In this document: positions 1-42,328 of the stretch, one piece after another
How the letters are laid out: every line of letters begins with the position of its first letter
Position numbering within the stretch: position 1 is the stretch's first letter
Origin: a virus
UHGV virus genome: UHGV-0075042
Reading direction: 5' to 3' (one strand)
Length of the DNA stretch: 42,328 nt
Notes under the pieces: generated by a model
What the model was told of the DNA's origin: nothing
The model's database searches: none
Seen by the model: the letters and a program-made list of their open reading frames with translations, nothing else
Position numbers and translations under genes: made by a program

Positions 1-1158
1 ATGCTCACCGTTAAGCAGATTGAAGCAGCAAAGCCGAAAGAAAAACCATACCGCCTTCTCGATGGTAATGGCCTGTACCTTTATGTCCCTGTATCCGGGA
101 AAAAGGTATGGCAGCTTCGCTACAAGATTGACGGTAAGGAGAAAATACTGACCGTCGGAAAATATCCGCTTATGACTTTGCAAGAGGCAAGGGATAAAGC
201 ATGGACTGCGAGGAAAGACATCTCGGTTGGCATCGATCCGGTAAAGGCGAAAAAGGCTTCGTCTAACAACAATTCCTTTAGTGCGATTTACAAGGAATGG
301 TACGAGCATAAGAGGCAAGTCTGGTCAGCCGCCTATGCGACTGAACTTGCAAAAATGTTTGATGACGACATTTTACCTATCATCGGCGGCCTTGAAATTC
401 AGGATATTGAGCCGATGCAACTGCTGGAAGTAATCCGCAGATTTGAAGATCGCGGGGCAATGGAGCGAGCCAACAAAGCACGCAGAAGATGCGGCGAGGT
501 TTTCCGTTACGCTATTGTCACCGGAAGGGCTAAATATAACCCGGCACCTGACCTTGCTGACGCCATGAAGGGATACCGCAAGAAGAACTTCCCGTTTTTA
601 CCTGCCGACCAGATCCCGGCATTCAACAAAGCACTTGCAACATTTTCAGGAAGTATCGTATCTCTCATTGCGACCAAAGTTTTACGCTACACAGCACTAA
701 GAACAAAAGAGCTTCGTTCCATGCAATGGAAGAACGTCGATTTTGAAAACAGGATTATCACCATCGAGGCCAGTGTGATGAAGGGACGCAAGATTCATGT
801 GGTTCCGATGTCGGACCAGGTTGTTGAACTTCTCACTACGCTAAGCTCCATCACTAAACCAGTATCAGAGTTTGTTTTTGCCGGGCGCAACGATAAGAAG
901 AAGTCAATCTGCGAGAACGCGGTATTGCTTGTGATCAAACAAATCGGCTATGAGGGTCTGGAAAGCGGTCACGGATTCAGGCATGAATTCAGCACAATTA
1001 TGAACGAGCACGAATGGCCTGCTGACGCTATTGAAGTGCAACTGGCACATGCCAACGGCGGATCTGTGCGTGGTATTTACAACCATGCTCAGTATCTCGA
1101 TAAGCGCAGAGAAATGATGCAGTGGTGGGCGGACTGGCTTGATGAAAAGGTGGAGTGA
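1..1158 (+). CDS. Tyrosine integrase, P4-like family (second integrase of the element)
   Basis: 385-aa ORF; N-terminus has the arm-binding domain pattern typical of P4-like integrases (KPYRLLDGNGLYLYV...GKKVWQLRYKIDGKEK); C-terminus has HGFRHEF and RGIYNHAQY-type catalytic motifs. ATG is at window position 1, so upstream context is not visible. Confidence 0.85.
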   Translation: MLTVKQIEAAKPKEKPYRLLDGNGLYLYVPVSGKKVWQLRYKIDGKEKILTVGKYPLMTLQEARDKAWTARKDISVGIDPVKAKKASSNNNSFSAIYKEWYEHKRQVWSAAYATELAKMFDDDILPIIGGLEIQDIEPMQLLEVIRRFEDRGAMERANKARRRCGEVFRYAIVTGRAKYNPAPDLADAMKGYRKKNFPFLPADQIPAFNKALATFSGSIVSLIATKVLRYTALRTKELRSMQWKNVDFENRIITIEASVMKGRKIHVVPMSDQVVELLTTLSSITKPVSEFVFAGRNDKKKSICENAVLLVIKQIGYEGLESGHGFRHEFSTIMNEHEWPADAIEVQLAHANGGSVRGIYNHAQYLDKRREMMQWWADWLDEKVE

Positions 1159-1307
1159 CCCACCTTAAATACCGAAGAGCACAAAGCCTTGCAATCCAGT
1201 GCAAAGCTTTGCGTACCAGAGTTTTTCCTCATCAACTACCGCAAGTATCGATCGATTGAGACTTGGATGATAGACTTCATGCCTTTCAGAACTCATTGAT
1301 TAAATAA
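1159..1307. other. Candidate intact attP-like spacer between the second integrase and gtrA
   Basis: 149-bp non-coding spacer in the int-attP-gtrABC arrangement of P22-like phages; perfect palindrome GCAAAGCTTTGC at 1201..1212 and a stem-loop spanning the int stop codon (1148..1167). No tRNA-like 3' end recognised. Confidence 0.3.
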
Positions 1308-1670
1308 ATGTTAAATATATTTGCAAGGTACACCTCGATTGGTGTGCTGAACACACTTATACACTGGGTGGTTTTTGGTGTATGTATCTATGCCGCGCAT
1401 ACCAATCAGGCTCTGGCAAACTTCGCAGGTTTCGTTGTGGCTGTGAGTTTTAGCTTCTTCGCGAATGCAAAATTCACATTCAAAGCATCAACTACAACGA
1501 TGCGCTACATGTTATATGTCGGGTTCATGGGAACACTGAGTGCTACTGTTGGATGGGCTGCTGATAGATGCGCACTTCCTCCGATGATAACTCTTGTCAC
1601 CTTCTCCGCCATCAGCCTGGTGTGCGGTTTCGTCTATTCAAAGTTCATTGTCTTTAGGGATGCGAAATGA
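1308..1670 (+). CDS. gtrA: GtrA, bactoprenol-glucose flippase (O-antigen conversion)
   Basis: 120-aa small 4-TM protein, start [24 protein letters not shown] typical of GtrA; first gene of a gtrABC operon. Confidence 0.9.
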
Positions 1671-2581
1671 AAATTTCTTTAGTCGTTCCGGTCTTTAACG
1701 AAGAGGCCACGATACCTATTTTTTATAAAACCGTGCGCGAATTTGAAGGGCTTCAGCAGCATGAAGTCGAGATAGTCTTCATAAACGATGGCAGCAAAGA
1801 CGCTACAGAATCAATTATCAACGAGCTTGCTGTTGCCGACCCGCTTGTGGTTTCGCTGTCGTTCACACGTAACTTCGGCAAAGAACCTGCCCTGTTCGCA
1901 GGTCTGGACCATGCTACCGGGGAGGCAATTATCCCGATTGACGTTGATCTGCAAGACCCTATCGAAGTTATTCCTCACTTGATAGAGAAATGGCAGGCCG
2001 GTGCAGATATGGTTCTGGCTAAACGCTCTGACCGCTCCACTGACAGCAGGCTGAAGCGTAAATCTGCTGAGTGGTTCTATAAACTTCATAACAAAATCAG
2101 CAACCCTCAGATAGAAGAGAATGTTGGCGACTTCCGGCTCATGTCTCGCGAAGTAGTAGAAAACATTAAGCTCATGCCAGAACGAAACCTGTTTATGAAG
2201 GGTGTGCTGAGCTGGGTTGGTGGTCGAACCGATGTCGTAGAATATGCGCGAGCAGAACGCGTTGCAGGAAGCACAAAGTTCAATGGATGGAAGCTATGGA
2301 ACTTGGCGCTGGAAGGGATCACTAGCTTTTCTACTTTCCCTTTGCGCATGTGGACTTATATAGGCCTGTTTGTGGCAACCTTATCATTCCTTTATGGAGC
2401 ATGGATGATTGCTGATAAATTGATGTTTGGAAATAGTGTTCCAGGTTACCCTTCTATCATTGTATCAATATTGTTTCTTGGTGGAGTTCAGTTAATAGGC
2501 ATAGGAGTTCTTGGAGAGTATATAGGAAGAATTTATGTTGAAGTTAAGCAGCGACCAAGATACATTCTAAAGGATAAGTAA
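1667..2581 (+). CDS. gtrB: GtrB, bactoprenol glucosyltransferase (GT2 family)
   Basis: 304 aa; GT2 motifs ([20 protein letters not shown]) and C-terminal TM helices; start overlaps gtrA stop. Confidence 0.9.
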
Positions 2582-2582
2582 A

Positions 2583-4049
2583 ATGACTTTAAATATAAAA
2601 AAAACAGCCATATACATCATTGGATTTATATTCCTGACTTTCTTCTACGCCTCGATTTCAAAACAGATTTTGCCAAGTTCGGATGCTGTTTCTGGACTTC
2701 TTGAGGGTAAGGACATTGCGGACGGAAATTGGACGCTTAGTGGATGGTATCTCTCTACAGTATCATTCTATTTTACAGACATAATATGGTACGGGCTTGC
2801 TTCAAAGGTATTCTGGTACGGACAGTACCAAGCATACTGCATACCGGCAATTATGTATTCAATGGTTACATTGATGACATTTTATCTTTCAAAAGAAAGG
2901 CTTTCATCGTTATGGGCCATTTCATTTTGCGTTGCGCTGCCTTCTGGGTTTGCAGTATTAAACGTATTAATACCTGTGATACATGTCGGCACATATGTAT
3001 CCATGTTGTTTTGCTTCATAATGTTAGACAATTTTTCCAAAACAAGATCGTTAATTTCTCTATCTCTTTATATTTTAGTGTTAGCTCTAGCTTGTTTCAG
3101 TGATGACATCATAAAGCTACTCATTATTGCACCAGTAGCAATATCATCAGTGATTTTTATAGTAAAAACCAAAAGCCAAAAAAATCTGATCATACTAGTT
3201 GCAACTATATTTGCATATGTTGCATCAAAAATTATGACCATGTACGCAAGAGCTCATAACTGGTACATTTTGCCAGGCGTTCCAGATCCAACATTTGTTG
3301 CATTTGATGATATCCTGAATAATTTATACTTATTCGTAAAAGGATTCCTCCTATACAGTGGAGCTTTCTTCTTTGGCAAGCCACCTTCTGATATTACAGC
3401 GCTTATTTCTGTTTTTTGTTTTGTTGTAATGATTTTACTTCTTATATTAGTTGCAATGTCAGTAAAGGAAATATTCTTTACCTCCATGATCAATATGGCT
3501 ATATGTATAGCTTGTATTATAATGATACCAGCATACCTTGCAAGTAACCGTCCAATAGATGAATGGACTATAAGATATATCGTTCCATTTTTTATACTAG
3601 CACCTGTTGTTATTGGCAGATCTAACAACTCCAGAGGGTGGAAATTCATCGCATTAGGGGTTGTTACAACATTTATTCTCTTTTGTTCTATTTATATGCA
3701 TGAAAAAAAAGACAATTCTAATGATATTATAAATCAGATAAAACACACTGTAAGGCAGAATAACCTCACAAACGGGTATGCATCTTTCTGGTTTGCTTCA
3801 TCAGCAAGTATAGATGGAGACATATCAATTGCTCCGATTGATGTAAACCGAGGTTTGAATATACTTGCATGCAATAAATGGTTGTCAAAAAACTATTGGT
3901 ATGAGCGCGGAGGAAATTTCATAATTACAGATGACGAGGTTATGAGAAATATAACAATTAAAGAGATTGGTAATCCATCAAAGGTTATTGACGTCGGAGA
4001 TAAGAAGATTTTTGTTTACGATAAAAACATTACATTCAACTGCAATTAA
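2583..4049 (+). CDS. GtrC-type serotype-specific O-antigen glucosyltransferase (polytopic membrane protein)
   Basis: 488-aa highly hydrophobic multi-TM protein directly after gtrB; markedly AT-rich, as is typical of the type-specific third gene of gtr operons. Confidence 0.7.
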   Translation: MTLNIKKTAIYIIGFIFLTFFYASISKQILPSSDAVSGLLEGKDIADGNWTLSGWYLSTVSFYFTDIIWYGLASKVFWYGQYQAYCIPAIMYSMVTLMTFYLSKERLSSLWAISFCVALPSGFAVLNVLIPVIHVGTYVSMLFCFIMLDNFSKTRSLISLSLYILVLALACFSDDIIKLLIIAPVAISSVIFIVKTKSQKNLIILVATIFAYVASKIMTMYARAHNWYILPGVPDPTFVAFDDILNNLYLFVKGFLLYSGAFFFGKPPSDITALISVFCFVVMILLLILVAMSVKEIFFTSMINMAICIACIIMIPAYLASNRPIDEWTIRYIVPFFILAPVVIGRSNNSRGWKFIALGVVTTFILFCSIYMHEKKDNSNDIINQIKHTVRQNNLTNGYASFWFASSASIDGDISIAPIDVNRGLNILACNKWLSKNYWYERGGNFIITDDEVMRNITIKEIGNPSKVIDVGDKKIFVYDKNITFNCN

Positions 4050-4057
4050 TTAAATAA

Positions 4058-4077
4058 GCGGGTGCTAAGCACCCGCA
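4058..4077. terminator. Bidirectional stem-loop between convergent gtrC and tailspike
   Basis: GCGGGTGC-TAAG-GCACCCGC perfect hairpin in the 31-bp gap between two convergent genes. Confidence 0.6.
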
Positions 4078-4080
4078 TTA

Positions 4081-5844
4081 TCATACACTTGTACCATCCG
4101 CCCTCTTCCATTCAGATGATACTGTGTTATACCATATTGGAAGACCTAGCGTTGTATCATAATACATCTGCCCACTGACTGGTGCTGTAGGGCGCTGCGC
4201 AGTAGATCCACGGTTTTGATAAGTCGTCTGAGTATCATTAACACCTAGACAAGCTATAATACGATTTTTGCGCTCTTCCGATGTATTAAGGTAAATCTTG
4301 GTCGTCATATCGCTATCGAAAGAAACGCCATTGATGGTTATGCCGTTACAGTTATCGGCGGGGTCTGTGATCCCAAGTGGTTGCACGTAGTATCCACCTC
4401 TGATATAAGACGTACCCATAGAGCCGCCAATAACAGATATTTCTTTACAGTTTACCAACGATAGCCCACCAGTCTTATTTCCGTTGAATATATTATTAGA
4501 CAAAGAACATTGTTCAGCATTTTCCAATACCATGCCGAACTCACCACAGTAAGTGATAGTGTTTCCCGTAAATGTTAGATTTCTTGCCCCTTTAATATTA
4601 ATTCCACGACTATTGTTTATCCTCCCTGCACTAATAATGTTACCGCTGATGGTAGCGTAAGCCAGACTCTCCATATCAAAAGCAGTACCGTTGATGGCAT
4701 CAAAAACGCTATTTGAAATTATAACCGGATAACCCGCGAATTGGTCTGTTCCACCCATCTCACCAAGTGTTGTGCGTGTTCTTACCGCAAAATCTCCAGC
4801 AAACATTGAGCATTCACTAATAAATAAATCGGCGGTATCCCATACGTCAATCGGAGAGTTAGAACTGAAACACATAAGAAACTTAGGTGATTCGCTGATG
4901 AACTCCACAGTATTTAAATCCGCACGCCCCAAGAATGGACTACCCCAACGTTCGCACCGGAAGAAGTTAACGTAATGGTAGTTGTTCATAGTAGTTTGTG
5001 CGTTATAGAAAAACACCCGATCAAACTCTAAGTTCTGGACATGACGACAAACAATCCAGTTAATCAGCACGTCGGATGATATGACTACATCTCGGAATAT
5101 GCCACCCTGTTTCCACTGACTAGCAGCCGGGCCAGACCCTGTAAGGGTAAACATAGTGAAGGTTGAATCAGAACCTAGATATTTAATCTCTGGATTTTTT
5201 GCGTTACCAATAATTTCATATTTTGCTGGAAGCTCAATGTCTCTGGTCTTCATTCCATATATGCCAGAACCTTTCAAGTGAATTTTTCTTGCGCCTGAAG
5301 CGAATGCCTTCTGAAAGGCTATGCTATTATCTGTTGTTCCAGAATCATCTTTGCCACCAAAGTCTTCCAAAAATACAAAATCATCCAGCTTTTCTTGTAC
5401 ATTCCTGAAGACAGCACCATCAACAACAGATGGTAATCCATACTTATACTTTACTGTTTCAGGGAATGCCCCGCTTGCAAACTCTCCCTCTAGCTCCTGC
5501 CGGAACTGGTCCGGGTCATACTTGAGAATGTTTGGATAGTAGAACTGCTGTGTGCCATATGCGTCATACACAGCCATTGAATGTCCCTGTACGGTAACGA
5601 ACTTTGCAATCTGTCCGTTATATACCGGATAACCAGCAGCGTTAATGATGATTGGTTGCGAAACAGGAACGTGAGAGCCGTCTTCGTTCTCTACATAAAC
5701 CTGAATCTGGTTTTCAGGATTTACCGGGTCAGTGTCAATTTTACCGATATAAATTTTGCCATTGGCAACGGCTTTAAAAGAACGCGCCATAGTGAAGAGT
5801 TGCGAAGGCATGCTTACCACAACATTGGCTGTAATGTCTGTCAT
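4081..5844 (-). CDS. Tailspike protein (P22-like N-terminal head-binding domain plus distinct beta-helix receptor-binding domain)
   Basis: 587 aa; N-terminal ~110 aa ([13 protein letters not shown]...[21 protein letters not shown]...[13 protein letters not shown]) matches the conserved head-binding domain of P22/Sf6-family tailspikes as recalled; remainder is Gly/Asn/Ser-rich, beta-helix-like. Confidence 0.85.
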
Positions 5845-6008
5845 TTAATTTGCTCCGGACGTAGCAATGCCGAACAAGATGCAACTTGCCCAGCATTGCA
5901 CTAATGTCAGTTATGATTTGTTAATTATGAGATGAGTCTATGCAAAGAGATCTGTTGAATATTGCGCTCTATATATTTGGTTTTTGCACGTTCCTGGTGT
6001 TTGCAAAG

Positions 6009-8006
6009 CTATTCTGACAACGCATCAGACTTAGCACCCTGAGTCATGGCGCTAATTGCCTTTTGTGCCTGCTGCATGGCTTTCTCAAACGCTGTTGATC
6101 CACGTGGGGTGTTTGCCATTCTGAGCATTGCATTTCTGAATGGCTCGCTCTCATAGGCGCGAGTAAGAAGTCCGTAGCTTACTGCTGCGCCAGTTGTCGC
6201 CGGGTTCATTGCCGTACCATACCCAATAATGAACGGGATGGTTTGCTGCCCTGTGGGTGTTGTTACTGCCGCTTTTGCAGCCTGCTGCGTGGATTGCAGG
6301 TAGTTTTTTAATCCTTTCAGATAAGCAGCGTCCTGACCCTTAAATGTGATGCCAGTCTGGTTTTGCAGGATGTTAAGCTGCCGAAGGAACTGGTCAGGGG
6401 ATCCGCCAGATTTCTCCATCGCCTTTCCAATGATGCCATTGCGCATTTGCGCCCTGCCAACACGACCAACTGAGTTATACAGAGTCTTAATTTCCGATTT
6501 GTTCTTGCTGAATAGCATGTTGTTGACAACTTCCGGCGTCAGATCGCCTTTCATGAGAACATTCTTCAGCCTGGTATTCTTTAGTTTCGCCGCTTCGTCA
6601 GCGTAGACGGCATTGGCCTGCTGATATTTCCGGAGAGTATCGTTGCCAAGATTCTGACCAATGACACTATTGATATCGTCGGTCATTGCCTTGTAAACGC
6701 GCTGAATGGCGGCATCGGAACGGTTTGGTAACACTGGTCGCCCCCCCTTCACGTCCATTCTGAACTGGCTGCGCAGATCGCTTAATTGTTTCAAATCCAG
6801 ATTTACCGGACCATCAGGACCAGCATTGCGAACAAGCTCATCACGATATGATTGAAGTTTTGAAATCGTCTCGTTATCAGCAACCTTACCAAGCTTCTGC
6901 AGATTAGATATCTCAGTATCAATCTGCTGAATTGCTCGCGCAGGCTGAATGTTGACTCCCGCCATTGCATTCTGAACCTGCTCAAGACGGTTCCCAGCAG
7001 CACGACGAATTCCTGATGTTTTCGCTTTAAGGCTGTCAATAATAACCGCTGGATCATACTCACCGAATTTATCAGCAAATCTCTGCACCAACTGACTTCT
7101 CGCTTCCTGTTGCGTTGCTCTCATTCCGCTTGTGCCAGCCAGGGGGATATTTTCTGCTGTCGTTTGCGCCATTTTTCCGACGCGGGAAGTAGGCTGTAAG
7201 AGGTCAGTAGTATGAAGAGGCACCCCTTCACGCTCTGCAAATCTGATAGCCTGTTGCGCTTCTGGTGCGATAGCACCACGAACGCCACGATAAGCAGCAC
7301 CTAATCCACGTCCAGCAGCGTTAATAGCGCCTCCAGCCAGAACACCAACGCCTAAATCGGTGGCGAGTGCTTCCGCATCATCTTTCGCACTATTTGCAGC
7401 AAGTGTTCCGACTGCGTTTTCTGCGAGAAGGCGAGTTGCACCCTGAGCAATTCGACCAGCAAGTGTTGGTGCCTGTGTTGCCGCTCTCTCAACGCCAGCA
7501 GGAGTGAGATAAGGCAATGCCTCAGCAAATACCCTGCCCTCTGTCGTTTGTGGAGTCAGCGCGCCTTGCTGAAGACCAAAGTCCTGTTCTAATCCCTGCG
7601 TTGTTACTCGTGGCGCTGGTTGATATGTCCCATCGCCAATGCCGAGTTTACCGCCAGCCCATGCCGCCGCGCTTGTTACAGCATCGGCAATTGATGCAGG
7701 TATGTTTGCCACGTTCACGCCAGCCTGCACCAGTCCGCGACCAGTCTCTTTCACTGCTTCACCAAGGTCAGACATAAATCTACTTTGCTGTGGTTGTTGC
7801 TGTGCTACTGGTTGCTGTGTCTCCACTGGCTGCACAGATGACAATGGATAGGCTGCATAGAAAGCTTGCTTAGCCTGCTCTGCATTTTCTCCGGCTTGCG
7901 GTGCCACGACTTCATTGAAGTATTGCTCCTGAGCCTGCGCTTTTTGTTCTGGTGCTAACGCCTGATACTGTGGAGAGGCGATAACATCTTTCCATGCTTT
8001 AGCCAT
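6009..8006 (-). CDS. Ejection (E) protein, gp16-like (position-based)
   Basis: 665-aa Ala/Gln/Gly-rich protein, last gene before the tailspike in a P22/Sf6-like order; start is 10 bp from the IS1 left end. Confidence 0.65.
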   Translation of the reverse strand: MAKAWKDVIASPQYQALAPEQKAQAQEQYFNEVVAPQAGENAEQAKQAFYAAYPLSSVQPVETQQPVAQQQPQQSRFMSDLGEAVKETGRGLVQAGVNVANIPASIADAVTSAAAWAGGKLGIGDGTYQPAPRVTTQGLEQDFGLQQGALTPQTTEGRVFAEALPYLTPAGVERAATQAPTLAGRIAQGATRLLAENAVGTLAANSAKDDAEALATDLGVGVLAGGAINAAGRGLGAAYRGVRGAIAPEAQQAIRFAEREGVPLHTTDLLQPTSRVGKMAQTTAENIPLAGTSGMRATQQEARSQLVQRFADKFGEYDPAVIIDSLKAKTSGIRRAAGNRLEQVQNAMAGVNIQPARAIQQIDTEISNLQKLGKVADNETISKLQSYRDELVRNAGPDGPVNLDLKQLSDLRSQFRMDVKGGRPVLPNRSDAAIQRVYKAMTDDINSVIGQNLGNDTLRKYQQANAVYADEAAKLKNTRLKNVLMKGDLTPEVVNNMLFSKNKSEIKTLYNSVGRVGRAQMRNGIIGKAMEKSGGSPDQFLRQLNILQNQTGITFKGQDAAYLKGLKNYLQSTQQAAKAAVTTPTGQQTIPFIIGYGTAMNPATTGAAVSYGLLTRAYESEPFRNAMLRMANTPRGSTAFEKAMQQAQKAISAMTQGAKSDALSE

Positions 8007-8070
8007 TAATCACCCGGTGATGCTGCCAACTTACTGATTTAGTGTATGATGGTGTTTTTGAGGTGCTCCA

Positions 8071-8346
8071 GTGGCTTCTGTTTCTATCAGCTGTCCCTCC
8101 TGTTCAGCTACTGACGGGGTGGTGCGTAACGGCAAAAGCACCGCCGGACATCAGCGCTATCTCTGCTCTCACTGCCGTAAAACATGGCAACTGCAGTTCA
8201 CTTACACCGCTTCTCAACCCGGTACGCACCAGAAAATCATTGATATGGCCATGAATGGCGTTGGATGCCGGGCAACAGCCCGCATTATGGGCGTTGGCCT
8301 CAACACGGTTTTACGTCACTTAAAAAACTCAGGCCGCAGTCGGTAA
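8071..8346 (+). CDS. insA: IS1 InsA
   Basis: 91 aa, [43 protein letters not shown] matches IS1 InsA. Confidence 0.9.
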
Positions 8347-8768
8347 CCTCGCGCATACAACCGGGCAGTGACGTCATCGTCTGCGCGGAAATGGACGAAC
8401 AGTGGGGCTATGTCGGGGCTAAATCGCGCCAGCGCTGGCTGTTTTACGCGTATGACAGGCTCCGGAAGACGGTTGTTGCGCACGTATTCGGTGAACGCAC
8501 TATGGCGACGCTGGGGCGTCTTATGAGCCTGCTGTCACCCTTTGACGTGGTGATATGGATGACGGATGGCTGGCCGCTGTATGAATCACGCCTGAAGGGA
8601 AAGCTGCACGTAATCAGCAAGCGATATACGCAGCGAATTGAGCGGCATAACCTGAATCTGAGGCAGCACCTGGCACGGCTGGGACGGAAGTCGCTGTCGT
8701 TCTCAAAATCGGTGGAGCTGCATGACAAAGTCATCGGGCATTATCTGAACATAAAACACTATCAATAA
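8265..8768 (+). CDS. insB: IS1 InsB (transposase made by InsAB' frameshifting)
   Basis: 167-aa frame overlapping insA 3' end, as in IS1; exact functional start depends on the programmed -1 frameshift. Confidence 0.8.
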
Positions 8769-8778
8769 GTTGGAGTCA

Positions 8779-9528
8779 TTACCCAAATGCCGCAGCCCCC
8801 TCTGGATCCGCCTTTAACATTTGCGCGTATTGATTGTAATTCTGCATTGCGGCTGTTGGTGCATATGCTGACGTTAACGCATTTGCTCGGCTAATATCCT
8901 GCCCTCTCGCCTGAAGTGCTTCTCCGGCTTGATTGCTGCGGATCGTCTCTGCCAACTTGCCACGCTCAATATCCCGACCTTCCATTCGATCTTTGATATC
9001 GAAGTACTTCTCATGACCGAGAGAAAACAGTGCCATACTACCAGCAAGCCGCTGGAATCCCTGTGGATCATTAACATGCATTTCGGCAACAGACTCAGGA
9101 GAAATTCCCAAACGACGCATTTCATCTTCGTTATCTGCTATGAATTTTCCAAATGCCCCAGTTCCGAGCGAAGATGCGATTTGAGCACTAGTCGCAAGAT
9201 GACCAATAGAATTTCTCTGGTCGTCATCAATAAAGCCCATCCCTTTCTGAACGCTTTCAAATTCTTCTGGATACTCAGAAATAAGACTGCGCATTTTGTT
9301 TCTGTCTCCAGACTCAAAAGCCCCGGCATATGCTTTCTGAAACTCTGCTTTACGCTGTTGTTGACGTGCCTGCTGATTAATCTCAGCAACGCCTCTTAGC
9401 CCCTGTAGCGCCATTAAACCTACGTTTGGCTGCTGCTGATACTGCACAGGCTGAGGAACGGAAGAACGAGGAGCATTATCATTTTGCGGTGCCATGCTAG
9501 GCAGCCCGCCAAGTTGCCATGTCGCCAT
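8779..9528 (-). pseudogene. Ejection protein gene (gp20-like, position-based) truncated by IS1
   Basis: 249-aa ORF whose stop codon (8779..8781) lies inside the IS1 terminal repeat; the homologous P22 protein is, as recalled, about 470 aa. Confidence 0.6.
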
Positions 9529-10205
9529 TAGAATCCAAGCCCCCCAACAAGACCAATAAGCCCACCACCAATAGCCCCGGCGACATTACCTATACCCGGA
9601 ACAACGGAACCAAGTTGCGCACCCGCTAAAGCGCCTGATGCCGCCCCACCAATACCACGCGCAAGACTGGATGGCTGCTGCGCCTGACCTGCACGAATAG
9701 CGCCAAGCCCCTGCAAGAGTTGTCCGGTATTATTGGCGTAGTTTTGCCCTGCTGTTGCCTGCCCTGATGCCGCATTCATCCCGACATTTAGCAGGTTTCC
9801 ATAATTTTGCATTTGCCCACTGAGCCAATTGTTATAAAGCATGGGCGCAATGGAAGATAACTGGTTACTGGTAGCTGTTGAGCCAAGCCCCCCGGTAGCT
9901 TCTGCTGAGACAAGGTTCTGATAACGGGCCTGATCTGCCTGTGTTTTATATAAACCAGAACCAAAGAAATCATTCGCGGCTTTATTCTGCCCTTCCAGAG
10001 TCATCAGTCCTTGTAGTTGTTGTAAAGCAGGCAATCCGACTTCTGCATACGGCTTGAGATTATTCATCACCGTATTCCACTGCTCGCGCTGCAAATCAAT
10101 TGCCTGCTGCTGGGCCTTCGCCTGAGCTTTAGAGGCACCACCATCACCGCCTTTTTCGTATACGGCACGATTGAGATGTTTATAAGCTATATGGGTAATT
10201 AACAT
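9528..10205 (-). CDS. Ejection protein, gp7-like
   Basis: 225 aa with Gly/Ala-rich C-terminus; position matches P22 gene 7. Confidence 0.65.
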   Translation of the reverse strand: MLITHIAYKHLNRAVYEKGGDGGASKAQAKAQQQAIDLQREQWNTVMNNLKPYAEVGLPALQQLQGLMTLEGQNKAANDFFGSGLYKTQADQARYQNLVSAEATGGLGSTATSNQLSSIAPMLYNNWLSGQMQNYGNLLNVGMNAASGQATAGQNYANNTGQLLQGLGAIRAGQAQQPSSLARGIGGAASGALAGAQLGSVVPGIGNVAGAIGGGLIGLVGGLGF

Positions 10206-10663
10206 TCGCTGAATTCCTTATATTGTTGCCGAGTTAACTGATAAAGCGTTACGCCGACGGGTTTACCACATCTGATATAAGCATCATCAAGATGACCAAC
10301 ACGGGTAGCGCCAAGCAAACGGATAATTGCCCGTCCGTATTTCGTGGTGTCAGGAACCATGGTGATGCTGTTAAGGAATGGTGAGTTTTCGAGAAGCCAT
10401 TTGCAGAATAATCGATGCCCTTGCAGTGCATATTCACCACGGAATCCGGGGTCGTACACCGCATGACATTCCACAACGCTATGCCAGAAGTTACGCACTT
10501 CATGAACGCCAGCCAGCACTAATCCTTCGTAGATGCCGAGGTATACCGCATCAGGCTTGATGTAGTATTTATCTCCACTGTCTACGATATTTCCCGTGTT
10601 TGCCGGGTTGTTGAGGAATTCTGCAAGCTTCACCGGATTATCGATGAGCTTTATTTCCATCAC
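10199..10663 (-). CDS. gp14-like virion/DNA-stabilisation protein (position-based)
   Basis: 154-aa ORF between tail needle and ejection proteins, as in the P22 order 26-14-7-20-16. Confidence 0.55.
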
Positions 10664-11508
10664 TGCTCCGCAATGATTTTGATGGTTGTGGCAGTAAACG
10701 CCGCACCATTAGACTGAATGGTTAACGTGCTGCCATTTGTGGCAAGAAAGCCGTCTTTATCCACGCTGAAGAACGTAGCTAACAAGATGTTATCGGTTGT
10801 TGTCGCCGAGTTGCAACTGCTTACCAGTGTGTCAGGAACAGAGCCGGAAAAGGTTAGCTGCATTGACCTGTTGGCGGTTCCGCTGGGCCACGTCCCGACG
10901 ATCGACAGCTTGAAGAACAAGGTTTTGTTCTCGTTGAACACAACCATCTTGTTGTTAACGGTGTCGAAGAATGGTGCCAACGTGCCGGATGATGGCGTGA
11001 GCGTTTTCAGCAGGCTAACAAGGTTGGTCGGCGCTGTCGGGATGGTTACAGATACACCAGAGTAAACAACCTCTGACTTTTTGCGAGTAGTGGCATACTC
11101 CAGAGCATCGATGCGCGTTTCATGGTCTGAAACCTGCGATTCCAGCGACTGAACTCTGGTATCAAGCGAGGCAATATCGCTTTCATTCTGAGCTATTCGT
11201 GTTTCATGTTCCTGAAGAGTTGATTCTGCCTGGCTGATTCGCTCCTCATGATTAACAAGCGTTGCTTCCGCAGCAGAAATTCGCTGCTCATGGTCAGCGA
11301 GAATCACATCCTGCTCATCGTTCCTGACCTGTGCATCATAAGCGCCCTGACCAGCCTGATTTGCCTTCCCGGCGATTGCACCGACATCAGCTCCCTGATT
11401 TATGACATATAGTAGGTAAGACTGGCTGAATATATTGCGTGGCAAAATTGAAGCATCAAGGCGCGTAGCCTGAACCACAACAGGATCATTCAGTGATGAA
11501 TCAACCAT
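10660..11508 (-). CDS. Tail needle protein (gp26-like) with C-terminal knob
   Basis: 282 aa; N-terminus [61 protein letters not shown] matches the P22 gp26 N-terminus as recalled; coiled-coil heptads then a Ser/Thr-rich C-terminal domain. Confidence 0.8.
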
Positions 11509-12926
11509 TACTCAATCCTTATCTGGCAGCCTGAGAGAGTGACAGGTGACTTAGTGATAACGCGCAATTTGAAGCCGACATTTTTCCTGATGCGTCCGAC
11601 CCGCTTCCACAAAACGCGTTTGTCGTAAACGAACGGTTCATTCTGCTCAATCATCTGCTCACGCCCGTAATTGATGCCGTCAGTGGTTGCAGAGAGAAAA
11701 AGGCGGTCAGCATACTGCGCAACTCCAGTTGACGATTCAACTTCAAGGTCGAAAACTCTGGCGTTATCCGCTTTGAACAACGGAGTAAACAGCAGGTGTT
11801 CCTGCTGCTTGTCGTACTGGCTGCTGATATCGAACTGCAATTTCCCGGTCACGGATTCCAGCTTATCGCCGCACGTTATCTGATTGCCTTCGTAAATGAA
11901 GTCGATAGCGCGGTACACATCGTCATACAAGCCAGTTTTCAACACACACCATTGCGGACCATTGGCGCTTGAAGATGCGTCGTACACGAGAACATGGCGC
12001 GGAAGGTGGATAATCAGCAACTCATGAGCATCAAATCGCAGCGATTCCATCACACCATCAGCCAGTTCATCAGCAGTGTAGGAGCGGAGGATTTTCTCAA
12101 TGCTCGCGCTGGCGATTGGTGACACCTGACCGGAACCGATGATGTACACAGACGGCGCACCTGTTGCCGGATTGCTGATGAACGCATACGAATCAGCAAA
12201 CGGCGTTTTGCAGTAAGTCCCGGCAATGCCTTTCTGCACCATCAGCGATGGCTGTGCGACATACAAAGCAGCACCAACTGTGGTTGCACCAGTCAGGGAG
12301 AAATATTCAATCGTCGATGAGCCAAAGCAGACGATGAAGTCTCGCCATGTTCCGATGCCGATGATGCCGTCAGGCTGTGATTCTGCCCGATATTGTGCGC
12401 TGTAGCGGTCAGGATGCGATTCGTCTTCAAGATCAGTGATAAACCATGAATCAGTACCGTCTTTTGACCACGCATAACGCCCACGTAAGCGAGTAATGTC
12501 ACGAACCGAACCTAATTCATACTGCGTAAATCCGCTGTCTGCAGGCCAGTTTGAGACGGTTTTAACCGTGCCATCATAGCGATACTCGAAAAGTTGACCA
12601 TTAACGCCTACCGCCTGTGATGTCCGACCATGCGCCATTGATACGCGACCACTTCCGGCAACATCACCGACTTCACTTTCTCCTTTGTACAGCTTGCCAC
12701 CACACACGCGATAAACAGCATTCTGCGCCATGTTGTACTCGACGCCTCGAGATACACCGTTCACATCAGAACGTTTTGCAATGCCCGGGAATGAGCGAAG
12801 ATATCCGCTGCTGTTAAGGATTTCTTTGGGTGTAGCCAACATATTTACTGGCAGATAGTCGATATAGTCGGCGTTTCGAAAGTCTTTGCCGACACCTTTC
12901 ATAAGCGGAAGTTGCTGAATCGGCAT
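11508..12926 (-). CDS. Tail accessory factor gp10-like
   Basis: 472 aa, same length and position as P22 gp10. Confidence 0.75.
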
Positions 12927-12935
12927 TTATTCACC

Positions 12936-13397
12936 TCACGTACTCGGATCATCTTTCTCGATGTAAAACCGATTCCACGTAAACGCGCTTTTGTTACCAC
13001 TACCGCGAGGCATGTCATTTCGTCGCTCAAGTGGTGGTATTTTGGTTAAAGCGATACAGATTGTCTGATATGCACTGTCAGCAGCGGTAAGGAGAGCGTC
13101 TGACGGCTGAATGACGTTATCCATGCACACTTGCACAGCGAGTTTCAAAGCGACGCCATCATTTGCCCATGCAGGGATACCTGAATCATCGTCAGGTAAC
13201 GGCATGATGCCGTTTTCTGTATCAGCAAACTGATACCCAAGCTCGATACCTTTAGCCTGCCATGCTGCCATCATGTCTTCGAGGTCATTAATGGCATCTT
13301 CAATTGCCTGAGGGTCAGCATCTGTCAACGTGGCATTGGAATACAGCCCGGCTTTTCGTAAAGCCTTAAGAACGAGATCACCCTTCGTTTTCGCCAT
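12936..13397 (-). CDS. Tail accessory factor gp4-like
   Basis: 153-aa ORF between coat and gp10-like genes. Confidence 0.65.
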   Translation of the reverse strand: MAKTKGDLVLKALRKAGLYSNATLTDADPQAIEDAINDLEDMMAAWQAKGIELGYQFADTENGIMPLPDDDSGIPAWANDGVALKLAVQVCMDNVIQPSDALLTAADSAYQTICIALTKIPPLERRNDMPRGSGNKSAFTWNRFYIEKDDPST

Positions 13398-13566
13398 CTT
13401 CTTCCGCCTTAGCCACTTTTTGCTTCGTTGCGGTTTCTTCAGGAGTTTTTACCCAGCCTTTTTTCAGGTGAGATTTAACTTCTTCGTCATCAACAATGAT
13501 GTAATCGACAGCAAACTGACCACAGGTGATCATGTTGCCAGGCTTATAGAGCATTGTTCGTGCCAT
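13378..13566 (-). CDS. Small hypothetical protein after coat gene
   Basis: 62-aa product from the ATG at 13566, preceded by a GGGAGAAG RBS; the longer 75-aa frame would run through the coat terminator. Confidence 0.4.
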   Translation of the reverse strand: MARTMLYKPGNMITCGQFAVDYIIVDDEEVKSHLKKGWVKTPEETATKQKVAKAEEDGENEG

Positions 13567-13578
13567 TGTCTTCTCCCA

Positions 13579-13600
13579 ATAAAAATGGGGCCGAAGCCCC
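13579..13600 (-). terminator. Intrinsic terminator after coat gene
   Basis: On the - strand GGGGCTTCGGCCCC hairpin followed by ATTTTTATT, directly after the coat stop codon. Confidence 0.55.
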
Positions 13601-13607
13601 ACCAAAA

Positions 13608-14861
13608 TTACTGCCCGGCAATAACGATGCCCGTATATTCAGGAACCAGTACAGAGCAACCGTACAGAGTGGTGAAACGTGCAGTGGTTACGCCTTTGAT
13701 GTGGTCGAAGGCGTAAGACATGATCAGCGTAGCGCCCTGCTCGGTGGTTGCTGTCATTACCTGTGGCCCCTGACCAGTCGGGAATGCCAGTTTGCCGTAC
13801 ATCAGTTCAACAGAACCATCAGCCCAGAACAGGTTAGCCGGTGCGGCATTTTTGTTGAGAATGGTAATTGCTGCACCATTTGCCGCGTTAGCATCAACGT
13901 TTGCATATGGACGGCTGGCGACATCCGCGTTGTCAGGCGGCAAAATTTTCGGGGAGATAGTTACTGTCGTTCCGCTAACTGCCAGAACGCGGAATACCTG
14001 CGGCTGCCCGGTGGTGTCTTTGGTGATCTGGTGTACAGAATTCACCCCTGCAATGGTAAATGCATCGCCAACCTGCAAACCAGATGCAGATACCGTAATG
14101 GTCCCCTGTCGGTTATCCACTGGCATATCGTTGGCGTCTTTCGCTTCAACCTTGTGCGCAGGTTCGGCCGCCAGCGTAATGGAAGTCGCAGTCCCTTTCG
14201 GAACACGACCAGAAATATCGGTCTTGTAGCTATCAAAGGAAGCAATAGGAGGGATCTGCGCTTTTTCGTATGCTGTCAGGGTTGCGCCCTGAGCGTAGGC
14301 ACGGTGACCAAGCTCGCCAGCAAGGTCTTTGTAGTTGAAGGGGTTCCAGAAAGAGCGACGGTTGATACCCTGCGGTACACCAATCGCCGTCATGGTGGCA
14401 TCAATACCTGCCGCACAGTTCCACAAATCACGGCCCTGTGAACCAGTGGTTGAGTCAGCCATTGTGATCACGTTAGTAGCACGCTGCGTGACCATGGAAA
14501 TCAGGTCAGAGTCAATCTGTGCAGCAAGGCGCATACCTGCGGCGCGACCAGCTTCAGTTTTATGTTCCGGGTCACGCATTTCACGCGCATCCAGAGTGTA
14601 CAGAATGTTTTTAGGCTCCTTGAACACAGAAGGAACAAGGCGCTGAACCAGTGCTGTTGGCGTTTTGCTGCTGAGGTCGAGGCCTTCCTCAATGTTCATG
14701 TGGTAATGCTGCGGACGATACAGAACATCACCTGCTCGCTGCATTGCTGTATCACCGGGACGGAATTTTTTAGCGTTACGGGAAACTACGCAGGCGGCCT
14801 CAAAGCCTTCAACGTAGTTTTCGAACATGATTTCAAGGTCTTTTGCTAATTGGTTAGCCAT
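13608..14861 (-). CDS. Major coat (capsid) protein, P22-like
   Basis: 417 aa, follows the scaffold gene; size and position match P22 gp5-type coat. Confidence 0.8.
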   Translation of the reverse strand: MANQLAKDLEIMFENYVEGFEAACVVSRNAKKFRPGDTAMQRAGDVLYRPQHYHMNIEEGLDLSSKTPTALVQRLVPSVFKEPKNILYTLDAREMRDPEHKTEAGRAAGMRLAAQIDSDLISMVTQRATNVITMADSTTGSQGRDLWNCAAGIDATMTAIGVPQGINRRSFWNPFNYKDLAGELGHRAYAQGATLTAYEKAQIPPIASFDSYKTDISGRVPKGTATSITLAAEPAHKVEAKDANDMPVDNRQGTITVSASGLQVGDAFTIAGVNSVHQITKDTTGQPQVFRVLAVSGTTVTISPKILPPDNADVASRPYANVDANAANGAAITILNKNAAPANLFWADGSVELMYGKLAFPTGQGPQVMTATTEQGATLIMSYAFDHIKGVTTARFTTLYGCSVLVPEYTGIVIAGQ

Positions 14862-14879
14862 GCTTAATGCTCCGATAGG

Positions 14880-15773
14880 TTATTTTTTTGCCTTTTTAGC
14901 GGCGAAATACGGCGTCCAGTCACCAGTTTCCAGCGCCTTGGCTTTCAATTTGTCGAGGTTGTTGATTACTGCGCCGTTGCTCCCCTTAACTGTCGGGGTT
15001 GTGGCTGCCGTGGTTTTTGCTTTTGGCATGATTCTGGCCTTCGATTCGATACGTTCCAGCAGACGACCAATTGCTACGGGGTTGGTAGCTTCTGCCAGTT
15101 GCTTGCGCAGTTCAGCGTTGCGACCGAGTGCCAGAACAACGATTTCCGGCTTCTCTGACTCAAACAGGATCGCGTTTTGTGTCTCGATGGGGATTTCCTC
15201 GAGTACGGCCTGTTCTGCTTCCTGATAGCCAGGGACCTTGAGAGCCTTAACACGTTGTTGATATTTGGATAATCGCTCTTGATAGGCAGCATGAAGCTCC
15301 TGTTCCTTCTGCTTGCGAGCCATCTCCTGTTGCTGGTACTTGCCGTTATCCTCTGCCCACTTAGTCATGCGTTGCTGGTAGATTTCTTCATCGAAACCGA
15401 TGTCCTCATCATCCAGTTTTGGCATTCGCGGTGGTTGAGTGATTACCGGCTGCTGCTCGACGGGTTTCTGAGACTGACGCATCAGCTCTTTCAGCTCGCG
15501 GTCCTTCTCTTTAATCGTCTTGCGCAGGTGTTTTACCAGTCCATGCTCTGCGCCATCTTCGCTGGTTGGCGAATCCAGCTTTTCGTCACCAAAGTAGAAT
15601 TCCTGTTCTGATTCGTCGTCATCAGTTTCAGTAGCTTCCTCTGCATCATTTCCGGAGGGCTTACTGCCATCTTCTGTTTCGACTTCTTCAGCCAGTTCGA
15701 CATCATCAGGAATCTGCTCTGATGTATCGGTTTCGATTTCAACTTCTGGTGTGTTTTCTGCCATCTGGTCCAT
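14880..15773 (-). CDS. Scaffolding protein
   Basis: 297 aa; acidic N-terminus, highly charged coiled-coil body and basic C-terminal helix; between portal and coat. Confidence 0.8.
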   Translation of the reverse strand: MDQMAENTPEVEIETDTSEQIPDDVELAEEVETEDGSKPSGNDAEEATETDDDESEQEFYFGDEKLDSPTSEDGAEHGLVKHLRKTIKEKDRELKELMRQSQKPVEQQPVITQPPRMPKLDDEDIGFDEEIYQQRMTKWAEDNGKYQQQEMARKQKEQELHAAYQERLSKYQQRVKALKVPGYQEAEQAVLEEIPIETQNAILFESEKPEIVVLALGRNAELRKQLAEATNPVAIGRLLERIESKARIMPKAKTTAATTPTVKGSNGAVINNLDKLKAKALETGDWTPYFAAKKAKK

Positions 15774-15863
15774 TTGTTACCCCTGTTTACTCGATGTTCA
15801 GCCCATCGGAAGGCAATAGGGTGCCAGGCCTCATAAAGACAGCCATTGCACGTTATGGGTTAA

Positions 15864-18062
15864 TTACTGCTGTGGTTGTTGCTGAGTTGATTTTTGCAGG
15901 ATGCTGCTGATGTCCATGCGCTGCGCATGGCCCTGCGCCTGACTTTTCAGGACAAGCTCTGCATCAGCACGGGCATTATCTCCTTGCTGTTGCTGGAACT
16001 GTCCGAGCAGTTTCAGCGCCTCACGGATATCAGATTTTTGCTGGCTATCGGCAGATGCGAGGATTTTCACAACATTTGCCGCAGCAACCTGAGCATCCGT
16101 CTGTGCCTGGAATGCTTTAACCTGAATGGCTGCTTGTTCGTTCTGCGCTTTCTGCAATTCAGCCTGACCAGCAAGAAGCTGACCTTGCGCTGCAATCATA
16201 GCCGGATCCGGCTGACTGGCCTGTTGTTGTTTCGCCTGCTCAACCATCTGCTGTTCTTCTGGCGTTCTCGGCTTGATAACTCCAGACAGAATCAACTGAT
16301 TGCGGTTGTATTCTTTCAGGTCGTCCATCCCTTCGCCGTCCATATTGTCGAGAATAAGAGACGACACAAGGTCGTGTTTCGGCGTTCCGGGCGGGATAAG
16401 TGCCAGCATGGAAAGTAACGACTTAACCGTTGCATCACGGCGAGTAGCGAACGACTGACCGACATCGACAGTCACTTCATAGTTACCCTGCGAAAGGTCG
16501 TTAAGCGCGATAACCTGCCCTGTCTGACGGTCAACCACTTCACCAGTCATCAGCGCCACGTCATCGCTGCCGTCCTCATTAACGACACGCATCGGCGTAT
16601 CACTGCCATAGACTTCACGAGCCATAGAAAGCCACACGACGCCAGCGCGGCGCATGGATTTAGCCATGTTGTCCATGTAGATATAGGACTGCGTGTCCAT
16701 CCGGTTAAAGATGCTATCAACGGTATCGGTGGCGACGTTGCTCGGCATGTTCTCAAGCTGCGACGCACCTGTAATTTGCTGAATAGCCGTTCCGGTGTAC
16801 TGCAATAGCCCGGCAAGAGCTGGAGGCATTTGTGTCGGAGGCGTATAACTGCTGACCTGAGCCTGCGCAGTAATATCTCCGTTTTTGTTTTTCAGACTGA
16901 CCATCGGCAGGAACGCCGGGCGCTTTTTGTTGCGCTCCGCCCAATGAGTGGCGAGAGGACCAGGAATCATGTCAGCATCAACTACAGGAATGCCATCACC
17001 GCCAGCCTGAGTAGCGTTATCTGCAATCATGGAAACCATCAGGTTCTCAAGACGCTGTGCATCCATCGCTTTTGCTGCGTGGCCTTCGATTCGCTCCTGA
17101 TTATCAACAAATGAACGACGCCCATATACCGGGATGAGAGGAATATGTTCGCCCGGAATACGCTTCGGTTCTTCCAGCCATTCAGCGCCAGACAGAAGAC
17201 CGCAATAAACTCGGCGTTTCTTCACTGTCCGCTCACCAATCAGTTCGAATGCACCATCGGTCAGCTCGTCGACAATATCTTTGATTTGCTCTTCATCATA
17301 GATTGCCGTTTCTCCGCTAACAGGGTTACGCCATGCTGTGAGCTTCACCTTCTCTATGCGAACTTCGTAGTAGCGACCAACATAGATAGCATCAGGAGTT
17401 GACCAGTCATATTGAGTGCCAGTGTCATCACGAGAAAGACTTGCCGCGATGGAATCAGGGTATTCAGCCTCGAACGCTTTAGGCGTCATGGAGAACATTT
17501 CCATAGCCCACATAGCATCAGAGCGGTCATATTGCTTGCTGTCCTGATCGAAGAAGACGCATGTCGCTGGGTCGTAAACCGGGAGAAGGCTTATACGGCG
17601 TTGCTCGTTACTCGGATCCATTTCATCTTCGTAATCGGCACACATGCGGAAACAACCGAATCCGCCCGTTACAGCATCATCAAATGCGTTATCACACGCT
17701 TCGCCACCGGATGTTTCCTGATAGTCAGCGCGGAATTTTCCGTTCATCTTTTCGGCTAACGCTTCCGATGCCTTATCGTCCTTCGGTCTGAATTTAACGC
17801 TGATGCGATTCTGTCGATACTCGCCAATGATGCGATCACATTCACGGGCAATCTTATTCAGTTCAAAACGCGGATAATGCTCAAACCTGCCTTCATCAAA
17901 TGAGTAACCAGCGTTTGTGCTGCCTTCCCACTGTGCGCCGGACACCCGGACGAAACGTTGAGCCTCAATAATCTGCTCACGCATATCCTGCGTTGCTGAC
18001 CAGGCATTATCAAAGTTGCACAGCACCTTGCGATGCCAGTCAGTCATCTTTTTTTCTGCCAT
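15864..18062 (-). CDS. Portal protein (P22 gp1-like, with long C-terminal helical extension)
   Basis: 732 aa; follows large terminase; Gln/Ala-rich C-terminal tail as in P22-family portals. Confidence 0.85.
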   Translation of the reverse strand: MAEKKMTDWHRKVLCNFDNAWSATQDMREQIIEAQRFVRVSGAQWEGSTNAGYSFDEGRFEHYPRFELNKIARECDRIIGEYRQNRISVKFRPKDDKASEALAEKMNGKFRADYQETSGGEACDNAFDDAVTGGFGCFRMCADYEDEMDPSNEQRRISLLPVYDPATCVFFDQDSKQYDRSDAMWAMEMFSMTPKAFEAEYPDSIAASLSRDDTGTQYDWSTPDAIYVGRYYEVRIEKVKLTAWRNPVSGETAIYDEEQIKDIVDELTDGAFELIGERTVKKRRVYCGLLSGAEWLEEPKRIPGEHIPLIPVYGRRSFVDNQERIEGHAAKAMDAQRLENLMVSMIADNATQAGGDGIPVVDADMIPGPLATHWAERNKKRPAFLPMVSLKNKNGDITAQAQVSSYTPPTQMPPALAGLLQYTGTAIQQITGASQLENMPSNVATDTVDSIFNRMDTQSYIYMDNMAKSMRRAGVVWLSMAREVYGSDTPMRVVNEDGSDDVALMTGEVVDRQTGQVIALNDLSQGNYEVTVDVGQSFATRRDATVKSLLSMLALIPPGTPKHDLVSSLILDNMDGEGMDDLKEYNRNQLILSGVIKPRTPEEQQMVEQAKQQQASQPDPAMIAAQGQLLAGQAELQKAQNEQAAIQVKAFQAQTDAQVAAANVVKILASADSQQKSDIREALKLLGQFQQQQGDNARADAELVLKSQAQGHAQRMDISSILQKSTQQQPQQ

Positions 18063-18063
18063 A

Positions 18064-19479
18064 TCAACCTACACCACAAGGAATTGAGTAACTGGAATAG
18101 TCGGGTTGCGCAGCCGACTCCGGGCAATGCATACACATCATCAGTGCATCAGCCAGGTTAGGAGATGGAATACCGAGCTTCTGCTTCATTTCGACCTTAG
18201 TCATTAGCTCCAGCTTCCCGTTGTTATTGAATTTGCGCTGAATCTGCGTCAGTTCTGCAAACAGCTTCTCCAGCATCTTCTCGCCTATCGCTTCTTTGTC
18301 GAAGCTCAGCATGTCGTCGGGGTCTGCATACTCACCGTGGACAACCGCCCGATATGTCAGATACAGCCTGTCAGCCAGTGCGTAATAGAATTGCGCTCGC
18401 TTATTGCGGAATACATCGCCAATAGTACGAACGTTGTCACCCTGTACGACTTCATCAGCCCATGCTCCGGCCTGATACGGTGCATCTTCATCAAATGGCG
18501 ATTCGCTTCCCTTGAACATCGTGGCGGTGATTTTCTTGCCGGAGAACGCTTCCGTTGTCTGTCTGCGTAGCCCTGCACCGACACCATCACCATCCCACAG
18601 GTAGTGGTCAGCGCCGTCTTCAATCGCCAGAGAAGTAGCCCAGTCAGCACCCTCGTTGATGTCCATCAGCAGGCCTTCGGCAATGCGTTTAACTACCGAA
18701 CCGTGGCGCGATGCATAACCTTTAGCATCCGGTCCTGTATCTGACGGGTCATGCGCAGAGACAACAGCGCCTTTCGCTTTCCATCCGAGTTTCTTGTGCG
18801 CATCGGTTGCGGCTTCAAGCCATTCACGTTTGATGATTGCCATATCACTTGCGCTTACTGGCTCACCAAGCCAGATGTGACGATACAGTGTCGGATTTCT
18901 GCGTTTGCACTCTTCCATCTCCAGACGGAGAACTTCAGGAAAGTGCGGGTTGTCGGTGTAGTTCACCGTCAGCAGGCAAATATCATCGGGAGGATTTACG
19001 ACGAATCGCTGATAGGTATCGTCGAGGATGTTCTTCGGGTTAAAGCTCACCCATATTTCAGAGAACGGCTTACGGATGGTTGGGATCAGGATATCCCATG
19101 ATTCCTTCGTTACCGCTTCCGCTTCTTCCACCCAGCAGATATCAATGCCTTCGAGCGATTTAATCTTCGTCGGGTTGTTTTTGATGCCGTAGAACATGAA
19201 CTCAGCATTCGTTCCGAGATGACGAATCATGGAACGCTGAATTTCAAACTCAGCCGAATACCCTTCACGCTCGATGGTATCTTCAAGCAACCGGATTACC
19301 GAATCGCTGATACTGTTTTGCAGTTCGCGAGCGCAGAGAATACGCACCGGCTGCCGACGCGCCGCTTCAACAAGCAGTCTCGCAATTGCCCATGATTTAC
19401 CGCTACCTCGACCGCCTTTGGCGACTTTGTAGCGATGCGCCTCAATGAACGGTTCAAAGATAGGATTAATCGTGGTCAT
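18064..19479 (-). CDS. Terminase large subunit
   Basis: 471 aa; Walker A KGGRGSGKSW near N-terminus, nuclease-domain acidic residues C-terminally. Confidence 0.9.
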   Translation of the reverse strand: MTTINPIFEPFIEAHRYKVAKGGRGSGKSWAIARLLVEAARRQPVRILCARELQNSISDSVIRLLEDTIEREGYSAEFEIQRSMIRHLGTNAEFMFYGIKNNPTKIKSLEGIDICWVEEAEAVTKESWDILIPTIRKPFSEIWVSFNPKNILDDTYQRFVVNPPDDICLLTVNYTDNPHFPEVLRLEMEECKRRNPTLYRHIWLGEPVSASDMAIIKREWLEAATDAHKKLGWKAKGAVVSAHDPSDTGPDAKGYASRHGSVVKRIAEGLLMDINEGADWATSLAIEDGADHYLWDGDGVGAGLRRQTTEAFSGKKITATMFKGSESPFDEDAPYQAGAWADEVVQGDNVRTIGDVFRNKRAQFYYALADRLYLTYRAVVHGEYADPDDMLSFDKEAIGEKMLEKLFAELTQIQRKFNNNGKLELMTKVEMKQKLGIPSPNLADALMMCMHCPESAAQPDYSSYSIPCGVG

Positions 19480-20003
19480 TTTCCGAATAGAGTGCTCATC
19501 GGTGATGTTTCTATCTGGATTGCGCCGCCGTCTTTGCCGGTTAGCTCGTGAGAAGATTGTTCTTTAAATGCCTGAACAGAAACATGCTTACCAAGAAGTT
19601 CGAGGTTTTTAACCTTATCAGGCCATTTGATTTTCTTCAGAAGTGCGGCACTATCTGCGGATACCATCTCCACAACATCCATTCCTGATAGCGTTGTGCG
19701 CCATACCTTAGGCCAGTCTTTAATGGGCTTTAACTCACCGTTTTGCAGAAGAATGTCGAGCACATCCATCTGGTCGATTTCAAGAAGGCGATTAAGTACA
19801 TATTCTGCATTAATACCAACAAGATCATTGCGTTGCGCTTTCAGTTCGGCGATTCTTAACTTGATGTCAGGTTTTGACAGGTTTTCGGATGCGGTACGGT
19901 TAGCTGTCTTTGCGCTGTACCCCGCACGAATAGCCGCTTGCGTGGCGTTTAAATCGATGAGGTACTCGTGACAGAACATTTCTTGCTTGTCAGTAAGTGC
20001 CAT
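19476..20003 (-). CDS. Terminase small subunit
   Basis: 175 aa, MALTDKQEMFCHEYLIDLNATQAAIRAGYS is a typical small-terminase N-terminus; stop overlaps the large-subunit start. Confidence 0.8.
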   Translation of the reverse strand: MALTDKQEMFCHEYLIDLNATQAAIRAGYSAKTANRTASENLSKPDIKLRIAELKAQRNDLVGINAEYVLNRLLEIDQMDVLDILLQNGELKPIKDWPKVWRTTLSGMDVVEMVSADSAALLKKIKWPDKVKNLELLGKHVSVQAFKEQSSHELTGKDGGAIQIETSPMSTLFGK

Positions 20004-20024
20004 GTTTTATCTCTGGAGATTTTC

Positions 20025-20270
20025 GTGAGAAAATTAATCGTATTTGTATCTTTTTGTTCGGCTTTAGGCTTTGGCTATCAAGCCATAACCAGTCAAACAT
20101 TATCCACAGCGCTAGCAGCATTAGCGAGTTTGGTCGTTTTTCTAACAGCCTTAGCAAATCTAAAAAGCAACAAAGCTAAAGAGCAAGGTGTTAGCCAAAC
20201 AATCGGCGATAACTCTAGCGGTATACAAATTGGTGGCAACATAACTATTAATGAAAGGGACAAAGAATGA
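20025..20270 (+). CDS. Small membrane protein, first gene of opposite-strand moron cassette
   Basis: GTG start at 20025 with GGAG 8 nt upstream; two hydrophobic helices; C-terminus QTIGDNSSGIQIGGNITINERDKE; stop overlaps next start (ATGA). Confidence 0.5.
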   Translation: MRKLIVFVSFCSALGFGYQAITSQTLSTALAALASLVVFLTALANLKSNKAKEQGVSQTIGDNSSGIQIGGNITINERDKE

Positions 20271-21172
20271 GCTTATTCGAGAAATCCGGTCAAAGTGTGG
20301 GTGATAACTCCTCAGCTATACAAGTTACCGGTGATGCCTACTTTGGCAACACCACTACTGAGGTCATGGCTATTTGCCAGTTAATGGTCAAAAGTGAAAT
20401 GGCTTCGCTTCGTGAAGATGCATTCGCTTTAGTCGACTCACGGGCTCAAGAATTTGGTCACCAAATTGCAGAAAAACTATCTAAAGATGTTGATGAAAAA
20501 CTAAGAGCAAAACTCGCTGATCCCGATATTCAGTACACCCTCAATCAAGCAGTCGTTCAGGTCGCAAGAAAGGGGTTTGATGCAAAATCAGAACTTCTTA
20601 AGGAGTTAATAGTTACTAAAATTGAAAACGATCAAGAAGACCAAAGCATTTTGATCGATCAAGCGTTAGATACAACATCCAGACTGACCACTAATGATAT
20701 TAAGTTTTTGGCATTTGTATATTTTTTACGTTCAATCAATAAGATGGTAGGAAGTATAAATATCACAGAACTTGCAGAGAAAAAAAGTACTCATTTTTCA
20801 CTACCTAACATTTCCTTGGAAGAAAATTACATGATCCATAGGTCAATGTATGCTGTTTATGAAACAGATTATATAAAATTTCTTGGAGAACATTTCACCC
20901 TCAAACGCCTAAATCAGCAGCTATTAGAAATTAAAGGCGTATTTTTCTCAGATAAAATATATAATATCAATTACTTAGAGTTATTATCAAAAAGAACGGG
21001 TTATGACACTCTTACATCTGATGCATCATTTTATGAAGCATTCCCAGCTACAAAATTAGTTCTCGACTCTTTTGGTATTTCAACCCTTACAGAACTTGAC
21101 TCACTAGTCATCAATCCAGTAGGTATGATTATTGCAGAAAATTATCTCAAAGCTCATGGATATATCAGTTAA
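20267..21172 (+). CDS. Hypothetical 301-aa protein, second gene of moron cassette (no family assigned)
   Basis: Long ORF in AT-rich DNA, opposite to the flanking late genes; N-terminus SVGDNSSAIQVTGDAYFGN echoes the upstream protein's C-terminus; no TM segments evident. Confidence 0.65.
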   Translation: MSLFEKSGQSVGDNSSAIQVTGDAYFGNTTTEVMAICQLMVKSEMASLREDAFALVDSRAQEFGHQIAEKLSKDVDEKLRAKLADPDIQYTLNQAVVQVARKGFDAKSELLKELIVTKIENDQEDQSILIDQALDTTSRLTTNDIKFLAFVYFLRSINKMVGSINITELAEKKSTHFSLPNISLEENYMIHRSMYAVYETDYIKFLGEHFTLKRLNQQLLEIKGVFFSDKIYNINYLELLSKRTGYDTLTSDASFYEAFPATKLVLDSFGISTLTELDSLVINPVGMIIAENYLKAHGYIS

Positions 21173-21529
21173 TACTCAGCATATGTAAAAAGGCTCATGG
21201 ATGCCAGTTGCCAGAGTCGGGAAAGATAATTGGCGGACATTACCTAGGCTCTCCATCGTTAGCCATAGGTTACTCCGTCGTTTGCTCTGTCTGTCCTGCC
21301 GCTACTGGCGTGAACTGCACGCGCTTCGCATCACCAGGAGCAAAGTACAGCTACTCGCCTGTCTCGGTCGCCAGCGGCACAAAGCCATTAACCAGCTCAT
21401 GCTGACGTCGTGACATCTTGCCAGTGAAGGTTTCGCCTGTTTGGGTGGTTAGCGTGATTTGGTAGATGTCGGACATAGTGTTATACCTTCAAAGGCGGTT
21501 AAAATTACCAATGACATATAGGAGGAAGA

Positions 21530-21790
21530 ATGTCTTCGTTCAACCAAACAAGCCTACGATCATCCAACAGCCCGCTTCGCATAGAAACAACTGATAAAGA
21601 ACATGCCATTGCCCATGAGGCAATTTTGGTTGCCTTATTGACTAACGTTGCAAGGTCTGCGCACAGCAATCAGGCGCTGATTGAATTAGAAGAAACAGTT
21701 AAAGGTTTGATTAGCAATTCCAACCCTAATAGCTTTCGGATCGCTTCAGATCTCATTAATGAAGCAAAAGAGAATTTCAACAGGGGTTGA
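21530..21790 (+). CDS. Hypothetical small protein (86 aa)
   Basis: ATG preceded by AGGAGG at optimal spacing; same strand as the moron cassette. Confidence 0.5.
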   Translation: MSSFNQTSLRSSNSPLRIETTDKEHAIAHEAILVALLTNVARSAHSNQALIELEETVKGLISNSNPNSFRIASDLINEAKENFNRG

Positions 21791-21856
21791 GTTTTAGGCG
21801 CATCGTTAGGTGCGCCATTGTCCAAGCACCTCAGTGAAGAGTTTCTGTAATGTCAA

Positions 21857-22381
21857 TCAGCCAATCAGCAATTCTGGCTGCGTCACCTGCATGATGTGCT
21901 CATGCTCTAGCTCAAGAACGCGCTTCTCTTTCTTCCGCTCATTCATCAACCGGCTACCGATCGTTCCCTTCAACTTTGAGCGCGTTTCTTTGATGGCGTA
22001 GCGGTGCTGCATTTCTTCACCCATGGCCAGGCGACGGCTAAGTTGCTCAGACATCCAGTTGAACGCTGAAATGTAGCTTTCTTTGATAGCCGCAGCAGCT
22101 TTCCCGGTGAATCCCATAACAACCATGATCCAGCCATCTTTCGTCAGGCTATACATCGGGCGAACCTTACCCTGCTCATCGATATAATCAGCCGACGCAA
22201 AATTGCGTTGGCTAAACTCTCTTGAGCAATCGGCCTTAACCTGCTCGATTTTCCTGAGCACATCACCGTGTCGCTTTCCGAAGTACGTAGCAACTTTTCT
22301 GGATGTGGTAACGACCTCTCCGTTTTTAGCTTGCACCATTTCTCGGAAGTCAAAGGCCGGAATAACTGACGGATTATTCAT
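21857..22381 (-). CDS. Rha-family phage regulatory protein
   Basis: Product from ATG at 22381 (MNNPSVIPAFDFREMVQAKNGEVVTTSRKVATYFGKRHGDVLRKIEQ) looks like the Rha N-terminal domain; the longer 243-aa frame is an upstream extension. Confidence 0.7.
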   Translation of the reverse strand: MNNPSVIPAFDFREMVQAKNGEVVTTSRKVATYFGKRHGDVLRKIEQVKADCSREFSQRNFASADYIDEQGKVRPMYSLTKDGWIMVVMGFTGKAAAAIKESYISAFNWMSEQLSRRLAMGEEMQHRYAIKETRSKLKGTIGSRLMNERKKEKRVLELEHEHIMQVTQPELLIG

Positions 22382-22724
22382 AGCGTCTTTACCTTTTAGA
22401 AAGTGAGCCTGTCTCACAGAAAAGCCGCCCGAGAGAGGTCGCCACCTATAACGGCATTTCTCAGGCTCGCTTACTGAAAGGCTCTCGTTAATATGCGCGT
22501 GAGATGCGCGGTGAAATTCAGATGTAAAAAAGCCCCGCGAATGCGAGGCAAAATCTTGGTATTTGTAATGAACTGGCTCTTGTCTCAACGCAGCCCCTTA
22601 CCGCGCGCCATATGCTTAAATTCAAGCATCAGCAATGAGATGTTTAATCTGGATTCGCTCCAGAAGTAAGCACCACCCTGTCTACAGAGCCAGATGTGAA
22701 GGATGATGAGTAAAATTATCGCTA

Positions 22725-23192
22725 TCATCGAAGGCATTGCGTCCTGATGTATTCCTGAAGCGTTCTCAGTGCTGTTTGGTCGCGGATAATTCCGTCCCGG
22801 ATACCGAGAACGTTTCGTCCAGCAACTGGAGAGAGTTCGACGGTGGCATCATTGCCCATGCCGGAGGCGCTGGAGGTTTCGGCTGAGGATGGCACAGGGC
22901 ATTTTCCTTTGACGAGCACCCGACCACCATTATCAAGCTTGCGCCGAAGAGCATCATTTTCAGCTTTCGCATCAGCTAACTCCTTCGTGTATTTAGCATC
23001 GAGCGCATCAGCATCACGCTGGCGCTGCTGCATGTCAGTAATGGTGGCAGCCGCCTGCTTCAGCTCACTGACTTTTTTATCGCGCTGTTCTTTGTAGGCG
23101 ATTGCGTTATCACGGTAATGATTAACAGCCCATGACAGGCAGACGATGATGCAGATAACCAGAGCGGAGATAATCGCGGTTAACCGACTCAT
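22725..23192 (-). CDS. Rz: Rz i-spanin
   Basis: From ATG at 23192: [34 protein letters not shown] closely matches lambda Rz N-terminus as recalled. Confidence 0.8.
22766..22972 (-). CDS. Rz1: Rz1 o-spanin lipoprotein (embedded in Rz, +1 frame)
   Basis: 68-aa embedded ORF with lipobox (LIMVVGC) and proline-rich segment PKPPAPPAW, like lambda Rz1. Confidence 0.7.
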
Positions 23193-23280
23193 GACATCAA
23201 CACCCCAACGGCCAGAAACCACGGCCACGCATCGTTGCCATTCAATGCGAGCAACGCTGCCATGAAAAAGCAAATCATGC

Positions 23281-23784
23281 TCATTGTTGCCCCCACAAAC
23301 AGACTTCACGCTCAATCTCACGACGGGTCATCAGCCCTTTCCATTGCTTACCGCCAGCGTATGTCCAGCGCCGTAGCTGATCACATGCGCCCTTGATATC
23401 GCCCTGGTTTATTTTGCGAAGAAGCGTCGATGTTCTGAAATTGCCAGCACCCACGTTGTAGACGAACGAGTAAAGAGCGCCGCGCGTTGTTTCCGGTATA
23501 TCGACTTTGATGTACGGGTTAATTTGTCTGGCGACAGTGGCAAGGTCTTTATTCAGGAGGGCTTTGCATTCTGCTTCGGTATACGTTTTACCGAGCATAA
23601 TGTCTTTTCCGGTGTGTCCGTGACATACAGTCCATACGCCAACAATATCTTTGTATGGTATGTAACTGACACCTTCCAGACCATCGTTACCACTTGGGCC
23701 AGTGATTAACACAGATGCTATAGCAATAGCCCCGCCACTTATCGCCGCTATTACGCTATTTCGTAGTGCCGGTGACATTGCCAT
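23281..23784 (-). CDS. SAR endolysin (T4-lysozyme-type muramidase with N-terminal signal-anchor-release domain)
   Basis: 167 aa; N-terminal weakly hydrophobic Gly/Ala-rich segment ([19 protein letters not shown]) then a catalytic E...D...T-like lysozyme core. Confidence 0.85.
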
Positions 23785-23959
23785 TCAATCTGTCCTCGCG
23801 CTCTTTGCGCTTGTAGTACCAGTTGATGCCAAATGTGCCGACAGTACAAAGAATACCAATGATGACAGCCCAGTCATTCAGGGAGAGAATGCCACCCATC
23901 GCAGTCAGTCCTCCGAAGCTGTAACTGAACCATTCTCTGATTTTGTCCATACGGTACAT
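23756..23959 (-). CDS. Holin (probable pinholin partner of SAR endolysin)
   Basis: 67 aa, dual-start motif (M-YR-M), hydrophobic TM segments, charged C-terminus; immediately upstream of the endolysin. Confidence 0.7.
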
Positions 23960-24360
23960 GCTCTACCCCTTCATTGAGGGGATTTGCTCTATTTAATTAG
24001 GAATAAGGTCGATTACTGATAGAACAAATCCAGGCTACTGTGTTTAGTAATCAGATTTGTTCGTGACCGATATGCACGGGCAAAACGGCAGGAGGTTGTT
24101 AGCGCAGCCTCTTGCCACCCGCTTTCACGAAGGTCATGTGTAGAAGGCCGCAGCGTAACTATCACTGATGAATTCAGGATAGCCAGTGGCTACGGCTCAG
24201 TTTGGGTTGTGCTGTTGCTGGGCGGCGATGACGCCTGTACGCATTTGTTGATCCGGTTCTGCTTCCGGTATTCGCTTAATTCAGCACAACGGAAAGAGCA
24301 CTCGGTGCATTTAAGCCAAGCCCCATAAGGGAGAATGCTCTTACCTGTTGCACAGATATA

Positions 24361-24417
24361 AAAAATCCCGAAACCGTTATGCAGGCTCTAACTATTACCT
24401 GCGAACTGTTTCGGGAT
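24361..24417 (-). terminator. Late-operon leader terminator tR' (end of the short 6S-like pR' transcript)
   Basis: - strand reads CCCGAAACAGTTCGCAGGTAATAGTTAGAGCCTGCATAACGGTTTCGGGATTTTTTAT, matching lambda tR' as recalled. Confidence 0.7.
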
Positions 24418-24558
24418 TGCATTTTGCAGACCTCTCAGCCTGCGATGGTTGGAGTTCCAGACGATACGTCGAAGTGACCAACTAGGCGGAATCGGTAGTA
24501 AGCGCCGCCTCTTTTCATCTCACTACCACAACGAGCGAATTAACCCATCGTTGGGTCA

Positions 24559-24587
24559 AATTTACCCAACTTTATTCAAAAAGTCAA
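24559..24587 (-). promoter_or_regulatory. Late promoter pR' (Q-dependent antitermination; qut region downstream)
   Basis: - strand TTGACT (-35), 17-bp spacer, TAAATT (-10), just downstream of the Q stop. Confidence 0.7.
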
Positions 24588-24629
24588 TATCATGCCGTTA
24601 ATATGTTGCCATCCGTGGCAATCATGCTG

Positions 24630-25253
24630 CTAACGTGTGACCGCATTCAAAATGTTGTCTGCGATTGACTCTTCTTTGTGGCATTGCACCACCAGAGCGT
24701 CATACAGCGGCTTAACAGTGCGTGACCATGTGGGTTGGGTAAGGTTGGGGATTAGCATCGTTACAGCGCGATATGCGGCGCTTGCTGGCATCCTTGAATA
24801 GCCGACGCCTTTGCATCTTCCACACTCTTTCTCAACAACTCTCCCCCACTGCTCTGTTTTGGCAATATCAACCGCACGGCCTGTACCGTGGCAATCTCTG
24901 CATCTTGCGCCCGGCGTCGCGGCACTACGGCAATAATCCGCATAAGCGAATGTTGCGAGCACTTGCAGTACCTTTGCCTTAGTATTTCCTTCGAGCTTTG
25001 CCACACCACGATATTTCCCCGATACCTTGTGTGCAAATTGCATCAGATAGTTGATAGCCTTTTGTTTGTCATTCTGGCTGAGTTCGTGCTTGCCGCAGAA
25101 TGCAGCCATACCGAATCCGGCTTGTGATTGCGCCATCCCCATAGCAGCCATCACATCAGTACCGGAAAGAGAGTCAGAAGCCGTAGCCCGTGGTGAGTCA
25201 CTCATCATTGGGCTTTTTGGCGAATGAAATTTAGCTACGCTTTCGAGTCTCAT
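24630..25253 (-). CDS. Q: Late antiterminator Q (lambda-type)
   Basis: 207 aa, matching lambda Q essentially throughout as recalled (MRLESVAKFHSPKSPMMSDSPRATASD...). Confidence 0.95.
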   Translation of the reverse strand: MRLESVAKFHSPKSPMMSDSPRATASDSLSGTDVMAAMGMAQSQAGFGMAAFCGKHELSQNDKQKAINYLMQFAHKVSGKYRGVAKLEGNTKAKVLQVLATFAYADYCRSAATPGARCRDCHGTGRAVDIAKTEQWGRVVEKECGRCKGVGYSRMPASAAYRAVTMLIPNLTQPTWSRTVKPLYDALVVQCHKEESIADNILNAVTR

Positions 25254-25438
25254 GGCCTTCCCCTTTTGCCCTGTTTGACCATCAGGACGCCGTTAACTAT
25301 TACGTGACGCTCGCCTTTGCTGTCTCGGTTGTACTTGAGCACTGTTCCTCTTGCGCAGGAAAGCATCCTTGCCACTTCGGTCTGATTGCCTCGTGTCTGG
25401 ATAAGAAGCTCTGGTATCGTTTGAATTGTGGCGTTCAT
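25250..25438 (-). CDS. ninH: NinH-like protein
   Basis: 62 aa with GNQTEVARMLSCARGTVLKY, similar to lambda NinH. Confidence 0.75.
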   Translation of the reverse strand: MNATIQTIPELLIQTRGNQTEVARMLSCARGTVLKYNRDSKGERHVIVNGVLMVKQGKRGRP

Positions 25439-25797
25439 GCGTTCTCCAGTTCGGTGATTTTTATTCCAAGCCTTCCGCCTGGTACTTTCACGCCACGAAT
25501 TACGCGAATGTCATCGAATTGCTCGTCGTCTTCCGCAAATCCGGCGTGGATAAGGGAGTCGAGTAAACCTTTCAGGATGTTGTCGAGGTCGCGACGGCGG
25601 GAGTCCGGAACGTCTGCGATGACTTTGATACGGAGTCGTGATTTGGTGAAAATGTCTAACTTGAGTTGGCGGATGATTTGCTGAACGTCTTTTCGGTATT
25701 TCTGGCCTTTGTCGCTTATGTAATATTGGCTTCCCCGTCTTCGCCAGTAGGTATTCACCGACGGCGGGTATGGGAGCACAAACTGATATTCGTTCAT
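25435..25797 (-). CDS. rusA: RusA Holliday-junction resolvase
   Basis: 120 aa; LPYPPSVNTYWRRRG and DSRRRDLDNILKGLLDSL motifs match RusA. Confidence 0.9.
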   Translation of the reverse strand: MNEYQFVLPYPPSVNTYWRRRGSQYYISDKGQKYRKDVQQIIRQLKLDIFTKSRLRIKVIADVPDSRRRDLDNILKGLLDSLIHAGFAEDDEQFDDIRVIRGVKVPGGRLGIKITELENA

Positions 25798-26084
25798 GAC
25801 TTAATCTTCCCCTCCTTCAGCAGTATCGCCTGCGTCCTGATCACGCCTTCGAGGTGGTAAAGTCTGGCGTCTTTGTTGTCGAGATTATGGGTGCGTCGGT
25901 CGATTTCATCGTGACACGCGCTACAAGCCCATGCGCCGATCAGGTCGTCAGGCTTCATTCCCGTTCCGCAAATTCCAGCCATCCGGTAATGTGCCAGAAC
26001 TGTAGTTTCAGGATTGCCATTGCATACGCCGTAAATACGTACCTGGCATTCTCTGCCGCGCGCTTCTTTGCGTAGGTTAGCCAT
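25794..26084 (-). CDS. Nin-region Cys-rich protein (DUF1364-like, putative zinc-binding)
   Basis: 96 aa with CxxxxC...CSACHDEID pattern seen in lambdoid nin regions. Confidence 0.55.
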   Translation of the reverse strand: MANLRKEARGRECQVRIYGVCNGNPETTVLAHYRMAGICGTGMKPDDLIGAWACSACHDEIDRRTHNLDNKDARLYHLEGVIRTQAILLKEGKIKS

Positions 26085-26289
26085 TTACCTTCCCTCGCAA
26101 TTGAAGAATTGACTGAAGGTCTTTTTTAATAAATATGCGAGTGCGAATTGAGCAGTAGTTTTCCTTCATTCTGGCGTAGTAATAGTCTTTTCTTTGCTTA
26201 AGCTTGTTGGCATCCGCTGTCATCCAGTCTTTTACAGCAAACTTAATTAACCAGCGGTGGCAGAGATACCATTTCAGGTAATCACTCAT
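26077..26289 (-). CDS. Hypothetical nin-region protein (70 aa)
   Basis: ORF translationally coupled (ATGA overlap) to the preceding ninF-like gene. Confidence 0.4.
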   Translation of the reverse strand: MSDYLKWYLCHRWLIKFAVKDWMTADANKLKQRKDYYYARMKENYCSIRTRIFIKKDLQSILQLRGKVNG

Positions 26290-26458
26290 CGTCTTCTTCC
26301 TCGTACATTGAGCTATTCGGATCGCTCATCAGTTCTGCGCAGCAGTGCTCACACACGTGAACTTCCAGCACATGCAGCTTCTGACCGCAGTTAGCGCACG
26401 TTAAAGCTCGCTCGACGCTTTCTTTCTGGTATTGAATGGATTGGGATGGGCTAAGCAT
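26282..26458 (-). CDS. ninF: NinF-like protein
   Basis: 58-aa product [47 protein letters not shown] read by hand from the - strand; resembles lambda NinF. Below the ORF-track size cutoff. Confidence 0.7.
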   Translation of the reverse strand: MLSPSQSIQYQKESVERALTCANCGQKLHVLEVHVCEHCCAELMSDPNSSMYEEEDDE

Positions 26459-26816
26459 TATTGGCGTCCTGCATCATGAGAAAGACAATCATGGCAGCGC
26501 GGAGTGGGTTTTCATCTTGAGTCATATGATATGGGGTACTATCACCGCCAACTTTTCTATGCGCTGCCTTCCATAATCCATTTTCTGGTGCTGGAATAAT
26601 TCCAATTCTGTTCTCTACGATAATCGGCTCTGCGTCTGATGGGCTTTTACAGTAATCAACCGTTTTTATTGCATAACCAGTTTCGTCATCCCACTCAACA
26701 CCAACGATTGATGTTCCCAACTTTGCGATTTCGCAATCTTCGGGAGCAAATCCACAGCAAATTGCCACTCGCTTGTTAATTTCAAAATCACTTAACTGTG
26801 AATAATCCATTGTCAT
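26451..26816 (-). CDS. Hypothetical nin-region protein
   Basis: 121-aa product from the ATG overlapping the upstream stop (ATGA); longer 133-aa frame also possible. Confidence 0.5.
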
Positions 26817-26989
26817 TTCCTCGCACGATGTCTTAGCCACCGGATATCCCACAGGTGAGCTGTGTAATTGAAGGTTTTTACGTCAGATTCTTTTGGGATT
26901 GGCTTGCGTTTGTTTCTGGAGCGCTTCGTTGGAAGGTATTTGCAGTTTTCGCAGATGATGTCGGTGAAACTTCGTCGCTGTCGTCTCAT
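26813..26989 (-). CDS. ninE: NinE-like small basic protein
   Basis: 58-aa product [58 protein letters not shown] read by hand; resembles the lambda nin small protein (ninE by recollection). Confidence 0.6.
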
Positions 26990-27396
26990 TCGTACCTCCT
27001 GTCGGTAAATCTGACACCCTGACCAATAGCCCAGGCTGTTGTGTACTCGATCAGACTTGCCATGCGCTTCACGCTCATCTGCGCGCTGCTTTCGCGAATG
27101 TTGACGTATTCGCCTTCAAGCCCGGGCAAAACATCAGTTTCCAGGTTTGTTGCCACTGCATGACCGCTAATCAACAAAACCTTCCATTGTTCCGGTTTTA
27201 ACCATTTGCCGCACCATTGAACCTGACGAGCGATATCTGCGACCATCGCGTGAAATTTTGCGTTCTGGTCAAGGTTGCGCTTGTAGTCAGTAATGCGGAT
27301 GGTGACTGGCTTGTCTTTATCGAGTGGTGTTGCGAGGATGGCATTTATTGCAGCTTGCTGTTGTTGCTTAGTTCGGAGGAAGATTGTTTGCTTCAT
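26986..27396 (-). CDS. ninB: NinB recombination protein
   Basis: 136 aa; [32 protein letters not shown] resembles lambda NinB. Confidence 0.85.
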
Positions 27397-27743
27397 CGAA
27401 AATTCTTCTCTTTAATTCCAGCGGCTCTGATAGCTTTCATTACTGCAATTATCGTTTTGTCACGCCCATCCTCATAACCCATCGCATAAGCACCTTCTTC
27501 ACCATCTTTCCAAAAGTCGTCATTCGATTCGGGCCAGTCGATATCCAGTTCAAAAGCTGCTCGCGATGCCTGCCACGTTTGCCAGTGGCCTTGAACATCG
27601 TTCATCACGTATTGACCACCAATATTACCGCTGCCAATTTCATGGTGATTTTCAGGGTAACGGATAAGGTCTGAAGATTCGCCTCCACGTCGCAACCAAC
27701 TTTCTTCAAACTGCTTTCTTGATTCGTCCATATCACTCTCCAT
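27393..27743 (-). CDS. Hypothetical protein (116 aa)
   Basis: ORF coupled to ninB start, between helicase and nin genes. Confidence 0.5.
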   Translation of the reverse strand: MESDMDESRKQFEESWLRRGGESSDLIRYPENHHEIGSGNIGGQYVMNDVQGHWQTWQASRAAFELDIDWPESNDDFWKDGEEGAYAMGYEDGRDKTIIAVMKAIRAAGIKEKNFR

Positions 27744-27758
27744 CGATGATTTTTTGGG

Positions 27759-27941
27759 TCACCAATAATATTTGATAGTCGCCATAATTATCGGTAGCAA
27801 CGCGCAGAGGACTGAAAACCGTAAAACAAAACCTACTCCCAATATGCGATATCCATTATTCCAGAGAACAAAACTCATCATCAGAAGGAATCCATGAAAA
27901 ATCGCGACAAGAAATAAACTACAAATAAATGCATTTACCAT
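27759..27941 (-). CDS. Hypothetical small membrane protein (60 aa)
   Basis: Short hydrophobic ORF just downstream of the helicase gene; weak support. Confidence 0.3.
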   Translation of the reverse strand: MVNAFICSLFLVAIFHGFLLMMSFVLWNNGYRILGVGFVLRFSVLCALLPIIMATIKYYW

Positions 27942-28024
27942 CGGTACTTACCCCTCGCTCTTAATCCAATAAAAAAGGGCTACTGTGTAAATAGCCCCTG
28001 TTATTAGCTCAGTGATGTAGATGG

Positions 28025-29401
28025 TCATACGTCAGCCCCTTGTGCATATCGTCTGCCACGCGCAGCAGGTGCATTTGATGCTGTGCAAATCTGTCTGGCT
28101 TCGTCCTGGTCACATGCAACAAAGTGTCCGTTGCAGAACCGCTGGTAAACCGTACCAAGCGAGCCAAAACGGTTTTTCGTCACAATGATTTCAGCAAATG
28201 GCGCGGCGCTACTGTTCTCGTCATATACCGCTTCCCGATAGAGCATGATGATTGAGTCTGCGTCCTGTTCAATGCTTCCAGAATCACGCAAATCTGCGTT
28301 TGTCGGGCGTTTGTTTGGTCGCTTCTCAACATCGCGCGAAAGCTGACTTAGGGAGATAACAGGCGTTTTCAGGTCTTTCGCCATCGCTTTTAGACTTCCG
28401 GAGATGTGAGCAATTGCGAGGTCGTTGCGATCTGCTTTCGGCTTCTCAATCAGGCCAAGATAATCCGCCATGATGAGTGACAGGTTTGGATTTTCCTGTT
28501 TGTGCCGTTCTGCGATTGAGCGAATTTCTTCGACCGATAACCGCGAGGCATCGACTACCCATACATCCAAATCTGCAAGCTGACTCATGCCGTTAGCAAC
28601 ACGCGCCCAGCCTTCGTCATCCATCGATGCAGGGTTTCGCAGCACGCTAACCGACATCCTCCCGGCGTTGGCAATGCTTCGCTCTGCAATCTGCAATGCG
28701 CTCATTTCCATCGAGAAAATCAACACTCCGCGCCGGACGTCAGAACCGGGAATAACGCGGCTTGCAACGCCTTCGGCAATCTTCAGCGCCAGTTCGGTTT
28801 TACCCATACCAGGACGAGCAGCGATTATCACCAGGTCTTCCGCGTTCATCCCTCCGGTGATGGCATCAAGTTCTTCGATTCCGGTCTTCAGGGTATCTGA
28901 CTCTTCTCCGTTCCTCAGACGCCTGTCAAGCGTGTCAGTGTAGTCGGTGATGATTTCCCCTAACCGTACAGGTTTAACCTCGTCACGGGGTTTTCTGATG
29001 GCTGAAAGACGATTTACAAGCTCATCCATCGCCTGACTCGATGCGTCGATGGTTCCGCTCTGAATTGGTTCGCGCATTTCATCCATGATTTCCAGCACCA
29101 GACGGCGGTGATAGTTATCCGCGACCATTCCGGCATATCCCTTCAGGTTTGCGGCACTCGGACAGTTTTTGCTGGTCATCAGGATTGACGTGAAATTCTC
29201 CTCTCCGCACGCCTCGGCAACCATCAGCGCGTCGATTAGGTTTCTGTTTCTCGCCTGCTTCCGGATAACTTCGAAGGCTTTCCGGTAGAGCGGAATTGAA
29301 AACGCTTCCGGCTCCAGCATTGCCAGAACGTCACTGGCGGTTGGAGTTAATCCACCAATCAGCAGGCCACCGATAACGCTCGCTTCGATATCCTGCCTCA
29401 T
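28025..29401 (-). CDS. Replicative DNA helicase (DnaB-like, P22 gene 12 type)
   Basis: 458 aa; Walker A GMGKT, DnaB-like N-terminal domain, RecA-fold motifs. Confidence 0.9.
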
Positions 29402-30219
29402 GCAATCCCCCTGTCTGCAAACTTCCCTTCACGAACTCCCGTTAACGAATCTTCTCTCAGCAGGTAATCAAAATCGGCCGTCCAGCCCGTGTCGTTGTCT
29501 CCGAAGTAAAACGGCTTGGCCTGATGCACAAACGCCCTGACATACGCTCTGAAACCGTCCACGTTTGGCGTTTTCAGTTGCGGGATGATTTTCTTCAGGC
29601 GGCGTTTGCGTTTCTCGTTGACCGCAACAGCATGTGGAAGTCTGTCACCGACTTCGGTGTTGTAGGCGTTCAGGAAGGATTCGTAGTCGATTCGTTCTGC
29701 CTTGCGACGTTCAGGTTTAACCTGCCCATCGCCGCCCCCGTTAGGGGGTAAGGGGGTATTTGTATTTATTGTCTTTTGTATATTGTCTTTTGTGTTTAGC
29801 TGACTTGGCTTATACCCATTAGCCGACTTAGCTAATGTTTTATTAGCTGTTTTAGCTAATTTTAAGCTGTCCTGGCTAATCCACTGAGAAACCACCTTGT
29901 TCACTCCGATTTTCACGCCATCAGCAATGAGGAATTTACGCTCAATAAGCTGGCGCTTGGCAGCGCAAACATGAGTGTGATGAATACCTGTCATGGCTGC
30001 TATCTGCGTGTTTGTGAGTCGATCCATCGGCTTATTGAATCCGTATGTCTTGCGCATGATAGCGAGCATCACCTTCAACTGCCGGACGGTTAAATCAGCC
30101 ATCAGCAGACTGTCGGTAATCTCGTTAGCAACGCGCATGAAACCATCTTCGGTATCTGCCAAGCGATGCTCCACGACCTCCAGTTGAGGCCTGTAATCAG
30201 CTAACTTAACGACGCCCAT
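29398..30219 (-). CDS. Replication initiator (lambda O / P22 gene 18-like) with internal origin
   Basis: 273 aa; N-terminal domain with [36 protein letters not shown] resembles lambda O; central linker overlies iterated repeats. Confidence 0.8.
29768..29880. repeat. Replication origin iterons inside the initiator gene
   Basis: ATTGTCTTTTGT twice (29768..29779, 29783..29794), repeated TTAGCTAAT/TAGCTGT units (29828..29880), and inverted CCCCCGTTAGGGGG nearby. Confidence 0.6.
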
Positions 30220-30401
30220 GTTTCACTCCTGCTTTGGCTAGTCTGTAAACACCAACAAGGCGCTCTGCGAACGCCCTGTTATTTGCTGCGGCTACCACTA
30301 ATCCCTCAGGTGAATCAGGGTGTCGAATCTCTTCTTTTTCCTGGTATTTCTTACGACGTTTTGTCATAATTACTCCTGTGGATTGATCCAGTCTTTCTAC
30401 A

Positions 30402-30680
30402 TCAGGCCTCAAAACTGTTGCAGCAGTCTTGAGGCTTTTCTTTTGTCAGCACCTTGGCTACTTTCTTTGCCAGTTCCGCCAATTCCTCGTCTTCAACACC
30501 CCACTCCAGCACAGCCAGAAGCATGGCCATCTTTGGGATAAAGCTGTCTTTCCATCGCGAAATTTGCGATTCATTAATCCCTAATGCATCAGCAACCTTT
30601 CGCTGACCACGTACAGCAATTCGATTCAGGATGTTGCTTGTAATTGCATTCGCTTTCTTGCGAGTACTTGTAAGTTGCAT
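30402..30680 (-). CDS. cII: CII-like transcriptional activator
   Basis: From ATG at 30680 preceded by TAAGGAAATACTTACAT (lambda cII RBS context as recalled); contains GINESQISRWKDSFIPKMAMLLAVLEWGV like lambda CII. Confidence 0.8.
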   Translation of the reverse strand: MQLTSTRKKANAITSNILNRIAVRGQRKVADALGINESQISRWKDSFIPKMAMLLAVLEWGVEDEELAELAKKVAKVLTKEKPQDCCNSFEA

Positions 30681-30737
30681 ATGTAAGTATTTCCTTAACA
30701 AATAAGAAGTTATACGCACCAACTGATGCGCGTTGTA

Positions 30738-30782
30738 TTCCCGCATTTCGGCGGGAATGAGGACCATGACTGTTAAAGAGCG
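30738..30782 (-). promoter_or_regulatory. nutR (boxA CGCTCTTTAACA plus boxB hairpin)
   Basis: On the pR transcript: boxA at 30771..30782, then hairpin UUCCCGC-CGAAAU-GCGGGAA at 30738..30757; between cro and cII. Confidence 0.65.
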
Positions 30783-30788
30783 GTGTTA

Positions 30789-30983
30789 CTATTTGTTTTT
30801 CTTGTTGCTTGGGAAAGGACGAACTTCCTCTCCAATCACACTGCCATCAGGCTTTACCGTAACCATAATGTTACGGCCTGCCAGAATGGCCTTGCTGATA
30901 GCGCACTGGATTACACCAAAGTCACTGGCTGCTTTAGCCTGTCCATGGATTTTGGCGTAATCGGCAAGTGTCATTCGAATCAT
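30789..30983 (-). CDS. cro: Cro repressor
   Basis: [62 protein letters not shown] resembles lambda Cro; ATG at 30983 preferred over the GTG at 30989. Confidence 0.85.
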
Positions 30984-31012
30984 ATGCACTCTCCGTTATT
31001 AACCATGAACAA

Positions 31013-31053
31013 AGAATACTACAGGTATTCAAAGCAATCAATACTCAGGGTAT
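31013..31053. promoter_or_regulatory. Right operator region (oR sites overlapping pR/pRM)
   Basis: Two sites with the palindromic AATAC-N5-GTATT pattern (31013..31029 GAATACTACAGGTATTC; 31039..31053 AATACTCAGGGTATT) between divergent cro and cI. Confidence 0.6.
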
Positions 31054-31089
31054 TTTTAGTTTAAGTACCTTAGCTATTAGAATTAAGCT

Positions 31090-31806
31090 ATGGAAAATAA
31101 AAAATCACTGACGACAGAACAGCTCGAAGACGCTAAGCGGCTTAAGGCTTTGTATGAGTCAAAAAAGAAAGAATTGGGAATAACCCAATACTCAATCGCT
31201 GATGAACTGGGTATCACCCAAGGAGCGGTAGGGCATTATCTTAATGGCAGAAACGCGCTAAACGTTGAGGTTGCATCTGGTTTTGCACGACTGTTGCAAG
31301 TCTCAATTGCTGATTTTAGCCAGTCAATTGCTGCCAAGGTTGCAGAACAGGCAGAAAGCCTTAAGAGCGATGCCAACGTAAGGTATGCAGGGGAATACAG
31401 AGCAGGAAAGAGGTATCCGGTGTTAAGCAGTATCCAGGCTGGCTCGTGGTGTGAAGCATGCGAACCATACACCATTAAAGACATAGATGTTTGGCTTGAG
31501 TCTGACGCGCATATTCAAGGTAATGCGTTTTGGCTTAAAGTGGAAGGTGATTCAATGACGGCACCGGTTGGGTTAAGCATTCCAGAGGGAACATTCGTTC
31601 TTTTCGATACCGGAAGGGAGGCGATCAACGGCAGCTTGGTCATAGCAAAACTTTCTGACTCTAACGAAGCAACATTCAAGAAGCTGATAATCGACGGCGG
31701 AAATAAATACCTCAAGGGACTTAACCCTGCATGGCCTCTCGTGCCAATCAATGGAAACTGCAAGATTATAGGCGTTGCAATTGAGACAAAACTAAGGCTG
31801 GTTTGA
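31090..31806 (+). CDS. cI: CI repressor (HTH plus S24 LexA-like autocleavage domain)
   Basis: 238 aa; LTTEQLEDAKRLKALYESKKKELGITQ resembles lambda CI; C-terminal domain with FWLKVEGDSMTAP (Ser) and FKKLIIDGG (Lys) catalytic-dyad context. Confidence 0.9.
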   Translation: MENKKSLTTEQLEDAKRLKALYESKKKELGITQYSIADELGITQGAVGHYLNGRNALNVEVASGFARLLQVSIADFSQSIAAKVAEQAESLKSDANVRYAGEYRAGKRYPVLSSIQAGSWCEACEPYTIKDIDVWLESDAHIQGNAFWLKVEGDSMTAPVGLSIPEGTFVLFDTGREAINGSLVIAKLSDSNEATFKKLIIDGGNKYLKGLNPAWPLVPINGNCKIIGVAIETKLRLV

Positions 31807-31823
31807 TCACGCAAGGGGCGCTT

Positions 31824-32192
31824 ATGGTTGGAACCGCTATAGCAAGCTTTTTTGGGATGTTGGCAATCTCGACAATTTACGGCTTAGCGCATGCTTTTAT
31901 TGCGAAATCTCTATCAGAAAAAATAAGCCAGGCTTGGGCGCATAGATCAGCTCGTTTCATGATTCTGGTGATCATGGCAATACAAGGAATATCTGCATTT
32001 ATCCTCTATGGATCAAGCTTATACCTATTGTATCAAGGCGCGACATTTACGCCTTACACCAGTGATTACGGAACTCTATACGATGGTAGTGAAGACATCT
32101 CTATGGCTTGGATTGTCTTTGGTTTATCTATGGCCGTGTCTGTTGTAGCAGACATCATTAAGGTAATTCTCGTCTTAACCTTCGCTGACTAA
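31824..32192 (+). CDS. Small multi-TM membrane protein in the rex position after cI
   Basis: 122-aa product from ATG at 31824 (TTG at 31803 overlapping the cI stop also possible); several hydrophobic helices; same strand as cI, upstream of oL. Confidence 0.6.
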   Translation: MVGTAIASFFGMLAISTIYGLAHAFIAKSLSEKISQAWAHRSARFMILVIMAIQGISAFILYGSSLYLLYQGATFTPYTSDYGTLYDGSEDISMAWIVFGLSMAVSVVADIIKVILVLTFAD

Positions 32193-32323
32193 CCCATAAT
32201 CCCGGCAGCAATAGCTATCGGGATCCACTTCACATATCCCGCATAAAAAGCACTGAACAAGCAGACACCGAAAAAATAAATATCCTTTGTATTCATTTGC
32301 TTATCATTATTTCACCAAAAATA

Positions 32324-32365
32324 AATACCTTGGGTATTTACACAATAAAATACCTACAGTATTCT
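32324..32365 (+). promoter_or_regulatory. Left operator/promoter region (oL/pL)
   Basis: Two AATAC-N5-GTATT operator sites (32324..32338, 32349..32363) overlapping a candidate promoter (TTTACA 32337..32342, 17 bp, TATTCT 32360..32365). Confidence 0.55.
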
Positions 32366-32410
32366 TTAGCCATCAGCAGGACGCTGGTAGCCAAACGGAA
32401 CAGATTGGCA

Positions 32411-32452
32411 GGCTCTTTAACATTGATGGGATTGTCCCGCCGAAATGCGGGA
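32411..32452 (+). promoter_or_regulatory. nutL (boxA GGCTCTTTAACA plus boxB hairpin)
   Basis: boxA-like at 32411..32422 and hairpin UCCCGC-CGAAAU-GCGGGA at 32435..32452 (same RNA hairpin as nutR); between pL and N. Confidence 0.65.
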
Positions 32453-32559
32453 ACCAAAGAGTAGTTGGCTTTGGGGTGACGTGAAGTGCAGCTGCACGAC
32501 GGCAACCGGAAGATAAGCACCCGGCGCGTCACCGCCAAAGTCAATCATCGGAGGTCAAC

Positions 32560-32832
32560 ATGACAGTAGTCATTACATATCTGGCTGACGATAACGCCAG
32601 AAATCGCCGCAGAGCACGCAGACAGGCTCAACGTGAACAGGCAATGCAAGAACAGCGACTGGCGCGAAAGATTGCGCTAAAGCTCTCTGGTTGCGTCAGA
32701 GCAGACAAAGCAGCATCACTCGGAAGCCTTCGCTGTAAGGAAGAAGATGAACGCAGTGGAAGTATTTGCCTGCCAAACGTAGCTCTTTACGCGGCAGGCT
32801 ACCGGAAATCAAAACAACTGACAGCGAGATGA
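32560..32832 (+). CDS. N: N-type transcription antiterminator
   Basis: 90 aa; arginine-rich motif NARNRRRARRQAQREQ near N-terminus; C-terminus LPNVALYAAGYRKSKQLTAR resembles P22 gene 24 product as recalled. Confidence 0.8.
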   Translation: MTVVITYLADDNARNRRRARRQAQREQAMQEQRLARKIALKLSGCVRADKAASLGSLRCKEEDERSGSICLPNVALYAAGYRKSKQLTAR

Positions 32833-32848
32833 TAAATTCATTTGCTAA

Positions 32849-33430
32849 TTACTTGTTTTTGCCATGCTTATCCTGAGCGATAAGTTCATCCATAAGGCTG
32901 TCTGCCTTCCCGGCAAACCTAATGTAGCACTCATGTCTATAGCTTTCCGGGATAATAAAACGGTCGGTATCAGGATATCCAACAGCAGGAGGCCTTCGAA
33001 CGAGGAGGCCTTTTTTGAGCAATGAAATTGATTCATGAGCTCCCTTTTCCGTTTGTAGCTGGTTATTAGCGGCTACAGCGAATGCCAAATACGCTCTTTC
33101 TCCAAGAGTTAACGAATCAAACAAATCTTGCACATATTTTTCTTCTTTGGATTTGCGCTTCTGAGCAGCGGATACCTCAATTCTTTCAGTCACAGCGTGA
33201 TAAGCGGAATTAACTACACCGTTAAGCACATAGCTAACGCAGAACAACAGGATGTAATACATCCAATAATGAGGAAGGATTTCTGGATTATGCAGGTTTA
33301 TCCATTCTTTTACGCTTACCGGCATAACAATAATCAATATGATCAGGATGATTAGCATATGAATCAACTGTTTAAGTGTCATTCCTTGCAGGAAAAAATG
33401 CATTAGTTCCTGCCACCATGAGTTGTTCAT
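32849..33430 (-). CDS. sieB: Superinfection exclusion protein B
   Basis: 193 aa, opposite to pL transcription next to N; N-terminal TM helices; matches lambda/P22 SieB by position and as recalled by sequence. Confidence 0.8.
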   Translation of the reverse strand: MNNSWWQELMHFFLQGMTLKQLIHMLIILIILIIVMPVSVKEWINLHNPEILPHYWMYYILLFCVSYVLNGVVNSAYHAVTERIEVSAAQKRKSKEEKYVQDLFDSLTLGERAYLAFAVAANNQLQTEKGAHESISLLKKGLLVRRPPAVGYPDTDRFIIPESYRHECYIRFAGKADSLMDELIAQDKHGKNK

Positions 33431-33634
33431 CGGCGTTTCTCTTTTGCTCTCTGTAGGGGTGAATAGAGTTTATCCGATTTCTCGCTGTAGGGGTACACGA
33501 GAACCACCGAGCCTGATGTGGTTAAAAGACAGGCACAATCTTTACTACAGCAAGCCACGCAGTGAAATGGGTGTGACTTGTGTTGGTCGCCAGAAAATGA
33601 AATTAGGCAGCAAACCACTTATTTGAGGTGAGAT

Positions 33635-33721
33635 ATGGAAGAAGAATTTGAAGAGTTCGAAGAGCATCCGCAGGATGTGATGGAACAATACCAGGACTAT
33701 CCGTATGACTACGACTATTGA
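33635..33721 (+). CDS. Small acidic protein (lambda orf28-like)
   Basis: 28-aa ORF MEEEFEEFEEHPQDVMEQYQDYPYDYDY read by hand; overlaps ral start. Below ORF-track cutoff. Confidence 0.4.
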   Translation: MEEEFEEFEEHPQDVMEQYQDYPYDYDY

Positions 33722-33905
33722 TAAAAATCAATGGTGTGGACAATTCAAACGATGCAATGGATGCAAGCTGCAATCGGAATGCATGGTTAAGCCTGAAGAA
33801 ATGTTTCCTGTAATGGAAGATGGGAAATATGTCGATAAATGGGCAATACGAACGACGGCAATGATTGCCAGAGAACTTGGTAAACAGAACAACAAGGCTG
33901 CCTGA
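33705..33905 (+). CDS. ral: Ral, restriction alleviation protein
   Basis: 66 aa, MTTTIDKNQWCGQFKRCNGCKLQSECMVKPEE matches lambda Ral as recalled. Confidence 0.85.
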   Translation: MTTTIDKNQWCGQFKRCNGCKLQSECMVKPEEMFPVMEDGKYVDKWAIRTTAMIARELGKQNNKAA

Positions 33906-34041
33906 TGGTGGCCTTCATTTTTGGCATAAACAACAGAATAAATACTGCACTGTGTATTCATTCCAACGAGTGAATACACGGAGCAATGTCGCTCGTAACT
34001 AAACAGGAGCCGACTTGTTCTGATTATTGGAAATCTTCTTT

Positions 34042-34067
34042 GCCCTCCAATGTGAGGGCAATTTTTT
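34042..34067 (+). terminator. Intrinsic terminator within the pL operon (tL-like)
   Basis: GCCCTC-CAATGT-GAGGGC hairpin followed by AATTTTTTAT. Confidence 0.55.
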
Positions 34068-34087
34068 ATCTATGAGGATATGAACAG

Positions 34088-34456
34088 ATGTCAAACATCA
34101 AAAAATACATCATTGATTACGACTGGAAAGCATCAATAGAAATTGAAATCGACCATGACGTAATGACAGAGGAAAAACTTCACCAGATTAATAATTTCTG
34201 GTCAGACTCTGAATACAGACTCAAAAAACACGGCTCTGTATTAAATGCTGTATTAATCATGCTAGCGCAACATGCTCTGCTTATAGCAATTTCAAGCGAC
34301 TTAAATGCATATGGTGTTGTGTGTGAGTTCGACTGGAATGATGGAAATGGTCAGGAAGGATGGCCTCCAATGGATGGTAGCGAAGGAATAAGAATTACCG
34401 ATATCGACACATCTGGAATATTTGATTCAGATGATATGACTATCAAAGCCGCCTGA
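34088..34456 (+). CDS. Ea10-like early protein
   Basis: 122-aa ORF between ral and cIII, the position and size of lambda ea10. Confidence 0.55.
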   Translation: MSNIKKYIIDYDWKASIEIEIDHDVMTEEKLHQINNFWSDSEYRLKKHGSVLNAVLIMLAQHALLIAISSDLNAYGVVCEFDWNDGNGQEGWPPMDGSEGIRITDIDTSGIFDSDDMTIKAA

Positions 34457-34531
34457 GCGCGGCTTTACCGCATACCAATAACGCTTCACTCGAGGCGTTT
34501 TCGTTATGCAATCAAACAGAAGGAGCATCCT

Positions 34532-34702
34532 ATGCAACAGTTCGCTATTGCAGGGGCGGCATCGGTTCGCCCTTTCAACCCGATTTTATCGGTACAGCAT
34601 TCACGAAAAAACATTCTAACCGGAGCAGACTTTAAACAACCAAGAATGAAAAGTTTGCTCGAAAAGCTTTGGGATATTTTGAAACAACAAGGCCGCCCAT
34701 GA
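34532..34702 (+). CDS. cIII: CIII-like protein (FtsH inhibitor, stabiliser of CII)
   Basis: 56-aa product read by hand: MQQFAIAG...LLEKLWDILKQQGRP, resembling lambda CIII (MQYAIAG...); AGGAG RBS at 34521. Confidence 0.7.
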   Translation: MQQFAIAGAASVRPFNPILSVQHSRKNILTGADFKQPRMKSLLEKLWDILKQQGRP

Positions 34703-34806
34703 GTTTTACAGATAACTGGTCAGACGAAGAATTCATTCGTCAGATGAACAAAATGCTCAATCAGCACAAAGAACAGGAGAAAGATGATGATTCTGACTCT
34801 GAATGA
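34699..34806 (+). CDS. Small acidic hypothetical protein (35 aa)
   Basis: Hand-read ORF overlapping cIII stop (ATGA). Confidence 0.35.
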   Translation: MSFTDNWSDEEFIRQMNKMLNQHKEQEKDDDSDSE

Positions 34807-35095
34807 TAAGCGTGAAATATCGCAAATCATCGCAAGTTTTACTGATGAAGATTACGAACGAATCAACAGTGAAGTTGATCGCCTCTGCAAACGCTGCGAC
34901 CCAATAAGCGAAATGCTTCGCTCATATAAGCCAGATGAACACACTAAGGACGCTATCGACTGGCTGGAAGATGATGACTGTGACTATCAGGAAAAAGCCG
35001 CTGAATGGTTCTGGGATGCAATAACCGAAAGAGTTAAGGCTGAATATGCCTTCGCAATATTCAAACGCAGACACATTTATGGAGAAGCAGCATGA
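34784..35095 (+). CDS. Hypothetical early protein (kil position)
   Basis: 103 aa, AGGAG RBS 5 nt upstream of ATGATG start. Confidence 0.55.
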   Translation: MMILTLNDKREISQIIASFTDEDYERINSEVDRLCKRCDPISEMLRSYKPDEHTKDAIDWLEDDDCDYQEKAAEWFWDAITERVKAEYAFAIFKRRHIYGEAA

Positions 35096-35994
35096 GCAAT
35101 ATCGTTGAATTCGTTAAACAGCAGGAGCAGTTATTCTGCGGAGCATTGACTGAACAGACGGTGACATGGGCTAAGGAAAGCCAGTTTGCAATTCAGTATT
35201 TCCAGAAAAATGATTACCTGGCTAAAACGGCACTGGCAAATCCAACCAGCGCACAGAACGCCATCATCAATGTTGCGGCGATCGGCATCACCTTAAACCC
35301 GGCCAGCAAACTTGCTTATCTAGTTCCGCGCGACGGCATGGTTTGCCTTGATATCAGCTATATGGGATTACTTCACCTTGCACAGTCGACAGGATCAATT
35401 AAGTGGGGGCAATGTAAACTGGTGTACTCAAACGACACCTATGAATCAAACGGCCTTGATTCAGCGCCAACCCACAAATACAACGCATTTGGTGAGCGAG
35501 GCTCTATTGTTGGTGGTTATTGCACGGTTAAAACAGCAGATGGTGACTACCTGACTGAAGAAATGAGTCTGGCAGAAATTAAAGCTGTGGAAGCAACGAG
35601 CAAGGCAAAGAATGGACCGTGGAAGACATTCTGGGAAGAGATGGCGCGTAAAACAATAGTTAAACGCGCCAGCAAATACTGGCCTAAAGCCCAGCGACTG
35701 GATAATGCCATTCACCTGCTTAACGAAGATGAGGGTATGCATCAGGAACCGGTTATGCCGCACAAATCAGAGGAAGATATCCGCGAAGATGAACGGAAAC
35801 GCCAGCAGGAAATAATGGAAAAAGCACAACTTCTTTGTGATGAAATGGCTCAGGCTGAAAACATGGATGATTTGAAGAGATATTTTGCAGAAGCATATCG
35901 CCTGACATCTGGAATGAAATTGCAGCAGAACGTACAAGCCATTTACGCAGAATGCAAAGCGAAACTGGAGGTTGCCAGTGAGCAAACTGTATGA
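35092..35994 (+). CDS. recT: RecT-family single-strand annealing protein
   Basis: 300 aa; NGPWKTFWEEMARKTIVKRASKYWP matches the conserved RecT motif (NGPW..HWEEMAKKT..). Confidence 0.85.
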   Translation: MSNIVEFVKQQEQLFCGALTEQTVTWAKESQFAIQYFQKNDYLAKTALANPTSAQNAIINVAAIGITLNPASKLAYLVPRDGMVCLDISYMGLLHLAQSTGSIKWGQCKLVYSNDTYESNGLDSAPTHKYNAFGERGSIVGGYCTVKTADGDYLTEEMSLAEIKAVEATSKAKNGPWKTFWEEMARKTIVKRASKYWPKAQRLDNAIHLLNEDEGMHQEPVMPHKSEEDIREDERKRQQEIMEKAQLLCDEMAQAENMDDLKRYFAEAYRLTSGMKLQQNVQAIYAECKAKLEVASEQTV

Positions 35995-36460
35995 AATTGC
36001 CAATGAATACGCAAAGCTGATAGATTCAGATTTAGAGCCAGAGATGATTGCTGACACAATAGAAGGCATGGAAGGAGAATTTACCGATAAAATAGAGCAA
36101 CTTCTTGCCATTATTAAAAATGAATCTGGTTATGCTGAACGCCTCAAGGAAGAGGCACAGTCACTAAATGAGCGAGCCGCAGTAATTCAAAATAAGATTG
36201 ACAGCATTATGGCGTATATAGCGTCATCGCTTGAAATGGTTGGCAAGAAAAAGATTCGAGCAGGTATTCACCAGGTAACAATCCGCAAACCGTCAGAAAC
36301 TGTAGAAATCATCGACTCAAGCGCCCTTCCTCCTGAATACGTTGAGTTTGAAACGACAATTAAAGCCGACAAACTGGCAATCAAACACCAACTAAAAGCA
36401 GGAATAAATATCCCCGGCGCTCAACTCAAAGTTGGGAAACCTTCACTTCTTATCAAATAA
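35978..36460 (+). CDS. Recombination-module partner protein (phage Gp157-like family, tentative)
   Basis: About 160 aa, start (GTG 35978 or TTG 35972) overlapping recT 3' end; helical, charged. Confidence 0.55.
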   Translation: MSKLYEIANEYAKLIDSDLEPEMIADTIEGMEGEFTDKIEQLLAIIKNESGYAERLKEEAQSLNERAAVIQNKIDSIMAYIASSLEMVGKKKIRAGIHQVTIRKPSETVEIIDSSALPPEYVEFETTIKADKLAIKHQLKAGINIPGAQLKVGKPSLLIK

Positions 36461-36471
36461 CGGTCTCGACT

Positions 36472-36786
36472 ATGAAAAAGACTTCATGGGAGAAATGGGA
36501 AGTCGATTTCTTGCGCGAAGTGGCGGCGACAATGCCAGTTGAAGTTATCGCTGAAAAACTGGAAAGGACTGAAAAAGCAGTAATGGCGAAAGCAACAAGG
36601 ATTGGTGCTGACATTGTTAGCCGACTTCGTGGAAGACGCTGGACAAGAGCCGAAGTATCACTTTTCGGTAAGTTCTCCGCAGAAGAAATAGCAATTGCAA
36701 CCTGCCGTTCAATTTATTCAGTAAGGGCTATGCGATACAAGCTAAAAAGACTCGATGAAGAAAGAGCAGGCATACGAATAAATTAA
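36472..36786 (+). CDS. Hypothetical early protein (104 aa)
   Basis: ORF in the pL operon. Confidence 0.5.
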   Translation: MKKTSWEKWEVDFLREVAATMPVEVIAEKLERTEKAVMAKATRIGADIVSRLRGRRWTRAEVSLFGKFSAEEIAIATCRSIYSVRAMRYKLKRLDEERAGIRIN

Positions 36787-36802
36787 CATGGAATAATTAA
36801 CA

Positions 36803-37084
36803 ATGAAGCTAAACATCGACCTCGGCAAATACGTTATCACCGGAACCAAACACGATCTGATTCTTAGCGAAAGAGGAATTATCAAAGAAGGCGAGAATGC
36901 AGGGAAAGAAACACTAAGTCGTATCGGTCATTACAGCAAGTTTGAGCATCTGGTCAAAGAGTTATGCAACCGTGAAATCCTGTTATCTCAGGCGCAGACG
37001 CTACAGGATATTCAGCAGCATATCGAGACTTTAGGTGTATCACTTAGCATGGCTGTTGACCAGTTCATGGAGAGTAAATCATGA
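36803..37084 (+). CDS. Hypothetical early protein (93 aa)
   Basis: ORF in the pL operon. Confidence 0.5.
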
Positions 37085-37248
37085 GAGGACTTTCATACAA
37101 TCCCGGCATTCTTCCGGCAGAAATGATTATTCGCCAACGCGTAAAGCCAATGCCATCGAGAGAGGAATTGCTTAAGAGAAAGAGTTTCGGTTCTGTTAAT
37201 GACAACAAATATCTGAATGCGATGTGGCGCAAAGGAGGCAACCAGTGA
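37081..37248 (+). CDS. Hypothetical small protein (55 aa)
   Basis: Hand-read ORF coupled by ATGA/GTGA overlaps to its neighbours. Confidence 0.35.
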
Positions 37249-37499
37249 GTAATTCAGCACGACTACAGCTTGGTTTTTCACCGCTATCAAAAACTATCAT
37301 GCTGGCAAAAATGCGCGATGTTGAAGGTGGACGTATGCGCGTTGGCAATGATCCAGGTCGTGATGTTACCAATGAGGCTGCTCAATTGGTGTGGCGACTG
37401 GTCATGGCTGAAGGTGGTGAGATCGCGTGGGATCTGGATGATGGTTCTCGCATGGTGTTGAAGGCAGAAAAGCAGGAGGCAACCAGTGAGCAAGATTGA
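37245..37499 (+). CDS. Hypothetical early protein (84 aa)
   Basis: GTG start with AGGAGG 6 nt upstream; the longer 91-aa frame starts at an upstream GTG. Confidence 0.5.
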
Positions 37500-38037
37500 T
37501 TATCAGGCACTGCGTGCTAAGGCAGAAAAAGCAACGTGTGGCGAGTGGTCGCTCGAATATGGAGAGGGCCGATTTGATGGTGATGATGCGCTAATTCATC
37601 GCGAGGCTGCTGGATATATTCCCATTTGCAGAATTGAAGGAGCGCATCCTGAAAGCGGTTTCGATGAAGATTTCCAAATGGAACAGCAGGCCAATGCTGA
37701 ATTCATCGCTGCAGCCAATCCGGCTACCGTGCTGACACTACTGGATGAACGGGAAAGAAACCAGCAGTACATCAAACGCCGCGACCAGGAGAACGAGGAG
37801 ATTGCGCTTACGGTTGGGAGGCTGCGCGTTGAGCTTGAGGCAGAAAAACAGCGGGCAAAGGATCTGTTTATGGAAAATGCTCGGCTTAAGTCAGGTATAG
37901 CCGGTCTGATACACCTCGGTATTCGATATGCAGATGTTGAGGTCATGAAAATTGCTGGAGATGCCCAGCTTTCTACCCCATGCACTGACAGCATCATAAA
38001 CAGCATTGCAACAGGCATTCGCATCAAAGGAGAGTGA
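37486..38037 (+). CDS. Ea22-like protein
   Basis: 183 aa (lambda ea22 is 182 aa by recollection); coiled-coil central region. Confidence 0.65.
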   Translation: MSKIDYQALRAKAEKATCGEWSLEYGEGRFDGDDALIHREAAGYIPICRIEGAHPESGFDEDFQMEQQANAEFIAAANPATVLTLLDERERNQQYIKRRDQENEEIALTVGRLRVELEAEKQRAKDLFMENARLKSGIAGLIHLGIRYADVEVMKIAGDAQLSTPCTDSIINSIATGIRIKGE

Positions 38038-38239
38038 TATGAGCAGGAATACGGGTTTGTAAAAGATAACACTTGTGAAAATGCTGAATTTCGCGTCGTC
38101 TTCACAGCGATGCCAGAGTCTGTAGTGTCAGATGATGACCGTACTCAAACATCGGGTTGAGTATTATCTTACTGTTTCTTTACATAAACATTGCTGATAC
38201 CGTTTAGCTGAAACGACATACATTGCAAGGAGTTTATAA

Positions 38240-38521
38240 ATGAGTATCAATGAGTTAGAGTCTGAGCAAAAAGATTGGGCGTTATCAATGTTGTGCAGAT
38301 CCGGTGTCTTGTCTCCATGCAGACATCACGAAGGTGTTTATGTAGATGAAGGTATAGATATAGAGTCGGCATACAAATATTCCATGAAGGTTTATAAGTC
38401 TAATGAAGACAAATCCCCATTCTGCAATGTGCGAGAAATGACTGATACCGTGCAAAATTATTATCACGAGTACGGTGGAAACGATACTTGCCCTCTCTGT
38501 ACAAAACATATAGATGATTAA
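38240..38521 (+). CDS. Ea8.5-like Cys-rich protein
   Basis: 93 aa with paired Cys/His (CRHHEG...CPLCTKH), same position and size as lambda ea8.5. Confidence 0.6.
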   Translation: MSINELESEQKDWALSMLCRSGVLSPCRHHEGVYVDEGIDIESAYKYSMKVYKSNEDKSPFCNVREMTDTVQNYYHEYGGNDTCPLCTKHIDD

Positions 38522-38579
38522 ACCAAATATTACATAACAATCCTCGCACTCGCGGGTATTTCTTTTATATGGGGATAAT

Positions 38580-39113
38580 ATGACCATCCACTTTCACGGC
38601 AGCCCAATATGGGGTGATGAGCATGCCCCTACAGATATGCTTATTAAAGCCCTTTACCGTGATAGTGGGGCTTTTGTTTCATTTGCCAGACCAGAGCAGA
38701 TGAAAAAGATTGCCATGTTCCCTTGTGATATACGCCTTGATAACGGCGCTTTTAGCGACTGGATGAAAGCATTAAAGAAAGGCACTCCGGTAGACTGGAG
38801 TAAGAGACGAGCAAAATTCTACGACTTTGTTGGGAAGTGGTTCAGCAGAATTGAATGGTTTCTTATACCTGACGTTATCGAAGGGACAGAGGCAGAAAAC
38901 GACGAGCAGATTGAGTTGGTTCCTGATTGGCTAAAATCAAAAGCGGTTCCGGTCTGGCATACGACGAATCAATTGAACGTCTTTTACGCCTTTCTGGAAA
39001 ATTTGAATGGGTGGCGATTGGATGCTGCGGCCCACACAGGCACATACGCTCTAAATGGTGGGAACAGAGAATGGATGAAGTTTTTACTGAGATTTATATC
39101 AATCGTAATTTGA
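38580..39113 (+). CDS. Hypothetical protein (177 aa), frame A of an overlapping pair
   Basis: ORF with no counterpart at this position in lambda; its last ~60 codons overlap frame B. Confidence 0.5.
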   Translation: MTIHFHGSPIWGDEHAPTDMLIKALYRDSGAFVSFARPEQMKKIAMFPCDIRLDNGAFSDWMKALKKGTPVDWSKRRAKFYDFVGKWFSRIEWFLIPDVIEGTEAENDEQIELVPDWLKSKAVPVWHTTNQLNVFYAFLENLNGWRLDAAAHTGTYALNGGNREWMKFLLRFISIVI

Positions 39114-39379
39114 AAGTGAAAATTCATGGTCTTCGAATGCTCGACGTGAGAGTTCTTGGTATGTATCCGTTCGCCAGTGCGGATTCTACTAATGTTGCTG
39201 TTAACGTACCGAAGACAGAGAAGCGATTTCCTGAGATTACCGACAAACTGGCACGTACAGCTGTACTTCGCGCTGCTATTGAAAAGGTGCATCCGCCATC
39301 GATATCAGCATGGGTAGACAGAAAGATGAGAGAGCCGGCGCAAGCCGGTTTTTTATTTGAATTCACCGACGCCGCTTAA
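39071..39379 (+). CDS. Hypothetical protein, frame B (102 aa from first ATG; frame open from 38927)
   Basis: Second long frame overlapping frame A; either a separate gene or the 3' part of a frameshifted gene. Confidence 0.45.
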   Translation: MDEVFTEIYINRNLKVKIHGLRMLDVRVLGMYPFASADSTNVAVNVPKTEKRFPEITDKLARTAVLRAAIEKVHPPSISAWVDRKMREPAQAGFLFEFTDAA

Positions 39380-39436
39380 TGCGGATTTCTTTTATCTGAA
39401 CTCGCTACGGCGGGTTTTGTTTTATGGAGATGATAA

Positions 39437-39604
39437 ATGCACTTCCGAGTCACAGGTGAATGGAATGGAGAACCATTCAACAGAGTTATCGAAGCCGAGG
39501 ACATCAACGACTGCTATAACCACTGGATGATATGGGCGCAGATAGCACATGCAGACGTAACCAATATTCGAATTGAAGAACTGAAAGAACACCAAACCGC
39601 CTGA
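39437..39604 (+). CDS. Small protein (lambda orf55-like)
   Basis: 55-aa hand-read ORF directly upstream of xis. Confidence 0.45.
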   Translation: MHFRVTGEWNGEPFNRVIEAEDINDCYNHWMIWAQIAHADVTNIRIEELKEHQTA

Positions 39605-39616
39605 TGGCGGTTTTTT
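39595..39616 (+). terminator. Intrinsic terminator upstream of xis
   Basis: AACCGCC-TGAT-GGCGGTT hairpin followed by TTTTTT. Confidence 0.5.
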
Positions 39617-39643
39617 CTTGCGTGTAATTGCGGAGACTTTGCG

Positions 39644-39862
39644 ATGTACTTGACTCTTCAGGAGTGGAACGCTCGCCAGCGACGCCCAAGAAGCCTTGAA
39701 ACAGTTCGTCGATGGGTGCGCGAATGCAGGATATTCCCTCCTCCGGTTAAGGATGGAAGAGAGTATCTGTTCCACGAATCAGCGGTAAAGGTTGACTTAA
39801 ATCGACCAGTAACAGGTAGCCTTTTGAAGAGGATCAGAAATGGGAAGAAGGCGAAGTCATGA
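39644..39862 (+). CDS. xis: Excisionase Xis (lambda-type)
   Basis: 72 aa, MYLTLQEWNARQRRPRSLETVRRWVRECRIFPPPVKDGREYLFHESAVKVDL matches lambda Xis. Confidence 0.95.
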   Translation: MYLTLQEWNARQRRPRSLETVRRWVRECRIFPPPVKDGREYLFHESAVKVDLNRPVTGSLLKRIRNGKKAKS

Positions 39863-40910
39863 GCGCCGGGATTTACCCCCTAACCTTTATTTAAGAAACA
39901 ATGGATATTACTGCTACAGGGACCCAAGGACGGGTAAAGAGTTCGGATTAGGCAGAGACAGGAGGATAGCAATCACTGAAGCTATACAGGCCAACATTGA
40001 GTTATTTTCAGGACACAAACACAAGCCTCTGACAGCGAGAATCAACAGTGATAATTCTGTTACGTTACATTCATGGCTTGATCGCTACGAAAAAATCCTC
40101 GCCAGCAGAGGAATCAAGCAGAAGACACTCATAAATTACATGAGCAAAATTAAAGCAATAAGGAGGGGTCTGCCTGATGCTCCACTTGAAGACATCACCA
40201 CAAAAGAAATTGCGGCAATGCTCAATGGATACATAGACGAGGGCAAGGCTGCGTCAGCCAAGTTAATCAGATCAACACTGAGCGATGCATTCCGAGAGGC
40301 AATAGCTGAAGGCCATATAACAACAAACCCTGTCGCTGCCACTCGCGCAGCAAAATCAGAGGTAAGGAGATCAAGACTTACGGCTGACGAATACCTGAAA
40401 ATTTATCAAGCAGCAGAATCATCACCATGTTGGCTCAGACTTGCAATGGAACTGGCTGTTGTTACCGGGCAGCGAGTTGGTGATTTATGCGAAATGAAGT
40501 GGTCTGATATCGTAGATGGATATCTTTATGTCGAGCAAAGCAAAACAGGCGTAAAAATTGCCATCCCAACAACATTGCATGTTGATGCTCTCGGGATATC
40601 AATGAAGGAAACACTTGATAAATGCAAAGAGATTCTTGGCGGAGAAACCATAATTGCATCTACTCGTCGTGAACCGCTTTCATCCGGCACAGTATCAAGG
40701 TATTTTATGCGCGCACGAAAAGCATCAGGTCTTTCCTTCGAAGGGGATCCGCCTACCTTTCACGAGTTGCGCAGTTTGTCTGCAAGACTCTATGAGAAGC
40801 AGATAAGCGATAAGTTTGCTCAACATCTTCTCGGGCATAAGTCGGACACCATGGCATCACAGTATCGTGATGACAGAGGCAGGGAGTGGGACAAAATTGA
40901 AATCAAATAA
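39840..40910 (+). CDS. int: Integrase Int (lambda-type tyrosine recombinase)
   Basis: 356 aa, MGRRRSHERRDLPPNLY...RDDRGREWDKIEIK matches lambda Int almost throughout as recalled; overlaps xis 3' end as in lambda. Confidence 0.97.
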   Translation: MGRRRSHERRDLPPNLYLRNNGYYCYRDPRTGKEFGLGRDRRIAITEAIQANIELFSGHKHKPLTARINSDNSVTLHSWLDRYEKILASRGIKQKTLINYMSKIKAIRRGLPDAPLEDITTKEIAAMLNGYIDEGKAASAKLIRSTLSDAFREAIAEGHITTNPVAATRAAKSEVRRSRLTADEYLKIYQAAESSPCWLRLAMELAVVTGQRVGDLCEMKWSDIVDGYLYVEQSKTGVKIAIPTTLHVDALGISMKETLDKCKEILGGETIIASTRREPLSSGTVSRYFMRARKASGLSFEGDPPTFHELRSLSARLYEKQISDKFAQHLLGHKSDTMASQYRDDRGREWDKIEIK

Positions 40911-41000
40911 TGATTTTATTTTGACTGATAGTGACCTGTTCGTTGCAACAAATTGATAAGCAATGCTTTTTTATAATGCCAACTTAGTATAAAAAAGCAG
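40911..41000. other. attL junction (P' arm, 15-bp core, bacterial B arm)
   Basis: Core TTAGTATAAAAAAGC at 40984..40998 (reverse complement of lambda core GCTTTTTTATACTAA), preceded by lambda P'-arm sequence and followed by host sequence leading into ybhC. Confidence 0.8.
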
Positions 41001-41044
41001 GCTTCAACGGATTCATTTTTCTATTTCATAGCCCGGAGCAACCT

Positions 41045-42328
41045 GTGAACACATTTTCAGTTTCCCGTCTGGCGCTGGCATTGGCTTTTGGCGTGACGCT
41101 GACCGCCTGTAGCTCAACACCGCCCGATCAACGTCCTTCTGATCAAACCGCGCCTGGTACCTCTTCTCGCCCGATTCTGTCGGCAAAAGAAGCGCAGAAT
41201 TTCGATGCTCAACACTATTTTGCATCCCTGACACCAGGTGCGGCAGCGTGGAATCCTTCCCCGATTACCCTGCCTGCGCAACCTGACTTTGTTGTCGGCC
41301 CGGCGGGTACTCAAGGTGTAACGCATACCACGATTCAGGCGGCGGTAGATGCGGCAATTATCAAGCGCACCAACAAGCGCCAGTATATTGCCGTGATGCC
41401 TGGTGAGTATCAGGGAACGGTGTATGTCCCTGCCGCTCCGGGTGGAATTACTCTGTACGGTACAGGTGAAAAACCGATTGATGTGAAGATTGGGCTTTCC
41501 CTTGATGGGGGCATGAGCCCTGCCGACTGGCGTCACGACGTCAACCCGCGCGGCAAATATATGCCAGGTAAACCAGCGTGGTATATGTACGATAGCTGCC
41601 AGAGCAAACGCAGCGACAGTATCGGTGTTCTCTGCTCTGCGGTCTTCTGGTCACAAAACAATGGCCTGCAACTGCAAAATCTGACCATCGAAAACACGCT
41701 GGGCGATAGCGTAGATGCGGGTAACCATCCGGCGGTGGCACTGCGTACTGATGGTGACAAAGTGCAGATCAATAACGTCAACATTCTCGGTCGTCAGAAT
41801 ACCTTCTTTGTCACCAACAGTGGTGTGCAAAACCGTCTGGAAACCAACCGTCAGCCGCGTACTCTGGTGACCAACAGTTACATTGAAGGGGATGTGGATA
41901 TCGTTTCTGGTCGCGGCGCAGTGGTGTTCGATAACACCGAATTCCGCGTGGTGAACTCACGTACTCAGCAAGAAGCGTATGTGTTTGCACCGGCTACGCT
42001 GTCTAACATCTATTACGGTTTCCTCGCCGTAAACAGCCGTTTCAATGCTTCCGGTGATGGCGTGGCGCAACTGGGTCGCTCGCTGGATGTTGATGCCAAT
42101 ACCAACGGTCAGGTGGTGATCCGTGATAGCGCCATCAACGAAGGTTTTAACACAGCCAAACCCTGGGCTGATGCGGTGATCTCTAATCGTCCGTTTGCGG
42201 GTAACACCGGCAGCGTTGATGATAACGACGAAATACAACGCAATCTGAATGACACTAACTACAACCGCATGTGGGAATACAATAACCGCGGCGTGGGTAG
42301 CAAAGTGGTTGCAGAGGCGAAGAAGTAA
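41045..42328 (+). CDS. ybhC: Host YbhC outer-membrane lipoprotein (pectinesterase-family putative thioesterase)
   Basis: 427 aa, GTG start, lipoprotein signal (LALAFGVTLTAC); matches E. coli YbhC, the gene flanking lambda attB. Confidence 0.9.
   Translation: MNTFSVSRLALALAFGVTLTACSSTPPDQRPSDQTAPGTSSRPILSAKEAQNFDAQHYFASLTPGAAAWNPSPITLPAQPDFVVGPAGTQGVTHTTIQAAVDAAIIKRTNKRQYIAVMPGEYQGTVYVPAAPGGITLYGTGEKPIDVKIGLSLDGGMSPADWRHDVNPRGKYMPGKPAWYMYDSCQSKRSDSIGVLCSAVFWSQNNGLQLQNLTIENTLGDSVDAGNHPAVALRTDGDKVQINNVNILGRQNTFFVTNSGVQNRLETNRQPRTLVTNSYIEGDVDIVSGRGAVVFDNTEFRVVNSRTQQEAYVFAPATLSNIYYGFLAVNSRFNASGDGVAQLGRSLDVDANTNGQVVIRDSAINEGFNTAKPWADAVISNRPFAGNTGSVDDNDEIQRNLNDTNYNRMWEYNNRGVGSKVVAEAKK

Follow-up and report, generated by a model that had tools for sequence, protein, structure and literature searches.

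The 42,328-nt virus genome analysed here (the window) carries three consecutive gtr-type genes that face a tailspike gene. The locus raises the question of which host glycan is modified by this operon and which enzyme is encoded by its third gene. Our analysis suggests that a P22-like prophage of E. coli strains of the O17/O44/O73/O77/O106 group (hereafter, the O77 group) carries gtrABC as, most likely, an O-antigen glucosylation module of the Gtr type. The evidence comprises the content and integrity of the genes, the fold of the third product and its homology to GtrI, the position of the third gene after gtrA and gtrB, its co-occurrence with the O77-group gene cluster and the homology of the tailspike. 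Systems of this type are well known; GtrC is an enzyme of that type not previously named.

Organization of the gtr operon

The operon and its upstream region feature the following elements.

1159-1307, + strand: region upstream of gtrA, homologous to the att-lambda prophage copy from 1178 on, with one GATC (1250)
1308-1670, + strand: gtrA, small membrane protein of the GtrA family (120 aa), putative undecaprenyl-phosphate (Und-P)-glucose flippase; PF04138, phrog_2224
1667-2581, + strand: gtrB, GT2 bactoprenol (Und-P) glucosyltransferase (304 aa); PF00535, phrog_34335/841
2583-4049, + strand: gtrC, predicted GT-C fold membrane glycosyltransferase (488 aa) of an unnamed GtrI-like family, found in O77-group genomes only

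The gtrA product matches PF04138 (E 2e-13) and the PHROG family "GtrA-like" (phrog_2224, E 3e-69), and the gtrB product matches the GT2 domain (PF00535, E 3e-30) and the PHROG GtrB family (E 1e-178). GtrA is 87% and 77% identical to the SfV and P22 proteins, respectively, and GtrB is 87% identical to both. With 77-87% identity to Shigella and P22 proteins, the two genes are conserved, as had been noted in a sequence-only reading of this DNA.

The three genes are co-oriented; 4 nt are shared by gtrA and gtrB, and gtrC starts 1 nt past the gtrB stop codon. A check for inactivating mutations revealed neither frameshifts nor internal stops in the window copies of gtrA, gtrB and gtrC, and all three ORFs are intact. 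At the base composition of gtrC, the probability that a frame stays open by chance for 488 codons is approximately 3e-16. As in GtrABC loci, the gene directly 3' of gtrB is on the same strand, is poorly conserved and encodes a polytopic protein, and the same third-gene slot after gtrA-gtrB is kept in homologous loci. Gene content and slot thus agree with the earlier view of this region as a probable O-antigen modification operon of the gtrABC type, its third gene being type-specific.

In the region preceding gtrA (1159-1307), a search for promoters revealed no sigma-70 consensus; expression of the operon is therefore an assumption. P22 carries four GATC sites arranged in two pairs (214/227 and 278/291 of the upstream region), which are associated with Dam/OxyR phase variation in P22 and most Salmonella gtr families, whereas the window carries one, at 1250. 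Only one GATC is similarly found upstream of gtrA in the prophage copy of strain ST3. On the GATC count, Dam/OxyR phase variation was rejected for the window operon.

GtrC is a predicted GT-C glycosyltransferase related to GtrI

In the structural model, 11-13 hydrophobic helices of GtrC precede an alpha/beta domain at the C-terminus (approximately residues 382-483), which is predicted to be periplasmic. This is the architecture of GT-C enzymes, and all fold matches of the model are to GT-C proteins. Residues S33, D34, N49, W55, H134, P184, R331, G398 and G463 are invariant in 30 family sequences, down to 20% identity, and D174 is also conserved. D34 lies within an SSDA motif directly after TM1, provides the acidic residue in the first loop typical of GT-C enzymes and is also present in GtrI. 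In a positive-inside topology, the conserved residues are predicted to fall at periplasmic loop ends.

Database searches with GtrC were largely negative. GtrC has no match in Pfam (even at E 10), NCBIfam or PADLOC, and a set of 30 diverse family members likewise gave no Pfam match. Matches in PHROGs were limited to three families of unknown function built from C-terminal fragments. No GtrC homologue was found by tblastn in 50,697 phage records, the family profile did not match PDB sequences, and Foldseek hits among BFVD viral models were not better than E 2e-3, none of them being annotated. GtrC belongs neither to Glucos_trans_II (PF14264), which includes P22 GtrC, nor to DUF6056 (PF19528), which includes the epsilon34 and HF4s GtrC proteins. 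GtrII and P22 GtrC match the former model at <=1e-30, whereas GtrC does not match it even at E 10, and hhalign probabilities were <=4% with GtrII, P22 GtrC and the third protein of O17-type loci. GtrC did not match DUF6056 either, and hhalign probabilities were 16% with epsilon34 GtrC and 0.2% with HF4s GtrC.

In contrast, a GtrC family profile built from 30 diverse members aligned with GtrI of SfI over 441 columns (hhalign probability 99.3%, E 1.8e-20). The motifs common to the family and GtrI surround D34, W55, H134, D174, P184, R331, GYxSFW and G463. Pairwise BLASTP aligned the C-terminal domains only (27% identity, E 7e-5). The sequence-only reading had proposed a comparison with characterised GtrC proteins; none of these is near-identical, and the best match is the profile-level one to GtrI (18% identity). 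GtrI is the type I antigen glucosyltransferase, which adds Glc alpha1-4 onto GlcNAc (PMC3636060). Since identity is only 18%, neither acceptor nor linkage is transferable from GtrI to GtrC.

By sequence, GtrC qualifies as a member of a GtrI-like family that has no database name. The family includes 3,456 clusters at 50% identity, across which the invariant polar residues are kept, and is a large GT-C family that falls outside Pfam and NCBIfam coverage. Homologues 29-89% identical to GtrC are encoded directly after gtrA-gtrB in E. coli, Salmonella, Serratia and Enterobacter, and the Pseudomonas homologue has a gtrB homologue within 4 kb. The 89% identical orthologue is found in S. Carrau (group H, O:6,14), where gtrABC is intact and lies in a phage-free islet; this serovar presumably shares the O77 O-antigen backbone. 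The adjacent gtrB and gtrA genes suggest that GtrC uses a lipid-phosphate-linked sugar donor. The polyprenyl-phosphate-sugar-dependent GT-C enzymes ArnT, PglB, PMT and ALG are only 7-12% identical to GtrC and differ in both donors and acceptors.

A protein without any Pfam or NCBIfam match might have a function other than glycosyl transfer, and GtrC could be an acyltransferase-type enzyme (as in Salmonella family II/BTP1), a Wzy-like polymerase or a superinfection-exclusion protein. Acetyltransferases are reported to occupy the GtrC slot in some loci (PMC4413052). However, an acyltransferase-3 domain or fold is absent from GtrC (no Pfam match; fold matches to GT-C only), and we consider such functions highly improbable.

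Two groups of homologues deserve mention. Salmonella proteins P0021-P0023 (serogroup C1, 30-33% identical to GtrC) may correspond to GtrC family V of Davies et al., which shifts LPS, as judged by operon length (2727-2730 nt) and serogroup. The E. coli homologue P0017 (40% identical) was considered as the WbbG protein of strain 042; this was ruled out, as none of the complete genomes, that of 042 included, encodes P0017.

Distribution of gtrC in E. coli

The O77-group wzx/wzy cluster is present in 94 of 5,426 complete E. coli genomes, and all 25 gtrC carriers are among them (hypergeometric probability 3e-46, a value that overstates independence, since many carriers are near-identical, clonal isolates). 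Carriers include ST69 strains and one cryptic-clade-I strain, and the exact GtrC protein is encoded on 481 public contigs. The gtrC module is found in two unrelated prophage backbones, one P22-like and one of myovirus type; the latter has different tail fibres and holds the module in about half of the carriers. At every locus examined, gtrA, gtrB and gtrC have intact ORFs. The gene is absent from the O17 reference strain K12a and from the O44 strain 042.

Some carriers feature additional gtrC genes. In eight of the 25, a GtrC paralogue (32% identical) is also encoded at argW; in strain PS_131_S11, the gene for this paralogue spans 4731771-4733228. One further carrier encodes an O17-type GtrC. 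The remaining 16, which include the M7424/CNREC-004-43 lineage and ST3, have neither, and in 13 of these a single gtr locus was detected by megablast. Both additional genes are confined to the 94 O77-group genomes, 14 of which carry the argW paralogue and 35 the O17-type gene.

These combinations bear on the nature of the acceptor. GtrC may be an active GT-C enzyme that extends a glucose added by a prior GtrC, or that modifies the LPS core, ECA or another periplasmic glycan. Two-step modification would be possible in the carriers that have a second gtrC gene, O73 and O106 bear two glucoses each, and GtrIc provides a precedent, as it extends an existing glucose in S. flexneri 1c. In the 16 carriers that have neither of the other two gtrC genes, however, an enzyme restricted to the second step would be useless. 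The core and ECA are common to all E. coli, yet gtrC is tied to one O-antigen cluster only, and this exclusive linkage argues against them as targets. We therefore regard an alternative acceptor as unlikely and favour direct modification of the O77-type chain.

In the literature, the diversity of the O77 group has been ascribed to prophage gtr genes at the ybhB-ybhC site. Genes for side branches have been assigned for O44 only, and the O73 enzymes are stated to be unidentified in one paper. The O-antigen structures of the O77 group, as well as the gtr locus of O44, were reportedly described by Wang et al. 2007. In the 2025 French O77g:H18 HUS outbreak strain, the gtrC locus is the only gtr locus detected; this strain does not agglutinate with O17, O44, O73, O77 or O106 antisera.

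Tailspike and intergenic hairpin

Two features lie downstream of gtrC.

4058-4076, both strands: hairpin (8-bp stem, 3-nt loop, GC-rich) between the convergent gtrC and tailspike genes
4081-5844, - strand: tailspike (587 aa), consisting of a P22 head-binding domain (aa 1-124) and a beta-helix body

The hairpin, GCGGGUGC-UAA-GCACCCGC, lies in the 31-nt gap between the stop codons of gtrC (4047-4049) and of the tailspike gene (4081-4083). The predicted fold has an energy of -18.1 kcal/mol (z -5.1) on the + strand and of -18.7 kcal/mol (z -3.0) on the - strand; shuffled sequences never fold as well. The convergence of the two genes across a shared hairpin, already pointed out from the sequence, is thus confirmed, with a stable fold at 4058-4076 on both strands. 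The hairpin looks like an intrinsic terminator, is probably bidirectional and has its U-rich tail on the tailspike strand. Annotated terminators are present at the equivalent position between gtrC and tailspike genes in P22 and epsilon34.

The tailspike has the organization of P22-like spikes, in which an N-terminal head-binding domain (PF09008, E 2e-67) is followed by a beta-helix body of the receptor-binding/cleaving type (Beta_helix also matched). Residues 114-586 align with TSP3 of phage CBA120 (PDB 6NW9/5W6F; E 7.6e-223), the body being 66% identical. TSP3 is the O77-specific spike of CBA120, and swapping TSP3 abolishes infection of O77 (PMC9965104). The suggestion of a phage that modifies the very receptor it uses thereby gains independent support, as a TSP3-like, probably O77-directed tailspike accompanies a gene found only in O77-group genomes. 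The window provides a clean case in which a tailspike and a putative modifying enzyme for one glycan are encoded back to back.

For P22-like carriers, the host range of the tailspike is also a real confounder. The operon might be silent or decaying cargo, and the association with the O77 cluster might mirror the host range of tailspike-restricted phages rather than enzyme specificity. The lack of a recognised promoter is in keeping with this possibility, as is the finding of Davies et al. that some intact Salmonella gtr families gave no LPS shift. Yet gtrABC is intact at all examined loci, including those of the myovirus-type prophages and the phage-free islet of S. Carrau, and the exact protein occurs on 481 public contigs. 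Moreover, the invariance of polar residues throughout the family clusters indicates purifying selection, and the negative reaction of the outbreak strain with O77 serum fits an expressed modification. Silent cargo is thus quite improbable, and we retain an active O-antigen glucosylation module as the preferred reading.

Base composition and exchange of the gtrC cassette

The sequence-only reading had described the third gene (2583-4049, 488 aa) as polytopic and markedly AT-rich. Both coordinates and composition were verified. The GC content of gtrC is 34.4% (GC3 31.9%), compared to 46.97% for the whole window, and gtrC is the GC minimum of the 42-kb window (1467-nt sliding windows; mean 0.469, sd 0.040). 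Recent acquisition, which had been deduced from this composition, is not borne out. All gtrC genes compared (those of GtrI, II, IV, V, P22, epsilon34, HF4s and the O17-type locus) have a GC content of 31-38%, and the wzx and wzy genes of the O77 group have a GC content of 32%. Low GC is thus a trait of the gene class, and AT-richness was discarded as a sign of recency. Homology to sister loci stops at 2588-2606 and restarts at approximately 4053-4089; judging by these breakpoints, and not by GC content, exchange of the gtrC cassette is real.

Three features at the ends of the window bear on its origin.

1-1158, + strand: IntS/P4-type tyrosine integrase (Pfam Phage_integrase and Arm-DNA-bind_3), part of an argW (CPS-53-like) gtr locus
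39840-40910, + strand: lambda-type integrase (Pfam Arm-DNA-bind_1 and Phage_integrase), the P22-like prophage's own, at the other end of the window
41045-42328, adjoining the lambda-type integrase: host gene ybhC (Pfam Pectinesterase)

Strain PS_131_S11 carries an argW-intS-gtrA-gtrB locus to which positions 1-2102 of the window are identical, and the SNP pattern places the crossover between two parental gtr loci inside gtrB, at 1964-2102. By sequence identity, the integrase at 1-1158 belongs to the argW locus and not to the P22-like prophage that supplied gtrC. The adjacency of int and gtrA, which resembles the P22 map, is on the same grounds a recombinant junction of two gtr loci, a point missed in the earlier reading; it may reflect a genuine argW/att-lambda inversion or a chimeric assembly. 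The lambda-type integrase next to ybhC places the P22-like element at the att-lambda site. In strain ST3, the prophage is located between ybhB and ybhC, in the order ybhB, lambda att core, gtr module and P22-like structural genes. The attachment site is thus seen in ST3, the left junction of the window itself being recombinant with the argW locus.

Comparison with known gtr loci

Similarly to GtrC, GtrI of S. flexneri phage SfI is encoded in a prophage slot after gtrA-gtrB, is of comparable length (506 and 488 residues, respectively) and shows full-length profile homology. In contrast, the host O-antigen is Rha3-GlcNAc in Shigella and Man3-GlcNAc here, and SfI is a different carrier phage that inserts at thrW/proA rather than at att-lambda. 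P22 (O:1 conversion), epsilon34 and HF4s share with the window the order (int)-gtrA-gtrB-gtrC, the hairpin and a convergent tailspike gene with a P22 head-binding domain. Unlike P22, the prophage analysed here uses a lambda-type Int at ybhB-ybhC.

The closest loci by host and site are the gtrA-gtrB-wbbG locus of the O44 strain 042 and the O17-type locus of K12a, which occur in the same O-antigen group and, by attL, at the same ybhB-ybhC site. In the O17-type locus, GtrA and the first 210 residues of GtrB are identical to those of the window, but the third gene encodes a 495-residue Glucos_trans_II-like protein (35 genomes).

Proposed mechanism and implications

With regard to sugar, acceptor residue, linkage, catalytic residues, expression and effect on phage adsorption, we infer the following scheme. 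GtrB would synthesize undecaprenyl-phosphate-glucose at the cytoplasmic face of the inner membrane, and GtrA would move it to the periplasmic face. GtrC would then transfer glucose to one residue of the ->6)Man(a1-2)Man(a1-2)Man(b1-3)GlcNAc(a1-> backbone common to O17, O44, O73, O77 and O106. D34 (in the first periplasmic loop), H134, D174 and R331 may form a catalytic centre at the periplasmic membrane surface. The tailspike would recognise, and probably cleave, the O77-type chain; since this chain is its target, a lysogen that glucosylates it would acquire a different serotype and probably adsorb its own and related phages less well. Because the O17 reference strain and the O44 strain 042 both lack the gene, the specificity of GtrC would differ from theirs.

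Strains in which this is the only gtr locus are predicted to carry a single glucose, in a form that matches neither O17 nor O44. A serogroup of this kind is not recognised, which is either a point of interest or a sign that gtrC is silent.

We tentatively propose, as a possibility short of an expectation, that gtrC makes a sixth O77-group form missed by serology, in which a single glucose occupies a position unused by O17 and O44, possibly an O73/O106 branch. If so, the failure of the outbreak strain to react with all five antisera would be explained, because the gtrC locus is its only detected gtr locus. The two glucoses of serogroups O73 and O106, whose genetic basis has been missing, would then be explained by gtrC in combination with the argW paralogue, and a large GT-C family without a database model would have GtrC as its first representative in E. 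coli.

O17, O44, O73, O77 and O106 cannot be distinguished by genome because one O-antigen gene cluster is common to all. As marker genes, gtrC (25 genomes), the argW paralogue (14) and the O17-type gene (35) could enable in-silico typing of the O77 group. They also offer a testable account of non-agglutinating O77-group strains, including an ST69 STEC lineage that caused HUS. O77-group ExPEC are among the commoner serotypes outside candidate ExPEC vaccines, and the glucosylated form carried by a strain is thus relevant to antigen choice.

Organization of the gtrABC operon

Judged from their sequences, gtrA, gtrB and the downstream ORF appear to form a genuine gtrABC seroconversion module. The third gene (gtrC) is predicted to encode a GtrI-like GT-C glycosyltransferase, so far unnamed, that is specific for the O-antigen of the E. 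coli O77 group (O17/O44/O73/O77/O106, with one common O-antigen gene cluster), and it lies back to back with the gene for a predicted O77-type tailspike. Modules of this kind are already known and will not surprise the specialist. This one is useful because it supplies candidate genes for the serogroups of this complex, and it offers a testable account of why some O77-group strains, an HUS outbreak lineage among them, cannot be typed.

1308-1670, + strand: gtrA; strong Pfam and PHROG family matches
1667-2581, + strand: gtrB, overlapping gtrA by 4 nt; strong Pfam and PHROG family matches
2583-4049, + strand: gtrC, an ORF of 488 codons starting 1 nt past the gtrB stop
4058-4076: GC-rich hairpin with an 8-bp stem between the convergent gtrC and tailspike genes; -18 kcal/mol, z -5.1 and -3.0
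4081-5844, convergent with gtrC: tailspike gene, 587 aa, P22 head-binding domain at residues 1-124

The three gtr ORFs are tightly packed in one orientation. GtrA shares 87% identity with its SfV counterpart and 77% with that of P22, GtrB is 87% identical to both counterparts, and gtrAB DNA is about 81% identical to that of SfI, SfII, SfIV and SfV and 82-88% identical to that of coliphage HF4s. No DNA match to the third gene was found among phage records. The probability that an open frame of this length arises by chance, given its base composition, is about 3e-16, and its GC content (34.4%) is the lowest of any 1467-nt stretch in the window (mean 46.9%, sd 4.0). Its stop codon is 31 nt from that of the tailspike gene. 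The intervening hairpin has a U-rich tail on the tailspike strand, and annotated terminators occupy the equivalent position in P22 and epsilon34. The ORF layout, family matches, GC minimum and hairpin thus confirm in every particular what the sequence-only reading had observed, namely conserved gtrA and gtrB genes and a strongly AT-rich third gene that converges on the tailspike gene through a hairpin.

Base composition and cassette exchange

The AT-richness had also been taken as a sign of recent acquisition, a step that is not supported. All gtrC genes compared (GtrI, II, IV, V, P22, epsilon34, HF4s and O17-type) have a GC content of 31-38%, and that of the O77-group wzx and wzy genes is 32%. 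Low GC is the norm for this gene class and is uninformative on recency.

Exchange of the gtrC cassette is evident from alignments with O17-type loci and with loci carrying an E. coli homologue 40% identical to the window protein (P0017). Nucleotide identity is about 95% until 2588-2606, is absent over gtrC, and returns weakly at about 4053-4164. The last ~95 residues of GtrB differ according to the cassette. In the O77-group loci of E. coli, GtrB is 99-100% identical over its first 210 residues, and the C-terminal transmembrane part (2296-2581, the 3' third of gtrB) is 87-90% identical and tracks the gtrC type. Because this part varies with gtrC type, the recombination boundary often lies within gtrB, not at its end.

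In myovirus-type att-lambda prophages with gtr modules, an 80-nt relic of the 3' end of a P22-type tailspike gene is found just past gtrC. The relic suggests either that the cassette came from a P22-like phage or that the stretch serves as a recombination linker. The tailspike 3'-end stretch is located as follows.

4081-4164: window
L002:8877-8960: myovirus-type prophage locus
L018:6924-6999: E. coli CFSAN061770

Family and predicted fold of the gtrC product

The gtrC product has no match in Pfam (even at E 10), NCBIfam or PADLOC, hits only fragment families of unknown function among PHROGs, and has no tblastn match in 50,697 phage records. RefSeq annotates it as a hypothetical protein, and 481 public contigs carry the exact protein. 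A word-indexed search retrieved 23 clusters of enterobacterial relatives. An exhaustive profile search retrieved 3,456 clusters at 50% identity, 582 with E 1e-30 or better; most are full length (480-650 aa), and none of 30 diverse members matched a Pfam model.

Pairwise BLASTP against GtrI, GtrII, GtrIV, GtrV and the P22, epsilon34 and HF4s GtrC proteins gave one weak match, to the C-terminal domain of GtrI (27% identity, E 7e-5). PF14264 includes GtrII and P22 GtrC, DUF6056 includes the epsilon34 and HF4s GtrC proteins, and GtrIV, GtrI and GtrV have sub-threshold Pfam matches or none. The family profile aligned with GtrI over 441 columns (probability 99.3%, E 1.8e-20), with conserved motifs common to both; against all other characterised GtrCs, the probability was 16% or less. 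Profile comparison thus places the window protein in a GtrI-like family, as a distant member with 18% identity to GtrI. GtrI, encoded by SfI, adds Glc alpha1-4 to GlcNAc (PMC3636060). Comparison with the characterised GtrCs, as the sequence-only reading had proposed, thus revealed no near-identical protein, GtrI being the closest, and the view of gtrC as a divergent type-specific gene therefore stands.

A confident AlphaFold model built with 20 homologues (pLDDT 85.5, pTM 0.86) consists of a helical membrane domain (5-372) followed by a C-terminal alpha/beta domain (382-483). Alignment of 30 sequences, with identities as low as 20%, shows S33, D34, N49, W55, H134, P184, R331, G398 and G463 to be invariant, and D174 is almost invariant. 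By the positive-inside rule, the favoured topology would have helix 59-77 in the first periplasmic loop. With this arrangement, the conserved residues would all lie at periplasmic loop ends, the C-terminal domain would be periplasmic, and D34, directly behind TM1, would occupy the catalytic-acid position of GT-C enzymes.

Association with the O77 group

Homology to CBA120 ORF212/TSP3 spans the whole of the tailspike body (66% identity; PDB 6NW9/5W6F, E 7.6e-223), and TSP3 was shown by chimera swapping to confer infection of E. coli O77 (PMC9965104). In a set of 5,426 complete E. coli genomes, gtrABC is present in 25 with an identity of at least 98%, and the gtrC part is at least 99.3% identical. 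As a probe for the O77 group, we used the wzx-wzy pair of the carrier M7424, annotated in RefSeq as O17/O44/O73/O77/O106 family; it is present in 94 of the 5,426 genomes. A chimeric gtrC and wzy query matched exactly these 94 records, at 119 places; therefore, all 25 gtrC carriers are O77-group strains, and the gene occurs in no other genome (hypergeometric 3e-46, a value inflated by the clonality of the carriers). Carriers include ST69 STEC strains (PMC13188871) and a cryptic-clade-I strain (PMC10100065), and the gene resides at ybhB-ybhC in two unrelated prophage backbones, a P22-like podovirus and a baseplate-bearing myovirus-type element.

According to reviews, members of the O77 group differ by glucose branches added by prophage gtr genes; a gene is assigned for O44 only (gtrA-gtrB-wbbG at ybhB-ybhC), and the O73 enzymes are called unidentified (PMC7685785, PMC10304059). 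The O44 strain 042 and the O17 reference strain K12a carry wzy and lack the window gtrC. K12a and 34 other genomes encode, at the site used in gtrC carriers, a PF14264-type GtrC along with an identical GtrA and a nearly identical GtrB; this gene is probably the O17 determinant. A further GtrC, a paralogue of the window protein, is found at argW in strain PS_131_S11.

L018:5383-6870 (CFSAN061770; also in K12a), adjacent to ybhB: O17-type third gene, 495 aa, Glucos_trans_II-type, 35 genomes
L019:6084-7541 (PS_131_S11 argW locus), after intS-gtrA-gtrB: paralogous GtrC, 485 aa, 32% identical

The argW paralogue falls in the GtrI-like family with the window protein (hhalign E 3e-61). It occupies argW in 14 of the 5,426 genomes, all O77-group, and eight of these also carry the window gtrC; the window gtrC and the O17-type gene coexist in one genome. 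Strains with two gtrC genes are the obvious ones to consider as possible members of O73 and O106, the serogroups with two glucoses.

By megablast, 13 of the 25 carriers possess the window-type gtr locus alone, including the Australian M7424, M00057 and M11957 and the French CNREC-004-43. For the French outbreak strain, antisera against each of the five O77-group antigens were reported to give a negative result (PMC13094856), and C165-02, an older member of its lineage, is named as O73 in the variant stx2d-O73-C165-02. These observations fit a glucosylated form outside the five recognised antigens, perhaps with one branch in common with O73. Capsule masking or lack of O-antigen expression is also a possible cause of the negative serology.

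Conserved context in other bacteria

Relatives of gtrC follow gtrA-gtrB in several genera.

E. coli, 40% identical: directly after gtrA-gtrB, att-lambda site, myovirus-type prophage
S. Oranienburg, 33% identical: directly after gtrA-gtrB, followed by a beta-helix tailspike-like gene
S. Carrau (GCA_018524125.1), 89% identical: directly after gtrA-gtrB, in a phage-free islet flanked by a fimbrial operon and proBA
Serratia, 41% identical: directly after gtrA-gtrB
Enterobacter, 32% identical: directly after gtrA-gtrB

Pseudomonas relatives (29-31% identical) have a gtrB homologue within 4 kb. The S. Carrau orthologue and a protein of Citrobacter freundii with 88% identity show that the cassette has moved between genera. 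Homologues from Salmonella serogroup C1 (S. Oranienburg and P0021-P0023, 30-33% identical) are encoded in a gtrABC operon of 2730 nt, next to a beta-helix tailspike-like gene. In length and serogroup, this operon matches GtrC family V of Davies et al., of which the homologues may be members. Family V shifts LPS experimentally (Davies et al.).

Window structure and the junction within gtrB

The window does not correspond to a simple phage genome. On the right (39840-42328), it runs from a lambda-type integrase gene into chromosomal DNA (the host gene ybhC), where it ends.

39840-40910: lambda-type integrase, 356 aa, with the lambda arm-binding domain

The two integrases of the window are unrelated (23% identity over 114 aa only). 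In strain ST3, the same prophage starts with ybhB, the lambda att core and gtrA, whereas in the window an IntS-type integrase gene precedes gtrA. Positions 1-2102 (intS, gtrA and 5' gtrB) match the argW-intS-gtrA-gtrB locus of PS_131_S11 without a difference, and 1964-4200 are likewise identical to the att-lambda P22-like prophage of ST3, which places a crossover inside gtrB. In PS_131_S11, the argW and att-lambda loci are mutually inverted; on the K-12 map, their positions are roughly symmetrical about the replication terminus. The arrangement may have come either from a large inversion across two oppositely oriented gtrAB copies or from a mis-join in the assembly. The operon should be unaffected, because both parents have the same GtrA and the hybrid GtrB remains intact.

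A second AT-rich patch (19968-21172, + strand, 33-40% GC) contains two ORFs (100 aa, membrane-like, and 301 aa) opposed to the adjacent terminase genes. Neither matches Pfam or PADLOC, and the patch is probably a moron.

A single GATC lies upstream of gtrA in the window, in contrast to P22 with its two GATC pairs that form the Dam/OxyR switch. The window region also gave no match to a sigma-70 consensus promoter. Repeated TGCAAAG/CTTTGCA motifs are found between int and gtrA (1178-1230). They are conserved with the P22 region from attP to the gtr promoter, and the stretch overlaps an annotated terminator of HK620. The motifs are candidates for an int terminator, arm sites or gtr regulation.

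Follow-up and report, generated by a model that had tools for sequence, protein, structure and literature searches.

We find that the P22-like prophage in the 42,328-nucleotide stretch of viral DNA analysed here (UHGV virus genome UHGV-0075042, hereafter the window) contains a complete IS1 at the end of a gp20-type ejection-protein gene that is reduced to 249 codons. The best explanation, which we consider probable, is that an IS1-adjacent deletion shortened the gene in a chromosomal island, and that the damaged allele subsequently entered the prophage by homologous recombination, with the consequence that its virions would be non-infectious. The features around the lesion are, in window coordinates:

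8016..8783, plus strand: complete IS1, IS1A-like (768 bp), with exact ends and intact ORFs
8016..8038: left terminal repeat of IS1 (IRL), GGTGATGCTGCCAACTTACTGAT, exact match, single occurrence in the window
8761..8783: right terminal repeat of IS1 (IRR), exact match, single occurrence in the window
8071..8346: insA ORF, 91 aa, open
8265..8768: insB frame, 167 aa, open
8320..8328: A6C frameshift motif TTAAAAAAC, intact
8007..8015: the surviving copy of the 9-bp sequence that IS1 originally targeted, TAATCACCC, equal to the last codons and stop of gp20 and overlapping the start of gp16 (GGGTGATTAATG on the minus strand)
8783..8784: deletion endpoint, right of IRR, where 667 bp of gp20 and the second target copy are gone
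8779..9528, minus strand: truncated gp20-type ejection-protein gene, 249 codons (PF16928, Inj_translocase)
6009..8006, minus strand: gp16-type ejection-protein gene, 665 aa, intact, of ST3/Sf6 prophage type (PF26808)
4081..5844, minus strand: tailspike gene
9528..10205, minus strand: gp7-type ejection-protein gene, 225 aa, intact, of island type (PF25688)
10199..10660, minus strand: DUF2824 gene in the gp14 position, 153 aa (PF11039), hybrid according to the SNP map

The IS1 element and the shortened gp20 gene

The element at 8016..8783 is an IS1 by its length, its ends and its ORFs. It has the ~768 bp of the family, the ~23-bp imperfect terminal inverted repeats (GGTGATGCTGCC.../GGTAATGACTCC...) and the insA and insB' ORFs with the A6C -1 frameshift site, and the chance expectation for its exact end matches in the window is 0. 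It is the only IS1 copy in the window and is 99.6-99.7% identical to copies annotated as IS1A family in E. coli genomes, and no 100% match to it was found among ~75,000 IS1 places in 5,426 complete E. coli genomes. It departs from the canonical or island IS1 at 8308, 8360 and 8588, so that every island IS1 seen has three mismatches to its interior, while the flanks are 100% identical; this mismatch calls for an extra event, for example IS1-IS1 gene conversion, or for an effect of the assembly.

The feature of the family that is missing is the direct target duplication of 9 bp (rarely 8-14 bp) that a simple insertion leaves. The flanking 9-mers, TAATCACCC on the left (8007..8015) and CAAATGCCG on the right (8784..8792), match at four of nine positions, and no direct repeat of 5 bp or more was found within 30 bp of the IS1 ends when duplication lengths of 7 to 14 bp were tried. 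The absent duplication is no argument against the identity of the element, because a later loss explains it and the ancestral TAATCACCC duplication is recoverable in SCU-172, as described below. Adjacent deletion and recombination between IS copies are the usual causes of a missing target-site duplication (PMC11708052).

The gp20-type reading frame runs into the IS1 and ends there, codon 249 and the TAA stop being made of the IS1 bases 8783..8779. Its product consists of residues 1-248 of a 473-aa protein followed by a glycine and the TAA from the IRR; in a comparison with the ejection protein of E. coli 042, which has 473 aa, 247 of these 248 N-terminal residues agree. The PF16928 profile, which the identical 249-aa product matches, and the place between a gp7-type (PF25688) and a gp16-type (PF26808) gene assign it to the family of P22 gp20 and Sf6 gp12. 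A full-length member has about 430-476 aa and a stop that overlaps the gp16 ATG, as opposed to the 249 codons found here. Intact homologues are 431-476 aa long (Sf6 431, ST3 433, P22 471, related P22-like prophages 446-476), and none of the intact relatives among ST3, the related prophages, Sf6 and P22 has a gene of ~250 aa at the gp20 position.

Measured against the intact 473-aa gene, 667 bp or 225 codons of gp20 are missing. Window position 8784 corresponds to position 6001 of the 042 locus (L002) and the 9 bp left of IS1 to 5325..5333, with 5334..6000 absent. The ATG (8006) of the 665-aa gene is separated from IS1 by exactly 9 bp, GGGTGATTA on the minus strand, and in-silico removal of IS1 leaves the gp20 ORF out of frame with the TAA that overlaps this ATG. 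A megablast search of 8784..9528 against cultured phages gave zero matches, and at the protein level the gp20-type product was at most 47% identical to any cultured phage protein. In view of this weak similarity P22, Sf6 and HK620 were unusable as a direct gauge of the loss, and 042 and ST3 served instead. When the intact 473-aa protein was compared by sequence with the Protein Data Bank, no match came up. The exact 249-aa protein, including its IS1-derived end, occurs on 86 contigs and is in NCBI as ELF22115.1, present since the KTE strains; among the matches listed, all of its contexts except the window's own contig are the island described in the next section.

These results agree with what the first-pass annotation had described at this site, namely an IS1 with canonical ends, flanking 9-mers that differ (with no overlooked 8-9-bp duplication at the borders), an ejection-protein frame ending in the IS1 terminal repeat, and 9 bp with a stop overlapping the next ATG. 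It had also held an IS1-associated adjacent deletion or inter-IS recombination responsible, a reading supported by the 667 bp lost relative to the 473-aa gene and by the ancestral duplication in SCU-172.

The probable donor island and the origin of the allele

The DNA to the right of IS1 matches an island, a ~19-kb P4-like integrative element that carries a P22-type ejection cassette. Its genes are those for an integrase, AlpA, AntA, Ash and a TOPRIM-DUF927 primase, followed by DUF2824-gp7-gp20-gp16(701 aa)...PerC, and it is located at thrW/proA in SCU-172, MSB1_4I and AF3 and at yicC in 042, 2014C-3338 and HCP5S3_I2. Over 8784..10567 the window is 99.7% identical to the island, with 100% identity over 8784..10306, and from 7845 to 10567 it is colinear with the island L008 without a gap. 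The gp7-type gene of the window has 100% nucleotide identity to that of the SCU-172 island and 54% protein identity to the gp7 of ST3.

The intact gp20/gp16 junction contains ...CATTAATCACCCCATAGTG... in the 042 island, and ...GCCATTAATCACCCCATAGTG... was read in both 042 and ST3. In SCU-172, TAATCACCC is found at the IRL of one IS1, where it adjoins gp16, and at the IRR of a second, inverted IS1, where it adjoins an essentially full-length gp20, and the remaining two IS1 flanks are both CGTTTATTC. The pairs of TAATCACCC and CGTTTATTC across the two elements indicate a normal insertion with a 9-bp duplication that was later split by an IS1-IS1 inversion. AF3 has the same IRL junction, and its IRR adjoins island DNA 10.7 kb away, corresponding to a 10.7-kb deletion. 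Both junctions of the window, that is TAATCACCC-IS1-CAAATGCCG, are present in the islands L008 and L023, and the islands L009 and L011 keep the IRR junction of the window with further inversions. The perfect 9-bp duplication GACGCGCCG at a simple IS1 insertion in L009 serves as a control. The IRL junction is thus identical in the window, SCU-172, AF3, L008 and L023, and the IRR junction has shifted by 667 bp and a further 9 bp. One junction is ancestral and the other displaced, DNA and one copy of the duplication are lost and the IS is intact, as in an IS-adjacent deletion.

This comparison shows that IS1 entered the island exactly between gp20 and gp16, duplicating TAATCACCC. The insertion was coding-neutral, since the duplicated ...GATTA forms a TAG stop for gp20 with the first G of IS1, and gp16 retains 9 bases upstream of its start. 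The IRR end of the island IS1 then yielded rearrangements, as in intramolecular IS1 transposition, and in one outcome a 667-bp adjacent deletion took the second target copy and the 225 C-terminal codons of gp20, leaving the IRL junction untouched. By comparison of the island variants, the insertion and the IRR-side deletion both took place in the island. The deletion endpoint at 8784 is arbitrary and yet the same in island and window, which points to a single origin of the allele, and as both IS1 junctions pre-exist in the island, the deletion would not have been made in this prophage, the allele having been imported by recombination.

The 667 bp could also have been lost by RecA recombination with a second IS1 in the same orientation at 8784, instead of by a transposase-driven deletion, and both routes would give the identical end product. 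We regard the RecA route as possible, if somewhat unlikely. The island lineages are rich in IS1, with at least 40 IS1 pieces in some genomes, and recombination between IS copies is often behind a missing duplication (PMC11708052), but no genome was found with CAAATGCCG on both sides of IS1 or with two IS1 667 bp apart in gp20. The same IS1 has furthermore undergone several other rearrangements on its IRR side, which fits an active end and the transposase-driven deletion that we favor.

The putatively exchanged segment and its source contig

Apart from the region of the lesion, the window matches the intact prophage between ybhB and ybhC of E. coli ST3. The identity is 99.87% over 1178..8015 and 99.90% over 10215..42328, with no alignment between, and 58 of the 61 ST3 reference proteins, among them the flanking ybhC, have full-length counterparts of 99-100% identity. 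The int/xis, immunity, replication, nin, lysis, terminase and portal genes are colinear with those of P22-like (Sf6-like) prophages, and so is the structural part with scaffold, coat, gp4, gp10, needle, gp14, E-proteins, tailspike and gtrABC; needle, gp10 and gp4 lie further along in the same minus-strand series as the genes listed above. The sole incomplete gene is gp20. Judged by this gene content, the host element is an Sf6/P22-like podovirus prophage that is intact apart from gp20. Its gp16-type gene is 99.85-100% identical to ST3 and to sister contigs and has 94% nucleotide identity to gene 13 of Sf6, and the ST3 prophage's own gp20 (433 aa) and gp7 have 45% and 54% protein identity, respectively, to the versions in the window. 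The segment of other origin, and the intervals in which it would have been exchanged, are:

7903..8015: candidate left exchange interval, 113 bp over which prophage type and island type do not differ
8016..10306: putative imported patch comprising IS1, the shortened gp20 gene, gp7 and the DUF2824 3' end, replacing ~2.0 kb of the prophage's own gp20-gp7 region
10307..10363: candidate right exchange interval, 57 bp of identity

On the left side there are seven differences between island and window at 7854..7902, the last at 7902, and at all of them the window is of ST3 type. On the right side the 24 differences between ST3 and window end at 10306, and five differences between island and window begin at 10364, from where the window is again of ST3 type. 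This SNP map, with island type from IS1 to 10306 and ST3 type up to 7902 and from 10364 onwards, places the exchanges within 7903..8015 and 10307..10363. According to the same map the DUF2824 gene is a hybrid with a 5' part of ST3 type and a 3' part of island type. The hybrid DUF2824 protein was tried as a marker of the recombinant and rejected, as 67 blocks of genuine P22-like prophages contain the 153-aa version, which is thus not discriminating, and no record of a 154-aa version with a GTG start was found. A 75-nt signature across 10306 and 10364 was specific among the loci compared; in IMG/VR and the metagenome collection it also matched unrelated P22-like prophages of 92-95%, and the hybrid was not independently confirmed in this way.

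The SNP patterns suggest that the allele, together with ~1.5 kb of island DNA on its right, replaced the gp20-gp7 segment of the Sf6/P22-like prophage at ybhC by two homologous exchanges in the 113-bp and 57-bp stretches of identity. Gene conversion, a reciprocal swap with a co-resident island, or replacement by incoming DNA could each account for such a double exchange.

The window sequence is apparently taken from a metagenome contig built from short reads. The hybrid is known from one record only, ENA ERZ1741956 NODE_6, a 51.5-kb metagenome contig that contains the window at 100% identity, and neither 5,426 complete E. coli genomes nor IMG/VR have the arrangement. The exact gp16 variant of the window is otherwise found only on about a dozen gut-metagenome contigs and in an nr entry named 'MAG TPA Caudoviricetes sp.'. 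None of the 12 other contigs with this variant has the patch or the IS1; at least four have an intact 433-aa gene of ST3 type, seven were grouped with one of these, and one (L026) has the gene in pieces.

These circumstances raise the question of an assembly chimera, in which an intact ST3-type prophage and a separate island would have been joined by a de Bruijn path (largest k ~55) that switched twice. The sole hybrid record is a SPAdes-style metagenome contig, nr has the gp16 of the window only under the 'MAG TPA' name, the two switch intervals of 57 and 113 bp are both at least 55 bp long, and contigs of the same lineage from other assemblers lack the patch, at least four of them showing the intact 433-aa gene. 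In addition, the interior combination of the IS1 is unmatched in complete genomes, as for a collapsed repeat, and the same contig has a second switch inside the ~800-bp gtrA/gtrB repeat. On the other hand, a chimera would take two coordinated mis-joins, and the node at one of them is 57 bp long, short enough for any single 100-bp read to cover it. The contig also crossed the 768-bp IS1, where assemblers normally stop if the element is present in several copies. Moreover, the independent assemblies L027 and L028 reproduce its intS-gtr join, so that the contig is not generally unreliable. On balance we think a chimera unlikely.

Highly improbable in our judgment is an origin in situ, whereby a prophage with a native island-type module would have acquired the IS1 and the 667-bp deletion itself, the allele then having been exported or having arisen twice. 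P22-like prophages with this module do exist, in which gp20 is intact (446-476 aa) and the DUF2824 protein is the same, and the target resembles an IS1 end (an ATCACC/C/GGTGAT palindrome at the junction), making it a possible insertion hot spot. The arbitrary endpoint at 8784, identical in island and window, makes an independent origin implausible, and on the same ground we rejected the idea that independent insertion of IS1 into a hot spot explains everything. Both the state before the deletion (SCU-172) and a different outcome (AF3) are found in the island, the allele is on 86 contigs and all of its contexts listed, other than the window's own contig, are islands, against one prophage contig, and prophage contigs of the same lineage have the ST3-type module, not the island type. 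That the 249-codon ORF is a natural short gene, beside which IS1 made a simple insertion whose duplication mutated away, has the open reading frame itself in its favor and nothing else, and we consider it virtually refuted by the match at 247 of 248 residues to the N-terminal part of a 473-aa protein, the frame to the TAA at the gp16 ATG that taking out IS1 does not restore, the final codon and stop made of IS1 bases, and relatives that are all 431-476 aa long.

Import of the allele from the island, the reading that we favor, revises the first-pass annotation in three respects. It had placed the event in this prophage, which does not fit with junctions that pre-exist in the islands L008 and L023; it had taken the right flank for the prophage's own gene, where 8784..10306 is identical to the island and the ST3-type prophage extends up to 8015; and it had treated the 9 bp left of IS1 as the remnant of a bigger loss on the left side, where they are the retained original target copy.

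Predicted consequences for the prophage and relation to known systems

With IS1 polarity on downstream genes in mind, we point out that the element now stands between the gp16-type gene and the rest of the late operon. To reach the gp16 and tailspike genes, late transcription would now have to pass through IS1 in antisense, and the translational coupling of gp16 to gp20 would be lost. In addition, gp20 has lost its C-terminal 48% and gp7 has been swapped for a 54%-identical allele. P22 virions assemble without gp7, gp16 and gp20, but these proteins are absolutely required for delivery of the DNA, and the particles of E-protein deletion mutants are morphologically normal (PMC4992974). By analogy, the window prophage, with its other genes kept and the N-terminal half of gp20 only, should still excise, replicate, lyse and package; its particles would assemble and package DNA and then fail in delivery, and virions without a working gp20 should be non-infectious. 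The proposal of the first-pass annotation that the prophage is defective is therefore reasonable as far as the essential role of the P22 E-proteins in DNA delivery goes (PMC4992974), but it also hinges on a correct assembly, given the metagenome source of the contig and the sister contigs with an intact gene. The lesion itself is mutational and no functional system, and apart from the imported allele it is ordinary prophage decay.

The rearrangements resemble IS-mediated deletions, which are classical for IS1 and have been described for IS150 in the LTEE (PMC11708052), in that one junction is conserved and the other moved, the IS is intact and the duplication lost, the ancestral insertion with its duplication can be identified, and one IS copy leads to more than one outcome, here deletions of 0.67 kb and 10.7 kb as well as inversions. 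Unlike in those systems, the product would later have moved to another locus by homologous recombination; the mechanism is otherwise not new. The lesion also resembles mutants of P22 gene 20 and Sf6 gene 12 (P22 Delta20; PMC4992974) in its position between gp7 and gp16 and in the normal-looking, non-delivering particles that we would expect. In contrast to P22 Delta20 it is a C-terminal truncation that keeps 248 of 473 residues and not a null, in a protein less than 47% identical to those of cultured phages. With Sf6 and the ST3 prophage (ybhB/ybhC) the window shares the gene order gtrABC-tailspike-gp16-gp20-gp7-gp14-needle-gp10-gp4-coat, a gp16 region 94% identical to Sf6 and 99.9% identity to ST3 outside the patch, whereas the ejection module of another type at 8784..10306 and the IS1 set it apart from both. 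A further parallel is the pool of defective prophages in O157, for which Asadulghani et al. reportedly described in 2009 recombination among resident prophages and remnants. As in that pool, homologous modules would have been exchanged between co-resident phage-derived elements, but here, in place of a rescue, an intact prophage would have received a defect from a remnant or island. IS-adjacent deletion, inactivation of prophage genes and mosaic recombination are all already known, and the truncated protein is already in databases.

The most interesting by-product of the analysis is the island family, which carries a P22-type ejection cassette in intact form and is found at two sites in the chromosome. 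The family lacks psu, sid and delta and has the cassette in the order DUF2824-gp7-gp20-gp16-SieA-like...PerC; it occupies at least two attachment sites (thrW and yicC) with differing integrases, and many strains have the cassette intact. A literature search on satellites carrying ejection proteins found nothing relevant, and the island family was not found described. It is conceivable, although we hold it to be quite doubtful, that the donor represents an undescribed family of P4-like satellite-type islands that deliberately carry a P22-type ejection cassette and swap it with helper prophages. If true, the islands could supply ejection proteins to, or swap them with, resident P22-like helpers, and the window would be a captured cassette exchange from island to helper.

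Calls of prophage completeness and of an IS without duplication that are made on metagenome contigs need confirmation at the level of reads. If the sequence is real, a single IS1 copy has given rise to a series of rearrangements in related strains, comprising the insertion, the deletions of 0.67 kb and 10.7 kb and the inversions, and a defect from one phage-derived element would have been copied into an otherwise perfect prophage via very short stretches of identity.

An island family carrying a P22-type ejection cassette

The part of the window at 8784..10567, which adjoins the IS1 copy, is common to a family of integrative islands:

ca. 19 kb, integrative island family, loci L002 (E. coli 042), L003 (SCU-172), L024, L025 and L008–L012

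The first part of the island encodes int, AlpA, AntA, DUF4222, Ash and a TOPRIM-DUF927 primase. The primase is followed by an ejection cassette of P22 type, consisting of DUF2824, gp7, gp20 (473 aa) and gp16 (701 aa), after which come a SieA-like gene and PerC. The island loci lack capsid and tail genes as well as psu, sid and delta. Islands at thrW/proA and islands at yicC differ in their integrases, and many strains have an intact ejection cassette. Of 5,426 genomes, 186 contain a match to 8784..10205 that spans 80% or more of this stretch. We did not find a description of an island family with an ejection cassette in the literature that we searched.

The original IS1 insertion and later changes

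In the island, the target duplication together with the first base of IS1 restores a TAG stop codon for gp20 (window 8004..8021; 14618..14630 in the SCU-172 locus, L003), and gp16 retains its 9 upstream bases. As the stop codon is regenerated and the upstream bases are kept, the original IS1 insertion is coding-neutral. The target ATCACC, a single C and the IS1 end GGTGAT form a 13-bp palindrome, so that the target is similar to the IS1 terminus, and this likeness may be the reason why IS1 landed at this site. The gp20 gene of SCU-172 is full-length except that, close to its 3′-end, one copy of a 7-bp tandem repeat, CTGGCTG, is missing (L003 14590..14626 compared with L002 5334..5380), which explains its annotation as frameshifted. 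This loss seems to be a separate, second inactivation that came after the IS1 insertion.

The IS1 copy in the window differs both from canonical IS1A and from the IS1 of all island copies at three positions:

8308, IS1 nt 293
8360, IS1 nt 345
8588, IS1 nt 573

One of these changes alters InsA (Ile to Val), while the other two are silent in the transposase. None of 5,426 complete E. coli genomes contained a 100% match to this IS1, the best match being 99.7%. The three differences may stem from gene conversion or from the collapse of a repeat, or the copy may be a rare variant.

The left end of the window and related contigs

The first gene of the window is intS of a CPS-53-like element at argW, where the reference prophage of strain ST3 has ybhB. 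The window is of CPS-53 type up to 1963 and of ST3-prophage type from 2103, and the exchange therefore falls within 1964..2102, inside gtrB, an interval that is part of a near-identical gtrA/gtrB repeat of about 800 bp. This switch implies either that the chromosome between argW and bio was inverted, more or less symmetrically around the terminus, or that the join is repeat-driven. Two independent metagenome contigs (L027 and L028) contain the identical intS-gtr join, whereas the sister metagenome contig L026 (JGI 3300039330) has the ybhB arrangement. In L026 the ST3-type gp20 is split into two fragments of 159 and 126 aa and the tailspike is shortened to 569 aa, both of which probably reflect errors of assembly or sequencing, or else strain variation.

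Relatives of the cassette and spread of its gp20 type

Three P22-like prophages (L017, L020 and L021) have a full set of head and ejection genes, including the 701-aa gp16. In L017 and L020, the 6–8 kb shown downstream of gp16 contain a SieA-like gene, Abi_2 and PerC but no tailspike gene; L021 ends at gp16. As this right end is also that of the island, the P22-like prophages suggest how the cassette of the island arose.

The gp20 type found at 8782..9528, 473 aa when intact, is present on at least 999 contigs, and its nearest phage relatives are APSE phages and Sf6-like coliphages. Since none of the proteins encoded by 50,697 deposited phage genomes is more than 47% identical to it, it is a very common prophage ejection-protein type without a cultured representative among those genomes.

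What the first reader, a model, noticed from the sequence alone, without database searches (positions are those of the whole stretch)
20025..21172. AT-rich two-gene moron on the opposite strand between lysis genes and terminase: candidate undescribed exclusion/defence module
Between Rz/Rha and the small terminase gene, where P22-like phages often carry cargo, sits a two-gene operon transcribed against the late genes. It encodes a ~81-aa two-helix membrane protein and a translationally coupled (ATGA overlap) 301-aa soluble protein. Its AT-richness contrasts with the flanking morphogenesis genes. The small protein's C-terminus (GDNSSGIQIGGNITIN) and the large protein's N-terminus (GDNSSAIQVTGDAYFGN) share a motif, hinting at a duplicated module or interaction interface. 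I cannot assign either protein to a named family from sequence alone. The layout suits a lysogen-expressed exclusion, abortive-infection or toxin-immunity function.
Basis: partly seen in the sequence, partly recalled or inferred. Interest (0 to 1): 0.8.

Follow-up and report, generated by a model that had tools for sequence, protein, structure and literature searches.

The report
Prophage membrane-sensor pair sharing amyloid-like motif
A P22-like E. coli prophage carries a two-gene cargo cassette whose small membrane protein and larger soluble protein share a short, co-evolving glycine/asparagine/glutamine-rich tail, the signature of the recently found amyloid-signalling phage-defence systems; this family is widespread in prophage defence hotspots and has never been tested.

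Summary
On the + strand, against the late genes, lie an 81-aa two-helix membrane protein (20025..20270, GTG start) and a 301-aa soluble protein (20267..21172). They overlap by ATGA and have 36-39% GC against 51% for the neighbouring terminase and portal genes.

The large protein is not an orphan. It belongs to the uncharacterised LPO_1073/Vpar_1526 family (NF045477, PF28206), which has about 1,570 clusters at 50% identity. DefensePredictor (Science 2026) lists this exact protein as a "predicted novel defense gene", but did not clone it.

What is new is the pairing. In all 14 distinct unfused loci I read, from Gamma- to Alphaproteobacteria, a small 1-2 TM protein sits directly upstream. Its C-terminal ~20 residues repeat the motif at the N-terminus of the Vpar_1526 protein.
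- The two motifs co-vary within pairs (permutation p = 2e-4).
- The motif is rich in G/Q/N/V and almost free of P/L/K.
- AlphaFold predicts it as disordered.

This matches the gene-pair signature of amyloid signalling (HET-S/NWD2, BASS, and Bab/Agp of E. coli), but with a different sensor and effector.

The cassette sits at the lysis|terS junction of several prophage types. Paralogues sit in the P2 old/tin hotspot, in integrase islands and in a satellite-like element.

The most likely function is abortive infection or exclusion with motif-templated activation of a membrane effector. Nothing has been shown experimentally.

The parts
20015..20018 (+). Shine-Dalgarno GGAG, 6 nt before the GTG start of the small gene
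   Evidence: Read from the sequence. The GTG start and this upstream block are conserved in the Klebsiella, Pantoea and Enterobacter loci.
20025..20270 (+). Small membrane protein gene (81 aa, GTG start). It is the proposed effector or anchor: a two-helix hairpin plus a cytoplasmic tail.
   Evidence: ORF and translation. PGAP annotation WP_001228633.1. This exact protein is on 509 contigs. It has 60 homologous clusters, none with a Pfam domain, and matches phrog_27656 of unknown function.
20031..20162 (+). Two hydrophobic helices (residues 3-21 and 26-46) joined by a short polar loop. Predicted to form an N-in/C-in membrane hairpin.
   Evidence: Kyte-Doolittle profile peaks at 1.7 and 2.3. MRK precedes the helices and KSNKAK follows them. 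In the natural fusion P0184, AF2 models the equivalent region as two helices, 3-33 and 38-61.
20193..20252 (+). C-terminal shared motif of the small protein, residues 57-76 (SQTIGDNSSGIQIGGNITIN)
   Evidence: Conserved in all partner proteins examined. It aligns column for column with the N-terminal motif of the large protein.
20267..20270 (+). ATGA overlap: the start codon of the large gene overlaps the stop codon of the small gene, giving translational coupling
   Evidence: Read from the sequence. Other loci show spacings from -14 to +10 nt.
20267..21172 (+). [quoted passage not shown] It is the proposed cytoplasmic sensor.
   Evidence: NF045477 scores 97.5 bits against a cutoff of 45. PF28206 is recorded for it. 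PGAP names it WP_001544378.1. The family has 1,570 50%-identity clusters at E<=1e-3.
20285..20347 (+). N-terminal shared motif of the large protein, residues 7-27 (SGQSVGDNSSAIQVTGDAYFG)
   Evidence: Family-wide consensus is Q-x-V-G-D-[NG]-S-x-A-[IVL]-Q-A-G-G-[DN]-[VI]-x-x-G, with Q9 at 91%, Q19 at 89% and G27 at 91%. Relative to the rest of the protein, G is x5.4, Q x3.0, P x0.05 and L x0.24. AF2 gives pLDDT <50 for residues 1-32.
20351..20746 (+). Constant helical module, residues 29-160, including the DPDIQY..NQAVVQVARKGFDAKSELLKELI core
   Evidence: It is 92-97% identical to the Pantoea, Serratia and Klebsiella variants over residues 29-120. It is the only part that distant family members share, profile positions 5-160. 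It is helical in AF2, with pLDDT 50-90.
20747..21169 (+). Variable C-terminal domain, residues 161-301. It is the proposed specificity or recognition domain.
19476..20003 (-). Small terminase gene, the left boundary. Any promoter for the cassette must lie inside its 5' end.
   Evidence: PF03592, E=7e-40. Only 21 nt separate its ATG from the GTG of the small gene. The roughly 110-nt 5' end of terS is nearly invariant at the DNA level across five genera. No consensus sigma-70 site was found there.

Best explanation
The cassette is a prophage-borne, two-protein anti-phage module of the abortive-infection or exclusion type.

**Proposed mechanism.**
1. The 301-aa Vpar_1526-family protein is a cytoplasmic sensor. 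Its hypervariable C-terminal domain recognises an infection cue. Its disordered N-terminal ~20-residue G/N/Q-rich motif is the output.
2. The 81-aa protein sits in the inner membrane as a helical hairpin. It exposes the same motif on a cytoplasmic tail.
3. On activation, the sensor's motifs associate into a stacked beta (amyloid-like) nucleus.
4. This nucleus recruits and templates the tails of the membrane protein.
5. The clustered hairpins compromise the membrane, which stops the infecting phage.

**What is shown.**
- The gene pair and its translational coupling.
- The membrane character of the small protein.
- Family membership of the large protein.
- Motif identity, composition and co-variation across pairs.
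- The mosaic of a constant N-terminal module and a variable C-terminal domain.
- The mobile and hotspot contexts.

**What is inferred.**
- Expression in the lysogen.
- The defence function.
- Sensing by the C-terminal domain.
- The cross-beta nature of the motif contact.
- Membrane damage as the output.
For: **1. Obligate pairing.** All 14 distinct unfused Vpar_1526 loci I read have a 59-92 aa, 1-2 TM protein directly upstream. Each ends in the partner's motif.
- E. coli window.
- Leclercia, Serratia, Providencia.
- Enterobacter and Pantoea.
- Klebsiella.
- Metagenome loci L010, L021 and L022.
- Nitrospirillum.
- Citrobacter.
- Two P2-type pairs.

**2. Co-variation.** Cognate motifs are more alike than non-cognate ones. 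The cognate sum is 465 against 349 +/- 28 for permuted partners, p = 2e-4. Shared derived states include:
- GDNSNIV / GDNSNIV (Citrobacter);
- ANQAGRDI / ANQASRDI (L022);
- IQAGRNIH / IQAGGDIH (Nitrospirillum).

**3. Composition.** It matches the published BASS signature of enrichment in Q, N, G, V and depletion in K, P, L. Gene order and overlap match the published pair architecture, in which 91% of pairs are collinear and 42% overlap.

**4. Disorder.** AF2 predicts the motif regions as disordered in both models.

**5. Precedent.** E. coli Bab/Agp is a prophage or defence-island Abi system that works through a 20-aa shared amyloid motif and a small membrane-targeting effector.

**6. Defence context.**
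- The same lysis|terS site in P22-like, Mu-F-type lambdoid and HK97-like prophages.
- The P2 gpA|gpQ old/tin hotspot.
- A P4-type integrase island with a putAbiC gene.
- An integrase+capsid satellite-like element.
- A position next to hipBA.
- DefensePredictor gives log-odds of 6.76, 8.86 and 10.45 for three E. coli family members.

**7. Modularity.** Rare fusions replace or absorb the partner.
- TM+motif+domain: P0184 and P0173.
- HNH-like+motif+domain: P0169 and P0190; the P0169 locus has no small upstream gene.

**8. Arms-race mosaic.** The N-module is 92-97% identical where the C-domain is 29-36% identical.
Against: - There are no experimental data for any family member. Nothing shows expression, toxicity, phage phenotype or fibril formation.
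- The sensor has no NTPase or other recognisable oligomerisation engine, unlike NLRs.
- The effector is a predicted integral membrane hairpin, not a soluble Bell/HeLo-type domain.
- The published anchor residues of BASS11 (I87-G88-S89-V90, Q92, D99-N100 in Bab) cannot be superposed on this motif in any register. It is therefore not that motif family (plus reasoning).
- AF2 of the natural fusion shows no motif-motif contact.
- The motif is retained in the fused, all-in-one proteins. There, templating between separate proteins would not be needed, so it may serve plain self-association.
- PADLOC gives no hit.
- No promoter was identified.
- The fusions come from single short metagenomic contigs and could be frameshift artefacts.
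- The HNH call is weak: 19.4 bits against a cutoff of 21 for one protein, and nothing for the other.
- Co-variation proves a motif-motif constraint, not amyloid.
Confidence: 0.45

Rival explanations
1. The module is a membrane-tethered exclusion or defence system without amyloid. The shared motif is an ordinary one-to-one beta-strand zipper. It docks the Vpar_1526 protein onto the cytoplasmic tail of the small protein. The small protein is then only an anchor, and the large protein acts at the inner membrane, for instance by blocking DNA entry or a membrane step of the incoming phage. This would resemble superinfection-exclusion proteins.
For: - The pairing, co-variation and membrane character are explained equally well by this reading.
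- Fused proteins keep the motif next to the TM segment.
- The sensor lacks an oligomerisation engine.
- The same prophage also carries SieB, so exclusion functions are typical cargo here.
- Vpar_1526 itself was detected in membrane fractions of Veillonella parvula.
Against: - A G/N/Q-rich, proline-free, disordered 20-mer present identically on both partners is unusual for a heterodimeric docking site.
- It is typical of homotypic stacking.
- The HNH-like fusions suggest that the partner is an interchangeable effector rather than an anchor.
Confidence: 0.25
2. The pair is an addiction or toxin-antitoxin-like module. The small membrane protein is a toxin and the large protein holds it in check, or the reverse. 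The module stabilises the prophage or island rather than defending against phages.
For: - Small hydrophobic proteins are common membrane toxins.
- The two genes are translationally coupled.
- The pair occurs on mobile elements of many kinds, and once next to hipBA.
Against: - The hypervariable C-terminal domain on a constant N-module and the hotspot locations fit sensing of a changing external target better than neutralisation of a constant partner.
- The shared motif is not a feature of known TA pairs (my own knowledge).
- DefensePredictor scores are high, although many TA systems also defend.
Confidence: 0.12
3. The pair has an accessory role in the phage's own life cycle, such as timing of lysis, control of packaging, or antisense regulation of terS. 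On this reading the cassette is not cargo.
For: - It is located between the lysis and packaging genes.
- It is transcribed antisense into terS, with its upstream region embedded in the conserved 5' end of terS.
- The small protein has a weak match to a holin PHROG, E = 0.059.
Against: - The pair also occurs in non-prophage islands: Serratia next to an IS3-family transposase, a Citrobacter P4-type integrase island and Nitrospirillum.
- In P2-like phages it sits at a different site.
- It is present in only 13 of 5,426 complete E. coli genomes.
- It is absent from all 50,697 phage records, so it is dispensable.
- Its AT-rich composition marks it as foreign to the phage backbone.
Confidence: 0.08

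Closest known systems
Bab/Agp amyloid-signalling Abi system of E. coli ECOR25 (Ibarlosa et al., bioRxiv 10.1101/2024.11.07.622273)
   Same: - Two adjacent collinear genes in prophage or defence hotspots of E. coli.
- The first encodes a ~100-aa membrane-targeting protein with a ~20-aa motif at its C-terminus. The second encodes a larger cytoplasmic sensor with the same motif at its N-terminus.
- The motif is G/N/Q-rich.
- The proposed output is membrane damage and abortive infection.
   Different: [quoted passage not shown]
- The effector here is a predicted integral two-helix hairpin, not a soluble Bell-type bundle with the N-terminal 'MEPIS' region.
- The motif sequence differs: the BASS11 anchor residues do not fit in any register.
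- Nothing is experimentally shown here.
BASS1-10 Bell/NLR gene pairs (Dyrka et al. 2020, bioRxiv 10.1101/2020.01.06.895854) and fungal HET-S/NWD2
   Same: - A motif shared between the effector C-terminus and the sensor N-terminus of adjacent, often overlapping genes.
- The same composition bias: Q, N, G, V enriched and K, P, L depleted.
- Cognate motifs are similar to each other.
- All-in-one fusions exist.
   Different: - Those sensors are NB-ARC or NACHT NTPases with repeats. Here no NTPase is present.
- Those pairs were reported almost only in multicellular Actinobacteria and Cyanobacteria. This family is common in Enterobacterales prophages.
- The effector is not a Bell or HeLo domain.
Lambda RexA/RexB (my own knowledge; not tested here)
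   Same: A prophage-encoded two-protein Abi logic in which a cytoplasmic sensor activates an inner-membrane partner and the membrane potential collapses.
   Different: - There is no sequence or fold relationship.
- RexB has four transmembrane helices.
- There is no shared terminal motif.
Cargo of the P2 gpA|gpQ hotspot (old, tin and others; Rousset et al. 2022, PMC9122126)
   Same: Paralogous small-TM + Vpar_1526 pairs occupy exactly this hotspot. One member, WP_000490525, appears as 'hypothetical' in that paper's table of gene arrangements.
   Different: - It is not homologous to old or tin.
- As far as the held text shows, it is not among the systems cloned in that study.
- The cassette in this window sits at a different hotspot, lysis|terS of a P22-like phage.

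Membership tests
LPO_1073/Vpar_1526 family (NCBIfam NF045477; Pfam PF28206) | Whole-protein score above the curated cutoff of the family model, covering most of the profile | tested here: met
   The score is 97.5 bits against a cutoff of 45. Residues 27-295 match profile positions 1-244 of 257. PF28206 is precomputed for it and for all homologues. PGAP gives it this family name.
Amyloid-signalling gene pair (BASS/FASS type) | A ~20-25 aa motif shared by the C-terminus of one protein and the N-terminus of the protein encoded by the adjacent gene | tested here: met
   In the window the motifs share 9 of 15 residues, with a score of 52 against 27.6 +/- 4.0 in shuffles (0 of 2000 reached it). The same arrangement holds in 14 distinct pairs.
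Amyloid-signalling gene pair (BASS/FASS type) | Genes collinear and closely spaced or overlapping | tested here: met
   There is a 4-nt ATGA overlap here. Other loci have spacings from -14 to +10 nt. Published pairs are 91% collinear and 42% overlapping.
Amyloid-signalling gene pair (BASS/FASS type) | Composition bias: enriched in Q, N, G, V, I and depleted in K, P, L | tested here: met
   Across 154 family members, the motif columns relative to the rest of the protein give G x5.4, Q x3.0, N x1.7, V x1.5, P x0.05, L x0.24 and K x0.41. Isoleucine is not enriched, at x0.73.
Amyloid-signalling gene pair (BASS/FASS type) | Cognate motifs resemble each other more than non-cognate ones (co-evolution) | tested here: met
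   Over 9 non-redundant pairs the cognate sum is 465 against a permuted mean of 349 +/- 28, p = 2e-4.
Amyloid-signalling gene pair (BASS/FASS type) | The sensor is an NLR-type NTPase (NB-ARC/NACHT) or another oligomerising receptor such as TGP | tested here: not met
   Pfam, NCBIfam and PADLOC find no NTPase, TPR, PIN or other known domain. No fold match was found.
Amyloid-signalling gene pair (BASS/FASS type) | The effector is a Bell/HeLo-type membrane-targeting domain or a known immune effector (TIR, CHAT and similar) | tested here: not met
   The small protein has no Pfam family above cutoff. It is a predicted two-helix integral membrane hairpin. It is membrane-directed, but of a different kind.
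Amyloid-signalling gene pair (BASS/FASS type) | The motif forms cross-beta fibrils or prion-like foci, and the sensor-side motif seeds the effector-side motif | not testable with these tools
   This needs peptides, ThT/Congo red binding, electron microscopy or in-vivo GFP reporters. AF2 monomer models only show disorder, with pLDDT <50.
BASS11 motif family (Bab/Agp) | The conserved BASS11 positions reported for Bab: I87-G88-S89-V90, Q92, D99-N100 | tested here: not met
   No register places I/V-G, Q(+5) and D-N(+12/+13) on either motif of the window. I checked the residues given by hand against the sequences. The full BASS11 sequence is not in the held text, so this test is partial.
Known or candidate defence systems catalogued in PADLOC-DB v2.0.0 | A match to any of the 5,027 models | tested here: not met
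   No family matched either protein at E<=1.
Holin / lysis accessory proteins | A significant match to a holin family and a position inside the lysis cassette | tested here: not met
   The only match is phrog_565, at E = 0.059. The real holin, lysozyme and Rz genes lie further right on the other strand. The pair also occurs away from any lysis genes.

The most novel reading that the evidence does not exclude
The small-TM + Vpar_1526 pairs form a large family of phage-defence modules that had not been recognised as such. The family has roughly 1,500 clusters at 50% identity and spans Alpha- to Gammaproteobacteria. In these modules a minimal, NTPase-free sensor activates an integral-membrane effector by templating a shared ~20-residue amyloid-like motif. 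If so, prion-like signalling would be a common currency of prophage hotspots in unicellular enteric bacteria, not a rarity of multicellular bacteria or of the single Bab/Agp system. The motif would also be a swappable connector between sensors and effectors.
Probability: 0.35. Interest if true: 0.85.

Novelty: new variant of a known kind. Interest (0 to 1): 0.72.

Why it matters
Amyloid (prion-like) signalling in bacterial immunity currently rests on one experimentally studied E. coli system, Bab/Agp, and on bioinformatic pairs found almost only in multicellular bacteria. This cassette would add several things:
- a second, far more widespread family;
- a different sensor with no NTPase;
- a different kind of effector, a resident membrane hairpin.

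It sits in classic prophage cargo sites, including the P2 old/tin hotspot.

The system is small (1.15 kb, two proteins). It has natural variants that keep the signalling module and swap the C-terminal domain, which makes it a convenient system for three questions:
- how a sensor turns ligand recognition into templated assembly;
- how specific cognate motifs are;
- what the variable domain recognises.

It would also give a function to a named but uncharacterised family (PF28206/NF045477), and to a gene that a machine-learning screen flagged but did not test.

Tried and rejected
**Searches that gave nothing**
- Local Pfam for both proteins.
- PADLOC.
- PDB by sequence profile: best hit E = 0.29, a designed helical repeat.
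- Foldseek against BFVD: no hit at E <= 0.001.
- tblastn against 50,697 phage records, for both the window protein and the P2-type paralogue.
- Full-text search for the family names and accessions. The only hit was a proteome table listing Vpar_1526 as uncharacterised.

- The afdb50 fold library was not available.
- The genome-contig scan returned only 2 loci.
- The profile search with distant members was saturated by close relatives.

**Inconclusive analyses**
- Promoter scans were uninformative. No sigma-70 consensus lies upstream of 20025, and the counts do not exceed those in shuffles.
- AF2 of the natural fusion P0184 was run to see whether two motif copies pack together. They are simply disordered.

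**Ideas considered and dropped**
- Holin, antiholin or another lysis accessory role, because the pair occurs away from lysis genes.
- A structural or housekeeping phage protein, because it is absent from isolated phages and present in only 13 of 5,426 E. coli genomes.
- Identity with BASS11, because the anchor residues do not fit.
- Treating the 86-aa + strand ORF at 21530..21790 as a third component. It follows the pair only in the closest relatives (E. coli, Enterobacter) and not in Klebsiella, Leclercia, Providencia or other loci.
Full report
**1. The observation**

The window holds a complete P22-like prophage. Its features, in order:
- gtrABC;
- a tailspike with the P22 head-binding domain;
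- P22-family capsid, portal, TerL and TerS genes;
- Rha, Rz/lysozyme/holin, Q and the nin genes;
- a CI-like repressor and SieB;
- a lambda-type integrase next to the host gene ybhC.

Two + strand genes lie between terS (19476..20003, - strand) and Rha (21857..22381, - strand).
- The small gene, 20025..20270, encodes 81 aa. Its start codon is GTG, preceded by GGAG.
- The large gene, 20267..21172, encodes 301 aa.
- The two overlap in ATGA. PGAP annotates the same two ORFs.

GC is 0.386 and 0.357, against 0.513 for terL and portal.

The small protein has two hydrophobic helices, residues 3-21 and 26-46, with basic residues on both outer sides. By the positive-inside rule this places its C-terminal tail in the cytoplasm.

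Its ungapped score is 52, against 27.6 +/- 4.0 in 2000 shuffles, and no shuffle reached it.

**2. What the proteins are**

The large protein is a clear member of the LPO_1073/Vpar_1526 family. NF045477 scores 97.5 bits against a cutoff of 45, and PF28206 is recorded for it. The family is named but uncharacterised. The only paper naming it lists Vpar_1526 as an uncharacterised protein found in membrane fractions of Veillonella.

Nothing else recognises it:
- local Pfam and PADLOC give nothing;
- PHROGs gives only unknown-function families for both proteins;
- there is no BFVD match.

A profile search of 1.84 billion representatives finds 1,570 clusters at E<=1e-3. Most of them share only the N-terminal 160 residues.

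AF2 (pTM 0.69) gives three regions:
- a disordered N-terminus, residues 1-32, with pLDDT <50;
- a moderately confident helical N-half;
- a confident C-terminal domain with pLDDT about 90.

**3. The pair is the unit**

Every unfused family member whose DNA I could read has a small 1-2 TM protein directly upstream. That protein's last ~20 residues repeat the motif at the N-terminus of its partner. There are 14 distinct pairs.

| Source |
|---|
| E. coli (window) |
| Leclercia |
| Serratia |
| Providencia |
| Enterobacter, Pantoea |
| Klebsiella |
| Three metagenomic lineages sharing only the N-half |
| Nitrospirillum (Alphaproteobacteria; two tandem sensors) |
| Citrobacter |
| Two P2-type pairs |

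MAFFT spontaneously aligns the small proteins' C-termini with the large proteins' N-termini.

Rare fusions exist.
- P0184 and P0173 have TM segment(s), motif(s) and the Vpar_1526 domain in one chain.
- P0169 and P0190 have an N-terminal HNH-like domain in place of the membrane partner. The P0169 locus has no small upstream gene.
- The HNH call is weak: 19.4 bits against a cutoff of 21 for one protein, and nothing for the other.
- All four fusions come from single short contigs.

**4. The motif**

Across 154 family members the consensus is Q-x-V-G-D-[NG]-S-x-A-[IVL]-Q-A-G-G-[DN]-[VI]-x-x-G. Q9, Q19 and G27 are each about 90% conserved.

Relative to the rest of the protein, the motif columns are enriched in G (x5.4), Q (x3.0), N (x1.7) and V (x1.5). 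They are depleted in P (x0.05), L (x0.24) and K (x0.41).

Within pairs the two motifs share derived states:
- GDNSNIV / GDNSNIV;
- ANQAGRDI / ANQASRDI;
- IQAGRNIH / IQAGGDIH.

The summed cognate similarity is 465, against 349 +/- 28 for permuted partners (p = 2e-4). Independent drift of two proteins would not make cognates more alike than non-cognates. The motifs are therefore under a mutual constraint, meaning they contact or must match each other.

**5. Comparison with the literature**

This is the gene-pair signature used to define amyloid signalling. Dyrka et al. 2020 describe:
- a ~25-aa motif at the effector C-terminus and the sensor N-terminus;
- adjacent collinear genes, 42% of them overlapping;
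- enrichment in Q/N/G/V/I and depletion in K/P/L;
- all-in-one fusions.

Ibarlosa et al. 2024 showed that one such pair, Bab/Agp, is a real Abi system in E. coli, carried in prophage or defence hotspots. It works through a 20-aa motif, and single proline substitutions abolish its function.

The present pair differs in three respects.
- The sensor has no NTPase, TPR or PIN domain.
- The effector is a resident membrane hairpin rather than a Bell-type bundle.
- The BASS11 anchor residues do not fit this motif in any register.

I therefore do not file it as a BASS1-11 member. I say it probably works in the same way.

AF2 monomer models show the motifs as disordered. That is compatible with the idea but does not diagnose it.

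**6. Evidence for a defence role**

- **Location.** The cassette sits at the lysis|terS junction, antisense to the late genes, in P22-like, Mu-F-type lambdoid and HK97-like prophages.
- **P2 hotspot.** Paralogues lie between gpA and gpQ of P2/186-like prophages, which is the old/tin hotspot of Rousset et al. 2022. One member is listed as 'hypothetical' in that paper's table.
- **Other mobile contexts:**
  - a P4-type integrase island with a putAbiC gene;
  - an integrase+capsid satellite-like element;
  - a position next to hipBA;
  - an island next to an IS3-family transposase in Serratia.
- **Sporadic distribution.** It is present in 13 of 5,426 complete E. coli genomes and absent from isolated phage records.
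- **Mosaic structure.** The N-module is 92-97% identical where the C-terminal domain is only 29-36% identical. This is the pattern expected of a specificity domain in an arms race.
- **Independent prediction.** DefensePredictor Table S10 lists WP_001544378.1, this exact protein, as 'Predicted novel defense gene'. Its mean log-odds is 6.76 against a strict cutoff of 4. Two other E. coli family members score 8.86 and 10.45. None is among the cloned units.

**7. Mechanism and rivals**

The best-supported reading (0.45) is a sensor plus membrane effector Abi or exclusion module that signals by homotypic, probably cross-beta, association of the shared motif.

| Rival | Confidence |
|---|---|
| Plain docking of the sensor to a membrane anchor, giving exclusion without amyloid | 0.25 |
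| Addiction or toxin-antitoxin module | 0.12 |
| Accessory role in the phage's own lysis or packaging | 0.08 |

The last rival is disfavoured because the pair occurs outside prophages and at a different site in P2-like phages.

Not shown: expression in the lysogen (no promoter was identified; only 21 nt separate the cassette from terS, whose 5' end is unusually conserved at the DNA level), any phenotype, and any biophysics.

**8. Verdict**

The defence candidate reading is strengthened, but the large protein does belong to a named family and had already been flagged by a machine-learning screen.
- The finding is best described as a new variant of a known kind: an amyloid-signalling-type two-gene module with a new sensor family and a new effector type, widespread in enterobacterial prophage hotspots.
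- Interest is 0.72.

Noticed in passing
window 19890..20003 (5' end of terS, - strand) and the equivalent stretches of L002, L008, L009, L014: The first ~110 nt of terS, directly upstream of the cassette, are nearly invariant at the DNA level across E. coli, Klebsiella, Enterobacter, Pantoea and Leclercia. Over the same set the large cassette gene has diverged to 56-65% amino-acid identity. Two explanations are possible: the cassette's promoter is embedded there, or this is the recombination joint that moves the cassette.
   Followed up: partly
window 21530..21790 (+): A third + strand ORF of 86 aa (WP_000093956.1, GC 0.42) has no family match. A terminator-like hairpin lies inside it at 21608..21624. 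It follows the pair only in the closest relatives (E. coli, and Enterobacter L008 9276..9536), so it is probably a separate small moron.
   Followed up: partly
window 21270..21476 (-): PGAP annotates this stretch as a pseudogene with an internal stop. It is 89.5% identical to a segment of Enterobacter phages BHUENT6, ENT1 and BHUENT3. It looks like a remnant of a late-region gene beside the cassette.
   Followed up: no
window 1308..4049 (+) and 32849..33430 (-): The same prophage carries other lysogen-benefit cargo. One is a gtrA/gtrB/gtrC-like O-antigen modification operon next to the tailspike; the third gene has no Pfam match. The other is a SieB superinfection-exclusion gene in the immunity region.
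   Followed up: partly
window 1..1158 (+) and 39840..40910 (+): The window holds two integrase genes. One is a P4-type (Arm-DNA-bind_3) at the left edge, and one is lambda-type (Arm-DNA-bind_1) next to host ybhC at the right. The left one may belong to a neighbouring element.
   Followed up: no
L011 5350..9278 (Nitrospirillum): One small TM+motif gene is followed by two tandem Vpar_1526 paralogues (281 and 283 aa). A free-standing HNH_2 protein lies two genes upstream. This suggests that one effector can serve several sensors and that HNH nucleases recur near the family.
   Followed up: partly
L002 9004..9342 (Leclercia prophage): The gene directly downstream of the cassette has a weak Acb2/Tad1-hairpin Pfam hit. 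This would put a possible anti-defence gene beside the putative defence cassette.
   Followed up: no
L029 4582..4599 and 5842..5870 (E. coli P2-like plasmid prophage): The P2-type pair is bracketed by terminator-like hairpins. One lies upstream, and a 12-bp stem sits exactly at the stop codon of the large gene. This is consistent with an autonomous transcription unit.
   Followed up: no

Follow-up and report, generated by a model that had tools for sequence, protein, structure and literature searches.

What is the function of the single small gene that lies between the repressor gene cI and oL/pL in HK620-type prophages, the place taken in lambda by rexA and rexB? We investigated this question in the virus genome UHGV-0075042, a stretch of 42,328 nt that is referred to as a whole as the window. 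An initial annotation, made from the sequence alone, had proposed a membrane protein that is expressed in lysogens by virtue of its place after cI and serves in exclusion or abortive infection. The argument from position holds and is one that the literature already makes routinely. The stretch between cI and N is an established hotspot of accessory genes expressed by prophages, for example rexAB and bstA (PMC8585504, PMC7067206, PMC2629481), and the cI-bstA and cI-rexAB units are transcribed in lysogens from the repressor promoter (PMC7067206, PMC8585504). Here the slot encodes an uncharacterised protein, HkaS. A literature search on hkaS with HK620 retrieved no paper, experiment or transcript data, and the papers mentioning mEpX2, HK140, HK630 or HF4s did not address the gene.

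The gene after cI is hkaS

Coordinates of the immunity region were transferred from the HK620 annotation (window position = locus position + 28499) and verified on the starts of cI, hkaS and N. This placed OR1–OR3 with the divergent pR/pRM at 31014..31079, where a repeat search found operator-like direct repeats (31010-31029 and 31035-31054). The cI gene (31090..31806, + strand) encodes a 238-aa repressor of the HK620 immunity type with HTH_3 and Peptidase_S24 domains (Pfam E 5e-24 and 8e-10 respectively), 99.6–100% identical to cI of HK620, mEpX2, HF4s, HK140, HK630 and Stx2c phages. It is followed on the same strand by hkaS (31824..32192), which shares 99% DNA identity with the HK620 gene of that name, annotated there as 'unknown'. 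The product, a predicted three-helix inner-membrane protein of 122 aa, was 96.7–98.3% identical to HkaS of HK620, HK630, HK140 and mEpX2, and was matched over its entire length (1-122/122) by the PHROG 6534 profile with an E-value of 4.6e-79, making it a member of that family. Thus the ORF noticed in the rex position is a conserved gene, and it is the sole gene between cI and oL both in the window and in all related loci.

The ORF list opened this + strand frame at a TTG (31803) and ran to the stop at 32190-32192, giving 129 codons and an in-frame extension (31803..31823) that overlaps the cI stop. Comparison of 13 diverged lineages showed an SD (Shine–Dalgarno)-like purine run and then an ATG 17–20 nt past the cI stop; in the window the distance is 17 nt, and a Shine–Dalgarno motif AAGGGG can be read at 31813..31818 (+ strand), 5 nt 5′ of the ATG. 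The purine-rich motif was retained in all of the diverged lineages, and the remaining spacer sequence varied. The TTG, on the other hand, was peculiar to the window allele: it was out of frame with the hkaS ATG in the Hafnia-type allele, the other lineages had different spacers, and it was rejected as a start. The alignments point to ATG 31824 as the conserved start of hkaS. From this codon the length of ~122 aa given by the initial annotation stands, whereas the start at or overlapping the cI stop does not.

Seven nucleotides past the hkaS stop, a repeat search and RNA folding revealed a + strand hairpin (32199..32224) with the arms ATCCCGGCAGC and GCTATCGGGAT. It lacks a U-tract, was not called by the terminator scan, and was kept in the Hafnia-type loci with altered loop bases; it may be a 3′-end stabiliser or a weak terminator. 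The oL region with pL (32271..32365, + strand) forms the downstream edge of the immunity operon. It contains three operator-like repeats found by repeat search (32271-32293, 32316-32338 and 32341-32363) and pL at 32337-32365 with a promoter-like TTTACA-17-TATTCT; OL1, OL2 and pL are annotated in HK620, and the whole block was conserved across all diverged loci. The first pL gene, encoding the N antiterminator (32560..32832, + strand; Pfam N_peptide E 2.9e-16), lies outside the hkaS unit, and in related loci N was replaced by other types (65% identity, or the N36 type) with cI and hkaS remaining together.

Two further candidates in this region were discarded. The tIMM terminator annotated in HK620 (window 32274-32304) gave no convincing terminator fold and coincides with an operator-like repeat. 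A 35-aa hydrophobic antisense ORF (32189-32296), considered as a type-I-toxin-like partner of hkaS, has its ATG inside an operator-like repeat and was either missing or altered in every diverged lineage. An Rfam scan of 30000-34500 returned only chance-level matches to eukaryotic snoRNAs.

Probable co-transcription of hkaS with cI

A moron in the strict sense is an independent transcription unit, flanked by a promoter and a terminator of its own. A consensus scan of the + strand from the OR region to pL detected neither sigma-70-like promoters nor intrinsic terminators: nothing resembling a promoter lay in the gap from cI to hkaS, and 3′ of hkaS there was the U-tract-less hairpin but no canonical terminator; weak signals could escape such a scan. 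Because the two genes are on the same strand, 17 nt apart, with neither kind of signal called on that strand, co-transcription from pRM is the simplest reading of the operon structure. By this structure, and by analogy with cI-rexAB and cI-bstA, hkaS would be expressed in lysogens and would behave as operon cargo in the manner of rexAB.

hkaS accompanies one repressor lineage

The neighbourhood analysis that the initial annotation had called for asked whether the gene is always next to a repressor. In ~115/115 loci with upstream sequence, from at least eight genera, hkaS followed one cI/Cro lineage (cI 84–100% identical), and its only constant neighbours were cI and cro. Together with the immunity module it travels through podoviruses, siphoviruses and Stx2c-converting phages, and the cI-hkaS block was present in 146/5426 complete Escherichia coli genomes (~2.7%).

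The same cI lineage also occurred in four loci without hkaS. In two of them (L100 and L101; cI 87–89% identical) the slot after cI was empty, and in the other two (L103 and L104; cI 87–89% identical) it held a KilA-N/BstA-like gene and a P63C gene; the protein in the L103 slot, which served as control, matched KilA-N and the BstA C-terminal domain. Since one cI lineage can have the slot empty or filled by a BstA-like gene, hkaS is dispensable, replaceable cargo of the known accessory-gene hotspot. A BstA-like defence gene in the hkaS slot at two loci of this lineage lends indirect support to an exclusion or abortive-infection role.

Conservation and evolution of the HkaS family

To define the family, 5.8 billion proteins were searched with a word-indexed method, using the single sequence and then a nine-sequence profile, and 1.84 billion representatives with an exhaustive HMM search. 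Neither returned anything beyond the HkaS family, which comprised 36 protein clusters of a constant 121–122 aa and 45–100% identity, all from Enterobacterales. A PDB sequence search gave no match up to E 10, and no relative was found in a scan of GTDB species representatives. Pfam, NCBIfam, PADLOC and fold searches gave no functional hint, and PHROG 6534 was the sole PHROG family matched; hits to TssN (E 0.066) and an amidase PHROG (E 0.08) were at chance level and were set aside.

The dN/dS of hkaS was ~0.14–0.20 across saturated synonymous divergence, and the protein alignment was indel-free down to 45% identity, showing that the gene is under purifying selection. All 80 IMG/VR copies examined were intact, and the intact clusters contained 623 member sequences compared with 6 in frameshifted or truncated clusters. 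Frameshifted alleles were found at homopolymer runs in HF4s, P0006, P0007 and P0009. In HF4s, alignment with the window and HK620 located a 1-nt deletion in an A6 run (window 31918..31923, + strand; codons 32–34), yet HF4s forms lysogens, a result that speaks against an essential role only.

Non-synonymous change in hkaS was 4–5 times faster than in cI, and within E. coli the amino-acid-changing variable sites were ~7 times denser, the substitutions being conservative (I/V/L/M and S/T/A). Approximately six allele types, 45–61% identical to each other, were found on cI backgrounds of 84–100% identity. HkaS and the cI DNA-binding domain correlated in pairwise identity (Spearman 0.62), and near-identical cI genes were joined to less similar HkaS (cI 100% and HkaS 87%; cI 94–95% and HkaS 51–52%). 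In the pair L008/L105, dS was 0.35 in hkaS compared with 0.11 in the adjoining cI, which indicates that hkaS alleles are exchanged through recombination.

HkaS is predicted to span the membrane three times

Hydropathy analysis showed three hydrophobic segments (residues ~1-27, 43-70 and 94-121), and the AF2 model, with a pLDDT of 92.5, consisted of three long helices plus a hairpin, bearing out the multi-TM (transmembrane) protein proposed earlier. Loop 1 carries four K/R and one D/E, and loop 2 no K/R and four D/E; the positive-inside rule predicts from this an N-out/C-in topology with three TM helices, the chain ending 1–2 residues beyond TM3.

The family alignment contained 32 invariant columns. 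Invariant residues clustered in the predicted cytoplasmic loop (Lys33, Gln36, Trp38, His40, Ala43, Arg44 and Phe45) and at the C-terminus; the conserved intramembrane residues included Gln54 and the invariant pair Asp110 and Lys113 in TM3, and TM1 contained small-residue motifs (Gly3, Ala5, Ser8 and Gly11). The most conserved surfaces are thus those predicted to be cytoplasmic, and variation was concentrated in the predicted periplasmic hairpin and on helix faces.

A possible role in superinfection exclusion

Taken together, the results establish hkaS as a real and conserved gene for a polytopic protein, positionally tied to cI. We propose that hkaS is the promoter-distal gene of a pRM-cI-hkaS immunity operon of HK620-type lambdoid and P22-like prophages, that it has a ribosome-binding site of its own for translation, and that its product would be anchored in the cytoplasmic membrane by three helices. 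On the periplasmic side would lie the N-terminus and a β-hairpin loop (residues ~71-93) that is acidic and rich in aromatic residues, and on the cytoplasmic side a basic, strongly conserved loop (Lys33–Phe45) and the invariant C-terminus ...LTFAD. These structural and operon parts of the explanation are very probably correct. Made in lysogens, HkaS could then block the inner-membrane step of genome entry of an incoming phage in the manner of P22 SieA, HK97 gp15 or T4 Imm, and thus act as a single-protein, membrane-level superinfection-exclusion factor. For this inferred anti-phage function as a whole, we estimate a probability of about 0.38.

P22 SieA provides a precedent for a single-component, prophage-expressed inner-membrane protein of this kind (PMC10883804). 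The evolution of hkaS, faster than that of cI, with some six recombining types and with variation concentrated in the periplasmic hairpin and on helix faces, is also consistent with exclusion. However, fast and conservative change may only reflect the tolerance of TM helices, and the conserved cytoplasmic surfaces would be just as expected if HkaS had a partner in the host or served in regulation. In addition, sieA, HK97 gp15 and cor, which are known to block entry, lie close to genes for the tail or for ejection in the phage type that they exclude, whereas hkaS moves with the immunity module across podoviruses, siphoviruses and Stx2c phages and so has no single injection apparatus as its counterpart. 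If HkaS does act in exclusion, a SieA-like block of DNA entry would be more likely than a Rex-like abortive system, a two-component system being the less probable because a RexA-like partner was never adjacent to hkaS. A more far-reaching version is very doubtful, namely that HkaS founds an unrecognised family of single-protein, immunity-operon inner-membrane exclusion factors whose allele types are target specificities set by the periplasmic hairpin, the locus being a specificity cassette bound to a single immunity type, with which it travels through eight or more genera of enterobacteria, Stx2c phages included.

The conserved cytoplasmic side raises a different explanation, in which HkaS changes a function of the host membrane to the lysogen's advantage and is not directed at phages, for example by regulating a transporter, sensor kinase or protease, or through tolerance of envelope or acid stress. 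The invariant loop and C-terminus, together with Gln54, Asp110 and Lys113, are what a conserved host partner would lead one to expect, and the spread of the family over at least eight enterobacterial genera and the presence of the block in 146/5426 E. coli genomes agree with it. The lambdoid genes bor and lom are likewise expressed in lysogens and act on host traits. Against such a conversion factor, HkaS resembles none of the known regulatory membrane proteins of small size, on the same cI lineage the slot can be filled instead by a gene of the defence type, and the functions for which the cI–N slot is chiefly known are aimed at phages (PMC8585504). On balance we regard it as unlikely.

The strict association with one cI/Cro lineage might instead mean that HkaS modulates the lysis–lysogeny decision or induction specifically in HK620-type immunity, as with 434 Hex or the switch bias of RexA/RexB, and might do so via a membrane protease such as FtsH. 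The gene was found beside this lineage in all ~115 loci and nowhere else in the 5.8 and 1.84 billion sequences searched, its product correlates in pairwise identity with the DNA-binding domain of cI, and 434 Hex, in the same position, acts on its own repressor (PMC3564112). Yet four loci of the lineage lack hkaS, HF4s lysogenises with a frameshifted copy, HkaS has no similarity to Hex, and 17-nt physical linkage alone could explain co-inheritance. Tight co-adaptation of HkaS and cI is further argued against by the recombination of hkaS alleles among near-identical cI genes, and we consider a switch modulator distinctly unlikely.

Less probable still is a Rex-like abortive effector, a silent channel or holin-like protein that upon infection depolarises the membrane and kills the cell before phage release. 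It would account for the slot shared with rexAB; class I holins have three TM helices in an N-out/C-in topology, as predicted for HkaS, and small residues such as those of TM1 and charged ones such as Asp110 and Lys113 of TM3 are frequent in pore-forming or oligomerising helices. This reading is highly unlikely, however: the sensor partner is absent, cI and cro being the only constant neighbours, no RexB similarity and no holin PHROG or Pfam match was found, HkaS lacks a charged tail in the cytoplasm such as holins usually have, and an untriggered constitutive pore would be costly, yet hkaS is intact in nearly all copies. Finally, that hkaS is a non-functional or decaying ORF hitch-hiking with cI, as the homopolymer frameshifts and the ~7-fold denser amino-acid-changing sites might suggest, is hardly credible against a dN/dS of 0.14–0.20, constant length, a kept Shine–Dalgarno motif, 32 invariant columns and 623 sequences in intact clusters versus 6.

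An accessory gene in this slot is an ordinary kind of feature, and HkaS is a plausible, reasonable candidate for an anti-phage protein made in lysogens. If it is an exclusion or defence protein, the few membrane-level phage blocks that consist of one protein would gain a new sequence-orphan family, present in tractable model phages (HK620 and mEpX2), and there would be more support for the gene after the repressor as a general place to find prophage defences. If it tunes induction or host membrane physiology instead, its importance would lie in how stable these lysogens are, including those of Shiga-toxin phages.

Comparison with known systems

RexB, which serves in excluding T4 rII and other phages through depolarisation of the membrane, is like HkaS a small polytopic inner-membrane protein, but it has 144 aa and four TM helices compared with 122 aa and three in HkaS. 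The absence of obvious similarity between the two, claimed from the outset, was confirmed by hhalign (probability 0.8%, E 0.067 over 20 columns) and by the lack of a RexB PHROG match. Lambda rexA-rexB occupies the same cI–oL/pL slot, co-oriented with cI, and its expression from pRM in lysogens is what we presume for hkaS (PMC8585504). The rexAB system includes the sensor RexA, whereas hkaS is a one-gene unit with no RexA-like partner. Class I holins have a charged C-terminal tail and are encoded in the lysis cassette; HkaS, of compatible topology, ends after TM3, lies in the immunity operon and does not qualify as one of them.

HK97 gp15 and T4 Imm are small inner-membrane proteins that are made in the protected cell and block genome entry on their own. 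HkaS matched neither family in the PHROG scan, the only comparison made with them, and the genomic positions differ; gp15 is mentioned in PMC3594210 and PMC10883804.

In phage 434, hex directly follows and overlaps cI (52% identical cI), is co-transcribed from pRM and is made in lysogens (PMC3564112). Hex was reported to inhibit the RecA-stimulated cleavage of repressor (PMC3564112). A segment at its N-terminus resembles a signal peptide, and Hex, unlike HkaS, lacks a polytopic membrane domain; the two are unrelated in sequence (hhalign probability 0.08%). BstA, for example that of BTP1, shares the slot and the operon logic of hkaS and replaces it in L103 and L104 (PMC8585504); it is a soluble, DNA-binding abortive-infection protein of ~300 aa with a KilA-N domain, whereas HkaS gave no KilA-N or BstA match in Pfam or PADLOC.

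P22 SieA, a prophage-expressed inner-membrane protein with three predicted transmembrane domains, alone blocks DNA injection by P22-like phages, acting through the ejection proteins, and several highly divergent sequence types of it exist (PMC10883804). HkaS and SieA showed no sequence relationship (hhalign probability 0.7%; no SieA match in PHROG or Pfam). SieA is longer (162–164 aa), has its own promoter and adjoins ejection-protein and tailspike genes, whereas hkaS belongs to an immunity operon carried by several virion types. The traits that HkaS shares with SieA are those of a single protein with three TM helices, predicted in silico, and divergent sequence types.

hkaS is a genuine gene of the prophage immunity region

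The window is a complete P22-like prophage with its integrase at 1-1158. In its immunity region, cro (30789-30989) and cII lie on the minus strand, and cI (31090-31806; HTH_3 and Peptidase_S24 domains) and hkaS (31824-32192) on the plus strand; three operator-like repeats and pL (32271-32365) are found 3' of hkaS, and the antiterminator N (32560-32832) follows pL. The position (after cI and before oL/pL) and size (~122 aa) given for this ORF by the initial annotation were correct, and the same ORF is named hkaS, with the product 'unknown', in the GenBank record of HK620; in all other records it is a hypothetical protein. Although on record since the HK620 genome (AF335538), hkaS has never been characterised. 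The immunity regions of coliphages HF4s, mEpX2, HK140, HK630 and HK620 are 99% identical in DNA to that of the window. The third operator-like repeat of oL (32271-32293), which is 78% identical to the OL2 copy and kept in all diverged loci, coincides with the terminator tIMM of the HK620 record (32274-32304), and the OL3 of that record (32301-32317) is a poor match to the operator repeat. In the HK620 record, OL3 and tIMM may have to be re-annotated.

hkaS is a real gene on four grounds. First, HkaS clusters numbered 12 when 5.8 billion proteins were searched by word index with a single query, and 36 when a profile was used; they come from Escherichia, Salmonella, Hafnia, Klebsiella, Citrobacter, Enterobacter, Cronobacter and Raoultella, and all are 121-122 aa long bar a few truncated or frameshifted forms. 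Secondly, pairwise identity falls to 45% essentially without indels. Thirdly, dN/dS was 0.14 between the window copy and the diverged Hafnia type, 0.17-0.20 between deeper types and 0.20 between two further loci, L008 and L105. Finally, hkaS was intact in 80 of the 80 IMG/VR copies inspected. The few frameshifted alleles, such as that of HF4s at the A6 run 31918-31923, are disrupted at homopolymer runs and are rare (six member sequences, against 623 in intact clusters). The runs in or before the 5' third of the gene, namely T6 (31848-31853), the A6 run and G4 (31815-31818, within the Shine-Dalgarno sequence), coincide with the frameshifted alleles of HF4s and of three protein clusters (P0006, P0007 and P0009); sequencing errors, decay or a tendency to slippage at these sites could each account for the frameshifts.

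hkaS is probably co-transcribed with cI

A start at or overlapping the cI stop had been proposed. The longest ORF does begin at TTG 31803, overlapping the stop (31804-31806), but the conserved start is ATG 31824, with AAGGGG at 31813-31818 5' of it. In 13 lineages with differing spacers, the ATG lies 17-20 nt past the cI stop and is preceded by a purine-rich Shine-Dalgarno sequence; TTG 31803 was rejected as the start because the extension is not in frame across lineages. A consensus scan of the plus strand from the OR region to pL revealed no sigma-70-like promoter and no intrinsic terminator, and a hairpin without a U-tract is present at 32199-32224, 7 nt past the hkaS stop. Most simply, cI and hkaS would share a bicistronic message made from pRM and, during establishment, from pRE as well, and there is good reason to expect hkaS expression in lysogens. 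The lambda cI-rexA-rexB operon has the same architecture. For cI-bstA of prophage BTP1, it has been demonstrated experimentally (PMC7067206).

A very hydrophobic 35-aa ORF (MNTKDIYFFGVCLFSAFYAGYVKWIPIAIAAGIMG) at 32189-32296 on the minus strand, convergent with hkaS, was considered as a small toxin and rejected: the diverged lineages all either lack it or have a different version, and its ATG falls within an operator-like repeat; it is therefore probably spurious. It is an annotated CDS in HF4s and, judging by feature counts, probably also in mEpX2, HK140, phi296 and phi367.

HkaS is an orphan, predicted polytopic membrane protein

Hydropathy analysis revealed three hydrophobic segments (~1-27, 43-70 and 94-121), and an AlphaFold2 model from a shallow alignment (pLDDT 92.5, pTM 0.77) contained long helices (2-29, 41-73 and 89-121), a shorter one at 31-38 and a short beta-hairpin at ~78-86, in agreement with the multi-TM protein predicted initially. 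Basic residues prevail in loop 1 (28-44; four K/R to one acidic residue) and are lacking from loop 2 (71-93; zero K/R, four D/E); HkaS is therefore predicted by the positive-inside rule to be N-out/C-in. The residues invariant over nine diverse members fall into four groups: K33, Q36, W38, H40, A43, R44 and F45 in the predicted cytoplasmic loop; Q54 in TM2; Y67, L69, T74, G88, W96 and F99 at the predicted periplasmic ends of TM2 and TM3; and D110 and K113 within TM3, grouped with LTFAD at the C-terminus. Variation is seen at the tip of the predicted periplasmic hairpin and on several faces of the helices.

When 1.84 billion cluster representatives were searched exhaustively with an HMM, the sole hits were the representative of this family and a fragment of 44 aa. 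HkaS had no match in Pfam, NCBIfam or PADLOC, nor in the PDB by sequence search, and in PHROGs it matched PHROG 6534 ('unknown function') only. Profile comparisons were negative for lambda RexB (probability 0.8%), P22 SieA (0.7%) and 434 Hex (0.08%). Taken together, these searches place HkaS as a sequence orphan outside every characterised exclusion family. Hex itself (2109-2513 in the phage 434 locus, L016) starts with a signal-peptide-like segment (MIRIAALLSILLTTSANSEC...), a surprise in a protein whose reported action on RecA and repressor takes place in the cytoplasm (PMC3564112).

hkaS travels with cI and exchanges alleles

The order cro (minus), cI (plus, 238 aa), hkaS (plus), oL/pL and N was found in every locus with upstream sequence (an initial set of 11, 79 of 79 from IMG/VR, five further diverged IMG/VR loci and 11 from five more genera). 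Among 50,697 phage records, the 16 carrying the window cI at at least 99% identity were exactly the 16 carrying hkaS, including podoviruses (HK620, HF4s and phi296), siphoviruses (HK630, HK140 and mEpX2) and Stx2c-converting phages. Of 5,426 complete genomes of E. coli, 146 contain the block, in each case with cI and hkaS together. Its flanks are mosaic, with cII 61-100% identical, N 65-100% identical or of another type, and replication genes of the P, DnaB or primase type. Thus hkaS is always next to a repressor where this can be seen, but the coupling is not obligatory. In four loci of the same cI lineage, at 87-89% identity, hkaS is missing: the slot after cI is empty in L100 and L101, and L103 (with a cI 87% identical to that of the window) and L104 hold two other genes instead, at 3294-4055 and 4130-5128 in L103: one encodes a 253-aa KilA-N protein matching the PADLOC BstA model (E 6.5e-20) and the other a P63C-domain protein. 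Among nearer outgroups, the slot is also empty in Serratia phage OS31, whose cI is 71% identical.

Non-synonymous divergence was 4-5 times higher in hkaS than in cI (0.098 against 0.022, and 0.33-0.44 against 0.07-0.09). About six allele types, mutually 45-61% identical, occur on cI backgrounds 84-100% identical, and near-identical cI can accompany distant HkaS (94-95% with 51-52%; 100% with 87%). Between L008 and L105, DNA identity of 97-100% on both flanks dips to 80-87% within hkaS, and at synonymous sites hkaS has diverged by 0.35 but cI by 0.11, which points to recombinational exchange of alleles and not merely relaxed constraint. In the E. coli clade, the two genes have the same density of variable sites in codons that keep their amino acid, whereas those in amino-acid-changing codons are ~7 times denser in hkaS, all changes being conservative. 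This pattern fits a fast-evolving accessory gene and is not by itself proof of diversifying selection.

Other candidate exclusion genes of the prophage

A SieB homologue (32849-33430, minus; Pfam SieB E 2e-22, PHROG 1301 at full length) is encoded immediately beyond N, on the other strand, the same position as in P22 and lambda; sieB was found in only ~10 of 80 related loci. The prophage probably has in it a second exclusion gene expressed in lysogens. Window 1-4049 contains the integrase, then a matched gtrA-like gene (1308-1670), a 304-aa ORF and a 488-aa ORF, the last with PHROG matches only to function-unknown families. By position it resembles a gtrABC O-antigen conversion cluster adjoining the tailspike gene (4081-5844, minus), which, if true, would be a further lysogen-expressed exclusion function, by surface modification. 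Two overlapping ORFs at 8071-8768 (plus; 91 and 167 aa), with matches to transposase PHROG 720 (E 2e-79), are surrounded by minus-strand virion/ejection genes and adjoin the gp16-like ejection protein gene (6009-8006, minus). The pair resembles an IS insertion into the late region, and could disable the prophage.

Possible function of HkaS

That hkaS is a conserved, polytopic, cI-linked and dispensable gene is shown; every function proposed for it is inferred. The exclusion or abortive-infection role first proposed is a reasonable, conventional hypothesis. We tentatively favour, by analogy and with a probability of roughly 0.4, that HkaS would be a lysogen-expressed, single-protein inner-membrane block to superinfecting phages, since functions of this kind classically occupy the slot, sister loci carry a BstA-like defence gene there and HkaS needs no partner. 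A parallel is P22 SieA, a prophage inner-membrane protein with three predicted transmembrane domains that alone blocks DNA injection and likewise comes in very divergent types (PMC10883804). The variable part of HkaS is also predicted to face the periplasm, the compartment in which the ejection or tape-measure proteins of an incoming phage act. The points against are that hkaS moves with the immunity module without a link to any tail type, that the best-conserved face of HkaS is predicted to be cytoplasmic and that there is zero homology to any exclusion protein. HkaS might instead be a factor in host physiology, which we consider unlikely. Somewhat less likely still is a role in modulating the switch or induction, like that of 434 Hex (PMC3564112), as four loci with the same cI lack hkaS and HF4s still forms lysogens with a frameshifted copy, although that frameshift, at a homopolymer, may be an error of sequencing. 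An abortive effector like Rex appears improbable, its two-component mechanism being the less likely form of the proposed role, and a decaying ORF is scarcely credible.

Overall, the initial interpretation was partly supported, and hkaS, of an orphan family present in a model phage and in Stx2c phages, is cheaply testable. The cI-N interval is a known accessory-gene hotspot (PMC8585504, PMC7067206 and PMC2629481). In P22 the slot after the repressor gene is empty, in phage 434 it holds hex and in lambda rexAB; with the slot empty or otherwise filled in relatives, hkaS is one of several interchangeable occupants and belongs to a known kind, the cargo of this hotspot.

Follow-up and report, generated by a model that had tools for sequence, protein, structure and literature searches.

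The stretch of DNA analysed here, referred to as the window, comprises 42,328 nucleotides of the virus genome UHGV-0075042. It carries ea8.5, orf55, xis and int in a lambda-type layout, followed by an att core, with ybhC located beyond the core. These neighbours identify the window as a prophage at attB-lambda, with the early-left operon read towards int. The features of the locus are as follows.

38240–38521, + strand: ea8.5 (Pfam Lambda_ea8_5)
38556–38568: left copy of a 13-bp junction repeat, inside a weak hairpin with T-run (38543–38568) after ea8.5
38571–38575: putative ribosome-binding site GGGGA of the dpdA-like gene, 3′ of the 38543–38568 element
38580–39379, + strand: whole dpdA-like gene, an allele of HK106 gp29 with a 1-nt deletion (HK106 match and PHROG 887)
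39329–39360, + strand: terminator-like hairpin and T-run in the 3′ end of the gene (folding energy)
39383–39395, + strand: right copy of the 13-bp junction repeat, where lambda homology resumes
39437–39604, + strand: orf55 (lambda-type layout)
39644–39862, + strand: xis (lambda-type layout)
39840–40910, + strand: int (lambda-type layout)
40984–40998: att core GCTTTTTTATACTAA

The open reading frame listing gives two frames on the + strand between ea8.5 and orf55. ORF A (38580–39113) starts at ATG and encodes 177 aa; ORF B (38927–39379) starts at TTG and encodes 150 aa. Frame B lies at –1 relative to frame A, with a TGA at 38924–38926 immediately before it and the stop codon 39377–39379 at its end. 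The initial annotation had estimated the overlap of the two, in different frames, at about 190 nt, and we measured it as 187 nt.

In BLAST, the lambda match on the ea8.5 side extends to 38568, and a second match starts on the orf55 side at 39383, the two blocks having 13 lambda bases in common. The net extra DNA relative to lambda is therefore 827 bp (38569–39395), located between ea8.5 and orf55 and bounded by a 13-bp direct repeat with 12 of 13 positions identical (GTATTTCTTTTAT at 38556–38568 and GGATTTCTTTTAT at 39383–39395); lambda has one copy. Synteny with lambda thus bears out the earlier description of the segment as cargo inserted into the early-left operon, with no lambda counterpart. 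The same description spoke of extra genes: the insertion stands and the plural does not, as only one extra gene is present.

Homology to phage HK106 begins at 38534, upstream of the left repeat copy, and includes the upstream hairpin and T-run, indicating that this element travels with the dpdA-like gene. Since the segment shared with HK106 begins at 38534, T-rich junction sequences bound the unit that phages exchange, and these short junctions look like the recombination joints of a dpdA module.

Several further features of the prophage were observed. An ea22-like ORF of 183 aa (within 37486–38239) has a full match to the Pfam Ead_Ea22 domain, PGAP flags the gene as partial (‘missing C-terminus’) in two genomes with the same prophage, and a 200-nt stretch lacking any ORF of at least 30 aa lies between it and ea8.5; it is possible that a second gene, adjacent to the dpdA pseudogene, has decayed here. 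The window contains a single lambda att core (40984–40998). At the far end of the window there is a second integrase with an Arm-DNA-bind_3 domain (1–1158), and a P22-type tailspike with a Head_binding domain is encoded on the – strand (4081–5844). The tailspike and second integrase point to a P22/lambda mosaic, with the other att site outside the window or another element abutting the prophage.

One gene with a missing base

Comparison with intact relatives indicates that the two overlapping frames are the halves of one 266-codon gene, their overlap being the signature of a single-nucleotide deletion rather than a product of chance. The parts of the broken gene are arranged as follows.

38580–39113, + strand: ORF A, native residues 1–128 (including D54, D98 and H127), then 49 out-of-frame codons and TGA
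38962–38963, + strand: deletion site by alignment with HK106, where intact CAT ACC GAC (H-T-D) reads CAT AC- GAC
38927–39379, + strand: ORF B, native from codon 129 (GAC, 38963–38965) to the stop, including H183, G184-L185 and the nucleophile D202

Matches to PHROG 887 run end to end, with ORF A residues 1–135 covering profile positions 10–142 and ORF B residues 12–150 covering positions 135–318, so that the two frames are consecutive parts of one family. In HK106 the same gene, gp29, is a continuous coding sequence of 801 nt encoding 266 aa, with 98% nucleotide identity to the window. Exactly one gap separates the two: GGCATACCGACG in HK106 corresponds to GGCATA-CGACG in the window, the Thr128 codon ACC having lost a C at 38962/3, and this divides the window copy into two ORFs. 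Apart from this single-base gap, the coding sequences differ by 15 substitutions, 10 of them synonymous. Re-insertion of the C restores a 266-aa protein with five residues different from HK106 gp29. Both genes stand directly before orf55-xis-int, in the same position, and have an identical terminator hairpin within them; on their other side the window has ea8.5, whereas HK106 has a DUF4752 gene and a small ORF.

The initial annotation had offered two explanations for the overlap, a gene of about 270 aa disrupted by a frameshift or two genes with an unusually long overlap, and proposed that homologues be searched. Divergent homologues in large protein collections, down to about 25% identity, are all single continuous proteins of ~240–270 aa, which favours the former explanation. 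The two-protein form was found only in near-identical copies of the same broken allele, so the outcome that the initial annotation had named as refuting its reading, homologues split into two separate proteins with the same overlap, was not observed. RefSeq calls the ORF A product a hypothetical protein (WP_001544360.1), and PGAP annotates ORF B only from an ATG at 39071, also as a hypothetical protein (WP_001544359.1).

To place the lesion in the population, an 80-nt probe across the deletion site was searched against 5,426 complete E. coli genomes. It matched 79 of them: 68 carry the intact sequence (81 nt) and 11 are identical to the window (80 nt, with the deletion), so that the extra base is present in 86% of genomes with the locus. 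Across 841 nt, ten of the 11 genomes with the broken allele match the window at 100% identity, and their RefSeq annotation shows two ‘hypothetical proteins’ at the locus. In the two whose context we examined, FDAARGOS_1288 and ESC818, the same prophage with the same flanking proteins lies next to ybhC. Judged from the context of these two, all 11 deletions apparently belong to one prophage lineage at attB-lambda, and a single mutational origin of the broken allele is the simplest reading. The 177-aa product has a database cluster of near-identical sequences to itself (P0079, 32 members). Further fragments in databases (P0020, P0021, P0010 and P0008) represent different truncations or chimeras of the gene, which implies that it decays repeatedly. 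An intact copy was also found in NZ_CM135829.1, an assembly labelled E. coli DH5alpha, where the gene is unexpected; the strain may have been mislabelled or may have acquired a lambdoid prophage.

Relationship of the intact gene to phage DpdA

The supplementary data of Hutinet et al. (2019) list the HK106 protein YP_007151699 as a DpdA without preQ0 or G+ synthesis genes (PMC6884629). The gene was thus already catalogued, as HK106 gp29 and a singleton DpdA, and its inactivation by a 1-nt deletion is of an ordinary kind. A literature search linking HK106 with queuine or deazaguanine gave no matches in main texts, the link coming from those supplementary data. HK106 falls in the third group of that study, 76 phages that encode DpdA but no homologues for G+ or preQ0 biosynthesis and could rely on host preQ0; the authors noted that this singleton group may have diverged in function (PMC6884629). 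In the same work, DNA of Salmonella phage 7-11 contained dADG at 50 per million nucleotides (~0.02% of G), mycobacteriophage Orion, a DpdA-only phage whose host lacks preQ0 synthesis, had no modification, and deletion of dpdA from phage CAjan abolished dPreQ0 (PMC6884629). Pantoea phage MED16 is a further DpdA-only phage with dADG (PMC8306585).

The repaired window protein shares 57% identity with phage 7-11 DpdA over 89% of its length. Like the window phage, 7-11 has no preQ0 synthesis genes; it differs in having a ~90-kb genome with no synteny to the lambdoid prophage, and its dpdA is intact. Homology also extends to CAjan DpdA (DpdA1; dPreQ0 at about 32% of G). hhalign matched the family profile A3 to CAjan DpdA with a probability of 98.7% (E = 2.2e-16, 161 columns), and profile A2 gave 95.4%. 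The D-S/N-G-A-F-S and S-A/C-D-S motifs are aligned, and in full the corresponding pairs are LDNGAFS/LDSGAFS, VPVWH/LPCFH, KxHGLRM/KLHAFGI and PFxSADST/PWYSCDSS. CAjan DpdA and the window family both lack a CxCxxC Zn motif and a Pfam match. They share only about 19% identity, and in CAjan genes for FolE, QueD, QueE, QueC and a transporter lie beside dpdA, whereas the window phage has dpdA alone.

Alignment of 65 family members revealed five invariant residues, D54, D98, H127, H183 and D202. These match Asp95/Phe99, Asp130, His181 and Asp256 of the S. Montevideo DpdA in order and motif. In the S. Montevideo enzyme, Asp95 acts as general acid/base and Asp256 as nucleophile (PMC10164549). The window copy separates D54, D98 and H127, encoded by ORF A, from H183 and D202, encoded by ORF B.

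AlphaFold2, run with the 65-sequence alignment, predicted a TIM barrel of the TGT type (pLDDT 92.1, pTM 0.88), in which only residues 255–266 are disordered (pLDDT below 50). Foldseek matches in the PDB do not discriminate among TIM barrels. Against the BFVD viral models there were 26 matches with E < 1e-3, all from phages, and every named one is a ‘queuine tRNA-ribosyltransferase’.

Searches with established models returned little. Pfam had no match for either half or for the repaired protein, and NCBIfam and PADLOC had none for the repaired protein. A PDB sequence search with the repaired protein and the family profile gave nothing meaningful. Among 76 diverse relatives, Pfam found no TGT match, detecting fusion partners only. 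Aligning the family with E. coli Tgt in hhalign gave no significant match (probability 0.5%). None of 153 retrieved proteins with an [SC][AC]DS-type motif has a CxCxxC after the nucleophile Asp, whereas CDCYTC occurs in E. coli Tgt at residue 302. Bacterial DpdA (S. Montevideo, PDB 7UI4) and the tRNA-guanine transglycosylases are larger (375–413 aa) and have a CXCX2CX22H Zn site as well as the insertions Ins1, Ins2, Ins3 and Ins8, and bacterial DpdA also depends on the DpdB ATPase; the repaired window protein, by contrast, has 266 aa, no Zn motif and no detectable sequence match to E. coli Tgt. From these sequence comparisons we assign the intact gene to the singleton group of phage DpdAs, as a putative DNA guanine transglycosylase of the TGT superfamily, rather than to bacterial DpdA or TGT sensu stricto.

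Gene neighbourhoods and fusions appear to agree with a role in 7-deazaguanine and DNA metabolism. In Pectobacterium phage PEAT2 and Vibrio phage PS25B.1 the homologue lies directly beside a gene for a YhhQ/preQ0 transporter, and in Caulobacter phage DMCA it adjoins QueD. Single polypeptides fuse the domain to QueD/PTPS or to Dam or D12 adenine methylases (P0006, P0125, P0195 and P0008). We also observed that the transporter genes of PEAT2 and PS25B.1 overlap the start or end of the homologue (L008:1037–2262; L006:2995–4228). One chimera has a hydrophobic N-terminus, which we presume may be transporter-derived.

The intact family might have the TGT fold and yet act on tRNA, on a protein like the CBASS protein Cap10, or as a glycosylase, instead of inserting preQ0 into DNA, a reading compatible with the window copy being a pseudogene. 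We consider this unlikely. CAjan DpdA, to which the profile match is strong and includes both catalytic motifs, is a validated DNA enzyme, and the DNA methylases, QueD and preQ0 transporters encoded next to or fused with the homologues suggest a connection with 7-deazaguanine and DNA. The negative result for Orion is explained by a host that makes no preQ0. We therefore favour a DNA-directed DpdA, and infer that the intact gene would insert preQ0 or another 7-deazaguanine into DNA.

Terminator hairpins and predicted function

The hairpin and T-run that the initial annotation placed inside the 3′ end of frame B were confirmed at 39329–39360 by folding energy against shuffled sequences. The stem-loop (39329–39354) reads GAGAGCCGGC-GCAA-GCCGGUUUUU, with the GNRA loop GCAA, and precedes the T-run. 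It folds with –17.7 kcal/mol (z = –4.4), an energy reached by none of 200 shuffles. It lies within the coding sequence, 23–50 nt before the stop codon, and encodes the C-terminal tail (...REPAQAGFLFEF...), which is disordered in the model and not conserved in the wider family. HK106 has exactly the same hairpin sequence. An unrelated terminator hairpin closes the PEAT2 homologue, with the stop codon in its loop. On the simplest reading, the dpdA module brings its own terminator, which translation here incidentally passes through.

The + strand has a series of four terminator-like hairpins, each with a T-run, at 38543–56, 39329–54, 39398–417 and 39594–613, the last being bidirectional. The region 37400–40000 as a whole has eight terminator-like sites against 1.7 expected and no promoter-like site against 4.6 expected. 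An Rfam search of the whole window found nothing. The serial hairpins would block non-antiterminated transcription from reaching xis and int. As the dpdA-like gene has the same orientation as ea8.5, xis and int, and the region holds no promoter-like site, expression from pL is expected: after induction, N-antiterminated pL transcription would read through the flanking terminators.

The enzyme encoded by an intact allele would then swap guanine in replicated phage DNA for preQ0 supplied by the host FolE/QueD/QueE/QueC pathway. The predicted mechanism is a double displacement, with Asp202 as the nucleophile forming a covalent Asp202–DNA intermediate and Asp54 serving as general acid/base. The resulting 7-deazaguanine marks could blunt restriction of the phage DNA, as such modification protects other DpdA phages from restriction (PMC6884629).

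Fate of the window allele

In the window copy, the loss of one C from codon 128 takes translation out of the native frame after Thr128, through 49 junk codons, to the stop at 39113. The predicted product lacks barrel strands β6–β8, H183, G184, L185 and the nucleophile D202, and the second ‘ORF’ is the still-open native frame of the C-terminal half. A protein without β6–β8 and the nucleophilic Asp should have lost activity, which would make the gene a recent pseudogene in a resident prophage. We regard it as very probable that the locus holds one early-left accessory gene, a minimal phage DpdA without a Zn site, turned into a pseudogene by a recent 1-nt deletion.

Three other accounts of the split were weighed. 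No assembly error is commoner than a single-base indel, and apart from the frameshift the gene shows no damage, which would suit a gene that is really intact and a frameshift that is an artefact. Such an error is very improbable here: the deletion recurs in 11 complete E. coli assemblies that were deposited separately, with various submitters and sample sources (USA and Japan; human and milk), the site is CC to C and not a long homopolymer, and the 177-aa product has a database cluster of its own. Programmed –1 ribosomal frameshifting or transcriptional slippage could in principle yield the full-length enzyme from a frame B that is frame A minus 1 and open across the whole overlap, and one X XXY YYZ heptamer (A AAT TTG) occurs in frame A at 38999. 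To produce the native protein, however, the shift would have to fall between the His127 codon (38958–38960) and 38963, where CAT ACG ACG is not slippery. The heptamer, the only one in frame A, lies 36 nt downstream of the lesion, and a shift there would give 12 wrong barrel residues; slippage upstream of the lesion, at a Lys codon (TCA AAA G, 38937–38943), would replace the invariant PVWH. Intact alleles have the same heptamer without needing it, most genomes with the locus simply have the extra base, and the homologues are single-frame. No homopolymer of at least five bases was found by scanning within about 120 nt of the lesion, leaving no run suited to RNA polymerase slippage. The earlier suggestion that the overlap be inspected for a slippery or homopolymer site thus led to a plain mutation at the break, and recoding is scarcely credible.

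The two products might instead both be functional, either as a split enzyme of two half-barrels or with the N-terminal fragment in a new role. Both frames are indeed open, and beyond the deletion the few, mostly synonymous substitutions relative to HK106 gp29 show little other change. The split form is, however, limited to what is apparently a single, nearly clonal lineage of prophages, and no divergent homologue has it. Of the 177 residues of ORF A, 49 are junk, and ORF B can start only at TTG or a distant internal ATG, and no Shine-Dalgarno sequence was recognised by eye before either start. The different truncations in databases likewise speak for repeated decay rather than selection. We consider it highly unlikely that both fragments are made in an induced lysogen and function there, whether as a split TIM-barrel DpdA or through a stand-alone 177-aa fragment. 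If they did, this fragment, keeping the base-binding D54, D98 and H127 without the nucleophile, would be a candidate preQ0-, guanine- or DNA-binding factor. Decay of a single dpdA gene remains the preferred interpretation.

As a case of ordinary gene decay, the finding is mainly of value for annotation. Clustering at 50% identity gives about 2,147 representatives of the DpdA-like family, for which there is no Pfam or NCBIfam model, so PGAP names its members ‘hypothetical protein’ and cannot flag the frameshift. WP_001544360.1 and WP_001544359.1 should be merged and flagged as a dpdA pseudogene. The natural intact and broken alleles (68 and 11 in the 5,426 genomes, together with HK106) would provide a comparison for a lone DpdA of a temperate phage that may modify DNA with host preQ0, a subject under discussion for singleton DpdAs since 2019.
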